Program-made: the position numbers and the translations under genes
NCBI GenBank assembly: GCA_038087875.1
Contig: CM075991.1
Coordinates: forward strand, 11,534,001-11,598,000
Length of the DNA: 64,000 nucleotides
Origin: Malacoraja senta
Lineage: Eukaryota
Reading direction: 5' to 3'
Shown here: positions 1 through 64,000 of the stretch, one piece after another
How the letters are laid out: every line of letters starts with the position of its first letter
Numbering within the stretch: position 1 is the first letter of the stretch
Notes under the pieces: model-generated
What the model saw: only the letters and a program-made list of their open reading frames with translations
The model's database searches: none
Told to the model about the DNA's origin: nothing

Positions 1-498
1 TGTAACTCTGACTCTGTGGCAGAGAATGCCACATGTCTCTGCCCGTTCCCCATAATACAGGAAGATTATTAGATTTAAAGTGGAGGTCTATACTGGAGAG
101 TCCCTCTGAAGATTGCTGCCTAGGTGGTCCGATGGAAGCTACGGGGAGATCTAACGATTCCGCTATCCATTTGCAGCCTCTTCTATTTTTACCATCGAGA
201 CACAAATGTTCCTCTGGCCACGGCATTTTTTCCATGCCCCGCGCTGAATCGAGCTTCTTGTGTCCACAATACATAAATATTCTCGAATTTCACTCGGTTG
301 TTTCACCTGGAGAGTTCGGGCCGAACCCGAGGTCTCCAGAGGTCTGAGCGACTGTGAATTCCACGGTGACTGTGTCGGAAGGAATTGCTGCCAGATAGAC
401 GCAAAATGCTGCATTAACTCAGCGGGACCGCCAGCATCTCTGGAGAGAAGGAATGGGTGACATTTGGGGTCGAGACGTCGGAGTCTGAAGAAGGGTCT

Positions 499-855
499 CG
501 ACCCGAAACGTCACCCATTCCTTCTCTCCAGAGATGCCGCCTGTCCCGCTGAGTTACTGCAGCATTTTATGTCTATCTGCGACTGCAGTGAATGGCTGGA
601 CCACGGGCCTGGTGACTCATTTTGTTTTTTAAATGCGGACACATCAACCAATGTTTCTTTCTGACTGAGTAGAGGGGGCTAACGGTGGCCTGGAGAACGA
701 TCGAGCATAAATCAACAACCCTCAGAGATCATTCCCTGCATGCCTACTCTGGGTATTATCAGTATTTTGGGTTCTTCAAACCAAGTGTGAAACCCAAAGT
801 ATCTGAATCAGAAGATTCTCTTCTGATTCAGATACTGTCCTCTCAGAGTGCGATG
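499..855 (+). repeat. Local duplication, copy 1 (copy 2 at 2657-3010)
   Basis: The hammerhead tail plus ~270 bp of otherwise unique flank (CTGCAGTGAATGGCTGGACCACGGGCCTGGTGACTCA...) recurs about 2.16 kb downstream. Confidence 0.85.
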
Positions 856-940
856 TGTATAAAGGATAATAGACAATGGACAATAGACAATAGACAATAG
901 GTGCAGGAGTAGGCCATTCGGCCCTTCGAGCCAGCACCAT

Positions 941-1306
941 ATAAGATTGTTAAGGGTTTGGACACGCTAGAGGCAGGAAACATGTTCCCGATGTTGGGGG
1001 AGTCCAGAACCAGGGGCCACAGTTTAAGAATAAGGAGTAAGCCATTTAGAACGGAGACGAGGAAACACTTTTTCTCACAGAGAGTGGTGAGTCTGTGGAA
1101 TTCTCTGCCTCAGAGGGCGGTGGAGGCCGGTTCTCTGGATGCTTTCAAGAGAGAGCTAGATAGGGCTCTTAAAGATAGCGGAGTCAGGGGATGTGGGGAG
1201 AAGGCAGGAACGGGGTACTGATTGGGGATGATCAGCCATGATCACATTGAATGGCGGTGCTGGCTCGAAGGTGCCTACTCCTGCACCTGTTGTCTATTGT
1301 CTATTG
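941..1306 (+). mobile_element. CR1 LINE 3' fragment
   Basis: GLDTLEAGNMFP..TRGHSLRI..FFSQRVVSLWNSLP..FKRELD, with a (TCTATTG)n tail. Confidence 0.9.
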
Positions 1307-1937
1307 TTTTACGCAACGTTTCAACTTCTCAACATAGAGTTGGTTCGTGGCCCCGACCACGGATGAACAAAGGAGGAGGACTGAACGTTATTGCCTTCCA
1401 CCACAGTGAAGAATGTTGATTCCACTGTGGTGGACGTTGATGTGGTATTCTCTTGTGTATTGTGCTCTTTGTGGCTGCATGGTGTCATATTCCACTCTTA
1501 CCTCAATTGGTGCGTGTGGCAATAAATGTGAACTTGAACTTGGGTTAAATGGCAAAAAGGACACAATTACAAAGTGGATTGGGTTTGAGTGCAGTAACAC
1601 CTGCCTTTGAGATGAAGGAGGAAGCTACTAAATGCAAGGAAACGCTGCAAACTGCAGATGCTGAAATTGGGAGGTAAAGTCAAAGTGCTGGAGAAACTCA
1701 GCGGGTCAGGCAGCAACTGTACAGAGAATGGACAGACATTCTTTTGGGCTGGAAGGAACTGCAGATGCTGATTCGGAATCCGAAGGTAGACACAGAAAGC
1801 TCAGCGGGTCAGGCAGCATCTCTGGAGAAAAGGAACAGGTGACTTTTCGGGACGAGACCCTTCTTCAGACTGAGAGTCAGGGGAGAAGGGAAACGACCGA
1901 TACAGACCGTGAATGTAGAGAGATGGTGAACAAGTGA

Positions 1938-2345
1938 ATGGGTCTGAAGAAGGGTTTCGGCCCGAAACGTTGCCTATTTCCTCCAGTCTGAAGAAGGGTT
2001 TCGGCCCGAAACGTTACCTATTTCCTTCAGTCTGAAGAAGGGTTTCGGCCCAAAAACGTTGCCTATTTCCTTCAGTCTGAAGAAGGGTTTCGGCCCGAAA
2101 CGTTGCCTATTTCCTCCAGTCTGAAGAAGGGTTTCGGCCCGAAACGTTACCTATTTCCTTCAGTCTGAAGAAGGGTTCGGCCCAAAAACGTTGCCTATTT
2201 CCTTCAGTCTGAAGAAGGGTTTCGGCCTGAAACGTTGCCTATTTCCTTCAGTCTGAAGAAGGGTTTCGGCCTGAAACGTTGCCTATTTCCTTCGCTCCAT
2301 AGATGCTGCCGCACCCGCTGAGTTTCTCCAGCACTTTTGTCTACC
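1938..2345 (+). repeat. Tandem array of eight 44-bp hammerhead-core units plus the element tail
   Basis: CTGAAGA at 1944, 1988, 2032, 2077, 2121, 2165, 2209 and 2253. Unit is approximately CAGTCTGAAGAAGGGTTTCGGCCCGAAACGTTGCCTATTTCCTT. Confidence 0.9.
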
Positions 2346-4927
2346 TTTAAATGGGTCAGGACCCTTCTCCAGACTAATGCTGTCAGAGGGAGAAAGCTGG
2401 TTTCCTCCACAGCTGCTGCCTGAGTCCAAATACAGTATCACCACTGTATGCAGGATATAATACACAGTGGTCTGCTCCACTGTAATATCTCAAGGTATGT
2501 CTACTTTGAAGAAATTCTCCTCTTCTCTCCGACAAAAGTTCAGCACCATCCTCCCTGTCTTTGATTTGTCCTTTTACAAACCTTCCATTCATCCGCTTTT
2601 TGTACATTTTCATATCTCCTTACTTCCCTCTCCCCAGACTCTGGGTCAAGAAGGATCTCGACCCGAAAGGTCACCCATTCCTTCACTCCAGAGATGCCGC
2701 CTGTCCCGCTGAGTTACTCCAGCAATTTGTGTCTATCTGTGGCTGCAGTGAATGGCTGGACCACGGGCCTGGTGACTCACTTTGTTTTTTAAATGCGGAC
2801 ACATCAACCAATTTTTCTTTCTGATTGAGTAGAGGGGGCTAACGGTGGCCTGGAGAACGATCGAGCTCAAATCAAAGGCCCTTCAACAACCCTGTGAGAT
2901 CATTCCCTGTTTGCCTACTCTGGGTATTAGCAGTGTTTTGGGTTCTACAAACCAAGTGTTTAATTCCCCCTTCTGATTCAGCTACTGTCCTCTCAGAGTG
3001 CCCTGTGTATGAAGGAACTGCAGATGCTGGTTTAAACCGAAGATAGACACAAAAAGCTGTTCTTTGGTCTGTCCGAAACTTGCCGATATCCCAGCAGAGC
3101 GAGATGCCCGACGGGGGATTGTTGCCGACCGGCCCGCTCCAGACGGCAGGAGTACTTGCTGAGGGACGCACTGAAGCTCGGTGCAGCCAACGCCAAGGCT
3201 CTGTGGGGGAGGGCCACAGTCTAGGGACCTTTCGCTGCTGGACATGGGGGAGGGGCAAAGTCCCGGGGGGGGGGGCACCCCTCGAATAAGGGAAGGGACA
3301 TCACCCCAGGTGCATCGTTCACCGAGCTGTCTGAAGTTTCTGCACCACATTAAGGGTGGTGAATCTGTGGAATTCTTTGCCACAGTGGGCTGTGGAGGCC
3401 AGGTCAGTGGATATATTTAAGGCAGAGATAGATAGATTCTTGATTAGTACGGGTGTCAGGGGTTATGGGGAGAAGGCACGAGAATGGGGTTAGGAGAGAG
3501 AGATAGATCAGCCGCGATTGAATGGCAGAGTAGACTTGATGGGCTGAATGGAATAATTCTACTCCTGTCACTTGTGACCTTATGAAACCTCACACTGAGA
3601 GATAGATGTCCATGGCATGGGGCAGGTTAGCGGCTGTGATGAGACTGGGAAAGGGATGGTGGCTCCCTCTAGAATTGCCCATAAACGAGGGGGGGGGGGG
3701 GAGGGAGGGGGGGGGTTCAGACCTGGATTGAGAGGTGATTAAGCTCTGCCTGCCAGATTCAAGCAGGATTTGTGCCTCAAAGCCCCGGCTCAAATTAGCT
3801 GAAGCCAATCCTAAAAGTGGTGACTGAGGAGGGGAATACCGTGTCTTTCCAGCAGGGAATCTCGCTTTTGGAAAATGCACAGCCGTTCCTGCTAATTTTA
3901 ACCATTTGCCCAGAGATAAGAGCTCGCTTGGTGTTGGAGACTGAAACTATTTATATCAGGACTAAAATATGATTCCCATGATAAGTTGACCATGCGGGTT
4001 AGCACTGAGGTTAGGGGAGAAGGGAGGGGGGCGAGGGGGTGCAGTTCTCCAGAAACTGTTCAGAGACCAGGTTAACCCTTTGCACACAATCATAGAAAAT
4101 AGGTGCAGGAGTAGGCCATTCGGCCCTTCGAGCCATTCAATATGATCATGGCTGATCATCCAAAATCAGTACCCCGTTCCTGCTTTTCGCTCATATCCCT
4201 TGATTCCGTTCGGCCTAAGAGCTAATTCTAAACTCAATCAAAAGTCAACTCAGTCAAAATCATCTTAAGCTAACATTTTCCCCCAGGACTTTATTCCTGT
4301 GGAGCAAGTCACCCCAGCATTGAACCCATGAGAACATCCTCTCCAATCTACCCTCTTGCCTTTGCGAGTGCTTCCCTCCAGCACATAGAGCTGATTTTTT
4401 AATGAGAACACATCAAAACTCAGGGCACAGGCAAAGGCCATTCGTCCCATCAAATCCCTGCTTGTCAAAACAGGACAGATGCCGTTTACCGCCTCTTGGT
4501 CATTGGCCTTGATGGGTCAGTTCATCATCCGCGTACAGTCCAAATGTGACGTGTCGACCCGAAACGTCACCTATTCCTTCGCTCCATAGATGCTGCCTCA
4601 CCCGCTGAGTTTCTCCAGCATTTTTGTCTAACGTCCATACACCAAGGTGTCTTTATCGACTGCATTTCTCTATATTGCACCTACCCAATTTTAGTTTTAG
4701 TTTAAAGTCGTTCAAAATCATCCTGAAGGTTACCAAAAAAAGGACTTTTCACAACTTCAAGATATCAGAAAGACAATGGGTAACTCAGAACTTTATGGAA
4801 TTGTCAAGTGGGAAACACAACATCCACATTGTACACGGCAACGTCCGACAAATATTAGTGTTAGCAGTTGAGATAACGTTGGTGCAGGATGCTGTAGAGA
4901 CCTCCCCTGACTCTCCCCCTTCATAAC

Positions 4928-5553
4928 AAGAGGATTTCAGTATAGGAGTAAAGAGGTTCTTCTGCAGTAGCATAGGGCTCTGGTGAGACCACATCTGGAG
5001 TATTGCGTACAGTTTTGGTCTCCTAATTTGAGGAAGGACATCCTTGTGATTGAGGCAGTGCAGCGTAGGTTCACGAGATTGATCCCTGGGATGGCGGGAC
5101 TGTCATATGAGGAAAGATTGAAAAGACTGGGCTTGTATTCACTGGAGTTTAGAAGGATGAGGGGATATCTTATAGAGACATATAAAATTATAAAAGGACT
5201 GGACAAGCTAGATGCAGGAAAAATGTTCCCAATGCTGGGCGAGTCCAGAACCAGGGGGCCACAGTCTTAGAATAAAGGGGAGGCCATTTAAGACAGAGGT
5301 GAGAAAAACCGTTTTCACCCAGAGAGTTGTGAATTTATGGAATTCCCTGCCACAGAGGGCAGTGGAGGCCAAGTCATTGGATGGATTTAAGAGAGAGTTA
5401 GATAGAGCTCTAGGGGCTAGTGGAATCAAGGGAGAAGGCAGGCACGGGTTATTGATTGGGGACGATCAGCCATGATCACAATGAATGGCGGTGCAGGCTC
5501 GAATGGCCGAATGGCCTCCTCCTGCACCTATTTTCTATGTTTCTATGTTTCTA
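4928..5553 (+). mobile_element. CR1 LINE 3' fragment
   Basis: [39 protein letters not shown], with a (TTCTATGT)n tail. Confidence 0.92.
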
Positions 5554-5756
5554 ATATCCGCTATGGGTCATTTATAGCCAACAGGGTCTTTGACTGTTTA
5601 GCAGTCTCTCAGTGTTGTCATGAGGTGCAACTCTGTCTCAGCGCTGAACCTCCAGCACTACAGCACACACTAGCATTGTTCCATCAACACGCAGTTCTCC
5701 GTCAACACTGCACTGGAGACCCACACTAGTCTTTGTGGCCAGCTCTATATTTGGGC

Positions 5757-6053
5757 AGTCACGGTGGCGCAGCGGCAGAGTTGCTGCCTCACAACGCTTG
5801 CAGCGCCGGAGACCCGGGTTCGATCCCGACTACGGGTGCTGTCTGTACGGAGTTTGTACCTTCTCCCCGTGGGTTTTCTCCGAGATCTACGGTTTCCGCC
5901 CACACTCCAAAGACGTACTGGTTTGTAGGTAAATTGGCTTGGTAGATGTAAAAATTGTCCCTAGTGGGTGTAGGATAGTGTTAATGTGCGGGGATGGCTG
6001 GTCGGTACGGACCCGACGGGCCGAAGGGCGCTGTATCTCTAAACTAAACTAAA
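5757..6053 (+). mobile_element. tRNA-derived SINE (V-SINE/HE1-like)
   Basis: A box TGGCGCAGCGG at 5765-5775, B box GGTTCGATCCC at 5817-5827, central GGAGTTTG..TTCTCCCCGTG..GGTTTCC..CCACACTCCAAAGACG domain, CR1-like GGGCCGAAGGG tail and (CTAAA)n. Confidence 0.85.
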
Positions 6054-6504
6054 ATATGGAATAGTACTTGAACCCACAACTTTCCGAATCAGAGGGAAGA
6101 CTGAGAACCACTAAGTTAAGGTTGAATCACACATTTCTCTCCGATTCCGCTAAGACCTTCACCTCATCTTCATTGACCATATCCAACATCAATCTCTGTT
6201 TGCTATCAGAATAATATCCCCAGCCGTGACTATTGGGGGGACGTCACAAATAACGTTCCTTAGGGTGAGGCGAAAGTAAAATAAATAGATTTGAAGAATG
6301 GGAGAAGGCTGCCTCCCATTGGAAAATGTGAGGTATAGGGTGATACAGTGTGGAAACAGGCCCTTCGGCCCAACTTGCCCACACCGGCCAACAATGTCCC
6401 AGCTACACTAGTCCCACCTGCCTGCGCTTGATCCATATCCCTCCAAACCCGTCCTATCCATGTACCTGTCTAACTGTTTCTCAAACGATGGGATAGTCTG
6501 AGGA

Positions 6505-7037
6505 AATCTGAGGAAGGACATTATTGCCATAGAGGGAGTGCAGAGAAGGTTCACCAGACTGATTCCTGGGATGTCAGGACTGTCTTATGAAGAAAGACTG
6601 GATAGACTTGGTTTATACTCTCTAGAATTTAGGAGATTGAGGGGGGATCTTATAGAAACTTACAAAATTCTTAAGGGGTTGGACAGGCTAGATGCAGGAA
6701 GATTGCTCCCGATGTTGGGGAAGTCCAGGACAAGGGGTCACAGCTTAAGGATAAGGGGGAAATCCTTTAAAACTGAGAAGAACTTTTTTCACACAGAGAG
6801 TGGTGAATCTCTGGAACTCTCTGCCACAGAGGGTAGTCGAGGCCAGTTCATTGGCTATATTTAAGAGCGAGTTAGATGTGGCCCTTGTGGCTAAAGGGAT
6901 TAGAGGGTATGGAGAGAAGGCAGGTACAGGATACTGAGTTGGATGATCAGCCATGATCATATTGAATGGCGGTGCAGGCTCGAAGGGCCGAATGGCCTAC
7001 TCCTGCACCTAATTTCTATGTTTCTATGTTTCTATGT
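6505..7037 (+). mobile_element. CR1 LINE 3' fragment, nested in an opposite-strand CR1 tail (~6340-7060)
   Basis: VQRRFTRLIPGMSGLSYEERL.., with an octamer tail. Confidence 0.9.
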
Positions 7038-9155
7038 CCCAGCCTCAACTGCCTCTCTAATAGTTTCACCATGGCACCTTATACCATTCGATATGATCTT
7101 CCTATGTTACAACTTGTAACTTGACTGATATATCCCGTGCCTCCTAACCATCTCATCCTTTGGTTCATCCTGTACTTCAAGGATCCCACTGTTCCTCTCT
7201 GCTTCTCAGAATTCCACCATTTATCATGTATTCCCTCCACAAATGGTGGGTGGTTGGAACAAGCTGCCAGAGGAGGTAGTTGAGGTAGACACAAAAAGCT
7301 GGAGTAACTCAACAGGTCAGATAGCATCTCTAGAGAAGATGTTCTGGTCAAGACCCTTCCAGTCTGAAGAAGGTTCTCGACCCAAAACGTGACCTATTCC
7401 TTTTTCTCTGGAGGTGCTGTCTGACCTGCTGAGTTACTCCAGCTTTTTGTGTCTATCTTCGTTATAAACCAGTATCTGTAATTTCATACTACACAAGGTG
7501 AAGCCATACTTCACGGTACAATGCATATTTCCGATCACCACGCTACAGGAAGGATGTGTTAGCAGCAGAGATGGCTTACATGGAAGTTATCAATGATGGA
7601 GTATCGCAGGTATGAGAGATTAAAAAGGCTGGTGTTGTTAGTTCTCCTCTTAGATGCTTCTGCTCCAGATGAAACAACTCCAGCCTTTTTAATCTCCCAT
7701 AACTAATATTCTCCAGCATTAACATATGAGACTCACTTGAGTTGAACTAAGCGGAGAGACTCATAACTATCAACAAAGATTTCATATGTGGACAGAGGGT
7801 TAGTGAGGCCCGAAGTTCCAAATACCAGCAAAAACTACCATCTATCAACTACCAACTCTCAGCAGGTAAATACCAGAGAGCGGTGATCACACACACACTC
7901 GTCACATTTGGAGGCATGGTTTTTGGACAACGTCCTTGCTTTCTCCCACCTTCCCCTCCCCTTCCGAGCTCTCCCTCAGCCCACTGTCCCCGCCTCTTCC
8001 TTTCTTTCTCCCCCACCCTTCCCCGACATCAGTCTGAAGAAGGGTCTTGACCCGAAACGTCGCCTATTCCCTCTCTCCATAGACGTTGCCTCACCCGCTG
8101 AGTTTCTCCAGCATTTTTGTCTACCATCGATTTTTCCAGCATCTGCAGTTCTTTCTTCAACGTTTGGTGTATGGAAGTTACCTGACATTTGCAACAGTGA
8201 CCACAACAGTGCCACATCCGGGAACTCCTACACAAGCTGAAAGGTTTCACTGGCTGAATATCATGTCATGGGCTACGCAACTGCAGGTTCTGTGGTAACA
8301 CAAATAAATCTTCCACTTTGTACATTTGCCACCAATGCCACCCAGAGAGAGAGAGAGAACATCGAGATCTTTGCCTCTCTTCCTAGGGGGCATTTCCATT
8401 CTTGCTTTTTAAGAAGGCAGGAACGGTGTACTGATTGGGGATGATCAGCCATGATCACAATGAATGGCAGTGCTGGCTCGAATGGCCAAATGGCCTACTC
8501 CTGCACCTATTGTCTATTGTCTATTCTCTCAAGAGATGCTACCTGTCCCACTGAGTTACTCCAGCTTTTTGTGTCTATCAACATGCAACCTTAGAATGGC
8601 TTTACCTTCACAGGAGTCATTGATGTCCACAGATTACAGAAAATGATACAGGTATACATTGTTGGGTTATATATCTACATATAGATATATATATATATGG
8701 ATAGGTGCACTCGAATAGATGGTTGATGGCAAGGTTGAGATATTGGGAGAGTATGTTCTATAGGCAGGAAATCTGTAGATCATTTCTCTGTTATAAGGAC
8801 GTAACAGAAATAGAGACTGGACCATGTGATAAATAGCCAAATAGATATCGAGTGATGATAGATTAATGAACAGGTAAATGCACAGAAAGACAGGCATGTA
8901 GTTGGAGGCAAGGGGGGATATTAGACTGATAGACAACTGAGGTTAATACTGGATGTGATCAATGAAGCTGAATAGAGAAATTCATATCTTTCATTCATTT
9001 GTTCTATAACTCTCGACATCACCGTCTATATCTCAGTCTGAAGAAGGGACTCCACCCGAAATATCACCTATTCCTTTCTTCCAGAAATGCTGTCTGACTC
9101 GCTGAGTTACTCCAGCTTTTTATGTCTATCTTAAGAGAAATTAATTGGTGCATAA

Positions 9156-9510
9156 AACCCCCGTCCCACTTAGGAGACCTAAACAGCAACCTCTGGTGAC
9201 CTTGCCCGCCACCCAAAAAAAAATCAAGGTGACCTGCAACCTCCTACCACCTCCCACGCATATGTTGAAAACCTTCCTCGACTATGAAGAAACCCGGCTT
9301 CGACTAGACCTGCAACATATTTTTAGTCGAGGCCGGTTTTAATCACGATGAAAAAATAGCAGCAACCGAGATGAAGCCTCGACCACGCGGAAACCACTTT
9401 CGACCAATAGGGAGAGTGACCAAAACCTCCGGTGACCTCATGGAAACCTTGGGTGGCGGGCAAGGTCACCAGAGGTTGCTGTTTGGGTCTCCTAAGTGGG
9501 ACAGGGGCTT
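9156..9510. mobile_element. MITE, PIF/Harbinger-like
   Basis: Long TIRs starting (A)AC/GCCC..GTCCCACTTAGGAGACC, TAA on both flanks. Confidence 0.75.
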
Positions 9511-10289
9511 TAAAAGAATGGACAACAAATATGTAGCGTGAAGAGTGGAAAATAGAAGATAGACAGAAAGCTGGAGTAACTCAGCGGGACAGGCAGCATC
9601 TCTGGAGAGAAGGAATGGGTGACGTTTTGGGTCGAGACCCTTCTTCAGACGGCGCCTATTTCCTTCGCTGTCTGAAGAAGGGTTTCGGCCCGAAACGTTG
9701 CCTATTTCCTTCGCTCCATAGATGCTGCTGCACCTGCTGAGTTTCTCCAGCATTTTTGTCTACCTCCAGTTTTTGTTCATCTTTACAACTTCCCTCCTCA
9801 GCTGAAGTAGCTTCCCTAGTGATGTCTCTGACTAAACTAAAGGCCATTACTTTAAACCGTGAGTACCAGGAAAAAAACATTTATAATTCATTTTCATTTA
9901 TAATGTGCCTTTCGCAATCTTAAGCTGTCCCAGAATGGTTTACAAAGTCCATACCATTCTCAAAATGCAGCCAGTGTTCTAACAGAGAAAGAACGTGCCA
10001 GTCAATTTGCATAAGGCCAGATCCAACAAACATTTGTGTGATAATGATCAGTAATCTGCTCTCGTGATGTGGATTGGGGGATAAATATCGGCTTGGACAC
10101 TAGAGTATTCCCTACTCCTAGATTGGTTTAGTTTAGTTTCGAGATACAGATGTGTATGTGTTCGGAATGTGGGTGTGTCTGTGTCGACTTATCACTGATT
10201 AAAATTCAAAAAAATCTAAATACCTTGAATTTCAAACCGACCATCTTCAACTGATGACGTTGCAATGGATCGACTAGCAGGGGGAGGGC

Positions 10290-10876
10290 GAATTGCCATT
10301 GCAACACGCAGGGCAAGTGCAATTGAAAGCAAAGATCGTATATCTGAAGATAGACCACTCCTGCTAAATGCAATGGGCTGACGTGTAGTACGCAACGGAG
10401 CGGAACGTGGCCCTTTTTTTCATCCATTTCCATAACCCGACCCGACCCGACTCGCAATGTAATCAACGTTGCGGGGGAACAGTTAGTGTTAATAAATTAA
10501 AATTCTGACAATGAGGAGAAGATTTTTACCAAAGAACTTTGATTTTTACGAGGATGTTTCCGTAACCGGCTTCCGTCTCCGCACTAGTTATCTTTGCTCC
10601 GCTGTGATGGGATCTTTGGCGCGGAGACGGAAATGGGGCCGAAAATTACCCGCGAATCTGCCCATGACCGTACTACGTCTTTTTCGTCGAGTGGACTATC
10701 TTGTTCCGCTATAGGATCTTTGGTTGAAAGAGCACTGCTGAGGGAGGAAAGGGGAGTGCTGGAATCTTGCGTTCGGGAACGGCTTGAGTTAGAAGACCGC
10801 GCCTTCCGTGGGGGCAAGGTGTAGGGAACGGGTGCGTTGTGGGGAGCGGACCCAATGGTTCTGCAATTGGTCCAGT
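10290..10876 (+). mobile_element. CpG-rich insertion, possibly a non-autonomous Helitron-like element
   Basis: Abrupt CpG-rich composition, internal (CCCGA)n, and a subterminal hairpin-like GGACCCAATGGTTC followed by TGGTCCAGT (degenerate CTAG end). Confidence 0.35.
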
Positions 10877-12643
10877 GTATATTAAAGCCCACAGCTAGCA
10901 ATGACCTGTTTCGTTTATCATCGTGACTTTTTTTTGCACATCTTTCATTCATTTGTTCCACATCTCTCCACATCACCGTCTATATCTCTCGTAGTTTCAC
11001 CTTGGAGCATTTGGGCCGGTGAGATATCTAGATGGAGGGGTAGCGTTCAAAGCAGCCAGGTTTAAATTTCTAAATACCAGGGCTGGAGAGAATTCTGCAG
11101 AATCATAGAGTTATTCAGCACGGAAACAGGCCCCTTGGCTCAGCTCCTCCATGCTGACCAAATAGTGACCAGCTCCATCCTGAGCCCGTCACTATTTGCT
11201 TGCCTTTGGCACCTATCCCTCTAACTAGGTCATAAGGTCGTAATAATTCCTGTTCCCACTTACGCAATTTATTTTGGCGACTTGCCGGCATCTGTCATAG
11301 TTGTCATCTGGCAGGTTGCCGAACATGTTCAACATGTTGAAATTCCAGCGGCGACCAGCAAATGGTACGACTCTTTGGGCGACTACTCACGACCGTACGG
11401 GCTTCACCCCTTGACAGTTCCACCCTCCAGTCTCCAACCCCCTTCAGTCTCAGTAACATCCTTGTGAACCTGCTCTTCACACTCTCTCGCTTGTCGCATC
11501 CTTCCTGGCGACAACAACTACAGTATACATAATATTCCAAGGACTCTCATCAGATCTAGGGCGTCGGATTGTGAAAGGGTCTCGACTCGAAACGTCACCC
11601 ATTATGCTGGAGTAGATCAGCGGGAGAGGCAGCATCTCTGGAGAGAAGGAATGGGTGGTGTTTCGGGTCCAGGCCCTTCTTCAGAGACGTCACCCGTTCC
11701 TTCTCTCCAGAGATGCTGCCTGTCCCGCTGAGTTACTCCAGCATTTTGTGTCTATCTTCAATATTCCAGGTGCGGTTTCGCCAAAGTCTTGTACAACTGC
11801 GGTGTGGAGTCCCAACTCTTGTACTCAATGCCCCGTTTGATGTAAGCAAGTATGCCACACACATTCTTCACCACTGATAAGACACAAAAAGCTGGAGTAA
11901 CTCAGCGGGACAGCCAGCATCTCTGGAGAGAAGGAATGGGTGACGTTTCGGGTCGAGACCCTTCTTTGGCTTAAACCAGCGTCTGCAGTACCTTATTCAG
12001 CACCGTGTCTACCTGTGAGCGAGTTTCAGGGAACTCTATACCTGTACCCCTAGATAGACACGAAAAGCTGGAGTACCTCAGCGGGTCAGGCAGTATCTCT
12101 GGAGATGATGAATATGAGATATTTTGGGTCGACACCACTCTTCGAACCTTTAAGAAGGGTCTCGATCTGAAACATCACCGTGGAACATCTTATTCACATG
12201 GGCTACAGAAGTTCAACGAGTAAAATTTTGACCCACCGCAGAACCAGAGCCAAAACAAGCCGAACATTTACCGGAAAATAACTTAAGCACATGGAAAAGG
12301 CACAGGAAAGCCCGGAGTGTGTTTCTTTTGAAACTGTTAATAACTCCACAGACTTCCACCGTAAATTCAGTAAGAAGTAATAATTTACGACTCCATCTTA
12401 GTCCTCTATCTTCCTTGAATCCATCCACTCACAACGATGACCATAATGAATACTATTCAGTCCCTCCTTATCTTTTTAACTTTCATCTACTTATGGAATC
12501 TCTTAGGATCATCCTTTAACTGATCGGCCAAACTTATCTCTTGTTGTCTTTTCACCCTCTGATTTCCTTCTTGTGTCCTCCTTCATACTTCTGCAGGGGT
12601 TTGCTTGATCCCAGCTGCCTCTCCCTAACATGTAGCCTTGATA

Positions 12644-13738
12644 GAAGGTACACAAAAATGCTGGAGAAACTCAGCGGGTGCAGCAGCATCTATGGAGCGA
12701 AGGAAATAGGCAACGTTTCGGGCCGAATCCCTTCCGGGTTTCGGCCCGAAATGTTGCCTATTTCCTTCAGGGTTTCGGGCCGAAACGTTGCCTATTTCCT
12801 TTTTTTTTTTTTTTATTTTTTTTTTATTTTTTTTTTAATTTTTTTTTTTTATTTTATTTTTTAGAAGTACGGTAGATTACAGTAATGTACAACACGTATA
12901 TATTAATACATTTTTTGTACCGCTTCACTTTTTTAAACTTTAAGAAAGAAAAAGAAAGAAGTAAGAAAAGTGAAGAAAGTGCGCAAAGGTTGTGAAGTGC
13001 AAAAGAGTGTTGGGAAAAGAAAGCCCCTTAGAAAAGAGGTTAGAGAAGGAAGTAAAGTTAGAAAATAGACCCTAGAAAAAAAAAGAGAAAGAAAGAAGGA
13101 ACAATCGCTCTATTATAACTCTTATACCATACTTCATAGAGAAGGAACTACCAACCAAGTCTGTTTTTATTTTACCTCCCATTACCAGGTCCAGATACCT
13201 TTTATTTATTTATTTGTTTTTCTAAATTACTATTGCACCTCATGCTTGTAATAGGTCCAAAAACGTAGACCACGTCTTTTGAAATTGATCTACTTTGCCT
13301 ACTAGGAGGAATCTCATCTCTTCCAGATGTAATGTTTCCAACATATTTGATGTCCACATTTTTATTGTTGGTGTGGGCGCATTTTTCCAGAATTTAAGTA
13401 TAAGCTTTTTTCCCATTATTAGCCCATAATTGAGTAAATTCTTCTGATACACGTTTAATTCAGGAATACCTTCCGATATTCCAAAAATAATCCATTCTGG
13501 TTTTGGTACCAGTTTTATTTTGATTAATTTTGAAAAAATATCAAATATTTCAAACCAGAATTTTTGGATTTTTGTACAAAAAACAAAAGAATGTGCTATG
13601 GTAGCTTCTTGACATATACATTTATCACAGATAACGTTGCCTATTTCCTTCGCTCCATAGATGCTGCTGCACCCGCCGAGTTTCTCCAGCATTTTTGTGT
13701 ACCTTCGATTTTCCAGCATCTGCAGTTCCTTCTTTAAC
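12644..13738. mobile_element. Palindromic Penelope-derived element with 17-bp TSD, interrupted by an L1 insertion
   Basis: AACATGTAGCCTTGATA at 12627-12643 and 13739-13755 flanks the two arms. Confidence 0.8.
12802..13632 (-). mobile_element. 5'-truncated L1-clade LINE (ORF2 C-terminus, 3' UTR, poly-A)
   Basis: CDKC...H...C knuckle followed by KFWFEIF...LIMGKKLILKFWK...W. Poly-A appears as the T-run at 12802-12862. 18-bp TSD AACGTTGCCTATTTCCTT at 12784-12801 and 13633-13650. Confidence 0.85.
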
Positions 13739-16729
13739 AACATGTAGCCTTGATATCTCTCTTCACGGGTCCCTTCTCCTGCCAGCCTTCTCCATCACTC
13801 TAACAGTCACACATTGGCCCCCAGCTACTTTCCACCTCATTGGGGACCCTCCGACTATCCTTGATCGGACTTTGCCAGCTTTACCTTGCACTGAAACATT
13901 ATTCCCTTACCATGTATCTATCTGTACACTGCACATGGATCGCTTGTGATCATGTGTTGTCTTTCCACTGACTGGATAGCACGCAACAAAAAGCTTTTCA
14001 CTGTACCTCGGTACACGTGACAATGAATGAACTAAACTAAACTAAACTGAACTCTCTCTGTCTGAAGAAGGGTCTCAACCTGAGTCACCGATTCCTTCCC
14101 TCCAGAGATGCTGCCTGTCCCGCTGAGTTACTCCAGCATTTTGCGTCTAATTCCCTATTGAAAGCCTCCCACTTGCCGGAAGCCCCATTACCTGCGAACA
14201 GCCTCTCCCTATCATAATCATAGTCGTGTGATCACTGCTATATGAAGCCAACATACAGACTCTGTCTGTTGTTGCTACCGACAATTCCTTTCATAACCAC
14301 TGCCCACTGAAACATTCCCAGCCAGCTCCCGCACAGGGAATATCCCAGGCAGCTGTTCACCAGGAAGCAAGTTGTCCTCAGTTGCTGACTTTACACAGCG
14401 TGAGAGTCTGGACACTGGCCTTACCTGCCTCCCGACATTCAGTCCCACTGACTTTGGGTCTGAAGGGTCTCAACCCAAAACGCCACCTATTCCTCTTCTC
14501 CAGAGATGCTGCCTGACCCGCTGAGTTACTCCAGCATTTTGCGTCTATCTTTGGTTAAATCACACGAGGGATCCACAGGAAATTGGACTGGTCGTAGACG
14601 AGCAGGAGGAATAGCATTTCTGACTGGAGGTCTTTGGGCTACGGAGTTACTCCAGCTTGTAGCGTGGTGACGCCTGTATGGTCGTGAGTAGTCGCCCAAA
14701 GAGTCGTACCTTTTTTTGGTCACCGCTGGATTTTCAACATGTTGACATTTTTTCGGCGACCTGCTGCGACCATGACGGGTGCCGGCAAGTCGCCGAAAAA
14801 AATCGCGTAAGTGGGACAGGCCCTTTGCTGTTCTTACCTGATCTGTGCAACAGGTGACACAATTCTAACGATGAAACTAGTGTTCAATCATACAAGCAAA
14901 AAGCTGGAGTAACTCAACGGGTCAGGCAGCATTTCTGGATAAAAGGAATAGGTGACGTTTCGGGTCGAGACCCATTTTCAGAACCGTCTTGACCCGAGAA
15001 GTCACCCATTCCTTTTCTCCAGAGGTGCTTGCTGTCTGTCCCGCTAAGTTACTCCAGCTTTTTTGGTGTCCACCTTCCGTTTAAACCAGCACCTGCAGTT
15101 CCTTCCCACACACATGGTACTCAAACACCATGGGCAGAAATTTGTGGACAGTTTTGAAACAATAGGGGGTTGAATTGCCTCGGTGGTTCTGGGTTGAGAG
15201 ATGGTGAATAGCTTGTGCCTGAATGAATTTACAATGCACACATTCAGTGGCCAAAACAAACACTTCCTGCATACATAGATTTCCTGCTAAGTACATGTAC
15301 TCCAGTACTTTCTAATGGGTGTCCTTATCATCCATCATGTGGTATCTTCTGAAAACCCTCACCCCTACCTTTGAAAAGAGCTTAAGCTAACTCGACCATG
15401 ATGGGTTAATTGAAATGTTCTAAGCAAGATACCGGCAGGCTGATGAAGGAAGTTAGTTCCCATGACAGAGGCAGGGGTGGGAAACCGGGGACACTCACAG
15501 CACTTGGGGGGAGATATTTAAAGCGGAGAAGAGGTCTTTTGGAGCAAATAAAATTGGGAATACACAGGAGCCCAGAACTGAAGGTTTGGGAGATTGGGGA
15601 TGGATGAAGTCCTGGAGCATGAAAATATGAAAGCAGGGAATTGCCAGTCTATGAAGCAAAGTTGAACTCAACTGCGTTTAAGTGTCACGTGCAGTGGGAA
15701 CAGAACAATGCAGTTCTCACTAGCTGCAGGCACAGCGTACATTAGGATGGGGCTGAAAGGTTTATGGAGGGATGGGAATTTTTTTCTCAGTTTGAAAATT
15801 TATTTTTGCCTAAAATAAGCCTGTAAACAGTGTATTGTTTAATCAGGTACATCATTGAGATATGTAAAGATTTAATCAGAGAGATTTCTGCGGCAGAATG
15901 CTCCACTGCTGTGGAGGTCAAGTCAGTGGATATTTTTAAGGCAGAGAGAGGTAGGTTCTTGAATGGCAGTGCTGGCTCGAAGGGCCAAATGGCCTACTCC
16001 TGCACCTATTGTCTATTGATTAGTACGGGTGTCAGAGGTTATGGGGAGAAGGCAGGAGAATGGGGTTAGGAGGTAGAGATAGATGATTGAATGGTGGAGT
16101 AGACTAGATGGGCCGAATGGCCTAATTCTGCTCCTATCACTTATGACCTTATGCTGGTTTAAACCTGAGGGAGTCACAAAAAGCTATCACTTTTTTATGA
16201 CATGAAGGCAGGAAGACCATGTTTTCTTCCGTAAACATCCCAATGTCTAACTGAAGATAGACACTAAAACCCAGAGTAACTCAGCGGGACAGACAGCATC
16301 TCTGGAGAGAAGGAATAGGTGACGTTTCGGGTCGTGACCCTTCTTCAGACTGAACGTCATCATTACTAATCTTGAATACAAGTAAAGGATTAAACTCTTT
16401 GGATTAATGTTATTGTATGTGTATGTTTTGAGAGTGTATTGTTATCGATGATAAGGAATTAGAAATTTCATGGTTCAAAATCTGTATAAAAGCTGATTGT
16501 TACGAGTGGGGTTTTGGACCAGTGCAGTAACTGGGGCTGTGCTGCTGTCTACATGCAAGTGTCAATAAAGTGTGTCTGGAAAAATAATGCAAGTTTAGTT
16601 TGGTTTAGGGTGGACACAAAATGCTGGAGTAACTCAGCAGGACAGGCAGCATCTCTGGAGAGAAGGAATGGGTGACGTTTCGGGTCGGGGCCCTTCTTCA
16701 GACCCTTCTTCAGAAAGTGAAGCCTTGTT

Positions 16730-16942
16730 TAGTCTGTGGAATTCTCTGCCTCAGAGGGTGGTGGAGGCAGGTTCTCTGGATGCTTTCAAGAGAGAGCTAG
16801 ATAGGGCTGTTAATGGTAGCGGAGTCAGGGTATATGGGGAGAAGGCAGGAACGGGGTACTGATTGGGGATGATCAGCCATGATCACATTGAATGGCTCGA
16901 AGGGCCAAATGGCCTACTCCTGCACCTATTGTCTATTGTCTA
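16730..16942 (+). mobile_element. CR1 LINE 3' fragment
   Basis: [23 protein letters not shown] and tail. Confidence 0.85.
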
Positions 16943-18651
16943 TAAGAAGGGCCTCGACCCAAAACGTTACCCATTCCTTCGCTCCATAGATGCTGCCTCT
17001 GCCTCGCCCGCTGAGTTTCTCCAGCTTTTTGTCTACCATGTTTGCTGTATCAGACGGATGCCAATGATTCCCTGGCACAATGCTGGAGTGCCCTACAGTG
17101 GCTAGCCAACAATAATCCTTCAACTACCATCACTAGAACAGATGATCTGGTCATTATCACTTTGTGGTTGGTGGGATCTTGCTGAGTACAAGCTCGCTGC
17201 TGCAAAATCCCAGCCCCATTACAGTATTGAGAGTCCCTCATTTTTCATCAACTAGGTTCAATTATAATAAATGACTTGGATAATAGAAGAATCCCACATA
17301 AAGACATGGAATGATGCCTCTAATGTGTTACATAGGACGCAGTACAGTCGACATCCCGCTGCTAAATTCAGTTTGATGTTATCACAGCTGATAGAAAAAA
17401 GACCCAACACTGTGGATATAATTGGCTGCGCCTTTTGCTGTTCAATCCATCCTGATCTAATGCCCACACGTTAAACCCAATGGATTAGGTTAATTAAATT
17501 GTTCCCGGCCAAAAGCAGTTTAATGAAAAACAATTCCCCATTAAACCATTTTGGACTCTTTTTTCCGCAATATCATATTAATGGGGAACCCCCCCCCCCC
17601 CCGAAAAATAAATAAATACAATTCTTCCTGGTAACTTTAGCCTCATATCATCCTAACAATGTGCTATATGAAGAGAATTCTGCACTAAATCTTCACTTGG
17701 GCCAGTCAGCGCTCGTCCTAAACCCGTTTGCAAAATGATGCTTTTAATACAATCAATGTCCCTGAAATAGAATGGATGCCCCGTGATTCTGCCAACCGGC
17801 AGGCAGATTGGAGATTAACTGTGAGACACAGTGTAATATTGATCCCATCTCTGTATAGATCAGTGACTTGGCTGCTGCTGCCCACCCCCCCACCCCCCCA
17901 TCTCCCCCTCCCATTCATAATTCCCACAAATTAAATAAAACACACACTGAATCATTCCAGGTCTCACTTTTAAACCAGAACATTTACATTAGAAATGTCA
18001 GACATTTGCTCACTCCTGCACCTATTGTCTATTTACACCCTTGATTTCCCCCCAAAAAATCCTTAGCCCGGAAATATTTACAGGCTGCAAAAAATAAATA
18101 ATTGATTTCATCGCTTCAGTGAATCTGTCGCTCTTCCTATCCCTAATCCAGTATTTGTTGTCCTCGCCCATTTAATTTCCGCTCCTCCTGCACAAAACTA
18201 ACAGCATGGCCAAGTTGCTATCCCGAGGAATGACACCGTGTTCAAATATGCCGCCAACTTCAATCCCCGGTGTATCTTCTTCATGCCTTCCCCAATGATT
18301 AGATCAGCAAACCTCTCTCTAGCAACAAGATGCCCCAAGTGATGAGAGACGCGGCAAACTCAACATTCCTCTCGGGTCTAATAGCGCTTGGCTGGGTTAA
18401 GATGTACTTAAATTCTTGTTTAAAAAAAAACCCAACCTTGAACAGAATAAACGAGAACTTTAGCCCCACTTTTGACAAAAGTTGCAAATAACGTTGCAAT
18501 TTCCGAGCAGGTTACATATTTTTTGAAGCGATATTGCCAGCTATTTATACCGTCAAAAAATAGCACTGCCAATTTAAACCGTGCTGCTTTTTTTTAAAAC
18601 GAGCAATCTAGGATCATGATAATTTTGTAATAAAAGATGCCCAGAACTTAC

Positions 18652-18688
18652 CTGTGCGTGAAAACACAGCAAAATGAACTGCAGGCAT
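18652..18688 (-). CDS. Coding exon 2 (37 nt) of the FGF8-subfamily gene, end of signal peptide
   Basis: ttttctgtgacag|A TGC CTG CAG TTC ATT TTG CTG TGT TTT CAC GCA CAG|gtaagt. It splices in frame to exon 1 across a 161-nt intron, giving ...CLQFILLCFHAQ, similar to FGF18 CLHFLLLCFQVQ and FGF8 LLHLLVLCLQAQ. The paralogue cannot be resolved. Confidence 0.9.
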
Positions 18689-18849
18689 CTGTCACAGAAA
18701 ATAATGACAAAACATGCATCAATATTTTTTAAAAAATGCAGAACAAAAAAATGCAGAACAAAAAATGCATTGCTCGTATCAATGCACAATGACATTGCTG
18801 CAGAATTGCTCATTGGAAATACATCTGTAAATTAAAGAGGAATCCTTAC

Positions 18850-18881
18850 AGATAAATACACTGTGGTCTGAGCGGATGCAT
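18850..18881 (-). CDS. Coding exon 1 of an FGF8-subfamily growth factor (FGF8/17/18/24), signal peptide N-terminus
   Basis: Minus strand reads cagccATG CAT CCG CTC AGA CCA CAG TGT ATT TAT CT|gtaagg: Kozak-like gccATG, 32 coding nt (MHPLRPQCIY-L), GT donor. A 32-nt first coding exon matches the FGF8/FGF18 structure I recall. Confidence 0.88.
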
Positions 18882-19700
18882 GGCTGATGCTCCTGGGTTA
18901 TTTTTGCTGCTATTGGTGACTCCTTACGCCCGAAGCTCAGGAACACGAATGGTTTTGTTGTTGTTGTTTGCTGTCCTCCGACTGTAATTCTACAGAGGCC
19001 CCCGTTGAAGGGGTGGGGGGTGTGGGGTGGGGGGTGGGGGTGGGGGAGAGAGAGAGAGAGAGAAGGAGAGAGAGAGGGTCCTGCGTCTTTAATGCAGTCT
19101 GCAAACTCCGGGTCTGCAGCTTGGGGATTCAACGCTCTGCTTTATAGATACATATATATATATATATCTCTTTTAAAAATCCTGTTCCAAGCAGAAGGGG
19201 AGGCTGCAGAAAGCACAATGCAACCCGCTGCACGTTGTTGCGATTTTCCAGTCGAAGCTCCCCCCCAAAAAACATCAAGTGCGCGTTTTATTAGGGGTCT
19301 GCATAGTTGCTGTCAGTCGTGGAGTTGTCGTCGATCTGTGGTCTCATATTGCCCAGGGTGACAGAGCAAGTCCTTGTCCCTTCGGTCAACGCCGCTCGGT
19401 GGTAGAACAAGCTTTATCCACTGCCCGCAGACGCCAACCTTCCTTCCCTTGGAGCTGGTTTTGAAGAGAAAGTCCACTAGAGACGGGAGAGAGGCGCTTG
19501 GATGAGGGGGGAGTGGACACTCTGGGGGGGGGGGGGGGGGGGGGAGATGTCACTTGTTGAATCAAAAGGCTTTTGGCCAGCGGCTCCCGTGGCGGGTTAA
19601 TGACTTGTCCTGACTCCCAATCTATTGGGAGCAGTCCTCGGTAAACACTTGCCAAACGCGGGGCCATATAGTGGCCGCTCTTGCAAACACTCCAGCCATC
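18882..19700 (-). promoter_or_regulatory. 5' UTR and proximal promoter region of the FGF gene
   Basis: Repeat-free, relatively CpG-rich segment directly 5' of the ATG. Minus-strand TATAAA at 19146-19141, inverted CCAAT pair TCCCAAT-CT-ATTGGGA at 19615-19630, FOX-type GTAAACA near 19641. TSS not determinable. Confidence 0.6.
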
Positions 19701-20277
19701 TTATCACAACATTGACATTCATTAACAGTGGTGAGGAGATCGCCTTGGAGTGTGGCGTGCCTTTTCCTCAGTCGCCAGAGAGAGAGAGAGTGGGCTGTAA
19801 GATTCAAGAGAGTCTATTGTGGTGTGTCCCAGGTAGGACAATGACATTCTTGCTCTGCTTCAGCACAACAGAACATAGTAGGCATTGACTACACGAAGCG
19901 GTGGCAACGTTAGCTATAACCCCTCCATCTCAACAAAGCCACCTTGGTCAGTTCCACAAACACCTTTTGTCACTTGCCTTCTCCTTCCAACCTCCCGGTT
20001 GTGGCTTAACACCAAGTGGCTGCTTGAGAAAGCCTTGCGATTCTACAGCACTGTTGTGCCCAGAGGTGTCCACAACCAGTGTGGTCCTTTAGATACATGG
20101 TCACTGTGGTGGTACAAGTGCCCTAGGAAGGAACTGCAGATGCCAGTTTACACTGAAGGTAAGACACAACATGCTGGAGTAACTCAGCGGGACAGGCAGC
20201 ATCTCTGGAGAGAAGGAATGAATGGGTGACGTTTCGGGTCTTCTGAAGAAGGATCTCCCCTTCTCTCCAGAGATGCG

Positions 20278-20615
20278 GGTAGACAAAAATGCTGGAGAAA
20301 CTCAGCGGGTGCAGCAGCATCTATGGAGCGAAGGAAATAGGCAACGTTTCGGGCCGAAACCCGGAAGGGTTTCGGCCCGAAACGTTGCCTATTTCCTCCA
20401 GTCTGAAGAAGGGATTCGGCCCGAAACGTTGCCTATTTCCTCCAGTCTGAAGAAGGGTTTCGGCCCGAAACGTTGCCTATTTCCTCCAGTCTGAAGAAGG
20501 GTTTCGGCCCGAAACGTTGCCTATTTCCTTCGCTCCATAGATGCTGCTGCACCCGCTGAGTTTCTCCAGCATTTTTGTCTACCTTCGATTTTCCAGCATC
20601 TGCAGTTCCTTCTTA
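20278..20615. mobile_element. Palindromic Penelope-derived non-autonomous element with three tandem hammerhead-core units
   Basis: Inverted arms, central junction GAAACCCGGAAGGGTTTC, and CTGAAGA units at 20403, 20447 and 20491. Confidence 0.8.
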
Positions 20616-20880
20616 AACTCCAGAGATGCTGCCTGTCCCGCTGAGTTACTCCAGCTTTTTGTGTCTATCTTCGGTTTAAACCATCTTCGGAGCCCCCCCC
20701 CCCGACCACAGATGAACAACAGAGGAGGATGACTGAACTTTGGTGCCTTCCCTCACAGTGGGAAACTTTGATTCCGCTGTGTGGGGTTGTCTATGTTAAA
20801 GACTATCGTGTTCTGTGCTCTTATTTATTCGTATGGCTGTATGGTGACCACAAATTTCACTGTACTAATTGGTAGATGTG

Positions 20881-21165
20881 ACAATAGACAATAGGTGCAG
20901 GAGTAGGCCATTCGGCCCTTCGAGCCAGCACCGCCATTCAATGTGATCATGGCTGATCATCCCCAATCAGTACCCCGTTCCTGCCTTCTCCCCATATCCC
21001 CTGACTCCGCTAATTTTAAGAGCCCTATCTAGCTCTCTCTTGAAAGCATCCAGAGAACCTGCCTCCACCGCCCTCCGAGGCAGAGAATTCCACAGACTCA
21101 CCACTCTCTGTGAGAAACAGTGTTTCCTCGTCTCCGTTCTAAATGGCTTGCTCCTTATTCTTAAA
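20881..21165 (-). mobile_element. CR1 LINE 3' fragment
   Basis: Reverse complement of the family at 941-1306. Confidence 0.85.
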
Positions 21166-21400
21166 GTGACAATAGATGTCTCTTGTCTCTTGCATCTGCA
21201 GTTCCTTCCTACACAATTGTAATCCTGTAATGTCTTGCCACTTGTGTCTACCTCTGAGGAAAGTTCTCCCCGTTCTACATGCCTGGTATACAGGGGAACC
21301 TATCTGCACAGGAATGCTGAAGAGAGCTGTAACACCACTGTGTAGTTAGGAACTGCAGATTCTGGTTTAAACTGAAGATAGACTCACAAAGCTGGAGTAA

Positions 21401-21732
21401 TAGCCCTGTCCCACGGTACGAGTTCATTCCAAGAGCTCTCCCGAGTTTAAAAAAAATCAAACTCATGGTAAGCACGGAGAATGAACGTAGCGGGTACGTC
21501 GGAGCTCGGGGATGTCTCTTAGCGGCTCGTAACGCCAACGGCAGGTACTCGGGAAGACTCGCTAACGGCAGGTAAGCACGGGAAGACTCGTGAAGATTTT
21601 TCAACATGATGAAAAATGTCCACGAGAGCCCCGAGTACCGACGAGCGGCCATTACTCCGTAAATCTCCGAGTTCGAAACAGGGCAAACTCGGGAGAGCTC
21701 TTGGAATGAACTCGTACCGTGGGACAGGGCTT
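21401..21732. mobile_element. MITE, PIF/Harbinger-like, inserted in a hammerhead element
   Basis: ~46-bp TIR GCCCTGTCCCACGGTACGAGTTCATTCCAAGAGCTCTCCCGAGTTT. The host motif GAGTAACTCAG is split with TAA duplicated (21398-21400, 21733-21735). Confidence 0.85.
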
Positions 21733-22545
21733 TAACTCAGCAGGACAGGCAGCATCTCTGGAGAAAAGGAATAGGTGCCGTTTCGGGTCGAGACCCTTTC
21801 TTCAGACGAGCACCACTGCCTCTCTCTATTCCTCTCTAAGTTGCCCATGCTGTGTGAGTGGGACTTTAACTAAATATTGTAAATAGTTGTGTTAATTCTA
21901 GTTTCCAAGGGCAGGAGGATTTTCTAAACGGAGGACACGGATCGAAGACAAAAACCTGAAGAAGCAGAGAAAAGCTAGGATTTTCTTTTTGTAGTAATCG
22001 GGAATGTGGAAATAGATTTTACATTGGAGAGGTGTTGACAAGAAGTTTGGAGTCCTCTGGCAGAGAGAGAGGATAGGATTCAGTAGAAACTATTTCAAGA
22101 AGGATCAGTCTGAAGAAGGGGTTCGGCCCGAAACGTTGCCTATTTCCTTCGCTCCATAAATGCTGCCTCACCCGCTGAGTTTCTCCAGCACTTTTGTCCA
22201 CCTTCGATTTTCCAGCATCTGCAGTTCCTTCTTAAACACATTGTTCAAGACATGGTTGGCTGAAACCTCCGCCTTGCATTCTATGAATGACCGCGATCAC
22301 TACAGAGAAGGCATGGAATCAACCACCCATGTGATTTGACTTTCCTGCAACTGAGCAGTGGTGTGTGTTGAATGTCACCCGAACTACTATCTGCCTCTCT
22401 GGTGAAAACGCACACACCTCCAGATTCAGGGACAGTTTCTTCCCAGCTGTTATCAGGCAACGGAATCATCCTACCACATCCAGAGAGCAGTGCTGAACTA
22501 CTATCTACCGCATTGGTGACCCTCGGACTATCCTTGATTGGACTT

Positions 22546-23445
22546 TAGATACATAGATACATAGAAAATAGGTGCAGGAGTAGGCCATTCGGCCCTTCGA
22601 GCTTGCACCGCCATTCAATATGATCATGGCTGATCATCCAACTCAGTATCCCGTACCTGCCTTCTCTCCATACCCCCTGATCCCTTTAGCCACAAGGGCC
22701 ACATCTAACTCCCTCTTAAATATAGCCAATGAACTGGCCTCAACTACCTTCTGTGGCAGAGAATTCCAGAGATTCACCACTCTCTGTGTGAAAAAGTTTT
22801 TTTCTCATCTCGGTCTTCAAGGATTTCCCCCTTATCCTTAAGCTGTGACCCCTTGTCCTGGACTTCCCCAACATCGGGAACAATCTTCCTGCATCTAGCC
22901 TGTCCAACCCCTTAAGAATTTTGTAAGTTTCTATAAGATCCCCTCTCAATCTCCTAAATTCTAGCGAGTATAAGCCAAGTCTATCCAGTCTTTCTTCATA
23001 TGAAAGTCCTGACATCCCAGGAATCAGTCTGGTGAACCTTCTCTGCACTCCCTCTATGGCTATAATGTCCTTCCTCAGATTTGGAGACCAAAACTGTACG
23101 CAATACTCCAGGTGTGGTCTCACCAAGACCCTGTACAACTGCAGTAGAACCTCCCTGCTCCTATACTCAAATCCTTTTTGCTATGAATGCTAACATACCA
23201 TTCGCTTTCTTCACTGCCTGCTGCACCTGCATGCCTACTTTCAATGACTGGTGTACCATGACACCCAGGTCTCGCTGCATCTCCCCATTTCCTAATCGGC
23301 CACCATTTAGATAATAGTCTGCTTTCCTGTTTTTGCCACCAAAGTGGATAACCTCACATTTATCCACATTATACTGCATCTGCCAAACATTTGCCCACTC
23401 ACCCAGCCTATCCAAGTCACCTTGCAGTCTCCTAGCACCCTCCTT
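22546..23445 (-). mobile_element. CR1 LINE 3' fragment (longest in window, frameshifted RT C-terminus)
   Basis: LQGDLDRLGEWANVWQMQYNVDKCEVIHFG..RDLGV..VKKANGML..LYRVLVRPHLEYCVQFWSP. Confidence 0.92.
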
Positions 23446-23967
23446 TGTTTAAGAAGGAACTGCAGATGCTGGAAAATCGAAGGTAGACAAAAATGCTGGA
23501 GAAACTCGGCGGGTGAGGCAGCCTCATCTATGGAGCGAAGGAAATCGGCAACGTTTCGGGCTGAAACCCTTCTTCAGACTGATTATCTATGGAGCGAAGG
23601 AAATAGGCAATGTTTCGGCCCGAAACGTTGCCTATTTCCTTCACTCCATAGATGCTGCCTCAACCGCTGAGTTTCTCCAGCCTTTTTAGTCTACCCTTGT
23701 GTATTTTTCTATACACTTGTAATGGCTTGATTGTAATCATGTATTGTCTTTCCGCTGACGGGATAGCACCGCAACAAAAGCTTTTCACTGTACCTCGGTA
23801 CATGTGACATTAAACTGAACTGTACTGAACTAAACCTTTGAAATTTGTTTGCATAGGAGTTAACTTTCAGAGATGAAGTGCCATGCACAGCTAACTCAAT
23901 ATCACATTCAAAGCCTTTACCACATTTGGTGATAGTTTAGCCATGGTAAACCCGATGTTGGTAAAAC

Positions 23968-24300
23968 CCGATGTTGGGGAAGTCCAGAACAAGGGGTCAC
24001 AGTTTAAGGATAAGGGGGAAGTCTTTTAGGACCGAGATGAGAATTTTTTTTTTTCACCCAGAGAGTGGTGAATCTGTGGAATTCTCTGCCACAGAAAGTA
24101 GTTGAGGCCAGTTCATTGGCTATATGACCTCATTAAGAGGGAGTTCGATGTGGCCCTTGTGGCTGAAGGGATCAGGGGGTATGGAGAGAAGGCAGGTACA
24201 GGATACTGAGTTGGATGATCAGCCATGATCATATTGAATGGTGGTGCAGGCTCGAAGGGCCGAATGGCCTACTCCTGCACCTATTTTCTATGTTTCTATG
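23968..24300 (+). mobile_element. CR1 LINE 3' fragment
   Basis: Same family as 6505-7037. Confidence 0.88.
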
Positions 24301-24624
24301 TATGGAGTGGTGGAATCATCTAGTCGGGCTGGGTAAGGCAGGTTAGTTCATTGAATGACATGTGGACTAGTTTCTAGAACAAAGTGCGGTGCTTTCATGG
24401 TCTCTCACGCTGCCTCTTCGAGGTGGAAAGGTGCAGGAAGGAACTGCAGATGCTGGTTTAAACCAAAGACACATAAAGCTGGAGTAATTCAGTGGGCCAG
24501 ACAACACCTCTGGCGAAAAGGTCTGAAGAAGGGTCTCGACCCAAAACGTCACCCATTCCTTCTCTCCAGAGATGCTGCCTGACCCGCTGAGCTACTCCAG
24601 CTTTTTGTGTCTGTCTTCAAGAAG

Positions 24625-24835
24625 GAAGAGGCCTCGTGGACCAGCGAGTGCCTCCTGCGGGTGTGGGGACCCAACACAGAGGGTGGAGCACATAGTCACC
24701 AGTTGCCCCAAACACCTGCCACCGAATGGTGAACGAGGTGTCATTGACCTGGACGATGACACGTTGGCCTGGCTCGCCTCAACGGAGCTGCAGGTCTGAA
24801 AGACACGCGGCAGAAGGAGAAGATGGAAGATAGAA
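24625..24835 (+). mobile_element. Non-LTR retrotransposon 3' remnant with CCHC knuckle (clade uncertain)
   Basis: SASCGCGDPTQRVEHIVTSCP...DDDTLAWL* followed by a GAA-rich tail. Confidence 0.5.
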
Positions 24836-25636
24836 GCTGCCCGTGGCTGGACGTCTCCATCCAGGTCACACTGTCAATACACAACACAGTTGCTAATTCA
24901 CAAATAGTGCTCAAAGCACAGCCACAATTGCCCTTCAGCTGATCACTGCCAGACTGTGTGTACTCACCATTATTATGCAGACCTCCTGGTGTAGGGCATA
25001 CAAAACATTTATGACAAGGATCATTCATTTTCTTCTTATTATCAGCAATATGAACTCACATCAAATTTTATCAAAGAGGTGAGAGTGTTGAAAAACAATT
25101 GCTGGCTAACCACACAATTAAGAGTAATTGGATTAAACTTTGTCTTCCAACCCTAAGCAAAGCAGCTAAACGATTAAAAAAACACCTTTTCATACATATG
25201 AGGTGGAGGGGAGATCCTTTGACCAGCTGGCAAAGGGTTTGATGAGGAAAATTCCAATCAACATAGATCCAGGTTTCCTCTCCAAGGGCAAAAATGATGG
25301 TGGGATTGCCACTAATTTGTAGCCCTTCTCTCTTCTCCTGAGTGAGTGTGGTGTACACTAAACACTCACGCATCTCCCCGCTGCCTTCAGGTAGAAGGTA
25401 CAGGAGCCTGAAATCTGCAACATCCAGGGGTCAGGAATAGCTGCTTCCCCACAGCCATCAGGCTATTAAACTCAACTCAAACAAAACTCTGAACATTAAT
25501 ATCCCATTGCACTTTATATGTTATTTATGTGTGCGTATATATATATATTCAATGGTATATGGTCACATTGATCTGTGAATGTATTTATCTCTACTATACT
25601 CTGTTGTGCTGAAGCAAAGCAAGAATCATTGTCCTA

Positions 25637-25926
25637 GGTACACAAAAGTGCTGGAGAAACTCAGCGGGTGCAGCAGCATCTATGGAGCGAAGGAAATAGG
25701 CAACGTTTCGGGCCGAAACCCTGAAGGAAATAGGCAATGTTTCGGGACGAAACCCGGAAGGGTTTCGGGCCGAAACGTTGCCTATTTCCTTCGCTCCATA
25801 GATGCTGCTGCACCCGCTGAGTTTCTCCAGCAGGTACACAAAAATGCTGGAGAAACTCAGCGGGTGCAGCAGCATCTATGGAGCGAAGGAAACAGGCAAC
25901 ATTTCGGGCCGAAACCCTTCTTCAGA
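25637..25926. mobile_element. Composite Penelope-derived hammerhead element inserted in a LINE 3' UTR
   Basis: Palindromic arms plus a further partial arm, flanked by TCATTGTCCTA at 25626-25636 and 25951-25961. Confidence 0.75.
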
Positions 25927-26753
25927 CATGTGTCCCAGATAGGACAATTGTCATTGTCCTATCTGGGACACATGACAATGAACTCTCTTGAATCTTGAAC
26001 ATTTGGCCAGAGTCAAGACAAAAGTCTTTGGAAGCAGTTTATCCTCTGAAGGATGTCCGTGAACTGGCATCCTCTCCCCCCGACTCTCGGTCTGGAGAAG
26101 GGTCTTGGACTATCCTTGATCGGACTTTGCTGGCTTTACCTTGCACTAAACGTTATTCCCTTATCATGTATCTCTACACTGTAATGGCTCAATTGTAACT
26201 GGATTCGGCCGCGGGACTGACTTACTTCCCATCACCCGGCGGGGTCACAACATCGGAGGCCTGGATCGCCTCAACGCAGAGGGAGAACAAGGACGGAAGA
26301 GACAAGGACTTTAAGACTTTTGCCTTCCATCACAGTGAGAAGGACCTGGTGGACTCACTGTGGTGGATGTTAAATCTGTGTTTATTGTGTGTTTGGTTAT
26401 TTTATTCTCTGTTCTGACTGCAAGGCACGACATTTCGTCCAGACTGAAAAGTCTGAATGACAATAAAGGATACTTTGCTTTAATCATGTATTGTCTTTCC
26501 GCTGACTGGATAGCACGGCTACAGAAGCTTTTCACTGGACCTCGGTACATGTGACAATAAACTAAACTGGACTGAAAATGGGCGGATCGGGGGAGGGGGG
26601 GGGGGCACTCTACTGCATAAAAGAGAAGGCTTATGGTTGGTCCTCAAGGTTTGGCTGAAGGTAGACACAAAATGCTGGAGTAACTCAGCGGGACGGGCAG
26701 CATCTCTGGAGAGAAGGAATGGGTGACGTTTCGGGTCGAGACCGTTACTACTC

Positions 26754-26965
26754 AATGGACAATAGACAATAGACAATAGATGCAGGAGCAGGCCATTCGG
26801 CCCTTCGAGCCAGCACCGCCATTCAATGTGATCATGGCTGATCATCCCCAATCAGTACCCCGTTCCTGCCTTCTCCCCATATCCCCTGACTCCTCTATTT
26901 TTAAGAGCCCTATCTAGCTCTCTCTTGAAAGCATCCAGAGAACCGGCCTCAACCGCCCTCTGAGG
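26754..26965 (-). mobile_element. CR1 LINE 3' fragment
   Basis: Reverse-complement CR1 tail. Confidence 0.85.
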
Positions 26966-27319
26966 TGGAGGCAATGGGTTTGCGAGCATTGACGCAGGTT
27001 CGCAGGCAAGCAAACGCAACACAATGGAACTTCAGTGTCAAGTTGGACCCAATATGTGTTGGGGCCACCTCAGCTGGAATGAATGTGGAATTCACTGGAA
27101 TGGTTTGAGTCAATGTATTGGATTATTGAGGAGGAAGCTGGAGATGCACGTGGGGGAGATAAGGAGGTAATGATGGTGTGAGATGGACACAAAATGTTGG
27201 AGTAACTCAGTGGGACAGGCAGCATCTCTGGAGGGAACGAATGGGTGACGTTTTGGGTCGAGACTGGTGGACTCAGTGGTGGATGTTAAATCTGTGTTTA
27301 TTGTGTGTTTTGAGGAACA

Positions 27320-27857
27320 AATCTGAGGAAGGACATTATAGCCATAGAGGGAGTGCAGAGAAGGTTCACCAGACTGATTCCTGGGATGTCAGGACTTTCA
27401 TATGAAGAAAGACTGGATAGACTCGGCTTGTACTCGCTAGAATTTAGGAGATTGAGAGGGGATCTTATAGAAACGTACAAAATTCTTATGGGGTTGGACA
27501 GGCTAGATGCAGGAAGATTGTTCCCGATGTTGGGGAAGTCCAGGACAAGGGGTCACAGCTTAAGGATAAGGGGGAAATCCTTTAAGACCGAGATGAGGAA
27601 AAACTTTTTCACACAGAGAGTGGTGAATCTCTGGAACTCTCTGCCACAGAGGGTAGTTGAGGCCAGTTCATTGGCTATATTTAAGAGGGAGTTAGATGTG
27701 GCCCTTGTGGCTAAAGGGGATCAGGGGGTATGGAGAGAAGGCAGGTACGGGATACTGAGTTGGATGATCAGCCATGATCATATTAAATGGCGGTGCAGGC
27801 TCGAAGGGCCGAATGGCCTACTCCTGCACCTATTTTCTATGTATCTATGTATCTATG
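27320..27857 (+). mobile_element. CR1 LINE 3' fragment
   Basis: ORF 27353-27880 is the CR1 ORF2 C-terminus. Confidence 0.92.
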
Positions 27858-27994
27858 AGACCCTTCTTCCTATGGACTAGTGGAAGGAGGCTGAATATGG
27901 ACTAGAGTGCGGCCCAAAGAGAATGTCTCCTCATTGTATGTTCAATATTATTCTTTTCCCACTCAATTTAAGACTGATCTGTGCTTGTGTTTAT

Positions 27995-28455
27995 GAAGGA
28001 ACTGCAGATGCTGGAAAATCGAAGGTAGACAAAAAGTGCTGGAGAAACTCAGCGGGTGCAGCAGCATCTATGGAGCGAAGGAAATAGGCAACGTTTCGGG
28101 CAGAAACCCTTCTTCAGACTGAAGGAAATAGGCAACGTTTCGGCCCGAAACCCTTCTTCAGACTGGAGGAAATAGGCAACGTTTCGGGCCGAAACCCTTC
28201 TTCAGACTGAAGGAAATAGGCAACGTTTCGGCCCGAAACCCTTCTTCAGACTGGAGGAAATAGGCAACGTTTCGGCCCGAAACCCTTCTTCAGACTGAAG
28301 GAAATAGGCAACGTTTCGGGCCGAAACCCGGAAGGGTTTCGCCCCGAAACGTTGCCTATTTCCTTCGCTCCATAGATGCTGCTGCACCCTCTGAGTTTCT
28401 CCAGCACTTTTGTCTACCTGCGATTTTCCAGCATCTGCAGTTCCTTCTTAAACAC
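27995..28455. mobile_element. Palindromic Penelope-derived element with five minus-strand tandem hammerhead-core units
   Basis: Inverted arms AAGGAACTGCAGATGCTGGAAAATCG...CGATTTTCCAGCATCTGCAGTTCCTT, TCTTCAG repeated at 44-bp spacing from 28111, same central junction. Confidence 0.8.
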
Positions 28456-29028
28456 AAGGATCCACGCCTGTTTCTGGCACATAGTCTTGGAAAGGTGGCG
28501 GGATTCCTAAGACAGCGGGATCCCCCTCTGCTCCTCTTCCTTCCCCAACAGTGCAGGAGGCATCTCTGGTGCATGATGACGACGACCGAGAGGATTGCCC
28601 CGTGAGCTTGGACCCTGCGGACCGAACAAGAATAGGGTGAAGTCATTGTTAAATCACGCTCCCCCCCACCCCCACCCCTCACTGAATTTTCAAAGATTCT
28701 GCAGAGGAGACAGGAGGGAGAGGAAAGAGCAACTGGGTCTCAGATAATCTAGAGCAGTCTGCAACTGACTTTGAACTGTTGACAGGAATGCACAGCTGCC
28801 GATGGACTTCTTCATTGTCCCTGTGTGGAGCCGCCCCCATGACCGAGAAAGGGCCGTTGGGTCTTTGGCCGTTCCAGCAGGATATTGTCAGTGGAGAGGT
28901 TGCAAGCCCAGACGCCCCCCGGTGAACGTGAAGAGATTCCGTCGTGCATTTTACTACCTCAAGCAGCCCCAAAGTTCTCAGTAATTTGTGAGGTGCCTTC
29001 TGGAGTACAGTCATAGTTGTGTGCAGCT

Positions 29029-29410
29029 AAGTAAGTAAGTAAGTAAGTTTATTGGCCAGGTATTCACATACAAGGAATTTGCCTTGGTGCTCCGCCCACA
29101 AGTAACAACATGACATACAGTGACAGTTACGAACAACTCAGAAAACACTAAACGTTAATAATAATAAAACATTAATGTTAAACACCATTGATCAAGCATG
29201 GGAACCAACAAAATACAGGATCAGAGGGAGGCTACAGATTTTTGGCTGTTGAATGGAGCAACTACTCGTGGATAAAAACAGTTTTTATGTCTGGCTGTGG
29301 CAGCTTTGACAGTCCGGAGTCGCCTTCCAGAGGGAAGTGATTCAAAGAGTTTGTGCCCAGGGGTGAGAGGGGTCAGAGGTGATCTTGCCCGCTCACTTCC
29401 TGGCCCTTGC
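29029..29410 (-). mobile_element. Rex1/Babar-like LINE 3' fragment
   Basis: HKLFESLPSGRRLRTVKAATARHKNCFYP, with an (ACTT)n tail at 29029-29048. Confidence 0.65.
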
Positions 29411-29443
29411 AGTGTAACTCCCACAATGGTGAGAATCCGGGCG

Positions 29444-29735
29444 GGCACGGTGGCGCAGGTGTAGAGTGGCTGCCTCACAGCGCCAGAGACATGGGTTCAA
29501 TCCTGAATATGGGTGCTGTCTGTACGGAGTTTGCACGTTCTCCCTGTGATCGCGTGGGTTTTCTCTGGTTGCGCCGGTTTCCTCCCACACTCCAAAGACG
29601 TGCAGGTTTGTAGGTTGATTGGTTCAGTGAAAAATTATCCCTAGCGTGTGTAGGATTGAAATAGTGATCGCCGGTCGGCATGGACCCGGTGGGCCAAAGG
29701 GCCTGTTTCCACGCTGTATCTTTAAATTAAACTGA
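29444..29735 (+). mobile_element. tRNA-derived SINE (V-SINE-like)
   Basis: Same head, central domain and tail. Confidence 0.85.
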
Positions 29736-30065
29736 TTCATGGAGAGAGATCTCCTCTGCTAGACACAGTGGTGTGGTGTACAGGAGAGGTGGCATGGTGC
29801 CTGCAGGAAGGAACTGCAGACGCTGGTTTAAACCGAAGATAGACACACAAAGCTGGGGTAACTCAGCAGGACAGGCAGCATCTCTGGAGAGAAGGAATGG
29901 GTGACGTTTCGGGTCGAGAACTCTCTTCGGACACATGGCATGGTTTAATGTTTGATCTGTAGGATGTCATCTCCACTGCAGCACTCCCCTCAGTAATCCA
30001 GTGAGAACATCCTTGTAGGGCATGTGAAATGGGAACCACATCCTTCTGGATGAGAGGCAAGGATA

Positions 30066-30500
30066 ATGGCTGGGCTTGTACACTTTGGAGTTTGGAAGGA
30101 TGAGAGGGGTCCTTATTGAAACATATAACATTGTTAAGTGCTTGGACACGCTAGAGGCAGGAAACATGTTCCCGATGTTGGGGGAGTCCAGAACCAGGGG
30201 CCACACAGTTTAAGAATAAGGGGGAGGCCATTTAGAACGGAGACGAGGAAACACTTTTTCTCACAGAGAGTTGTGAGTCTGTGGAATTCTCTGCCTCAGA
30301 GGGCGGTGGAGGCCGGTTCTCTGGATACTTTCAACAGAGAGCTAGATAGGGCTCTTAAAGATAGTGGAGTACAGGGGATATGGGGTGAAGGCAGGAACGG
30401 GGTACTGATTGGGGATGATCAGCCATGATCACATTGAATGGCGGTGCTGGCTCGAAGGGCCAAATTGCCTACTCCTGCACCTATTGTCTATTATCTATTT
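30066..30500 (+). mobile_element. CR1 LINE 3' fragment
   Basis: HSLRIRGRPFRTETRKHFFSQRVVSLWNSLP. Confidence 0.9.
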
Positions 30501-30979
30501 TCTATTATACCACCATCTATTGTTATTAACGCAAGTTGAACTAGAACACTTGCTCCCTGCAGCTGCATTGGAGGCCTTCTGCAAAGTGCGGTCCCATGCA
30601 ATATTGTGCTGCATTCTATACAGGGGGCACTGAGACAGATGAGGCAGCAAGTGATCAGGTAGAGGGGTGATGGAGGGCTTTGTTCCCCTTTAGATGAAGG
30701 GAATAGAGGAGTGGGGACCAAGAAGCTGCTGTTTGATTTTCAGGGGATGGCATAACTCGGGCTCATTCCCCAACATCAAACAGCTTCCTCAATGGGATTC
30801 CAGGCAAATAACTACTGCAGCCTAAAATAGGCAGATATGTCGACACTCACACACAGAATAGAAATGTGAGCCAAAGGAATAAACCCACCATGATCACAGG
30901 AGAGATTGTCCCTCGAAAGGGAATAGCATGTCGCTAATGTACAGAACTCACTGGAATCTGAAACAGGGATGGCACAGTG

Positions 30980-31158
30980 CTCTCTCTCTCTCTCCCCCTC
31001 TCACTCGCTCTCTCTCTCTCTCTCTCCCCCTCTCACTCGCTCTCTCTCTCCCCTCACTCGCTCTCTCTCTCTCTCGCTCTCTCTCTCCCTCTCTCTCTCT
31101 CTCCCCCTCTCACTCTCTCCCTCTCTCCCCCTCTCTCTCTCCCTCTCTCTCTCTCCCC

Positions 31159-31189
<31 letters not shown>

Positions 31190-31317
31190 CCCCTCTCTCA
31201 CTCTCGCTCTCTCTCGCTCTCTCTCGCTCTCTCTCTCCCCCTCTCACTCACTCTTTCTCTCACTCTCTCCCACCTCTCTCTCTCTCTCCCTCTCTCTCTC
31301 TCCCCCTCTCTCTCGCT
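30980..31317. repeat. Imperfect (CT)n microsatellite abutting the gap
   Basis: Seen directly. Confidence 0.95.
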
Positions 31318-31517
31318 NNNNNNNNNNNNNNNNNNNNNNNNNNNNNNNNNNNNNNNNNNNNNNNNNNNNNNNNNNNNNNNNNNNNNNNNNNNNNNNNNNN
31401 NNNNNNNNNNNNNNNNNNNNNNNNNNNNNNNNNNNNNNNNNNNNNNNNNNNNNNNNNNNNNNNNNNNNNNNNNNNNNNNNNNNNNNNNNNNNNNNNNNNN
31501 NNNNNNNNNNNNNNNNN
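31318..31517. other. Assembly gap of 200 N
   Basis: Seen directly. The round length suggests a placeholder of unknown true size. Confidence 0.98.
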
Positions 31518-31601
31518 GTCTGAAAAAGGGTGTTGACCCGAAACATGGCGATGGGCTGAGTAGCCTGCTTTTCCGGCTTGCCCACTCTGTGAGAACCCTG
31601 T

Positions 31602-31895
31602 GTTAAGAATAAGGGGTAAGCCATTTAGAACGGAGACGAGGAAACACTTTTTCTCACAGAGAATGGTGAGTCTGTGGAATTCTCTGCCTCAGAGGGCGGT
31701 GGAGGCAGGTTCTCTGGATGCTTTCAAGAGAGAGCTAGATAGGGCTCTTAAAGATAGCAGAGTCAGGGGATATGGGGGAGAAGGCAGGAACGGGGTACTG
31801 ATTGGGGATGATCAGCTGTGATCGCATTGAATGGTGGTGCTGGCTCGAAGGGCCGAATGGCCTACTCCTGCACCTATTGCCTATTGTCTATTGTC
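31602..31895 (+). mobile_element. CR1 LINE 3' fragment
   Basis: Same family as 941-1306. Confidence 0.88.
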
Positions 31896-32451
31896 TGTGC
31901 CTGAGGTGCTGGCTGGGGTGGGGCGGATGCTGGGTGCCCGTGTACTGATCGCTGGTTGCAGGGGGAGGTCGGGGGGAGTAGGGGTGGGGGGGGAGCAGTT
32001 CTGACATACCCAGTAATACTCCCTGTAACGGTGAGTTTAAAGCTGGATATGGCAGCACGGTGTAGCCGGGATCATCAATCATCTCATCAAAGCCAGACAT
32101 GATAAAAGCAAAATATAACGGCTCCGAAAAATACTTCTGTAACTCGGCCTCGTATCTGCAGTGGGGAAATTGGGCTCATAAATCAAAGAGGCTTGTTGCA
32201 GTCAGTCCAAGTCTGGGAACGCCAGCCTTTGCTGTTACTCCTCAGAGCTCAGCCAGGTAATTTAGCAAATGCCAAATGAACAAATATCTTGTCTTTCCCC
32301 TGACTGTGAGAGTGGAAACAGAGAATGGTTCATTAAATGGACACACCTGTGATAATGCCAGGGTCTGTACAGGTGAAGGAAAAATGTTTCCGATCTTTCC
32401 TTCCCCTGCTTTGAGTAAATTTGTTCTGGTAACTAAACCATCCCCTGGTAA

Positions 32452-32872
32452 CAAAGGTCAGTGTGGGAATGGGAGGGGGAGTTAAAGTGTTTAGCAACCA
32501 GGAGATCACATGGGCTTAGGCAGACTGAGTGGAGGTGTTTGGCGAAACGATCTCCGAGCCTGTGCTCGGTCTCGCAGACGTACAGGTGTTCACACCTGGA
32601 ACAGTGGCTACAGTAACTGTGTTTGGAGGAGGTGCAAGTGAACCTCTGCCTCACCTAAAAGGACAGTCGGGGTCCTTGGACGGAGTCCAGGTGGGCGGTA
32701 AAGGTACAGGTGTTGCATCTCCTGCGGCTGCAGGGGAAGGTACCTGGGGAGGGGGTGGTTTGGGTGGGAAGGGACGAGTTGACCAGGGAGCGGTCTCAGC
32801 GGAAAGAGGAAAGGGGTTGGAGATGGGAAGATGTGGCTAGTGGTGGGATCCCGTTGGAGGTGGCGAAACTGC
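32452..32872 (-). mobile_element. Penelope-like retroelement fragment, GIY-YIG endonuclease domain (degenerate)
   Basis: ORF 32433-32654 reads FTCTSSKHSYCSHCSRCEHLYVCETEHRLGDRFAKHLHSV...VAKHFNSPSHSHTDL, matching the PLE pattern FTC..(IY)C..C..C..(YIG)ET.R....R..EH...HF. Confidence 0.85.
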
Positions 32873-33559
32873 CACTGGATCTGGGTCAGTTCCCCAACGC
32901 CACACTCCCATAGTGTCCTATCCTCCCAGCAACCCCCCTCCCTCCTCACAACCCCCCCCCCCCCCATACACCCACCACCCTCTCAGTTCCAGATTCCAAA
33001 CCCTCAGAATGAAAACAATCCCATAAGGTCATAAGCGAAAGGATCTGAATTAGGCCATTCGGCCCATCAAGTCTACTCCGCCATTCAACCATGACTGATC
33101 TATCTCTCCCTCTCAACCCCATTCTCCTGCCTTCTCCCCATAATCCCTGACACCCGTCCTAATCAACAATCTATCTATCTCGGCATTAAAAATAACTATT
33201 GACGGCCTCCACGGCCGTCTGTGGCAATGAATCCCACAGATTCACCACCCTGTACAATATCTTGCCCACCCTCCAGCTTTAGACGTCTCCAGGGTAGAGA
33301 AGGTTCTCACTGGACATACCATCACTCAGTAGACCTCCCTCAGGCTCCTCTATCTCCACTCCTGCTTGCACTCCAGACAATCCTGAATCATGTTGGAGAA
33401 AAAGAGGGATTCACTGAATCAGTTGGAGGAGTGGGGGGGATAGAGGGATCTTAGCATCAAACAGCAGACCAGAAAAGCCCCAGACCAAAAGCTGTGTAGA
33501 TGAACCGCAGATAGGCGAAACGATGGATAGAAAATGGTGCAGATAAACAGATAAGAATA

Positions 33560-33800
33560 GGTCATGGTGGCGCAGTGGTAGAGTTGCTGCCCTACAGCAA
33601 ATGCAGCGCCAGAGACCTGGGTTCGATCCCGACTACAGGTGCTGTCTGTGTGGAGTTTGTACGTTCTCCCCGTGATCTGCGTGGGTTTTCTCCGAGATCT
33701 TCGGTTTCCTCCCACACTCCAAAGACGTGCAGGTTTGTAGGTTAATTGGCTTGATAAATGTAAAAAATAAAATAGTCCCGTATTAAAATTGTCCAGTGCT
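33560..33800 (+). mobile_element. tRNA-derived SINE, 3'-truncated
   Basis: TGGCGCAGTGG and GGTTCGATCCC boxes plus central domain. Confidence 0.82.
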
Positions 33801-34449
33801 GAATGATGCTCTGCCTAGCAGTTTTCAGCGTACTACATCCAGATCCAGGTGTAGGAAAGAACTGCAGATGTTGGTTTAAACGGGAGGTAAACATCTGCAG
33901 GACCTTCCTTCACATAAATTCACCCTTTACTTTGACACACAACACCGGGGGAAACTTTAGCCAGAGTGTGAAACTCACTTCAGAGGGAGTGACTGGAAGC
34001 TAATGGGATGTAGGGGGACAGATAAGGTGCTGGTAATAATGAGAGGGGTGCAGGCTGCTGTAGAGCAGGAGGGCCAGCAAGGATTAGAAGGGCCAAACGG
34101 CCTGGTACGTTCAATATTATCTAACGCTGTGAATGCATTCAGCACGCTGGGATTTAAATTGGCAATTAAATTCGAATCCTGCCTGTGCGGGTATTATCTG
34201 TGATAATTTGTATGCTCTGTGAGAGAGCAGGATTAAAACACAAGCTTAAAACAATTGGAGGAGATTAGATTCACCGAACACTCGACACACATGGAAATGA
34301 GAAGTTAAAGAACAGTAATCAGTTGATGACAAGTGATATTTCCCTCCCGCAGGGCTGTCTACTGCTCAATTAATCATCCCTGCATCAACCTAGCAGCAAG
34401 CACATTTTTATTTCTCCCCATTTCGCTTGTTCTTGGATAGATTTTCACT

Positions 34450-35003
34450 TACAGCTGGTAGAGCTGCTGCCTCATAATGCCTCACAGTTCCCATCAGAAC
34501 CGCCCCCTCCATCGACTCTTTTAAGTCAAGACTAAAGACTTATCTATACTCCCAAGCCTTTCCTGACGTCCTCTGAGTGAGGGCTACATGTATATATGTA
34601 TGTAGTTTGTTTTGTTTATGCTATTCTTATAACAAATGTAAAGCACTTTGGCCAACGAGAGTTGTTTTTTAAATGTGCTATATAAATAAATGTGACTTGA
34701 CTGGACTTGACAGAGACCCCGGATCGATCCTGGCCTCGGCTGCTGTCTGCACAGAGTTTGCACGGTCTCCCTGTGACCGCGTAGGTTTCCTCCGGGTGCT
34801 GCGGTTTCTTCCCACATCCCAAAGAGACGTGCAGATTTGTAGGTTGATTGGCTGCTGTAAATTATCCTCGGCGTGTGTCGGGAGTGGATGAGAAAGTGGG
34901 ACAACATAGAACTAGTGCGAAGGGTGATCGATGGTCAGCATGGACTCGGTGGGCCGAAGGGCCTGTTTCCGTGCTGTGTCTCCAAACCAAACTGAACTGA
35001 CCA
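34450..35003 (+). mobile_element. tRNA-derived SINE split by an L2-like insertion
   Basis: Head CAGCTGGTAGAGCTGCTGCCTCA at ~34452. The body resumes CAGAGACCCCGGATCGATCC at ~34711. Confidence 0.7.
34522..34710 (+). mobile_element. L2-like LINE 3' end inserted in a SINE; near-identical copy at 45940-46128, diverged copy at 43415-43602
   Basis: FKSRLKTYL-like terminus and (GACTT)n tail. The two copies align almost base for base. Confidence 0.6.
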
Positions 35004-36538
35004 AAACGGTGCGGGAAGGAACTGCAGATGCTGGTTTAAACCGAAGATGGACACAAATTGCTGGAGTAACTCAGCGGGACAGGCAGCATCTCTGGAGAGA
35101 AGGAATGGGCGACGTTTTTGGTCGAAGCTGAAGCATAAACCCCCCTCTTTCTTCACGGATGCCGCCTGCCCTGCTGGGTGTTTCTGGCATTTTCTCTCTT
35201 TATTCAAGTTTTCCAGCACCTGTAGAAGGGTCCCGACCCGAATTGTCACTCATCCATGTTGTCCAGAGGTGCTGCCTGACCCGCTGAGTTACTCCAGCAC
35301 TTTGTGTCTTTCTCTGTGTTCATGCAGCCCGGACTGAGAGCAGTTTCAGTTTCAGTTTCAGTTTTCGTTTATTATCGCATGTACCGAGCTACAGTGAAAA
35401 GCTTTTATTGCGTGCTATCCAGTCAGCAGAAAGACAGTACATCAGTTTGCATTCAGGCCGTCCACAGTGTACAGATACGTGATCAGGGAATGTGTTGGAA
35501 GGAACTGCAGATGCTGGTTTACACCAAAGATAGACACAAATGCTGGAGTAACTCAGCGGGACAGGTGATGTCACTGGATAGAAGGAATGGCTATTCCTTC
35601 TCTCCAGAGATGCTGCCTGTCCCGCTGAGTTACTCCAGCATTTCGTGTCCATATTCATGATAAGGGAATAACGTTTAGCGCAAGGTAAAGAGGACGAGGT
35701 GGGAACCATGTTCTGGAGCTCACTAGGCCGCAGTGACCTCTGTAACCCATGGCAACGGCCGGGGCCTACGGTTCAGGCTTGCCAGCCTCCTTCCTGCAGA
35801 GCCGGGCCTAGCCTGTCCCCTAGCCTGCCTTGTGTAATTTGACTAAAACTGAGGTTGAAGCCAGGCTGCATGACGCCACATATCAACATTTTATTGCCTG
35901 ACAGTTTACAGCGCAGTGAATTTGGCAAAGCTTGTAGGCAGCAAACCTTTGTTTCATTCCTCATTGAAGTGCGGGGCCTGTGACGGGTCTGGCCCTGCAG
36001 CAGCCTGAGATGTTATTAAGAAGTTGCAGGATATTGGTTAAGGCGACTGGGTCATCGATCTTGCTTTGATGTTAGCGAGGCAGCGAATATGAGGGGTTGT
36101 CAGAGGCGGGAGGGGAGGAGGCTGTGTGTGATGGTGGGGGGGGAGTAGAGGGCTGTGTGGGGGGGGGAGGGGAGGGGTGGGGGCTGTGTGTGGTGGTGGG
36201 GAGTAGTGGGGGCTGTGTGTGTGGTGTGGGCTGTGTGCGGGTTGGTGGGAGCGGTGGGGGCTGTGTGTGGTAGAGGAGAGGGAGGGGTGTGGTCCTTGTG
36301 GGGTGGGGAAAGGGGAGAGGTAAGGGCTGTGTTCAGGTGGGGGGGGGGGGATGTCGGGGAGGTTGTGGAGGGGAGGGGAGGAGAGTTATGGCAGTGCTGA
36401 CAGTGAGGTATTCCTTTAGTTTATTGTCAGCCCAGAGCTGGTGTCACAGACAGGCCTATAAATCACGGGCAACACAGCCCAAACACCTCCTTGGCTGACA
36501 GGCCTACATAATCAGTCTGTACTGCAGTCTGTAGGAAC

Positions 36539-37345
36539 CCTGCCTCTCCCCCTGCCCTCTCCCCCTGCCCTCTCCCCCTGCCCTCTCCTCAACCCTCTCC
36601 CCCTGCCCTCTCCTCATCTCCCCCTGCCCTCTCCCCCTGCCCTCTCCCCCTTCCCTCTCCTCATCCCTCTCCCCCTGCCCTCTCCCCCTTCCCTCTCCTC
36701 ATCCCTCTCCCCTGCCCTCTCCCCCTGCCCTCTCCTCATCCCTCTCCCCCTGACCTCTCCCCCTGCCCTCTCCCCTGCTCTCTCCCCCTGCCCTCTCCCC
36801 CTGCACTCTCCTCATCCCTCTCCCACTCTCCTCATCCCTCTCCCCCTGCCCTCTCCCCCTGCCCTCTCCCCCTGCCCTCTCCTCATCCCTCTCCCCCTGC
36901 CCTCTCCCCCTGCACTCTCCTCATCCCTCTCCCCCTGCCCTTTCCCCCTGCCCTCTCCTCATCCCTGTCCCCTTCCCTCTCCCCCTGCCCTCTCCTCATC
37001 CCTCTCCCCCTGCACTCTCCTCATCCCTCTCCCCCTGCACTCTCCCCTGCCCTCTCCCCCTGCCCTCTCCCCCTGCCCTCTCCTCATCCATTTCCCCCTG
37101 CACTCTCCTCATCCCTCTCCCCCTGCCCTTTCCCCCTGCCCTCTCCTCATCCCTGTCCCCTTCCCTCTCCCCCTGCCCTCTCCTCATCCCTCTCCCCCTG
37201 CACTCTCCTCATCCCTCTCCCCCTGCCCTCTCCCCCTGCCCTCTCCCCCGCCCTCTCCTCATCCATCTCCCCCTGCACTCTCCTCATCCCTCTCCCCCTG
37301 CCCTCTCCCCCTGCCCTCTCCTCATCCCTCTCCCCTTCCCCCCCC
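36539..37345. repeat. Pyrimidine-rich minisatellite (CCCTCTCCCCCTG / CCCTCTCCTCAT units)
   Basis: Seen directly. Confidence 0.95.
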
Positions 37346-38304
37346 CACACTCACTCCTCTGCCCTCTCTCCCCCCCCCCCCCACCCGCGCTGGATCCAGT
37401 ACGATATTCCCCCACTGGGCCCAGTGCTGTCTGCCCCCTCCCCCATACACTGGATGCAGTGCTGCCCACCCCATCCCCGTACACCCCTTCCCCTGCCGCA
37501 GAGTGTGGGCTGCAGGGCCCGTTGACTCAGAGCGGCGGTGGCTGGCGGTGAGCCAGGGCGAGAGAGTGGGGAGGGAATCAGTCACGGTGACACAGAGTTT
37601 TCTAAATTGCCCAGATGTCATTGTTACAAGGAAATATTACAGCGGTGTAGAACGGCGGGCACAATTTATTAACGCTCTTTGACTTCTTTTATCGCAGTCT
37701 CATATCAGGACTGCTGAGAAGCACAAAAGCTAGTCTACAAATGGAGTGCACTCAGTCGCCCTGTGTTACACAGCCCCTACAATGAAATATAATTTGTCCC
37801 TCTGCATCTAATTATCTGTCAAGCTCCCAAACGTTTGTTTTCTAAATCACCGCCTCAGCCGCAGATTCACCAGTTCGCAAGAAACAGCATCGGGAGGAAC
37901 TGCGGATGCTGGTTTAAAACCGAAGATAGGCACAAAAAAGCTGGGAGTAACTCAGCGGGACAGGCAACACCTCTGGAGAGAAGGAATGGGCGACGTGTTA
38001 AGAAGGGTCTCGACCCAAAACGTCACCTATTCCTTTTCTCCAGAGAAAGAAAGAACCTGGACCCGGGCAGCGAGCTGAATGCAGGGCAGCGATCTGCATT
38101 GGTCAGCCACAGGTCATCGAATCATAGTGATACAGTGTGGAAACAGGCCCTTCGGCCCAACTTGCCCACACTGGCCAACGTGTCCCAGCTACACTAGTCC
38201 CTCCTGCCCGCATATGGTCCATATCCCTCCAAACCTGTCCTATCCATGTACCTGTCCAAATGTTTCTTACATGTTGGGATAATCCCAGCCTCAACTACCT
38301 CCAT

Positions 38305-39030
38305 ACACCCAGACACACTCACAAATGCATATACATACACTCACACAAACACATATATCACACAGACACACACACACACACACAAACACATATACATACA
38401 CTTACTAACACACACACACACACAGATACACTCACACGCACACACACAAACACATATACATACAGTAAACTCACATACACACCGACATACAGACACACAC
38501 ACAAACACACATAGACACACACACACACACGCACATACAAACACATATCACACAGACACACACACACACACACACAAACACATATACATACACTTACTAA
38601 CACACACACACACACACACAAACTCACACACACTGACATACAGACACACACACACACACACATAGACACACACACACACATACAAACACATATATCACAC
38701 AGACACACACACACACAAACTCACACACACCGACATACAGACACACACACAAACACATATATCACACAGACACACACACACATACAAACACATATACATA
38801 CACTTACTAACACACACACACAGATACACTCACACACACCGACATACAGACACACACACAAACACACATAGACACACACACAAACACATACCACTCACAC
38901 AAACACTACACACACAAACACATACACAAACAGGTATACATCCAATCACTGACACAGCCACTTGCGCTCACTCACACACACATAGACACACAGAGGAACA
39001 CTCACTCACACACACACACACACACGCGCG
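38305..39030. repeat. Compound (CA)n-rich repeat with higher-order duplicated blocks
   Basis: The block CACTTACTAACACAC recurs three times. Confidence 0.95.
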
Positions 39031-39568
39031 CACGCATGGTGTAGTATCACTCAGCTATCACGCCTCATTCTGGCAGCTTTTATTGCAGCTGAAATAAATA
39101 GTGGCCAATTAAACTTTATAGCTGAGAGATGGGCACCAAATTTATCGCAGTGTCGCTCTAAGTGATTATATGTGGCAGTAATGGACTGGTTGGGGAGCAA
39201 TGATTCAACTGTGGATTTGTTTTGAGAGCTGAATTTTTTGTTTGAAATGATAATTTAAAGTGATGTTGTGCTGTGTGTGTGTGTGTGTGCGTGTCACAAA
39301 CGAGCCCGTCACAGAGAGTAGCGGCCTGCCTGCTTCCCAACTCTGCTAATTACTCAGCTTTCGTTTCAAGGCCTTGGATTTTACATAATCGCGGTTGTTA
39401 AAGCCTCACACAGGTCTCCGGGCGGACACCAAAAGCCGGAGTAACTCAGCTGGACCGGCAGCGTCTCTGGAGAGAAGGGATGGGCGACACTTGTTCAGAA
39501 CCGGAAAACGTCACCCATTCCTTCTCTCCAGAGATGCTGCCTGTCCCGCTCAGTTACTCCGACATCTT

Positions 39569-39820
39569 AGGTAGACAAAAGTGCTGGGGAAACTCAGCGG
39601 GTGCAGCAGCATCTATGGAGCGAAGGAAATAGGCAACGTTTCGGGCCGAAACCCTTCTTCAGACTGGAGGAAATAGGCAACGTTTCGGGTCGAAACCCGG
39701 AAGGGTTTCGGCCCGAAACGTTGCCTATTTCCTTCGCTCCATAGATGCTGCTGCACCCGCTGAGTTTCTCCAGCACTTTTGTCTACCTTCGATTTTCCAG
39801 CATCTGCAGTTCCTTCCCAC
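39569..39820. mobile_element. Palindromic Penelope-derived hammerhead element
   Basis: Inverted arms, one extra 44-bp unit, central GAAACCCGGAAGGGTTTC junction. Confidence 0.75.
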
Positions 39821-40295
39821 AACAAACCTTTGGCAATGCCCATGGGTCTCAGCCCAGGAAGTGCCTGTTAACCCTATAAGCATCAACTGTGTTGCAGGGA
39901 GATTTCTGATCATCTTCACCCTGGAATGGATTGGACCGGAATATTTTATTGTCACAGGTGACAAGGCACAGTGAAATTCTTAGCTTGCATGCCCGAGGTA
40001 TGCAAATAGCTGCTATGTAAAGGGCGCTGACAATGGTACAAAGTACTTCCTTTGTGCTTTCCCCCCCCGCCCCCCTTCACGGCGGTCCCCCCCACAACCG
40101 GGTCCTCCAATGTTCTTCCCCTCTTGCCCTCCTCACGGTGGTTCCCCCGCACCCTCATCGACCGCCGACCGCCAAAGACCCGCGAGGCTTCACCACCACA
40201 CCCTACCCCTGTGGGTGGAGTGCCTTGCAAGGCGTTGAGGCTGCAGTGTCCGTTTAACAGGGGGGTTGTGGAGTGGGGGAGATGGCGCAAATGCC

Positions 40296-41297
40296 ACAGA
40301 GCCTCTACTTCCTTGGAGGACTTTGGAAGTTCGGCATGTCCCCAACAACTCTCACCAACTTCTACAGATGCGCCAAGGAATAGGCATTTTATCGGGAAGC
40401 ATCGCAGCACGGTTTGGGAACAGCCCCATCCAAGACCGCAAGAAATTGCAGAGAATTGTGGACGCAGCCCAGACCACCACGCAAACCAACCTCCCTTCCA
40501 TCGACTCCATCTACACCTCACGCTGCCTCGGCAAAGGCCAGGAGCATCATCAAGGACGAGTCGCACCCCAGCCACTCCCTCTTCTCCCCTCTCCCATCGG
40601 GCAAAACGTACAGAAGTGTGACAACACACACCTCCAGATTCAGGGACAGTTTCTTCCCAGCTGTTATCAGGCAACTGAATCATCCTACCACAACCAGAGA
40701 GCGGTCCTGAACTACTTTCTACCTCATTGGAGATCCTCGGACTATCTTTGATCGGACTTTGCTGGCTTTACCTTGCACTAAACGTTATTCCCTTATCATG
40801 TATCTATACACTGTAAATGGCTGGATTGTAATCATGTATTGTCTTTCTGCTGACTGGATAGCACACAACAAGAGCTTTTCACTGTACCTCGGTACAGTGC
40901 TTAAGGGGTTGGACAGGCTAGATGCAGGAAGATTGTTCCCGATGTTGGGGAAGTCCAGGACAAGGGGGCACAGTTTAAGGATTAAGGGGAAATCCTTTAG
41001 GACCGAGATGAGAAAAACATTTTTCACACAGAGAGTGGTGAATCTCTGGAACTCTCTGCCACAGAGGGTAGTTGAGGCCAGTTCATTGGCTACATTTAAG
41101 AGGGAGTTAGATGTGGCCCTTGTGGCTAAAGGGATCAGGGGGTATGGAGAGAAGGCAGGTACAGGATACTGAGTTGGATGATCAGCCATGATCATATTGA
41201 ATGGCGGTGCAGGCTCGAAGGGCCGAATGGCCTCCTCCTGCACCTATTTTCTATGTTTCTATGTTTCTAAGTGACAATAAACTAAACTGTACTAAAT
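40296..41297 (+). mobile_element. Rex1/Babar-like LINE 3' end with 3' UTR, interrupted by CR1 (40899-41268)
   Basis: Frameshifted ..FGMSPTTLTNFYRC..DRKKLQRIVDAAQ..LPSIDSIYTSRC..ARSIIKDESHPSHSLFSPLPSG..RFRDSFFPAVIRQLN. The 3' UTR recurs at ~13825-14052, 23715-23835, 26105-26578 and 55505-55885. Confidence 0.75.
40899..41268 (+). mobile_element. CR1 LINE 3' fragment
   Basis: [23 protein letters not shown], with an octamer tail. Confidence 0.9.
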
Positions 41298-41401
41298 GAA
41301 GAGCCTTCAAAGCACTGATCTGCATCCCCTCGCGCGGTGGAACCTTCCTGAAAGCATAGCCAGTGGTTAGTCAGTCCCTAAGTTAGTTGTCCACTCTAAA
41401 G

Positions 41402-41950
41402 TACGGCTGTACTTTTTGAGAAGGCTCCACTCCTTCAACGACTGCAGTGAGATGCTGCAGATGTTCTTCCAATCGGTGGTGGCCAGTGCCATCTTCTTCG
41501 CTGCCGTGTGCCGGGGCAACAGGGCGAAGGCCGCGGACACCAACAGGATCAACAAACTCATCAGGGAGGCTGGCTCCATCCAGGGGGTGGTTGGATTCAT
41601 GGGAGGTTGGTCTTGGAGGGGAGGATGCTCCTGAAACTGTGGAGCGTCCTGGACAATACAGCTCACCCCCTCCATGACACACTGGTCAACCTGAGGAGCA
41701 CCTTCAGCAACGGACTGGTTCCACCAAGATGCAGCATAGAACGCCACAGGAGATCCTTCTTCCCTGTGGCTATCAAACTGTACAACTCCCCCCCCCCTTC
41801 TGTCATGGCGTATACTAACTCCCCCCCCCCCCAATCTTTGCACATCCCCAATCCTTTCCACTCGTCACTTTAATTTCATGTTTCATACATCTTGTGTTTT
41901 TATGATCAATTTCCCTCCTGGGATAAATAAAATTCTATCGTATCGTACCG
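41402..41950 (+). mobile_element. Second Rex1/Babar-like LINE 3' fragment
   Basis: RLYFLRRLHSFN..MLQMFFQSVVASAIFFAAVC..NKLIREAGS..HPLH..RHRRSFFPVAIKLYN, with a (TATCG)n tail. Confidence 0.7.
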
Positions 41951-42659
41951 TACATCATACACCCACTCTCCACACTCTGTGTATTGAAGCGACATTCTCA
42001 ATTAAAGTGCTTCAACGAGAGGCCGTGTTGTTAACAGATTAATTAACAAGCTCTTTGCTGGAGTACAACAACTCACTTGCTGTTGTGCTGACAAGAAGAA
42101 CAAAGCAGGGCTGATTATTACTTTAATTAAGTGCCCTGTCTCTCGAAATCCATGGAGCAATGCCCAGGGTGTTTCATCCACCGACTTGGCCGAGGAGGTT
42201 GCCTTGTGATTGATTCTCGCGATAGAAGGCCACGTGACAGGGCATTGTGTAAACGTCACCAGAAAGATTATATTTCACTAATATTGTGCCTTGTTGTCAC
42301 CTTCCCCTCAGCTAACAATGAATCATTCCACATTTTCCTTGCTCAACGTCCCCCTTGATCTGTCGTTTTCACACCTTACTCTTCCATATCTCTATGTCTA
42401 CCTCCCACCCCCCGGCTCTCAGTCTGAAGACTGGGTGACGTTTCGGGTCGAGACCCTTCTTCAGACCGTGTCTCAAGTCAAGTCAAGTCAAGTCTATTGC
42501 CAAATGAAAAGTGGCAATGTTCGCGGACTTTGTCCAAAAAACAAACAAACTACAAACAGAATGGAACAGAATCACATATTCTTTTACATATTACATATTG
42601 CGGGAGGAAGGAAAAAGGGGAAAAAAAAAAATCTCGTTAGACATGCCCTGTCCCACCCC

Positions 42660-43100
42660 AGTCGCAGTGACCACTGCCCAGTCCATCACCGGCTTTGACC
42701 TCCCCACCATCGAAGCGATCTATCGAAGTCGCTGCCCCGAAAAGGCAGCCAACATCATCAGAGACCCCCACACCATCCTGGCCACACACTCATCTCACCC
42801 CTGCCATCGGGAAGAAGGTACAGGAGCCTGAAATCTGTAACGTCCAGGTTCAGGAACAGCTTCTTCCCTGCAGCCATCAGGCTATTAAACACGGCAACAA
42901 ATAAGCTCTGAACTGCAACAGATTATTATTATTATTGCACTATATTTATTTATTTATTGAGTATGTATGCATGTGTACACACACTGAATTTTTTTCCGGA
43001 CGTTATGTACTATGTTTACATATTCTGTTGTGCTTTAGCAAGTAAGAATTTAATTGTCCTATCTGGGACACATGACAATGAAACACTCTTGTCTCGTGAC
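42660..43100 (+). mobile_element. Rex1/Babar-like LINE 3' fragment
   Basis: TAQSITGFDLPTIEAIYRSRC..KAANIIRDP..LPSGRRYRS..RFRNSFFPAAIRLLN, plus 3' UTR. Confidence 0.7.
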
Positions 43101-44534
43101 TCTTGTAAAGTACCCCAGTGGTTCAAACCCTCCCCCTCCCCCTCCCCCTCCCCCCCCATCCCAAACTTCAATGAGGTATTAACCAAAGTACTAGTTTAGT
43201 TTAAATATACAGCGCGGAAGCAGGCCCTTCGGCCCACCCAGTCCATGCCGACACACTAGCACTAACCTACACACTGGGGACAACTTACTATTTACAAAGG
43301 GCCAATTATCCTACAGATCTGACAGTGCTGGAGTGACTCAGCAGGTCAGGCAGCATCTGTGGAGGAATAGGCAACGTTTCTGATCGAGGCCCTTATTTGA
43401 TATAAACTAAGTCTAGACTTAAAACTTACTTCTACTCACAAGCGTTTCTTGAGGTCCTCTGAGGGAGCGCTGTATGTATGTATTTATGTATGTATTGTTA
43501 GATCTATGTACCACTGTATGTAGCATGTTAGTACCTGCACTTTGGTCAACGAGAGTTGTTTTTACATGTGCTATAGAAATAAAATTGACTTGACTTGACT
43601 TGAAATGCCTCGTTGTGATTCTTTCATAAGTTCATCTCGCAGAGGAGCAGAATGAGGCCATTTGGCCCATCAAATCTACTCCACCATTCAATCATGGCTG
43701 ACCTATCTTTCCCTCTCAACCCCACTCTCCTGCCTCCTCCCCATAACCGCTGACACCCGTACTAATCAAGAATCTGTCAATCTGTCCATTAAAAATACCC
43801 AGTGACTTGGCCTCCACCGCCTTCTGTGGCAACGTCAACGTGGTTTATCCCTCAACTCCGAGGCCAAGGATGGCTGGAGATCACCACCTGGTGACATGCA
43901 TGAGCATGTTGTGACAGGTGTAACACGTGTGACCACCTGGTGACATGCATGAGCATGCTGTGACATGTGTAACATGTGTGACGGTGTGGTGACATGTTCC
44001 GCTTTGAGGAAGGACGTTTGTTGGAGAATCCAATGTTCATTCTGTTGGGCCGTCAGGTCATAAGTGCTCGGAGTAGAATCAGGCCAATCGGCCCATCAAG
44101 TCTACTCTGCCATTCAGTCTGAAGAAGGGTCTCGACCCGAAACGTCACCCATTCCTTCTCTCCAGAGGCGCTGCCTCACCCGCTGAGTTACTCCAGCATT
44201 TTGTGTCTACCTTTGATTTTACCAGCATCTGCAGTTCCTTCTTACACATTGCGAGCTATGTGCCACCTCTCCCTCCGAACCCCATTCTCCTGCCTTTGAA
44301 GAATTTGAAGCAGGGTCCTGACTGGGAACAATATTTGTCCCTCTCCCTCCACAGATGCTGCCTGACCCGCGGAGATCCCCCAGCGCTTTGTGTTTTCCTC
44401 AGGATTCCCGCCTCTCCGCTTCAGTCATGCCTGCCCACGGTGGCGATACCTGGAGCCCTGTCGCAGGTTGGCCCGGCTCTGGGGCACCTCCGTCACCCTG
44501 GGCCGTCCAGGAGCAGGAGGGCGTCTCCAGAGAT

Positions 44535-44970
44535 GTAGAAACATAGAAACATAGAAAATAGGTGCAGGAGGAGGCCATTCGGCCCTTTGAGCCAGCACCG
44601 CCATTCATTGTGATCATGGCTGATCGTCCCCAATCAATAACCCGTGCCTGCCTTCTCCCCATATCCCTTGATTCCACTAGCCCCTAGAGCTCTATCTAAC
44701 TCTCTCTTAAATCCATCCAGTGATTTGGCCTCCACTGCCCTCTGTGGCAGGGAATTCCACAAATTCACAACTCTCTGGGTGAAATTTTTTTTTCTCACCT
44801 CAGTCTTAAATGGCCTCCCCTTTATTCTAAGACTGTGGCCCCTGGTTCTGGACTCGCCCCAACATTGGGAAAATTTTTCCTGCATCTAGCTTATCCAGTC
44901 CTTTTATAATTGTATATGTTTCTATAAGATCCCCCCCTCATCCTTCTAAACTCCAGTGAATACAAGTCTA
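44535..44970 (-). mobile_element. CR1 LINE 3' fragment
   Basis: Reverse complement of the family at 4928-5553. Confidence 0.9.
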
Positions 44971-45386
44971 GACCCTGGGACTGACCACGGAGAAGCACTT
45001 GCAGAATGATGAGCCGAGGCTGAATTAAAAATCCCTTCTCCAGTCTCCATTCCAGCCCATTTGTCACAGGAGGAAGGACCCGTTGTCCAATTAACACCGC
45101 TCTGGATCATCGGTGCTCATCTCAGTCCTGCTGTATCGCCCGTCGGTAGAAGCGCTGTAGAAAGTGCTAATTAAACTCAAACCATTACTCACCCTAATTA
45201 GTACACGCCATCCTCCCAATCCCTTTGTGAGAGGGTTTTAGTCAGCAATGGAGCGATTCAACGATATTTAGGAGTGGACGGACAATGAAGGTTTCCCTGT
45301 GTTGCTGGGTGGACGGTTCACAGACACTCTCTCTGCAGAACCTAGTCCATCACATGTACTGACCTCCCCACCATCCAAGGTCCAAC

Positions 45387-45916
45387 TTTAGCGGCCTGTG
45401 TTCCACGTGTACATGGAGCGTGTGAGGTTGCAGCCCCTGTTCCAATATCCACAGGGGGCTGCTCCTCGCCTTCTGGCTGCACTTCACACCCACCACCCTC
45501 ATCTCTGGACACCCTGTGCGTAGGGGAGAGGGTTTAGGGCTGAAGATGTCCTGGTTGAGGTTGCTCCTGGGCCTGGCCAAGCTGGCCATCCGCGAGTCAC
45601 GGCGCCAGGCGGAAGAGGGCTCTGCCCGAGCCGGCTGCCTGCCCCTTTTCCGGGGTTACGTCCGTGCCCGGGTGGTGTTAGAGAGGGAGGATGCGCTGTC
45701 CACGGGCGCCCTGGGGGATTTCTGGGACCGCTGGGCACCGCGGGGGGTGGAATGTATCCTTGACAAGGATGGGGATATAGTTGTATGGTAGTTTATTCAG
45801 TATTGAAGAATATTTGTTTGACTTGTATTATGGTGGTGGGTTTTGTTTTGATATATTTCATACTGTACACATAATTGTAAGTAATTGAATACATTATTTT
45901 TGGTTATATAAAAAAA
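45387..45916 (+). mobile_element. Tx1-like (L1 clade) LINE 3' fragment
   Basis: ...FHVYME...LLAFWLHFTPT...LLLGLAKLAIRESRR...FRGYVRARV...FWDRWA..., then an AT-rich UTR and short A tail. Near-identical 14-mers at 45371-45384 and 45918-45931 may be a TSD. Confidence 0.7.
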
Positions 45917-46484
45917 TCCATCGAAGGTCCATCACAGTTCAAGACTAAAAACTTAGCTATACTCCCAAGCCTTTCCTGACGTCCTCTGAGTGAGGGCTAC
46001 ATGTATATATGTATGTAGTTTGTTTTGTTTGTGCTATTCTTATAACAAATGTAAAGCACTTTGGCCAACGAGAGTTGTTTTTTAAATGTGCTATATAAAT
46101 AAATGTGACTTGACTTGAGTTGACTTGACCTCACTACTTACTGTATGGGGGGTGGAGAGGCCGCTGGCAGAGAGGGGGCAGGGAGAACTGGTGAAGGTGA
46201 GAGTTGAACGTTGCCGTCACTGGGCTAGCACAGCCGGGATTGTGAGGCCATTCATCCGGGACCTTGGCAAACCGCGAGCAGCATTGTAAAGGGGCGAAGG
46301 ATGTAAACAATGCAACAAGCAGGCCGAGCCGCCATTAATCAGCGCAGACTCTGACCTGAGAAATTCCCAGTAATCGGCCCTGTCACCGAGAATTGATGAG
46401 GCCTGTTCTCCAGGGCTGGGTGACCTTGGGTTGTAGCTGAGCTCCCTCTCACAATCCATGCACGGCTCACGGGCAGAGCTTGTG

Positions 46485-46805
46485 GGAAGGGGGCAGAGGG
46501 AGGAGAGAGGCAGAGGGAGTGGGGCAGAGGGAGGGGGCAGAGGGAGGGGGGCAGAGGGAGGAGAGAGGCAGAGGGAGTGGGGCAGATGGAGGGGGGCAGA
46601 GGGAGGGGGCAGAGGGAGGGGGGCAGAGGAAGGAGAGAGGCAGAGGGAGGGGGCAGAATGCGGCTGGGAGGGAGGGGGGTAGAGGGAGGGAGGAGAGAGG
46701 CAGAGGGAATGGGGCAGAAGGCGGGTGGGAGGGGGGCAGAGACTATGAGGAGGGAGGGCCGTGAGAAGGCGAGAGAGAGGAGCCGAGGGAGGAAGGGGGG
46801 GGGAG
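46485..46805. repeat. Purine-rich GGGGCAGAGGGAGG repeat
   Basis: Seen directly. Confidence 0.9.
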
Positions 46806-46894
46806 GGCGGGGTAAGAGGGTCCTGAAGGAACTCCACCAATTGGAATGTGGATCTCATTGCTTCCCTGTTAATGATCAGAACTGCTCACACCCT

Positions 46895-47235
46895 CCTTGT
46901 GACCCCTGCACTCTCGCCCTCTCCCTGTGACCCCTCACCCCTCACCCTGTGACCTCCACCCCAACGTGTGACCCCTGCACCCCCTTCCCGTGACCCTTCA
47001 CCCCCAACCTGTGACCCCTGCACCCTTTCCCGTGACCCCTCACCCCCAGCCTGTGACCCCTGCACCCCATCCCTGTGAACACTCACCCGCAACCTAAGAC
47101 CCCCCACCCATCTCCCTGTGACCCCTCACCCTGTGACCTCCCACCCCAGCCCTGTGACCCCTCACCCTATGACCTCCCATCCCTATCCCTGTGACCTCCT
47201 CGCCCTATGACCTCACACCCCTTCCCTGTGACCCC
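46895..47235. repeat. Degenerate CTGTGACCCC minisatellite
   Basis: Seen directly. Confidence 0.85.
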
Positions 47236-47606
47236 GGGCTCCCAGCACCATTTGCAGTTCCCTTTCTCAGTAAGGCTCGCTCTGCACACTTAGGCCGAGG
47301 CCATTTTCCAGCGGGCCGGCAGGTGACCCCGCGATTCAGAGGCCCGGTGATCTGCCTCATGTATCCCCTCCACATGCCAAGAAGCCTCAGATCCTGCACA
47401 TTCTGCAGAAAAACCCTTTCTGCAGTGGTTTCATTAAAACCAACTCCCTTAGTCCCCGCAGCCAGAGGGCTGGGCCTGGAATGGCCGTGACATTGCGGCT
47501 CCACTCTGCTGTCATTAGTCTTGACAAATCATTTACTGAAGAAGCCAGCATAATTGAATTCATTTACTGCCTGCCTATGTATTCATGGGAACATTACTTT
47601 TAATAA

Positions 47607-47999
47607 GATAGACACAAAATGCTGGAGTAACTCAGAGCGGGACAGGCAGCATCTCCAGAGAGAAGGAATGGGCGACGTTTCGGGTTGAGTCTGAAGAAGG
47701 GTCTCGACCCAAAATAGCACCCATTCATTCTCTCCAGAGATGCTGCCTGTCCCGCTAGTTACTCCAGCACTTTATGTCTTTTCTTGTAAACTGGCATCTG
47801 CAGTTCCTCCTGTCTACACGATGAAACAGTGTGTATACGAGAGTGAGACAGACACAGAGAGAGAGACAAGTCTGAAGAAGGGTCTCGACCTGAAACGTCA
47901 CCCATTCTTTTTCTCCAGAGATGCTGCCAGTCCGGCTGAGTTACTCCAGCATTTTGTGTCTATTTTAGGTTTAAGCCAGCACCTGCAGTTCCTTCCTAC
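47607..47999. mobile_element. Penelope-derived hammerhead element (inverted plus tandem arms) with 16-bp TSD
   Basis: ACATTACTTTTAATAA at 47591-47606 and 48000-48015. Two CTGAAGAAGGGTCTCGACC cores inside. Confidence 0.8.
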
Positions 48000-48219
48000 A
48001 CATTACTTTTAATAAAATGCTCTTTGCGTGCGTTCTCTGAGTTTGACTCTCCTCTCATTTACGTGACCCCTGGAGTTGTCCATCAGTTCATGGTCTGATG
48101 CGTGTTCTGCTCCCACTAACCACGCATGTGGCAGAGAAGCCCTCCCCTCCTGCCCCCAGCCCAAACACCCCTCCCTCCGCACCTCGTAAGGAGGAACAGC
48201 ACCTCATTTCTGTTCCTCG

Positions 48220-48850
48220 CACCGAGTCCGCGCCGACCAGCGATCTCCGCACACTAACACTACCCCACACAAACCAGGGACAATGTTTACATTTATACCA
48301 AGCCACCGAACCTACAAACCTGTACGTCTTCGGGGTGTGGGAGGAAACCGGAGATCTCGGAAAAAACGCAGGCAGCTCACGGGGAGAACGGACAAACTCC
48401 GTACAGACAGCACTACATCATCTAGAAGCCGCGGACTGCGGTGCCTCCAACTGCGGGCACGGCGGGGACTTACCATCCGGAGCGGGATCCCTCGTCGGGG
48501 ATCCCTGGAGAAGAGCTCCAACCGCCGGCCCGCGGCCTACAACAGCTTGAAGCCGCGGTTTGCGGTGCTTCCACGGGGGGACAATGGAGGAGGACTGACT
48601 AAACGTTGTGCCTTCCACCACAGTGATGAATGCTGTGGTGGATGTTTTTGTGTTAAATTTTTTTATTGTGTATTGTGTGTTCTTCTTCATTGTAGCGCTG
48701 CTGGCAAGTTCATTTCACTGCACTTCATTGTGTCTGTACGAATAAATCTGACTATTGACTTCTGACTATTGACCCGTAGTTGGGATCGAACCCAGGACCC
48801 ATGGCTCTGCCGTTGTTAGACTGCAACTCTACCGCTGCACCACCGTGCCG
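48220..48850 (-). mobile_element. tRNA-derived SINE (minus strand) split by another dispersed repeat (48415-48772, plus strand)
   Basis: Reverse-complement head at 48772-48850 and body at 48220-48415. The insert's 3' part (GGAGGAGGACTGA..TGCCTTCCACCACAGTG) recurs at ~1370, 20720 and 26320. Confidence 0.7.
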
Positions 48851-48902
48851 CTCATATGGCGCTGGAGTCGTTTACAACCCAGCAGGAACATTGAATTCTC
48901 CA

Positions 48903-49398
48903 ATAACCATATAACCATAACAGCACGGAAACAGGCCATCTCGGCCCTTCAAGTCCGTGCCGAACATTAAAAATTTTTTTTTTTTTAATTAAAAATAAAA
49001 TACTTCCTCCTAGTCCCATCTACCTGCACTCAGACCATAACCCTCCATTCCTTTCCCGTCCATATAACCATCCAATCTATTTTTAAAGGATAACATCGAA
49101 CCTGCCTCCACCACTTCCACTGGAAGCTCATTCCACACAGCTACCACTCTCTGAGTAAAGAAGTTCCCCCTAATGTTACCCCTAAACTTCTGTCCCTTAA
49201 TTCTCAAGTCATGTCCCCTTGTTTGAATCTTCCCTACTCTCAATGGGAAAAGCTTATCCACGTCCACTCTGTCTAACCCGCTCATAATTTTAAAGACCTC
49301 TATCAAGTCCCCTCTTAACCTTCTGCGCTCCAAAGAATAAAGACCTAACTTGTTCAACCTTTCTCTGTAACTTAGTTGCTGAAACCCAGGCAACATTC
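48903..49398 (-). mobile_element. CR1 LINE 3' fragment, distinct subfamily
   Basis: LSYRERLNKLGLYSLERRRLRGDLIEVFKIM..TRGH..FFTQRVVAVWNELP, with a (TTATATGG)-like tail. Confidence 0.9.
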
Positions 49399-50017
49399 TT
49401 GATCACGGGCTGGACTGCACATGTTAGGTCACGGGCTGGACTGCACAGAACAAGCAGAGGACAGAAGGGGTCGGGGGGTAGCGGGAAGCTAATGGGGAGG
49501 GGAGGGGGTGGGGAGGAAGGACACATTGGCTGGCAGCAATCCCCCTCCCGCCCCCTCCCCCCACCACTCACACTGTCACAGCACCCTGCCAACATCACAG
49601 GTTCAAACTCAAAGCCATTCCCGGCAGTAAATGAAAAGCTTTTATTTTTAGATTACAGGAGATTTACTACAACCCAGGAGAATAATTTCCAGAGAGAAGG
49701 AGGTTGTCTTAACACCGAATAAATCGAAAGAAATTAGATGCCTTTTAATTTGCATCCTTGTCAAAGGCCGACTCAGGCCACTGCCAGTGGAGCGGGTGCT
49801 GTGGGATCTAATGAAGCTAACCCCCACATTACACCCTCCCTACCTCTAGATAGTGTCGTGCTTTAATAAACCGCACCACAGCCAGGGGAACGATGGTGGC
49901 CTCGGCTACCCGGCTGTGCAGAAGCCCCAGCCCTACACCAGGGAACGGCACTGGCACTGGCACCGACCGGCGATGTGGCAGTCCTCGCCTGGTGGGGGTT
50001 TGTTGGGAACCTGGTTC

Positions 50018-50088
50018 ATCATGGTACATCATGGTACATCATGGTACATCACGCTACATCACGCTACATCACGGTACATCACAGTACA
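50018..50088. repeat. 10-bp tandem repeat (ATCATGGTAC / ATCACGCTAC)
   Basis: Seen directly. Confidence 0.85.
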
Positions 50089-51760
50089 ACCCGATCTCTC
50101 TGCCACTTCCCACTGCAAGTGGTCCCCAAATATCCGGCCAATCGTGACACAGACAATGTGGAGACCTAGTCAATGGATTTTTTTAAGGCAGAGAGAAATA
50201 GATTCCTGATTAGTACGTGTGTCAGGTACCTGTGGTCCATCAATCACCCGTTCACACTAGTTCTACCTTATCCTACTTTCTCATCCACTCCCTACACACT
50301 GGGGGCAATTTAGATTTAGATTTACCTTTAATAATCCTTTGCAGGAAATTACAATGCCACGACAGCTTCAAGACATACATAACACCACAAATAGCTTCCA
50401 TACTTAACAACTTAACAGCTGGACGATTAAACTACAAACCCACACGTCTTTGGAATGTCTGCACGCAGTTTTGCTCATTCTCTCTGTGACCGCGTGGGTT
50501 TCCTCCGGGTGCTCTGGTTTCCTCCCACATCCTACATCATTCCTCCCACATCCCAAAGACGTACAGATTTGTAGGTTAATAGGCTTCTGTAAAAAATGGT
50601 AAATTCTCGCTAGTGTGTGGGATAATAATAATAATAATAATGAATTTTATTTACGGGCGCCTTATACCGAGGTCTCAAGGACACCTTACAGAGATTTATA
50701 AATAAAGTTATTATTATTATTATTATTATTATTTATAGGAAACATATAATCAGAATAAAAAAATCAGTTATAAAGACCAATACACAAATCAGGGACAAAA
50801 TTCCTTCCAAAAACACAATTTAAACACAAGATAGTGCCAGTGTACAGGGTGGCACAGACTCCGTGGACCGAAGGGCCCATTTCACAAGTTCACAAGTTAC
50901 AGGAGTGGAATTAGGCCATTCGGCCCTTTGAGACCACTCCGCCATTATATCATGGCTGATCTCTGCCACCGAGTCCCATTTTCCTGCCTTCTCCCCATAA
51001 CCCTTGACACCCGCTGTGGGTGGGGGAGAGGATGTGCTCTTTCATGTTCCCGATCTCCAAACCAACCCGCCGTGATAAACAGCTGAGCCTTGCCTGATGA
51101 ATCTCTAATTTCTGAGCCTCCGCGTCAATCTTTGCGAACAGCCAGCTCACCAGGATGCTGCTTGCAATAAATCTGCCTCTGCTATTGAATGGTGACAGTG
51201 ATGGCTATTTCCAGATCTCCCCACAGATCGCTGACACTGGTATCATTCAGTAATTATTGTTTCCCCTTAAGTTATCACTGTAATTTCTGCTCTCTGAGAT
51301 ACAATCAATTTCCCCTCTCAAGGGCAGCGGCAGAAAGCCATTGCTTGCAGGCTGCTTCCTGACAGATTTGCTTCTGGACAGCACGCAGACAAATGGTCTA
51401 ATTTGGCGCAAATTAGCTCAGCTTTGAGCTCTGGCGTTGTACACCGATGTAAATTATCTCGTCGGCAACAAGTAAGTCACCTTGGCGCTGAGGGAGCGGA
51501 TGCAGAAGAGCCAGGCACAGTCGCTGCTCCCGCCGGCCTTCAGGGCCTGTCGTTGCCATGGCAGCCAGGCCTCATGGCGGTGGGCCGGGCCTGTGCTCCC
51601 TCCTCCTCCACCACAGCATCTCACCGCCCGCGCACTGAAGCTCTGCATCTGCATCTTCTGTGGGCGGTGATGTTGACGGTCGGTCGAAGGCCGGAGTGTT
51701 AGTGAATGACACCCCTCCACAGCCCTGGCCTACCTCCCTCCACCCCCAGGCACAGCCTGT

Positions 51761-52156
51761 GGCCTACACAGGCCTACACAGACCTATACAGGCATACACA
51801 GGCCTACACAGACCGACACAGGCCTACACAGACCGACACAGGCCTACACAGGCATACACAGGCCTATACAGACCGACACAGGCCTATACAGGCCTACACA
51901 GACCTATACAGGCATACACAGGCCTACACAGACCGACACAGGCCTACACAGACCGACACAGGCCTATACAGGCCTACACAGGCCTATTCAGGCCTACACA
52001 GGCCTACATAGGCTGACACCGGCCTATACAGGCCTACACAGGCTTACACAGGCCTATACAGGCCGACACAGGCCTACACAGGCTGACACAGGCCTACACA
52101 GGCCCATACAGGCCTACACAGGCCTACACAGACCTATACAGGCCTATACAGGCCTG
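51761..52156. repeat. 10-bp minisatellite GGCCTACACA with variants
   Basis: About 39 units in exact 10-bp register. Confidence 0.95.
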
Positions 52157-52991
52157 GCAGTCGCGGCAGGGGGGAGGCTGAAGGGGCTTTGGAGCCGGTC
52201 TGCATCTCCATGCCTGTGGCTTCCTCAACCGCCTGACTACTGTAGGCCCATAAGTAGTCAATGGGAATTAGAGGAACAAATATACCCGGAAATTGCAGAC
52301 AAATAGGGTTGTACCAGCAGGGGATTTTAACTTCACAATATAGACAGTGACGTATCAGTCTGAAGAAGGGTTTCGACCAGAAACATAACCTATCCATGTT
52401 CTTCAGAGATGCTGCCTAAGGTACTCCAGCATTTTATGTTACCTTTCAAATAGTCATGGATAGGGACAGGCTGGGCCAAAGGTTAAAGTCTTCAGGCAAA
52501 GGTCATTGAAAAGTGGCAGCGTGAGGTGTAGATGGAGTCAATGGAAGGGAGGTTGGTTTGTGTCATGGTCTGTGCTGCGTCCACAATTCTCTTCAAATCC
52601 TTGCGGTCTTGGATGGAGCTGTTCGCAAACCAATGCTTCTTGATAAAACGTTTAAAAAAAAATATATATTATTTTTTTAATTTAATTTTTTATTTTTATT
52701 TTATTAGAAGTAAGTACAATTGTATACAATCATATTTTCATAATACATTTTATGTACAGCTTCTTATTTTTTTATTATAGTAAAAAAGAAAAGAAAAAGA
52801 GATTAGATGATGAAGTATAGAAAAATGTGAGATATATAGTGTGTGGAGAAGGAAAATAGAGAGCTTTCTGCGGTGCATTTGTGGAAGTGGGTGAGACTTG
52901 TTGGGGACAAGCCAAACTTCCTAAGCCATCTGAGGAAGTAGAGGGCAGTTTTCAGACCCAGTGACCCAGAGGTCATAAGGCCATAAGTGAT

Positions 52992-53735
52992 AGAGTGGTG
53001 AATCTCTGGAACTCTCTGCCACAGAGGGTAGTTGAGGCCAGTTCATTGGCTATATTTAAGAGGGAGTTAGATGTGGCCCTTGTGGCTAAGGGGATCAGGG
53101 GGTATGGAGAGAAGGCAGGTACGGGATACTGAGTTGGATGATCAGCCATGATCATATTGAATGGCGGTGCAGGCTCGAAGGGCCGAATGGCCTACTCCTG
53201 CACCTATTTTCTATGTACCTATGTATCTATGATAGGAGCAAAATTAGACCATTCGGCCCATCAAGTCTACTCCACCACTCAATTGTGGCTGATCCATCTC
53301 TCCTAACCCCATTCTCCTGCCTTCTCCCCATAACCCCTGACACCCGTACTAATCAAGAATCTATCTATCTCTGCCTTAAAAATATCCACTGATTGACCTC
53401 CACAGCCTTCTGTGGCAAAGAATCCCACAGATTCACCACCCTCGGACTGAAGAAATTCCTCCTCATCGCCTTCCGAAAGGAACGTCCTTTAATTCTGAAG
53501 CTGTGACCTCTAGTCCTAGACTCTCCCACTAGTGAAAACATCCTCTCCGCATCCACTCCATCCAAGTCCGTCTCAATGAGGCTCCCCTCTCATCCTTCTA
53601 AACTCCAGCGAGTGCAGGCCCAGTGCCGTCAAACGCTCATCATATTCATTCCTGAGATCATTCTCGTAAACCACCTCTGGACCCTCTTCAGGGCCAGCAC
53701 ATCCTTCCTCAGATATGGGACCCAAAATGTTCTCA
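52992..53735. mobile_element. Two CR1 3' fragments tail to tail (+ 52992-53230; - 53231-53735)
   Basis: CR1 C-terminal peptides on both strands (ORFs 53365-53565 and 53573-53770). Confidence 0.85.
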
Positions 53736-54210
53736 CAATGCCGCTGGTACATCCGAGGGCTGGAAGCCACCGCCCAAACCCAGAGGCTCCTCTCTGCTGA
53801 ACCGACAACGATTAGCCAGTGATCAGCAGGAGAGTTTCTGTAGCATCTTTGGCTGCTTCGGCCCGAGAGGAATTTTGGACGCGTTCCAACGGCAGTGTTT
53901 TAATTCCTTGCCTGATTTTATCCAGCAGACGCATTAACGTGTTATCTGTGGCTTCTCGTTATCCGTGACGCGAGGATGGAGAGGCAAATTAGGGGGGCAG
54001 GAGGACGAGATCACATCTCAATATCCACAATATCACCGACAACAAGAAGCAATTTCATACTCGCTGAGTCTCAGCAGGTTGCCTTCACAGCACAGACACG
54101 GGCAGGCTGGTGTGTATCTTGCCGCAGGGCAGGCCGCTGCTAAATCCTGGCATTGCCCCCTCAGCTCAGACCCCCGCTCTCAACTCATCCCCCTTCCCCG
54201 ACACCAATTA

Positions 54211-54377
54211 AGGGCCTGTCCCACTTTCACGACCTAATTCACGACCTCTGCCGAGTTTGCCCTTGACTCATACTCGCAGCATGGTCGTCACGAGGTCGTA
54301 GGAGGTCGTAGCAGGCCGTGATGCTAGTCTTAGGTACTCGTGGTTATGAAAAGTGTTGTGTAAGTGGGACAGGCCCT
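54211..54377. mobile_element. MITE, PIF/Harbinger-like (internally deleted)
   Basis: TIR AGGGCCTGTCCCACTT, with TTA on both flanks. Confidence 0.8.
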
Positions 54378-54482
54378 TTACTACAAGGTGTAGGAAGGAA
54401 ATGCAGATGCTGGTTTAAGCCAAGGACAGACACAAAAAGCCCGAGTAACTCAGCGGGACAGGCAGCGTCTCTGGAGAGAAGG

Positions 54483-54697
54483 CACGGTGGCGCAGTGGTA
54501 GAGTTGCCACCTTTTTCTCCAAGATCTTTGGTTTCCTCCCACACTCCAAAAGATGTACAGGTGTAAGATGTATTGGCTTTTATAAAATGTTAAAAAATTG
54601 TGTGTGGGATAGTACTAGTGTGCGGGGATCGCTGGTCGACGCGGACTTGGTGGGCCGAAGGGCCTGTTTCCGCGCTGCATCTCTAAACTAAACTAAA
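54483..54697 (+). mobile_element. Internally deleted tRNA-derived SINE
   Basis: A box, part of the central domain, and tail with (CTAAA)n. Confidence 0.7.
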
Positions 54698-54861
54698 AGG
54701 AATGGGTGACGTTTCGGGTTGAGACGTCTGAAAAAGGTTCTCGACCCGAAACGCCCCCCGTTCCTCCTCTCCAGAGATGCTCCCTGAGTTAGTCCAGCTT
54801 TTTGTGTCTATCAAAGTCATTACAAGCCACCACCGTCTCTCTCCGCGGAACTTAAGTTCAG

Positions 54862-55441
54862 CGAGACCAACGATTGTTTCGCTGAACACCTCCGCTCAGT
54901 TCGCCTAGGCCGTCATGATCTCCTGGCTGCCAAAGACTTTAACTCCCCTCCCATTCCCACACTGACCTTTCTGTCCTGGGCCTCCTCCACTGTCAGAGTG
55001 AGGCCCAGCGCCAAATTGGAGGAACAGCACCTCATATGTCACTTGGGCAGCTTCCACCCCAGCGGTATGAACATTGACTTCTCTAACTTTAAGTAGCCCT
55101 TGCTTTCCCTCTCTCTCCATCCCTCTCCCATCCTAGTTCTCCGACCAGTCTGACTGTCCTGAATAAATTTATCGCGTTATGCCTCCTTGTCACCTTCCCG
55201 AGCTAACAATAATCTATTCTACATGTTCCTTAATCCTCATCCCCTTTGCTCTCTTATTTTCACACCTTACCCTTCCATATCTCTTGTTCCACTCTCCCCT
55301 GACGCTCAGTCTGAAGAAGGGTCTTGACCCGAAACGTCACCCATTCCTTGTCTCCTGAGATGCTGCCTGTCCCGCTGAGTTACTCCAGCATTTTGTGTCT
55401 ATCTTCGGTGTAAAGCAGCATCTGCAGTTCCTTCCTACACA
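54862..55441 (+). mobile_element. Penelope-like retroelement 3' end: degenerate GIY-YIG C-terminus, 3' UTR and terminal repeat with hammerhead core
   Basis: Translates with frameshifts to ...FAEHLRSVR...LSVLGLLHCQSEAQ...LEEQHLICHLGSFHPSGMNIDFSNFK*. This is followed by a pyrimidine-rich UTR, then CTGAAGAAGGGTCTTGACCCGAAACGTC at ~55311-55338, then the conserved tail ending TCTGCAGTTCCTTCCTACAC. Confidence 0.85.
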
Positions 55442-55570
55442 CTTAAGATCAAGTCAATTGGAACAAACCCACCTCGATCACTGACTTGTGTGGAAGATCT
55501 CTCTTACAGTATTCCCTCATCATGTATCTGTACACTGTGAATGGCTCGATTGTAATCGTGTATTGTCTTA

Positions 55571-55809
55571 AGAGCCTGTCCCCACTTTCACGACCTAATT
55601 CACGACCTCTGCCGAGTTTGCCCTTGACTCATACTCGCAGCATGGTCGTCACGAGGTCGTAGGAGGTCGTAGGTAGGTCGTAGCAGGCCGTGATGCTAGT
55701 CGTAGGTACTCGTGCATCAAGTAGGTCGGGGCGTTTTTTTCTAGCCTGATGAAAAATGTCCACGAGTAAAAAAGGTCGTGAATTAGGTCGTGAAAGTGGG
55801 ACAGGCCCT
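55571..55809. mobile_element. MITE, PIF/Harbinger-like (same subfamily as 54211-54377)
   Basis: TIR ..CCTGTCCCACTTTCACGACCTAATTCACGACC, inserted in a LINE 3' UTR. Confidence 0.8.
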
Positions 55810-55885
55810 TTGCCGCTGACTGGATAGCACGCAACAAAATCTTTTCACTGTACCTCGGTGCACGTGACAATAAGCTAAACTGAAA

Positions 55886-56082
55886 CCTTCGATGGTGGGG
55901 AGGTCAGTACTGTGATGGACCTTCGATGGTGGGGAGGTCTGTACTGTGATGGATCTTCGATGGTGGGGAGGTCAGTACTGTGATGGACCTTCGATGGTGG
56001 GGAGGTCAGTACTGTGATGGACCTTCGATGGTGGGGAGGTCAGTACTGTGATGGATCTTCGATGGTGGGGAGGGTCAGTACT
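55886..56082. repeat. 34-bp minisatellite, about 5.8 copies
   Basis: CCTTCGATGGTGGGGAGGTCAGTACTGTGATGGA starting at 55886, 55920, 55954, 55988, 56022 and 56056. Confidence 0.95.
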
Positions 56083-56751
56083 CTCGTGACGAGCGTGTGA
56101 GGCGTGGGGAGATCATGGAGACAGCACTGGCTGGCCACACGCCAGACTGTAGCGGGAACCTTTTCTACAACATCGTGACAGCGCGCAGGGCCAGTTATTT
56201 TTGGGCTGAGTTTGAAAAAACAGGATCACGTGAGAAAGATTTATTTCAAGCCAGGCTTTCCGTCTTTCATTCCCCAGATTGTTTGGATCCTGTTGGGAAT
56301 GATGAATGGGTTCCCGGAGATCAAGTGAATGGCTGATTGCCCCCGGAATATGGGGACCAGATGTGGGAATGGGGCGGGAGGGGGAAGATCGGCCAGTTTC
56401 ATGCTCAGCCCCGCAGTGGGAGGGGGGACGGGGAGGGAGGAGGGAGGGGGAGAAGAGCCAACAGGAAGGTTGGGCGGGAGGGAGGGGGGGAAGGGGGGAA
56501 GGGGTCTTCTTATTTCGTGTCCATCTTCCATGTTTCAAATGTTGACATCGCTGCCATCGTCCGTCCGTGAAAAGACGCAAGCTTCCGGCCACAATCAGTG
56601 GAGCCATCACTGATTGCGATAGATGATGGTGGTAGCAGAATTAGCTCAGGATACTTCCAGTATCCAGCCCCACGACGTGGACGCTTCTGCTGTGGGGCCA
56701 GGGAAGGGGTAGGGAGGGAGGGTACTCGCTCCCCAGCCTGAGTGGCTGTTC

Positions 56752-57130
56752 CAGGCTTGTATTCACTGGAATGTAGATGGATGAGATGGGATCTTATAGA
56801 AATGTATAAAATTCTTAAAGGATTGGACAGGCTAGATGCAGGAAAAATATTCCCCATGTTGGGGGAGTCCAGAACCAGGGGTCACACAGTTTAAGAATAA
56901 GGGGTCGGCCATTTAGGACTGAGATGAGGAAAAACTTTTTCACCCAGAGAGTTGTGAATCTGTGGAATTCTCTGCCACGGAAGGCAGTGGAGGCTGATTC
57001 ACTGGATGTTTTCAAGAAAAGAGTTAGATTTGAGCAGGAACGGGGGATGATCAGCCGTGATCATATTAAATGGCAGTGCTGGCTCGAACGGCCGAATGGC
57101 CTACTCCTGCACCTATTTTCTATGTTTCTT
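56752..57130 (+). mobile_element. CR1 LINE 3' fragment
   Basis: [18 protein letters not shown] and tail. Confidence 0.88.
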
Positions 57131-57468
57131 AATGCCTTTTGGAATGTCTAGTCCCCAGGTAACTATGCCACACCACCGTGGTCCCTGTCTCTCACAGATC
57201 TCTCCACATCTCTCCTGTGCAGCAAAGGCGATGAACGATAAGAACTTAAAACTATTTCTTAAAATGTTATCAAAGGAAAGGAAACGGTTTCTGTAGCCAC
57301 GCTGTGTATTAACATGTTGCTGATTAGATCTTGGAGCCTACTCTTCTTTCAAGGCTCGACCCAAAACATCACCCATTCCTTCTCTCCAGAGGATGCTGCC
57401 TGTCCCACTGAGTTACTCCAGCATTTTGTGTCTACCTTCGATTTAAACCAGCATCTGCAGTTTTTTCT

Positions 57469-57471
<3 letters not shown>

Positions 57472-57538
<67 letters not shown>
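57472..57538. repeat. (TA)n microsatellite
   Basis: Seen directly. Confidence 0.95.
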
Positions 57539-57540
<2 letters not shown>

Positions 57541-57579
57541 TATATATATGTATGTACATATGTATATATATGTATGTAC

Positions 57580-57952
57580 AAACTTACAAAATCTTAAGGG
57601 GTTGGACAGGCTAGATGCCAGGAAGATTGTTCCCGATGTTGGGAAGTCCAGAACAAAGGGTCATAGTTTAAGGATAAGGGGGAAGTCTTTTAGGACCGAG
57701 ATGAGAAAAACATTTTTCACACAGAGAGTGGTGAATCTGTGGAATTCTCTGCCACAGAAGGTAGTTGAGGCCAGTTCATTGGCTGTATTTAAGAGGGAGT
57801 TAGATGTGGCCCTTGTGGCTAAAGGGATCAGGGGGTATGGAGAGAAGGCAGGTACAGGATACTGAGATGGAAGATCAGCCATGATCATATTGAATGGCGG
57901 TGCAGGCTCGAAGGGCCGAATGGCCTACTCCTGCACCTATTTCCTATGTTCT
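57580..57952 (+). mobile_element. CR1 LINE 3' fragment
   Basis: [26 protein letters not shown]. Confidence 0.88.
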
Positions 57953-58082
57953 ATATATACACTGTGTGTGTGTGTATACATAAATATATATACTGTGTAT
58001 ATTTTGTATATGTATTATGAACTTTTTTATGGTGCTGACTGTAAGTAAGAATTGTTCTGTTCTGGGACTTGTGACAATCTTA

Positions 58083-58390
58083 AGGGCCTGTCCCACTGTA
58101 CGAGGTAATTCAAGAGTTCGCCCGAGTTTTCCCTGATTCGAACTCGGAGAATTACGGTAACAGCCGCTCGTAGGTACTCGGGGCTCTCGTGGACATTTTT
58201 CAACATGTTGAAAAAACTTGACGAGCTTACTGCGTTTCCCGAGTACCTGCCGTTAGCATTACGAGCTGCGAAGAGACGTCCCGAGCTCTGACGTACCCAC
58301 TACGTACATTCTACGTGCTACCCACGTGTTTGATTTTTTTTTAAACTCGGGGAGAGCTCTTGGGTGAACTCGTATAGTGGGACAGGCCCT
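58083..58390. mobile_element. MITE, PIF/Harbinger-like (related to 21401-21732, opposite orientation)
   Basis: TIR AGGGCCTGTCCCACT, TTA/TAA flanks. Confidence 0.8.
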
Positions 58391-58734
58391 TAAATCACTC
58401 TTTCTCTTGACTCTTTAGGGCCAAGGGTCAAGGATGCTGCATCAGGGGTGGTGGGGCATGAGTTAACAGCTGCAGGTCAACCGCAGAGCCCGGACACAAT
58501 GCTCCCTGCTCCCCCCCCCCACCATTGCCCACACTATGGATTTCACATCTGGTCGATTCAAGCAGCTCCATTATAGTTTAATGGCCTGGAACTGGAAGTG
58601 TAATAATCAAAGGAAGATCAGAGCATGCCTGTCTCCCAGTGAGTGCACGTCCCCCCCGGAGGCAGGCGTAGTTTTAGGTTAGTTTATTGTCACGTGTACC
58701 CGAGGTGCAGCGCTCCTCAGTGCCGCCCCTCCCA

Positions 58735-59410
58735 CAGTGTGCCGCTACACTACGTGGCGGTCGGTGTCGACATCCGGTCGCCAGGGTCCTCTATGCAGGG
58801 ATACTCCCCCTCTACATCGGGGACCTGGGGTGCAGGCTACTGCACCGAGGAGTCCTCTGCAACCTGTTTCTCTCACTGTTCACAGACTCGCCAGCCGCCT
58901 GCCGCTATCGCGGGCTGGAAGAAACATAGAAACATAGACATAGAAACATAGAAAATAGGTGCAGGAGGAGGCCATTCGGCCCTTCGAGCCAGCAATGCCA
59001 TTCATTGTGATCATGGCTGATCGTCCCCAATCAATAACCCGTGCCTGCCTTCTCCCCATATCCCTTGACTCCACTAGCCCCTAGAGCTCTATCTAACTCT
59101 CTCTTAAATCCATCCAGTGATTTGGCCTCCGCTGCCCTCTGTGGGAGGGAATTCCACAAATTCACAACTCTCTGGGTGAAAAGGTTTTTTCTCACCTCAG
59201 TCGGGAAGAGTCTGTGTTCCACGTGTACATGGAGCGTGTGAGGTTTGCAGCCACTGTTCCAATACCTCCTCGCCTTCTGGCTGCACTTCACACCCACCAC
59301 CCTCATCTTTGGACACCCTGTGCGTAGGGGAGGGGGTTTGGGGCTGAAGATGTCCTGGTTGAGGTTGCTCCTGGGCCTGGCCAAGCTGGCCATCCGCGAG
59401 TCAAGGCGCT
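58735..59410 (+). mobile_element. Tx1-like LINE fragment split by a CR1 insertion (58921-59201)
   Basis: RVLYAGILPLYIGDLGCRLLHRGVLCN...AACRYRGLEE resumes after the CR1 as EESVFHVYME...LLAFWLHF. The second part matches 45395-45600. Confidence 0.7.
58921..59201 (-). mobile_element. CR1 LINE 3' fragment nested in Tx1
   Basis: Reverse-complement CR1 tail. GGAAGA occurs on both sides. Confidence 0.85.
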
Positions 59411-59985
59411 CAGTATATTTGATATTTAAGAATATTTGTCTTGCGGTACTTTGTGCTATGGCGGTGGGTTTGTTGGTGTTGTGTTGTATGGCACATATCA
59501 TTCTTGTAAATGATCAAATCAGATAATTTTCGGCTAGGTAAACAAATAGTGTAGCGTTTACTCGCTCCTGCCCCCTCCCACAGCACAGAGCTCTTAATCT
59601 GATCACACTGAGGGTGGTGGGTATACAGTAATGAACAAACTGCCAGAGGTACCAGTTGAGGCAGGTACTGGCACAATGTTTTACAAGACATTTGGACAGG
59701 AAAATTGATAAAGATTTAGAGGGATACGGGTAAAAACATAGGTGAATGTGATCTGTGTAAACAGGCATCTTGTTCGGCATGGACTGGTTGGATGTGAGGG
59801 ATTCTATCCATGATGTGTAACTCTGTGAATCGATGAACTAGTAACTCTTTAATCTCATTAGATTAATTAAGATCAGTTTAGATGGCTGCTTGTGAGGGAA
59901 AGAACTGCAGATTCTGGTTGTAACTGAAGATAGACACAAAATGCTGGAATAACTCAGCGGGACAGGCGGCATCTCTGGAGAGAGG

Positions 59986-60555
59986 AATAGACAATAGACA
60001 ATAGGTGCAGGAGTAGGCCATTCGGCCCTTCAAGCCAGCACCGCCATTCAAGTGATCATGGCTGATCATCCCCAATTCCCCAATCAGTAGCCCGTTCCTG
60101 CCTTCTCCCCATATCCCCTGACTCCCATATCTTTAAGAGCCCTATCTAGAGGCAGAGAATTCCACAGACTCACAACTCTCTGTGTGAAAAAGTGTTTCCT
60201 CATCTCTGTTCTAAATGGCTTACCCCTTATTCATAAATTGTGGCCCCTGGTTCTGGACACCCCCAACATCGGGAACATGTTTCCTGCCTCTAGCGTGTCC
60301 AAAACCTTAATAATCTTATATGTTTCAATAAGATCCCCTCTCATTCTTCGAAATACCAGAGCATTCTAGAGAATGGGTGACATTTTGGGTCGAGACCCTT
60401 CTTCAGACTGTTTAGATGGCTGAGTGATAGCTGACACAGCCAGCACCGCCATTCACAGTGCTCATGGCTTATAATCCACAATCAGTACCCGTTCATGCCT
60501 TCTCCCGATATCCCCTGACTCCACTATCTTAAGAGCCCTATCTAACTCTCTCACT
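59986..60555 (-). mobile_element. CR1 LINE 3' fragments (two pieces)
   Basis: Reverse complement of the 941-1306 family. Confidence 0.8.
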
Positions 60556-60571
60556 TGGGCAGTGTTCGGCT

Positions 60572-63022
60572 CTGTTGGACACTGTTGGACACTGTTGGAC
60601 ACTGTTGGACACTGTTGGACACTGTTGGACACTGTTGACACTGTTGTCACTGTTGGACACTGTTGCCTGTTGGACACTGTTGGACACTGTTGTCTGTTGG
60701 ACACTGTTGGACATGTTGTCACTGTTGGACACTGTTGGACGCTGTTTGGACACTGTTGACACTGTTGTCACTGTTGGACACTGTTGTCACTGTTGGACAC
60801 TGTTGTCACTGTTGACACTGTTGTCACTGTTGGACACTGTTGGACACTGTTGTCTGTTGGACACTGTTGTCACTGTTGTCACTGTTGGACACTGTTGGAC
60901 ACTGTTGGACACTGTTGTCACTGTTGGACACTGTTGACACTGTTGTCACTGTTGACACTGTTGTCACTGTTGGACACTGTTGGACACTGTTGTCACTGTT
61001 GGACACTGTTGTCACTGTTGTCACTGTTGGACACTGTTGGACACTGTTGTCTGTTGGACACTGTTGTCACTGTTGGACACTGTTGTCACTGTTGTCACTG
61101 TTGGACACTGTTGGACACTGTTGTCTGTTGGACACTGTTGTCACTGTTGGACACTGTTGTCACTGTTGTCACTGTTGTCTGTTGGACACTGTTGGACACT
61201 GTTGGACACTGTTGGACACTGTTGGACACTGTTGTCACTGTTGGACACTGTTGGACACTGTTGTCGCTGTTGGACACTGTTGTCACTGTTGGACACTGTT
61301 GTCACTGTTGGACACTGTTGTCACTGTTGTCACTGTTGGACACTGTTGGACACTGTTGTCACTGTTGGACACTGTTGGACACTGTTGTCTGTTGGACACT
61401 GTTGGACACTGTTGTCACTGTTGTCACTGTTGTCTGTTGGACACTGTTGGACACTGTTGTCACTGTTGGACACTGTTGGACACTGTTGTCACTGTTGGAC
61501 ACTGTTGGACACTGTTGTCTGTTGGACACTGTTGGACACTGTTGTCACTGTTGGACACTGTTGTCACTGTTGGACACTGTTGTCTGTTGGACACTGTTGG
61601 ACACTGTTGTCACTGTTGTCACTGTTGTCACTGTTGTCACTGTTGGACACTGTTGTCACTGTGTCACTGTTGTCTGTTGGACACTGTTGACACTGTTGTC
61701 ACTGTTGGGCACTGTTGGACACTGTTGGACACTGTTGTCACTGTTGTCACTGTTGTCACTGTTGGACACTGTTGTCACTGTTGTCACTGTTGTCTGTTGG
61801 ACACTGTTGGACACTGTTGTCACTGTTGGACACTGTTGGACACTGTTGTCACTGTTGTCACTGTTGTCACTGTTGGACACTGTTGTCACTGTTGGGCACT
61901 GTTGGACACTGTTGGACACTGTTGTCACTGTTGTCACTGTTGTCACTGTTGGACACTGTTGGACACTGTTGTCACTGTTGTCACTGTTGTCACTGTTGTC
62001 ACTGTTGGACACTGTTGGACACTGTTGTCACTGTTGGACACTGTTGGACACTGTTGGACACTGTTGTCACTGTTGGACACTGTTGGACACTGTTGGACAC
62101 TGTTGGACACTGTTGTCTGTTGGACACTGTTGGACACTGTTGTCACTGTTGGACACTGTTGGACACTGTTGGACACTGTTGGAACTGTTGTCACTGTTGG
62201 ACACTGTTGTCACTGTTGGACACTGTTGTCACTGTTGGACACTGTTGGACACTGTTGTCACTGTTGGACACTGTTGTCACTGTTGGACACTGTTGGACAC
62301 TGTTGGACACTGTTGTCTGTTGGACACTGTTGGACACTGTTGTCACTGTTGGACACTGTTGGACACTGTTGGACACTGTTGGAACCTGTTGTCACTGTTG
62401 GACACCGTTGTCACTGTTGGAAACTGTTGGACACTGTTGGACACTGTTGTCACTGTTGTCACTGTTGGACACTGTTGGACACTGTTGTCACTGTTGGACA
62501 CTGTTGGACACTGTTGGACACTGTTGTCTGTTGGATACTGTTGTCTGTTGGACACTGTTGTCACTGTTGGACACTGTTGGACACTGTTGTCACTGTTGGA
62601 CACTGTTGGACACTGCTGGACACTGTTGTCTGTTGGATACTGTTGTCTGTTGGACACTGTTGTCACTGTTGGACACTGTTGGACACTGTTGTCACTGTTG
62701 GACACTGTTGGACTGTTGTCTGTTGTCACTGTTGGACACTGTTGGACGCTGTTGGACACTGTTGGACACTGTTGGACACTGTTGTCTGTTGGACACTGTT
62801 GTCACTGTTGGACACTGTTGGACACTGTTGGACACTGTTGTCACTGTTGGACACTGTTGGACTGTTGTCTGTTGTCACTGTTGGACACTGTTGGACACTG
62901 TTGTCACTGTTGGACACTGTTGGACACTGTTGTTCATGGGCACTGTTGGACACTGTTGTCACTGTTGGACACTGTTGTCACTGTTGGACACTGTTGTCAC
63001 TATTGTCACTGTTGGACACTGT
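60572..63022. repeat. 2.45-kb satellite of interspersed CTGTTGGACA / CTGTTGTCA / CTGTTGACA / CTGTTGT units
   Basis: Seen directly. It explains the long stop-free ORFs. Confidence 0.97.
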
Positions 63023-64000
63023 CAGGGGACAACCCCCCCCCCCCCACTGTTATGTTTGCCCCTGGCTCACCAATGACCGATACAATGCTGTTCCAGCCAG
63101 CTATCCATTCTATCCAGCTGAACACAACAGCAGTCTTCATTTAAACAGACTTTTGAACATTTGTCAGACACTGTTGGACACTGTCGGACACTGTTCTCTG
63201 GTTGTAGTGGGATCTAGTTGTTCCTCAGGGCCAGACCACAGCTCTTCCAACCGAGAGAGTAAAATGACAGAGGGAGAAGTAATTGAAAACACCCAGGCAT
63301 TTTATAAATCCCCCATGTCAGTGACTTTCAGCTCCCTCACAGAGATGCGTGGATTTGCCAAGTTATGGATTCAGCTTTAAATAACAGTCAGTACAAATAT
63401 CATAAATTTTAATGCTGCCTTTGAGAAAGTTTTTTTCCGCAAGGCTGCTGGGCTGGAGGTAGATGTTTTTTCAGTCGGGGCAGATGTTTGTACTCAGTCT
63501 GTACCTGACGTGGTGCTTTTGTGATGGCAATCAGTGCATTTATGTGGAGCAAAAGCCTCATAAAAATGTCAGCACTTGAATTACATGATACCATATTTCA
63601 CTATTTTCTATTTTAGTACAATGAGTTACAGCGGCAGAAATGTGTCCCCATTAAAGGTGATTTGATATATTTTCTGCCTTGTTTAGAAGGACATCCATCT
63701 CCTAAGTAATAAAGAAAGTTGGCCTCCATTATTCTTTCTCTCTCCCCCTCCTGTCCGCGGTAATTTATTGCCTTGCAGTCTCTGGGCAGACTTGCACAGC
63801 AAGCAACTAAATAACCTCTAGAAGGTTTGCAATGTGCCGCCTGCTACAGTGTCTGTGCGTTGGGTGTATCGATTGCAGCCGTCTGTAGGAGGGCGGAGAG
63901 GGGGGCAGGGGAGAGTGGAGAGTGTGATCTATTAACTGCTCGGTGAAAGGAATGGCTCGCTACACGCACAGCCTAATGAATCCTGCTCCTCTCACTCTGC

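Follow-up and report, generated by a model that had tools for sequence, protein, structure and literature searches.

Tandem hammerhead cores of 44-bp period in Malacoraja senta: probably a minisatellite derived from a Penelope-like terminal repeat

The hammerhead ribozymes found in the terminal repeats (pLTRs) of Penelope-like elements (PLEs) have been described as minimal motifs with an extra base after A9, a G10.1-C11.1 pair, and palindromic positions 15.2-16.2; in the same report, monomers did not cleave, and the cleavage of dimers and trimers was low (PMC4209133). A study of the anole element stated that its hammerhead cleaves only in the presence of the PLE protein, that uncut RNA is the main insertion substrate, and that the optional PLE tail matches two start sites of the reverse transcriptase (RT) (PMC11167929). 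Among PLE clades, Neptune and Nematis are marked by a CX2-5CxxC linker (PMC8557442). Vertebrate non-LTR retrozymes have been presented as tandem repeats that derive from pLTRs, contain hammerheads of the canonical or the minimal type, and have units of 51-972 bp, and in Xenopus, eight of the nine predicted retrozyme dimers tested were uncleaved (bioRxiv 10.64898/2026.07.22.740005). No description of the present 44-bp array was found in the literature searched; the supplementary tables of the latter study may list the family.

The array analyzed here occupied positions 1944-2292 of a 64-kb stretch of DNA (referred to as the window, to which all family and array counts refer), and consisted of eight 44-45-bp units followed by a single tail (2293-2347), which is the usual tail of a dispersed repeat family (Table 1). 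The eight CTGAAGA boxes, one at the first base of each unit, were spaced by 44-45 bp, and TRF returned a period of 44, 8.0 copies, 94% matches, and a score of 623, far exceeding chance; this bore out the tandem array of eight hammerhead-like units with a 44-bp period given in the preliminary description. As RNA, an intact unit contained C3-A9, one extra A, a stem II of 4 bp (three G-C and one U-G) closed by UUCG, G12-A15.1, an ACGU palindrome, and a GUU triplet, and thus all three features that define minimal PLE hammerheads (PMC4209133). The complete set for a minimal type I hammerhead (boxes, base 9a, stem II with G10.1-C11.1, NUH, and palindromic stem III) was found in four of the eight units (1, 2, 4, and 5). 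The uniform reading originally given to the units was, therefore, valid for these four, and units 3, 6, 7, and 8 were altered: G12 was lost in units 3 and 6, as had been noted, and a C11.1-to-U change in units 7 and 8 had been overlooked.

Private changes were common to the unit pairs 2/5, 3/6, and 7/8. Since those of units 1-3 recurred in units 4-6, and unit 7 had the core change of unit 8, the array probably grew in part by duplication at the DNA level after the mutations had occurred. The near identity of units 4-6 to units 1-3, in a window with one N gap (31318-31517), may alternatively be taken to mean that the array is shorter and that some of the units were created by the assembly; this is extremely unlikely because unit 6 is one base short of unit 3 and the sister arrays (see below) have variant patterns of their own. 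An 8-bp direct repeat brackets the array and tail, and a common 8-mer was found in only 0.6% of random window pairs; array and tail are, therefore, apparently one insertion beside an older minus-strand copy.

Table 1. Coordinates of the array, its relatives, and the putative parent remnants in the window
Feature	Positions	Strand	Description
Older PLE-end copy, other subfamily	1751..1943	-	With partial upstream pyrimidine-rich region; adjoins array insertion
Left copy of 8-bp target-site duplication, AATGGGTC	1937..1944	+	Equals 5' strand of the accidental stem I of unit 1
Unit 1	1944..1987	+	Intact core; predicted cut 1971/1972; sole unit with long stem I
Unit 2	1988..2031	+	Intact core; stem I 2 bp; G to A at position 1.1 (as in unit 5)
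Unit 3	2032..2076	+	G12 to A and one extra A (as in unit 6)
Unit 4	2077..2120	+	Intact core; same as unit 1
Unit 5	2121..2164	+	Intact core; same as unit 2
Unit 6	2165..2208	+	Like unit 3, minus one more base in stem II/loop
Unit 7	2209..2252	+	C11.1 to U (as in unit 8)
Unit 8 and normal short tail of the family	2253..2347	+	C11.1 to U
Right copy of 8-bp target-site duplication, AATGGGTC	2350..2357	+	
Palindromic copy	12641..12801	.	34-bp duplication without CUGAAGA box (duplication 12730-12801)
Sister insertion	20278..20618	+	Inverted arm, partial unit, three 44-bp units, and long tail; 12-bp target-site duplication
Second palindromic copy	25636..25832	.	34-bp duplication without CUGAAGA box (duplication 25689-25761)
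Sister insertion	27986..28456	-	Inverted arm, partial unit, five 44-bp units, and long tail
Second PLE remnant	32453..32738	-	C-X4-C-X2-C linker and part of GIY-YIG domain
Sister insertion	39569..39816	-	Inverted arm, partial unit, one 44-bp-type junction, and tail
Parent PLE 3' remnant	54851..55445	+	GIY-YIG C-terminus with a frameshift (stop about 55097), then ~215 nt of pyrimidine-rich 3' region, hammerhead core at 55311, and tail

Unit and tail belonged to a dispersed family of 97 non-overlapping pieces (7,666 bp, 51 on the plus and 46 on the minus strand) with two main subfamilies. This single PLE terminal-repeat family made up 12% of the window, which is an extreme density of hammerhead-like motifs. 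Upstream of the family copy with a core at 55311, a frameshifted frame (54851-55098) was followed by approximately 215 nt rich in pyrimidines. The frame matched the C-terminus of a protein from the stingray Hypanus sabinus (46% identity, 79 amino acids, E 1e-15). The stingray protein gave a Pfam match to GIY-YIG (E 0.002, below the curated cut-off) and, by eye, possessed an N-terminal region resembling an RT as well as a Cys linker (C-X4-C-X2-C), a motif also present at 32738-32700 in a second PLE remnant. No match was obtained in a Pfam search with the window's own 81 residues from the 54851 remnant, and no RT remnant was recognized in a short-motif search of the window.

The 3' ends of the family fell into two clusters, +93-96 and +128-133 (20 of the 97 pieces in each; the reference ends at +133), and, when contigs and reads were aligned to a single family copy (22040-22290), loose read ends appeared behind 22194-22205 and 22238. 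The distance of about 35-40 nt between the clusters resembles the optional PLE tail (PMC11167929). A core located 3' of a C-terminal GIY-YIG remnant, a CX2-5CxxC linker, partial tandems, inverted 5' copies, and an optional 30-40-bp tail all agreed with the terminal repeats of EN+ Neptune-like PLEs. Based on the GIY-YIG remnant, the Cys linker, and the two 3'-end clusters, the unit corresponds to the initial 44 nt of that portion of a PLE terminal repeat which contains the hammerhead, i.e. the 44-bp unit is the start of the pLTR of a Neptune-like Penelope retroelement. A minimal type I core of the PLE type had been recognized previously, and the remnants now provide the PLE link within the window itself.

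Words of the family occurred in sequence runs of nine organisms (runs with small shares of family words were left out of the interpretation), and the exact 31-nt core had no matches in metagenome contigs. The terminal stretch of a Rhinoraja longicauda protein annotated as neuromedin-U receptor 1 matched the PLE endonuclease C-terminus, and this PLE-like end probably reflects either an exonised repeat or an error in the gene model. Other abundant repeats seen by eye in the window were putative 3' fragments of LINE-like elements, which carry short tandem tails, and a putative SINE-like copy of tRNA origin (868-1310, 4090-4240, 4915-5550, and 5756-6000). Long unrelated tandem arrays lay at 60572-63022, 36538-37340, 51761-52155, and 55885-56082 (periods of 10/19/29, 13, 10, and 34 bp).

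Three further 44-bp arrays were found at 20364, 28077, and 39569, with a partial unit and three, five, and one units, respectively, each joined to an inverted arm and ending in the tail; all four arrays in the window terminated in a PLE tail. Two junction spellings of the 44-bp unit were common to several loci, other junction points were seen in two family copies, and two palindromic copies contained a 34-bp duplication at the array junction without the CUGAAGA box. Among the matches listed for the alignment to 22040-22290, DNA contigs of two organisms contained go-back joints (22148-22151 to 22107-22118) with a depth of 139-993, the depth of the single-copy flank being about 28-30. These matches did not include the exact 44-bp joint. 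Contig depths added together were disregarded as a measure of copy number. Direct repeats at the nine insertions checked were clear at two, loose at one, and absent at six. Tandem formation is a habit across the family, and needs no intact core, since among the 17 complete-core units of the four arrays nine were intact and eight damaged (three of these mildly). The opposed 4-nt centres of the sister palindromes were considered as a sign of independent origins and rejected, because arm recombination can flip the centre.

Head-to-head palindromes of ~200-450 bp with a MITE-like appearance were located at 392-581, 9555-9773, 20278-20618, 27986-28456, 39569-39816, and 47605-47808; such copies yield spurious Rfam matches to miRNA precursors and could supply double-stranded RNA. 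At 28161-28293 (minus strand) and 25757, a GGC-for-GCC centre of the internal GTTTCG/CGAAAC palindrome represented a local inversion, and this variant, which breaks stem II, was copied into several units.

Compared with PLE pLTR hammerheads (Cervera & de la Pena 2014, PMC4209133), the units were similar in the CUGANGA and GAAA boxes, the unpaired base (A9/10.1), G10.1-C11.1, the palindromic 15.2-16.2 without a stem III loop, the terminal-repeat position behind GIY-YIG, and the predominance of dispersed single copies, and differed in helix II (4 bp versus 6-8 bp), in helix I (2 bp, as in the D. virilis variant, versus 4-5 bp in the S. mansoni motifs), and in the repetition of the core at a 44-bp period. 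The pLTR-related tandems, with one motif per unit, no coding sequence, and few units per locus, were shared with non-LTR retrozymes (Li, Clavereau, Pollet, bioRxiv 10.64898/2026.07.22.740005; Cervera & de la Pena 2020, PMC7229834). Unlike the latter, the array, which is known from its sequence alone, had no real stem I and kept the PLE tail, and its unit was 44 bp rather than 51-972 bp (bioRxiv 10.64898/2026.07.22.740005) or the about 170-400 nt of known circles (PMC7229834). Head-to-tail partial copies, the inverted 5' arm of the three sister insertions, a preference for two 3' ends separated by about 35-40 nt, and direct repeats at some insertions were in common with the partial tandems of PLEs (PMC8557442, PMC3846280, PMC11167929), from which the present copies differed in being cut to about 100-135 nt without an ORF. 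The array is, therefore, of a known kind, a Penelope pLTR tandem that is "retrozyme-like" by position only and slightly below the published minimum of 51 bp. With regard to two or more consecutive units with a complete hammerhead, units 1-2 and 4-5 were neighbours with intact cores, but a helix I was present in unit 1 only. As the evidence stands, the array cannot be classed as an active retrozyme.

An ultra-compact retrozyme, the transcripts of which would be cut to 44-nt monomers, circularised, and reverse-transcribed back by a rolling circle, is nevertheless conceivable from the tandem core-bearing units, which fit the positional definition of non-LTR retrozymes, from the presence of the 44-bp unit at four loci, and from the derivation of these retrozymes from pLTRs, known in one chondrichthyan genome (bioRxiv 10.64898/2026.07.22.740005). 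However, a 44-nt circle does not contain the normal tail carried by all four arrays, and spreading as pure unit repeats off a circular template was not seen in the window. Furthermore, core-less 34-bp duplications arise at the same junction, the duplication included damaged units, and known circles, with canonical type I hammerheads, measure about 170-400 nt (PMC7229834). We consider this origin to be highly improbable.

Stem I was 2 bp in all 16 array-internal cores, as had been estimated for the internal units, in 19 of the remaining 29 cores, and in each of the three copies that retain their native upstream sequence; since 2 bp is the native state of the family, the internal units are no worse than the parent in this respect. 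A helix I of at least 4 bp was reached only by unit 1 (8 bp) and one dispersed copy (4 bp). The stem I previously attributed to unit 1 is real on paper (eight contiguous pairs, including G-U), but the left target-site duplication provides its 5' strand; it is, therefore, an accident of insertion, and was rejected as an inherited trait. Recognition by hammerhead models, an earlier suggestion, was not obtained: no Rfam hammerhead family was found at E<=10 in 1-8000 or 1925-2040, and the only matches were to miRNA-like hairpins under gathering scores. This silence is expected of a core that lacks both stem I and stem III.

In the predicted free ensemble, CUUCAG at the junctions paired with the CUGAAG box and the stem II region paired with neighbouring units. 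Forcing the active site with an inter-unit stem III (cores 3 and 6 omitted, and only cores upstream of their cleavage strand) cost 13-17 kcal/mol for internal cores in a two-unit RNA and 18-23 kcal/mol in the whole array; the corresponding values for core 1 were 10 and 10-16 kcal/mol. Unit 1 alone was predicted to form the 8-bp stem I and stem II with P 0.84 (0.00-0.05 in six other copies), and its fold was no stabler than shuffles (z -0.45). Nearest-neighbour models under-rate hammerhead junctions. For this reason, and as no positive control was included, the energies rank the units without proving inactivity. Dimer cleavage of small PLE hammerheads has reportedly been obtained by Lunse et al. 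(RNA Biol), whose data on variants with a short stem I may be relevant to the activity of the present units.

Unit 1 may be the only competent one, its target-site stem I allowing its core, in a read-through transcript, to pair with the cleavage strand of any unit further downstream and thereby to shorten the array at its 3' end, as an accident of one locus. The predicted fold of the isolated unit and the advantage of core-1 folds over internal ones by 5-10 kcal/mol speak for this; however, within the whole array the active core-1 folds still lay above the ensemble by 10-16 kcal/mol, the fold of unit 1 alone was no stabler than shuffles, transcription of the locus has to be presumed, and one such junction among 29 is, by estimate, around chance level, making this explanation very improbable. 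The preliminary description had further proposed that the array could cut transcripts into ~44-nt monomers or circles. The 2-bp stem I, the box buried in the predicted folds, the damage in 8 of the 17 units, the core-less duplications, and the retained tails argue against this proposal; the array is probably catalytically inert, as judged from these models, and 44-nt circles from it are unlikely.

None of the 97 pieces started at the cut site (+28), with one each at +25, +26, and +27, and 47 started at -6 to -1 relative to the core. Similarity to the native upstream sequence was lost within 2-7 nt in 21 of the 29 non-array cores. Since piece starts were absent at the cut site and massed just before the core, the templates appear to have been mostly uncut, as in the anole element, for which a cut site without read ends was reported (PMC11167929). 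Examples of the 5' ends massed 2-7 nt before the core are 55300-55311, 8025-8034, and 1868-1880 (minus strand). The native TCAGT after the pyrimidine tract resembles both the consensus of initiator elements and that of 3' splice sites, and the massed ends may reflect a transcription start, a splice acceptor, or an RT stop. Since helix I is also where an intron terminates in D. virilis, a spliced exon might supply stem I. This was unsupported here, a donor-side match at the 55311 copy not being found by eye, and none of the six RNA loose ends among the matches listed agreed well with the AG|T boundary. In a polyA library from a related organism, 7,818 of 7,335,232 records fell on the family, with about equal directions and no pile-up of starts or ends; because these data come from another species, cover about 6% of the run, and are blind to 44-nt RNA, this result is weak evidence.

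Columns that split the subfamilies numbered 15 of 100 across the 97 pieces, and none of the 15 was among the 13 invariant hammerhead positions (P=0.10). Four subfamily differences lay within the motif, in loop 2, in stem II (U-G to U-A), in the triplet (GUU to GUC), and at the first pair of stem I (U-G to U-A), and all were compatible with a hammerhead. Subfamily changes that spare the core may be a weak hint of past selection in master elements. Single copies decay neutrally, G12 being A in 14 of 78, like other CpG sites. In a covariation set of 28 copies, which was biased by being picked for a near-complete core, 93.7% of the cells were paired, with three one-sided changes and no two-sided change, and 476 of 500 shuffles scored as high.

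These observations bear on slow or protein-assisted ribozymes, in which neighbouring intact cores would pair via ACGU with the help of a PLE protein or chaperone and cut some transcripts, as a leftover of the parent without a life cycle of its own. Nine of the 17 array cores were intact, native and internal stems I were alike, and the invariant positions lacked diagnostic columns; moreover, dimers and trimers of the Schistosoma minimal hammerhead were reported to be weakly active (PMC4209133), and the protein requirement of the anole PLE hammerhead means that protein help could rescue a poor fold (PMC11167929). On the other hand, the array junctions contribute the CUUCAG that pairs with the box, the covariation score was matched by shuffles in the absence of a two-sided compensatory change, no family 5' ends were found at the cut site, and the read pile-up was absent from the polyA data of the related organism. 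We regard these ribozymes as unlikely.

Our preferred explanation, which we consider to be likely, is that the opening 44 bases of the terminal repeat of an abundant PLE are present eight times head to tail in the array, which is predicted to be inert. The array likely arose as a by-product of copying, in the form of a single reverse-transcribed insertion with a few units, and was likely lengthened later at the DNA level; it is probably an ordinary transposon-derived minisatellite, not a factory of tiny circular RNAs. The PLE RT would prime in the tail and copy through the uncut ribozyme site, halt 2-7 nt upstream of the core, and then jump through a 2-nt microhomology (TC) to ~12 nt past the cut site, and this template jump would yield a miniature PLE partial tandem. 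The 44-bp junction may either recur or be copied from an array-bearing master RNA. Slippage or unequal exchange may subsequently have duplicated units 1-3 to give units 4-6 and unit 8 to give unit 7, in line with the pattern of private changes. Given the short stem I of 2 bp and the pairings that compete with it, internal cores are predicted to stay unfolded, and no 44-nt ladder would form.

A bolder possibility is that the array is the smallest natural self-processing repeat in animals, in which unit 1, or internal cores together with a Penelope protein, would cut read-through RNA into circularising 44-nt pieces. We find this quite improbable; if true, it would represent a retrozyme born from a pLTR by template jumping, and cleavage by the array would give a lower size limit for natural ribozyme repeats and show the origin of retrozymes. 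If inert, as is likely, the array is a small and clear case of PLE terminal repeats seeding minisatellites, and also a warning that pipelines overcall when they score hammerhead cores in tandem as "active retrozymes". The family, with loci of one, two, four, six, and eight units, core-less 34-bp variants, and one accidental full stem I, constitutes a test series that bears on what PLE hammerheads do.

Follow-up and report, generated by a model that had tools for sequence, protein, structure and literature searches.

Insertions of Penelope-like retrotransposons (PLEs) in which pLTRs stand head to head around a palindromic joint, with a tail, target duplications and movement in trans, have already been described (PMC3846280). 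In endonuclease-bearing PLEs, an optional tail of 30-40 nt is found at one end and the duplications measure 8-10 bp (PMC3846280, PMC8557442). The non-LTR retrozymes form another related group, consisting of tandem hammerhead units of 51-972 bp derived from pLTRs and including one cartilaginous fish (bioRxiv 10.64898/2026.07.22.740005), for which Li et al. 2026 discuss local tandem amplification in the same work. For the Poseidon element of Anolis carolinensis (PAc), in vitro work placed the tail between two RT start sites (Frangieh et al. 2024, PMC11167929), with both target strands cut and extended and the hammerhead unnecessary for insertion (PMC11167929). The origin of tandem and inverted PLE insertions is stated to be unresolved (PMC8557442, PMC11167929).

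Palindromic copies in the window

The window (the whole stretch of 64,000 nt that was analysed) contains a series of related copies, A to H, which we lean towards reading as a young, ORF-less and stub-like subfamily of a Neptune-like PLE. Their limits and the parts of copy E are as follows, with the strand given where one was assigned.

1942..2347, plus strand: copy A, array with seven junctions and a short arm; central junction absent
9654..9773, plus strand: copy G, in which a young arm bearing another tandem junction meets an older arm head to head
12644..13738: copy B, in reverse orientation, with the shared centre, a 34-bp unit and a 17-bp target duplication
20278..20618: copy C, with the shared centre, arms that are short on the left and long on the right and, on the GAAG side, three 44-bp junctions
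23446..23695: copy H, a young-type palindrome of slightly greater age whose own centre lies at an internal mini-palindrome
25636..25950: copy D, with the shared centre and a 34-bp unit; its right arm is truncated and it has an additional reversed monomer
27984..28458: copy E, the complete palindrome, made up of two long arms, the central junction and, to its left, five 44-bp junctions
27984..28121, minus strand: left arm of copy E, PLE pLTR 3' end, reference 1-135, with minimal hammerhead motif and tail
28122..28329, minus strand: 44-bp unit array of copy E, four complete hammerhead-core units and one partial
28323..28340: central head-to-head junction of copy E, 7-bp stem with a GGAA loop
28331..28458, plus strand: right arm of copy E, reference 10-135, first part of the hammerhead core missing
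39569..39816: copy F, with the shared centre, a single 44-bp junction of the C allele, a short arm on the left and a long one on the right

Copy E runs from a reversed arm through a reversed array of 44-bp units and the central junction to a forward arm, and it is predicted to fold as one long hairpin (-329 kcal/mol versus -141 +/- 7 in shuffles, z = -27), in agreement with the palindromic element of the original prediction. Its inverted symmetry goes about three bases past the usual arm end (27984-27987 and 28455-28458), and these extra symmetric bases may be an inverted copy of the target, as in copy D, where an 11-bp target duplication is accompanied by an inverted copy of the target of ~22 nt.

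Several copies are nested with other repeats. Copy C, which has a 12-bp target duplication, sits within an older-subfamily copy and, more generally, the young copies C, A, F and G lie within or beside older copies of the family (20124-20690, 1863-2380, 39425-39568 and 9555-9773, respectively), while D and B are nested with other repeats. Homing of the young copies to their own pLTRs is possible; arms cover 12% of the window as background. At 12802-13632 the right arm of copy B is broken up by a poly(A)-tailed insertion of later date, which has an 18-bp duplication of its own. This insertion (minus strand) is a 5'-truncated retroelement fragment containing a frame that gave no Pfam match and whose cysteine-histidine motif resembles, as we take it, the C-terminus of an L1-type ORF2.

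Other repeats of the window lie outside the PLE stub family, namely two further long inverted pairs (22549-24303 and 57694-59202) with arms of 159-172 nt located ~1.1-1.4 kb apart. There is also a 2.4-kb minisatellite at 60572-63022 (10/19/29-bp unit), which yields long spurious ORFs, and, beside a CT microsatellite, a 200-base assembly gap at 31318-31517, directly behind which a decayed hammerhead arm starts. The host is an animal whose genome is rich in repeats, and these suggest a cartilaginous fish.

The arms as PLE 3' ends

A BLAST census using two in-window references retrieved 90 arm pieces, which cover 7,612 of the 64,000 bases and belong to an older and a younger subfamily. The coding remnants that bear on their origin are the following.

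54869..55445, plus strand: 5'-truncated parent-type PLE, with frameshifted GIY-YIG C-terminal remnant, 3' UTR and older-subfamily arm
54869..55093, plus strand: the GIY-YIG C-terminal remnant itself, followed by the 3' UTR and a full older-type hammerhead arm at 55306-55445
32388..32879, minus strand: second PLE remnant, broken, in which the GIY-YIG region is preceded by a cysteine-rich linker; homologues of the first remnant map back to it (E = 1e-44 for P0002 in tblastn)

Since the endonuclease remnant is followed by a 3' UTR and then by the arm, the arm is, on the grounds of this gene order, the hammerhead-bearing 3' pLTR end of a PLE. The order is seen in the older subfamily only, through which the endonuclease link passes, as no young-subfamily arm joined to an ORF remnant was found in the window. 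Similarly, no intact RT-endonuclease ORF is present in or beside the copies, and only broken remnants occur elsewhere in the window.

The translation of the remnant at 54869-55093 retrieved 17 homologues at E <= 0.001 in a full HMMER search (best E = 3e-10). Nine of these were scanned with Pfam: three presented weak GIY-YIG matches below Pfam's cut-off, one of which also matched RVT_1 at 6e-19, five had no Pfam match, and the remaining one is a receptor with a short matching tail. A Pfam scan of three translations from the window gave 0/3 matches, and a word-indexed homologue search was also empty. A Zn-finger-like cysteine motif in the RT-EN linker marks the Neptune and Nematis clades (PMC8557442). 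The cysteine motif before GIY-YIG at 32.7 kb suggests that the parent PLE was Neptune-like, with the same motif also present in Nematis. A weak reverse-transcriptase-related match at 23263-23427 (minus strand, E = 7e-7 with P0005) probably belongs to a neighbouring LINE.

A central junction shared by five copies

The 18-base central junction, GAAACCCGGAAGGGTTTC, is found exactly on the plus strand at 20356, 25749, 28323 and 39692 of the 64,000-nt window, and on the minus strand at 12725-12742 with one mismatch. Matches were recovered in 0/100 shuffles, the chance expectation being 0, so that the single recurring centre proposed in the original prediction is real; all copy counts rest on this one window and, for the junction, on five copies. 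Its breakpoints lie at reference positions 13 and 10, with one untemplated base added and without microhomology.

Head-to-head pairs are frequent in the older and younger subfamily alike, and 18 of their centres were compared (11 old-old, 6 young-young and the old-young hybrid G). In the window, the centre is identical in 5/6 young-young palindromes, untemplated base included, and the sixth (H) has its centre on an internal mini-palindrome. The centre of the hybrid G is unlike the shared junction. The old-old pairs have centres with differing letters in 11/11 cases, two of them having one breakpoint in common and the aligner having located two breakpoints poorly. The youngest arm allele class is found in all five junction copies, whose arms differ at 0-5 of 71 bases.

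The presence of one centre in 5/6 young palindromes, against 11/11 differing older centres, suggests that the central junction was most likely inherited from a source RNA and not remade at each insertion. The opposite reading would have RT stop, fold back or join at the same bases every time, steered by the new mini-palindrome. Head-to-head joints are indeed common enough in this family to make such events conceivable, tandem jumps recur at other breakpoints too (the 34-bp unit and copy G), and Arkhipova et al. interpret such palindromes as self-priming products (PMC3846280). Nevertheless, we consider this reading distinctly unlikely. Repeated formation of an identical junction is hard to reconcile with the lack of microhomology, the untemplated base constant in 5/5 copies and the older centres that do not repeat; moreover, the mini-palindrome predicts another centre, seen once (H), and a pure fold-back would mirror the units, which are on one arm only. 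Inversion as such is clearly recurrent. The repeated RT jumps that the original prediction gave as its second alternative apply to the family as a whole, with its 11 differing older centres, and not to the shared junction. A splice product was also tried as the origin of the central or the 44-bp junction and was dropped, as inspection by eye showed no GT-AG segment removed.

Target duplications, ends and arm agreement

Target duplications were detected in 4/6 of copies A-F: 17 bp in B, 12 bp in C, 11 bp in D and, as a candidate, 8 bp in A. None was found at the flanks of E and F. In random flank pairs, at least 10 bases were shared in 16 of 3000 trials and at least 8 in 58. The distinct duplications of these four show that the copies are separate insertions.

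The outer arm ends fall into two classes located ~35 nt apart, a short end and an end with the tail. With all junctions turned the same way, the ends are short/long in C and F, long/long in E and long/short in B; B and D, which form one lineage (34-bp unit and shared SNP), differ in end class on the same arm (long vs short). At two polymorphic sites, the arms are concordant within the copy in 4/4 complete pairs, which occurs in 3 of 105 random matchings and 2 of 24 left-right permutations (p 0.03-0.08); this comparison leaves out D, whose right arm is truncated and whose two scorable pieces disagree at one site, the one that borders a T run where the left arm of E carries an extra T. The arms of E and F retain private differences. 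As the ends fall at two PLE 3' termini regardless of the junction orientation, the arms agree within copies and the units can be on either side, the outer arms look rebuilt at each insertion. Each of these signs is weak alone, and jointly they point to an exchange of information from arm to arm at insertion.

A different explanation is end-to-end copying of the entire palindrome as one hairpin RNA, in the manner of a SINE-like passenger of the PLE, with conversion and slippage in the genome acting later. It would account for the centre and the unit junctions being held in common, and for copy E with its two full arms and single hairpin fold. In addition, arm-to-arm conversion, which this explanation needs, is to be expected where the loop of a palindrome is 4 nt long. 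However, nothing would then make the 5' end stop at the same two positions at which RT starts, yet both ends do, and the long and short ends that B and D present on the same arm within one lineage are equally difficult to obtain by this route. The private differences in the arms of E and F also indicate that post-insertion conversion is not fast. Copying of the entire hairpin is, therefore, an unlikely account in our view. The first alternative of the original prediction, a defined family mobilised in trans by Penelope, is favoured by the shared centre, the separate duplications and the PLE remnants on such arms, except that the hairpin does not seem to be copied whole as a fixed unit.

We also considered a foldback DNA element or MITE moved by a transposase, a proposal which, together with that of arrays being artefacts of the assembly, we judge highly improbable. 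The long terminal inverted repeats and the lack of an ORF are what such an element would display. The arms, however, are PLE 3' ends, and the variable ends with 8-17-bp duplications are unlike those of a DDE transposon. As a class, the MITE or foldback DNA transposon was rejected on account of the two alternative ends per side and duplications of 8, 11, 12, 17 bp or none.

The hammerhead motif

The first 38 bases of the arm contain a minimal type I hammerhead motif, composed of the core boxes, one extra base, a 4-bp stem II and a loop-less stem III, and 26 sites in the window satisfy a scan for the core plus stem II. Stem I is 2 bp at 23/26 of these sites, the young subfamily has GUU as its triplet, and stem II has a predicted probability of <=0.002 at 20/20 sites examined. 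The stems pair in 94.8% of cells over 16 distinct rows, compared to 2-55% in slid controls, the rows having been pre-chosen by the hammerhead scan. Changes between the subfamilies preserve pairing through G-U wobble, without any two-sided change, and the covariation score is not above shuffles.

Rfam gave no match at gathering score over the whole window. With a relaxed E-value, 34 sub-gathering matches were obtained around the element, mostly to microRNA-hairpin models and none to a hammerhead; the microRNA-hairpin matches, all below gathering, were discarded as generic hairpin matches. The 'hammerhead' label of the original prediction is, thus, appropriate for the sequence motif (core boxes and 4-bp stem II), although it has no Rfam match and presents a stem I of just 2 bp and a GUU triplet. 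In the preferred model below, the hammerhead of the units is inherited from the parent and would probably cleave badly, if at all.

The best-formed hammerhead of the window is the first unit of array A (1937-1980), which gained an 8-bp stem I from the target. The base preceding the hammerhead core follows a pyrimidine tract and CAG, resembling a 3' splice site, at 55290-55312, 8020-8036, 1860-1885 (minus strand) and each 44-bp junction, and many truncated copies start within a few bases of this position. In the Penelope element of D. virilis, the intron end is located at helix I (PMC4209133); by analogy, splicing might supply a longer stem I.

The 44-bp units and their arrays

The 44-bp tandem junction occurs 16 times at four loci (A 7, C 3, E 5 and F 1), the same four, at 1.9, 20.4, 28.1 and 39.6 kb, that had been indicated from the sequence at the outset. 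TRF copy numbers are 8.0 for A (1.9 kb), 3.8 for C (20.4 kb) and 5.8 for E (28.1 kb). The initial unit counts of 0, 1, 3, 5 or 8 are recovered for 1, 3 and 5, while the 8 corresponds to unit starts, there being seven junctions at 1.9 kb. The copies scored as 0 indeed lack the 44-bp junction but are not empty, since those at 12.7 and 25.7 kb (B and D) carry a common 34-bp unit of deletion type, ten bases shorter than the 44-bp unit, plus a shared SNP. The junction counts are all odd (1, 3, 5, 7), which is not significant with four loci.

The units are found on the GAAACCC side in E (28.1 kb) and F (39.6 kb) and on the GAAG side in C (20.4 kb); the C-type unit junction itself is on the GAAG side in copy C and on the opposite side in copy F. 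The junction alleles are C,T,T,C,T,T,T in A, C,C,C in C, T,C,T,C,T in E and C in F. In array A, three variants mark units 4-6 as a repeat of units 1-3, and a fourth is common to the last two units; CpG transitions account for two of these variants. Shared variants of the CpG type point to mutation in DNA followed by duplication, either at the locus or at the donor. Across the arrays, duplications recur with periods of 2 and 3 units and are accompanied by CpG decay. The loops of stem II are flipped in 5/33 cases, all within junction-bearing copies and three of them in units of copy E, which fits single-stranded or hairpin intermediates and does not favour one model over another.

These patterns bear on the idea of the 44-nt unit as a minimal retrozyme, which its hammerhead would excise and which would be circularised and reverse-transcribed round the circle into arrays of variable length. 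In each unit the core boxes are indeed intact and there is one cleavage site, stem III would permit dimers by its self-complementarity, array C is uniform at the junction site, and circles have been proposed as templates for tandem PLE copies (PMC4209133). Nevertheless, arrays A and E mix two alleles that are common across loci, which requires a multi-unit template rather than a single 44-nt circle, and array A is a duplicated 3-unit block sharing CpG-type changes. A circle of this kind would also be devoid of the arm where RT starts, and further points against it are the 2-bp stem I, the GUU triplet and the improbable stem II reported above. Even among retrozyme dimers, only 1/9 of those tested were cleaved (Li et al., bioRxiv 10.64898/2026.07.22.740005). 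A 44-nt circle is, therefore, very improbable, and the small circular or repeated template of the original prediction is disfavoured by the mixture of two shared unit alleles and the periodic, DNA-type duplications.

No independent long record across any array was present in the four sequencing runs aligned over 20000-29000, a point in favour of the arrays being assembly artefacts. Against this, the units differ by ordered and repeated variants that an assembler would not invent.

Sequencing runs, transcripts and collection scans

Part of the window stretch is contained in 20/21 listed sequencing runs, under 8 organism labels; no RNA run is recorded as containing it. Four of these 21 runs were aligned to 20000-29000, where repeats swamped the alignments (37,929 joints beyond those listed), and the joints listed include none that marks an empty site for C, E or H. 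A joint from 25626 to 25951, skipping 25627-25950, is present in 4/4 runs and confirms the limits of copy D, within a high-copy target repeat. In run X1 the unique pieces matched without difference, while those of X2 contained many differing positions, so that X2 represents another species. Over the array bin, X1, X2 and X10 reach a very high summed depth, which is consistent with a high-copy family, though it neither gives a copy number nor demonstrates that different species have the junctions in common. A contig of X1 is identical to 28459-29000 from the first base outside copy E, and its first 29 letters, which were not placed, could be an artefact or another allele. The shares in other organisms are 0.40-0.47, at or just above the 0.39-0.40 attainable from the arms and the neighbouring repeat alone and, therefore, do not prove that the junction is shared between species.

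In one run of poly(A)-selected RNA from another species, the array bin is covered on both strands, by 25 and 28 reads, and 82% of all aligned RNA reads continue into other sequence. The sole pile of RNA ends in the array (28169) is off the cleavage site. This two-strand coverage fits read-through, and the aligned RNA reads contain no defined transcript from the element. Exact-pattern scans of viral contigs, metagenome contigs and prokaryote genomes gave no matches.

A model for the propagation of the palindromes

The best model, which we prefer with limited assurance, is twin priming on one sense arm, in which the inherited centre would let two cDNAs anneal. One ordinary head-to-head PLE insertion would have given rise to the source element. 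Its RNA would come from read-through of host promoters in either direction, always ending in a sense arm, and would serve the PLE protein as a template in trans. RT on the sense arm would then be primed by each of the two strands of the cut target, at the short end or at the end of the ~35-nt tail. One of the cDNAs would cross the inherited junction into the mirror arm, becoming complementary to the other; annealing of the two followed by fill-in would leave the centre inherited and both outer arms rebuilt. Out-of-register annealing among the 44-bp units, together with later slippage or unequal exchange in DNA, would alter the unit number and could shift units to the other arm. Twin priming predicts copies with units on both sides, and none is found in the window.

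A more ambitious version, which we put forward tentatively and as somewhat less probable than its contrary, is that of a self-propagating palindromic PLE parasite, whose inherited central hairpin would act as a joining cassette for twin-primed integration, whose two arms would be rebuilt with each jump and whose unit number would be set by misregistered annealing. If it were true, thousands of natural copies would record the joining of PLE cDNA ends, an unsolved step.

Comparison with known systems

The copies resemble the inverted pLTR insertions (Arkhipova et al. 2013, PMC3846280; Craig et al. 2021, PMC8557442) in their head-to-head pLTRs, palindromic joint and tail. The duplications are 8-17 bp here and 8-10 bp in the known insertions, whose pLTRs suffice for trans movement. 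In contrast to them, the present copies consist of just two pLTR ends within 250-475 bp, without ORF or cargo, and one junction is letter-identical at five independent loci, whereas the accessible portions of those papers describe no fixed inherited centre.

The motif is similar to the minimal PLE hammerheads described by Cervera and de la Pena (PMC4209133), with the core boxes, an extra base before stem II and a loop-less, self-complementary stem III, and also in the mostly solo truncated copies with some opposite-strand pairs. Stem I is 2 bp, as in D. virilis, 4-5 bp being usual in that study, and the triplet of the young subfamily is GUU.

With the animal non-LTR retrozymes (PMC7229834; Li et al. 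2026), the arrays share non-autonomous tandem hammerhead units derived from PLE pLTRs, mostly up to seven in number. Indeed, arrays A and C contain at least two consecutive PLE-derived units with the hammerhead motif, which is the operational test of Li et al. minus their energy filter. The canonical retrozyme is defined by a type I hammerhead with tertiary contacts in a unit of 150-400 nt, and the 44-bp unit with its 2-bp stem I falls outside this definition. It is also shorter than the units reported by Li et al. (51-972 bp) and by Cervera and de la Pena in 2020 (~300 bp, PMC7229834) and, unlike in retrozymes, it is located inside a palindromic pLTR dimer, without canonical helix I or loop-loop contacts.

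In PAc, which belongs to a different PLE clade, two RT start sites delimit the tail, comparable to the two end classes found here. The accessible part of the PAc study is silent on how the two extended strands are joined, the step that the fixed junction may serve (PMC11167929).

The accessible parts of PMC6431247 and PMC12910113 contain nothing specific to the palindromic stubs, and neither an ORF-less pLTR dimer with a fixed inherited centre nor a 44-bp unit is described in the literature searched, which lies mostly outside subscription papers and repeat databases. The question of prior description raised at the outset is, thus, answered by earlier work for the general anatomy (PMC3846280, PMC8557442, PMC4209133, bioRxiv 10.64898/2026.07.22.740005) and not for the fixed shared centre. 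A fixed asymmetric centre in a high-copy family is a natural label that distinguishes the inherited from the rebuilt parts of an insertion using genome sequence alone. In addition, a pLTR stub can yield both a MITE-like palindrome and a retrozyme-like minisatellite, and such repeats are prone to mis-annotation as DNA transposons or microRNA hairpins. What is new here is not a kind of element but the combination of a fixed shared centre and a variable 44-bp run, the shortest such tandem hammerhead unit in the literature searched, on a known pattern of PLE insertion.

Follow-up and report, generated by a model that had tools for sequence, protein, structure and literature searches.

The dominant short repeat of the window (the whole 64,000-nucleotide stretch analyzed here) is, with a probability that we put at about 85%, the 3′ terminus of a Neptune-type Penelope-like element (PLE) of cartilaginous fish, comprising the pLTR plus an optional tail of ∼35 bp and carrying the known minimal type I hammerhead. 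A hammerhead in a PLE terminal repeat is a known and expected arrangement, published in 2014 (PMC4209133); what is unusual here is limited to its abundance and to the stacking of the motif in small tandems. The literature search for this PLE family in sharks or rays found no paper; subscription papers, Repbase/Dfam, and the supplements of PMC4209133 and of preprint 10.64898/2026.07.22.740005 lay outside its scope, and these supplements may list the family. The assignment annotates ∼13% of the window and carries a known PLE feature over to a dominant repeat of cartilaginous fish.

A preliminary description of the same DNA had proposed that the repeat is a PLE terminus bearing a hammerhead motif, and this proposal held far above chance. 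Its estimate of ∼40 copies was too low, as two natural seeds recovered 96 segments (56 of subfamily A and 40 of subfamily B) that cover 8,203 bp, or 12.8% of the window, and group into 52 clusters. With positions 55300–55445 as the query, the window yielded 92 blastn HSPs and 89 nhmmer hits. The repeat unit proper spans 55306–55441 instead of the 55240–55441 given earlier, with 55240–55305 belonging to the 3′ UTR. Inspection of 58 near-core windows showed that the two described subfamilies, with GUC and GUU cleavage triplets, are real; A and B are only ∼67% identical over aligned copies. We propose that most genomic copies of the repeat are neutral relics.

Features of the focal insertion and of related loci in the window (positions count from the first nucleotide of the window)
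Feature	Positions	Strand	Basis or remark
Left copy of candidate 7-bp target-site duplication	54850..54856	+	same 7-mer at 55441–55447
C-terminal half of Neptune-type GIY-YIG endonuclease, 5′-truncated and frameshifted, up to the stop codon	54857..55096	+	homology
Pyrimidine-rich 3′ UTR	55097..55305	+	81% match over 111 nt to 42284–42393; read and contig depth below that of flanking parts
5′ edge of solo unit (TCAGT, also a possible CAG splice acceptor)	55306..55310	+	loose ends at 55306/55308/55309
Minimal type I hammerhead: CUGAAGA core, extra A, stem II (55319–22/55327–30), GAAA, palindromic ACGU, predicted cut after C55338	55311..55338	+	features as in the available text of PMC4209133
Remaining pLTR, closing with the short 3′ end (55400–55406)	55339..55406	+	loose ends, segment ends; 55339–55340 form the 3′ strand of stem I
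Optional PLE tail of ∼35 bp, reaching the long 3′ end	55407..55440	+	among 96 segments, 32 have the short and 29 the long end
Right copy of candidate 7-bp target-site duplication	55441..55447	+	matches 54850–54856
Neighboring head-to-head pair of solo units	54388..54816	.	minus arm split by SINE-like insertion (∼54482–54670)
Second fragment of this family; linker zinc finger (CX4CxxC), GIY-YIG and CCHH motifs decayed	32436..32880	-	85% over 100 nt; profile match
Subfamily B array: 8 copies of the 44-bp hammerhead unit, the last continuing into the pLTR	1942..2352	+	array proper 1942–2293, 8.0 copies
Subfamily B palindromic insertion with 44-bp array	20246..20618	.	3.8 copies at 20364–20529
Subfamily B palindromic insertion, 44-bp array on the minus arm	27989..28453	.	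5.8 copies at 28077–28329
Subfamily B palindromic insertion with 2-unit arm	39551..39821	.	arm 39551–39698

The parent of the repeat is visible at the focal insertion, where, as observed earlier, a GIY-YIG C terminus and a 3′ UTR directly precede the repeat; both phmmer and a homologue profile confirmed the C terminus. The open frame (54788–55096) closes with a stop codon, and the focal copy is decayed, because the middle third of the endonuclease fragment is shifted in reading frame relative to its homologues. A Pfam search of this fragment alone returned no match. Phmmer gave 17 protein hits, 13 of which were aligned and two of which (the repetitive P0006 and P0013) were disregarded; the longer homologues exhibit the cysteine linker and the GIY-YIG signature (Pfam E 0.001–0.09, below the cut-off), and those of 800–1000 amino acids hold reverse transcriptase (RT) and endonuclease (EN) together. 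A profile built from 67 longer homologues, most with RT and some labeled GIY-YIG (three that were rechecked carry both), matches the focal copy (54869–55084) at positions 705–778 of 780 with E 1.6e-5 and the second fragment at positions 611–758 of 780 with E 2e-32. The window resembles cartilaginous-fish DNA in that the named relatives of the fragment belong to Leucoraja, Hypanus, Rhinoraja, and Rhincodon (five of the eight clusters examined have a name).

The extension of the repeat into a PLE reading frame stood by homology to distant proteins with an RT-EN frame and did not stand in the DNA of the family itself: no RT core of this family was detected in the window, also when using the 67-homologue profile. 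Word-index homologue searches found neither full-length relatives of the skate/ray endonuclease P0005 nor any homologue of the focal fragment, the ESM Atlas search for the endonuclease gave no usable match, no loci related to P0003 were found in metagenomes, and PDB searches returned nothing useful. Several annotated skate/ray proteins (P0003, P0005, P0007, and P0012, e.g. "mucin-2" or "neuromedin-U receptor 1") end in the endonuclease, either as an exonized element or as a gene-model error.

The endonuclease is of the C-terminal GIY-YIG type known from EN+ PLEs, and the second fragment as well as the homologues possess the linker zinc finger (CX2-5CxxC) and the CCHH motif of the Neptune clade. 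According to the available text of PMC8557442, linker finger and CCHH are common to Neptune, Nematis, and Naiad; Naiad is excluded because the endonuclease is C-terminal. A C-terminal EN with linker finger points to Neptune or Nematis. Besides this domain organization, the family shares with the Neptune clade as described by Craig et al. (2021, PMC8557442) the 5′ truncation, the inverted 5′ copies, and a tail of 30–40 bp. The assignment to Neptune follows endonuclease features and not an RT phylogeny, and Nematis stands as the alternative.

The 7-bp word that flanks EN, UTR, and terminus suggests that all three form one 584-bp insertion. This candidate target-site duplication is a single 7-mer at the focal copy, and the chance that random 17-mer zones share a 7-bp word is 0.5–1.1% (20,000 trials). 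Elsewhere, at 42284–42468, a copy of the 3′ UTR enters the motif and then turns into an inverted partial copy.

That the parent is a PLE, as claimed before, is supported not only by homology of the endonuclease C terminus but also by the two 3′ ends and the head-to-head inversions of the repeat. Segments end near model positions 92–112 in 32 cases out of 96 and at position 128 or beyond in 29, and loose ends at 55400–55406 and 55441 are seen in contigs of two other organisms and in one RNA run. These two 3′ ends, ∼35 nt apart, correspond to the optional 30–40-bp tail of PLEs; in a lizard PLE, RT starts at two internal sites marked by this tail (PMC11167929). Among the 52 clusters, 18 head-to-head inversions face 3 tail-to-tail inversions, and the 24 head-to-head pair rows compare with a random mean of 2.6 (maximum 8). 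The 18 head-to-head switches, together with head-to-tail joints, represent the direct and inverted partial pLTR copies of PLEs, for which inversions with palindromic junctions are described as typical (PMC3846280). At 9546–9782 and 1749–2352, the head-to-head neighbors stem from different subfamilies (A with B), reflecting either nested insertion or two templates. With Poseidon_Ac of Anolis (Frangieh et al. 2024, PMC11167929), the family has in common, as far as that account goes, the two 3′ ends that define the tail, the hammerhead in the pLTR, and the lack of RNA ends at the cut site. Poseidon_Ac, however, belongs to another clade without linker finger, and its activity has been demonstrated, whereas activity of our family is putative.

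The motif in the terminal repeat had been taken for a hammerhead, and indeed all core bases of the published minimal type I (C3–A9, G12–A15.1, U16.1, and H17) are present, as are the extra base after A9, the G10.1–C11.1 pair, and a palindromic stem III. The strict core pattern matches the window 30 times (two matches overlap), compared with a mean of 0.21 and a maximum of 2 in 100 shuffles. Every core base and both short stems are intact in 20 of the 58 near-core windows, including the focal copy. For stem II, the earlier parse GGGTC-TC-GACCC would need a 2-nt loop and had to be replaced by a workable 4-bp stem with a tetraloop, which reads GGGU-CUCG-ACCC in the GUC subfamily and GGGU-UUCG-GCCC in the GUU subfamily; the loop of the focal copy is CUUG (CpG decay). 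Stem I comprises 2 bp (55309–55310 with 55339–55340). At the gathering cut-off, the Rfam covariance models gave no hammerhead match, and at E ≤ 10 they gave seven weak unrelated ones, mostly the neighboring inverted pair taken for a microRNA hairpin. The motif had no match in viral contigs.

Minimal hammerheads were described in pLTRs of metazoan PLEs, including Xena, Poseidon, and Neptune of fish (Cervera and de la Pena 2014, PMC4209133). The available text of that study shares with our family the type I core, the extra base between 9 and 10.1, the G10.1–C11.1 pair, the palindromic 15.2–16.2 segment, the terminal-repeat position, and the predominance of solo copies. In contrast, stems I and II have 2 and 4 bp here, whereas they usually have 4–5 and 7–8 bp in Schistosoma mansoni, and a 2-bp stem I is given only for Drosophila virilis; cartilaginous fish are unnamed among the hosts in the same text (PMC4209133).

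A scan of metagenome contigs with a hammerhead pattern found at least 128 motifs in at least 122 loci. Among the matches listed, 30 outside loci match the EN domain, and in 26 of these the motif follows the EN C terminus on the same strand at a distance of 72–164 nt (215 nt at the focal copy). Positions 1–4 of stem I, which the scan pattern leaves free, form Watson-Crick pairs in 60, 61, 54, and 40 of the 68 listed non-redundant motifs, whereas shuffling gave means of 52, 31, 24, and 21; the pairs are of several types, and relatedness among the 68 motifs is uncontrolled. The EN geometry and the stem I pairing of the outside loci thus establish this class of motif as a genuine, structured hammerhead of PLEs. 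The outside loci have no further nucleotide similarity to the window. Six of them (L074, L032, L039, L085, L095, and L106) carry two inverted motif copies each, in L074 with an EN on each arm, which is the same PLE architecture in other animals.

Within the window, the notion of a structure conserved under sequence change failed as covariation. In 20 copies hand-picked from the 58 for an intact 5′ core, none of the six pairs shows a two-sided change, and shuffled copies score higher on average; in these pairs, A and B differ only by U-A to U-G changes at I.1 and II.4. Covariation in helices I and II was seen only in the distant outside motifs and not in this family. A contrast between core and non-core mutations (6/210 versus 63/399) was discarded, since the core itself had served to select the copies and subfamilies are mixed in the non-core set. 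In A and B alike, the four bases next to the cut site on its 3′ side have the sequence of the stem II 3′ strand (55319–55342 and all copies; both are changed from A to G in B). They can pair with the GGGU of stem II in an inactive hairpin, which is the predicted minimum fold and is kept in 91% of cells, equally well as the active fold; this choice of two partners for GGGU is possibly an off-state switch or chance. The predicted probability of stem II is 0.03–0.11 in short contexts of A and B and 0.71 in one intermediate copy, and the active dimer lies 18–21 kcal/mol above the predicted minimum versus a median of 11 for 78 outside motifs. The consensus fold of the tail hairpin has 13 pairs, none with a two-sided change, and whole-unit shuffle z-scores of −0.06 to −1.1 give no support for a selected fold. 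Hammerhead cleavage in this family is doubtful.

How far the motif is a hammerhead at all, and a working one, can be weighed on this basis. A chance resemblance, with a SINE or MITE beside an unrelated endonuclease fragment, would agree with the missing Rfam match and with the single EN-to-terminus junction in the window; it is highly improbable and largely refuted by the common motif-to-EN geometry at the 26 outside loci, which are otherwise dissimilar in nucleotide sequence, by the candidate target-site duplication around the focal insertion, and by the tail signature. We regard it as a real, if less favored, possibility that the hammerhead is vestigial in this lineage, its sequence being kept for protein binding or promoter function and never cleaving. 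The 2-bp stem I, the low stem II probability in the short contexts of A and B, the preserved alternative hairpin, and the loss of G12 through CpG decay in 5 of 21 A copies all fit this idea, as does the report that a lizard PLE inserted in vitro without needing cleavage. The same report describes cleavage of the lizard motif upon addition of protein (PMC11167929), however, and weak cleavage of dimers is described in PMC4209133; the review PMC6765202 cites Lunse et al. for dimer cleavage of PLE hammerheads. The core bases are, moreover, all identical in A and B despite the low overall identity, a point that is not significant alone.

The 5′ edge of the copies is sharp. Among 28 non-array copies, 22 have no more than 2–5 nt in common upstream of the core (C3). 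Of the 96 segments, 54 begin no later than model position 8, and loose ends at 55306, 55308, and 55309 head the lists in the runs. Starts close to the cut site (3 nt or less) number just two among the 96 and coincide with a SINE break in one case and an inversion in the other. As copies start 2–5 nt before the core and not at the cut site, cleavage does not define them. The copy ends rather indicate that the motif is copied uncleaved, sitting at the extreme 5′ edge of the template. The edge word, TCAGT or TCAGTCT, we take to be initiator-like. The terminus has ∼10 times the read depth of the EN, in RNA and contigs alike.

A copying route can be proposed that probably makes the copies strong-stop products ending at the transcript start. 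As known for PLEs, whose transcripts are described to begin in the upstream pLTR (PMC2377424), that pLTR would drive transcription of a partial-tandem locus. The RT-EN would then nick DNA and prime inside the RNA at two neighboring sites, as reported in vitro for the lizard PLE (PMC11167929), giving 3′ ends ∼35 nt apart. Priming in the downstream pLTR would lead to 5′-truncated copies such as 54857–55440, whereas with priming in the upstream pLTR the cDNA would reach ∼100 or ∼136 nt and run off the 5′ end of the transcript immediately ahead of the hammerhead core. Such a route would account for the sharp 5′ edge, the ∼10-fold excess of solo units, and the 2-bp stem I. Fold-back or template jumps at the palindromes of the motif might subsequently create the head-to-head pairs and, in subfamily B, a duplicated 44-bp unit, later expanded locally. 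The hammerhead would be copied uncleaved; any cutting would be slow, in a dimer formed via the ACGU palindrome, and probably protein-assisted. In one poly(A) RNA run, no place was found where many molecules begin, as at a transcription start, or where many begin or end, as in a cleavage pile-up; this test is weak, with 95% of reads continuing into unlike sequence.

Each 44-bp array unit of subfamily B contains the whole hammerhead motif, and tandem pairs with a complete type I motif in each unit, as in retrozymes, occur, for example, at 20447 and 20491 and at 1944 and 1988. The arrays show two linker variants and higher-order repeats and are possible natural cis dimers. The inversion junction is the same or nearly the same at five B loci (12735, 20363, 25756, 28329, and 39699), which points to a short palindromic master; the arm that carries the array differs from locus to locus. 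The junction consists of the stem II arms around a 4-nt spacer, and 34-bp duplications occur at 12730 and 25689.

Two other explanations of how the copies arise deserve comparison with the strong-stop route. The sharp 5′ edge may reflect a splice acceptor or an RT stall instead of a transcription start. A long pyrimidine tract and CAG (55307–55309) do precede the core, and the intron of D. virilis Penelope is described as ending at the 5′ end of the 2-bp helix I (PMC4209133). Yet the copies have no common upstream exon, 9 of 28 retain at least 5 upstream bases and thus extend beyond the AG, and PLEs usually retain introns (PMC4209133, PMC3846280, in their available parts), so that we consider this unlikely. 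Somewhat less unlikely, though still not favored, is that the solo units of ∼100 or 136 bp, especially the palindromic ones of B, share the PLE origin and are self-propagating non-autonomous elements or retrozyme-like repeats. They would then derive from short masters, perhaps through hammerhead-cut circles, and not be strong-stop products of full elements. This idea draws on the recurrent junction at five B loci, on the three loci with 44-bp arrays and the single 2-unit arm, on head-to-tail joints of 133–137 nt (10–52 contigs per joint row, two runs), on the fact that no B copy in the window joins an ORF, and on retrozymes derived from pLTRs in preprint 10.64898/2026.07.22.740005. With circles, however, the 5′ edge should not be fixed ahead of the cut site, as it is in 22 of 28 copies; RNA ends are absent from the cut site, the active cis dimer is 20 kcal/mol above the minimum, and 8 of 9 dimers tested in the preprint went without cleavage.

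Compared with non-LTR retrozymes (PMC7229834; preprint 10.64898/2026.07.22.740005), subfamily B likewise has tandem, pLTR-derived units with a type I hammerhead each. Its unit of 44 bp is shorter than the 51–972 bp of the preprint and the 150–450 bp given in 2020 (PMC7229834), and, unlike in the retrozymes described there, the motif is minimal and not canonical, the arrays lie inside pLTR insertions, and cleavage and circles are putative; monomers of 44 nt would be missing from a poly(A) library. The part of the preprint available to us places retrozymes in its one chondrichthyan and reports cleavage in 1 of 9 dimers. For such cleavage, the 44-bp arrays would be ready-made natural dimers.

In runs of two other organisms, 341,915 and 302,115 contig records match the stretch (37,228 and 41,224 only partly), which are not copy numbers, and eight organisms have >40% of the words of the stretch; the matches show a very abundant family shared between organisms. 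The very large genome-wide number of hammerheads envisaged in the preliminary description is plausible: if the window were typical, 20 intact motifs per 64 kb would correspond to several hundred thousand per gigabase-scale genome, far above the ∼4,000 of coelacanth and ∼9,000 of Xenopus given in PMC4209133. In one poly(A) RNA run, 20,217 of 7.3 million reads carry the element, on both strands, so that even weak cleavage could touch many host transcripts. A bolder combined reading is that skate/ray-like genomes hold 10^5–10^6 minimal hammerheads through mass strong-stop copying of the 5′ pLTR and that B is a palindromic non-autonomous element with active 44-nt cis dimers, the shortest retrozyme-like unit among those compared. 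As a whole this is unlikely, with about even odds for the density part alone and active cis-cleavage being the improbable part. For the role of PLE hammerheads, this family constitutes a large natural sample.

The window also holds other elements. Two copies of a short MITE-like element with terminal inverted repeats (54201–54380 and 55571–55810) lie near the focal insertion, and the SINE-like insertion that splits the minus-strand copy (54482–54670) appears to resemble the elasmobranch HE1 SINE. The segments 52985–53220, 56760–57130, and 57580–57950 are 3′ ends of a LINE that appears to resemble the CR1-type HER1. A sub-threshold RING match at 21278–21736 overlaps a copy of the repeat and was taken as spurious. 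The window contains 200 N and long minisatellites at 60572–63022, 36538–37335, 51761–52155, and 55885–56082, with units of 10, 13, 20, and 34 bp.
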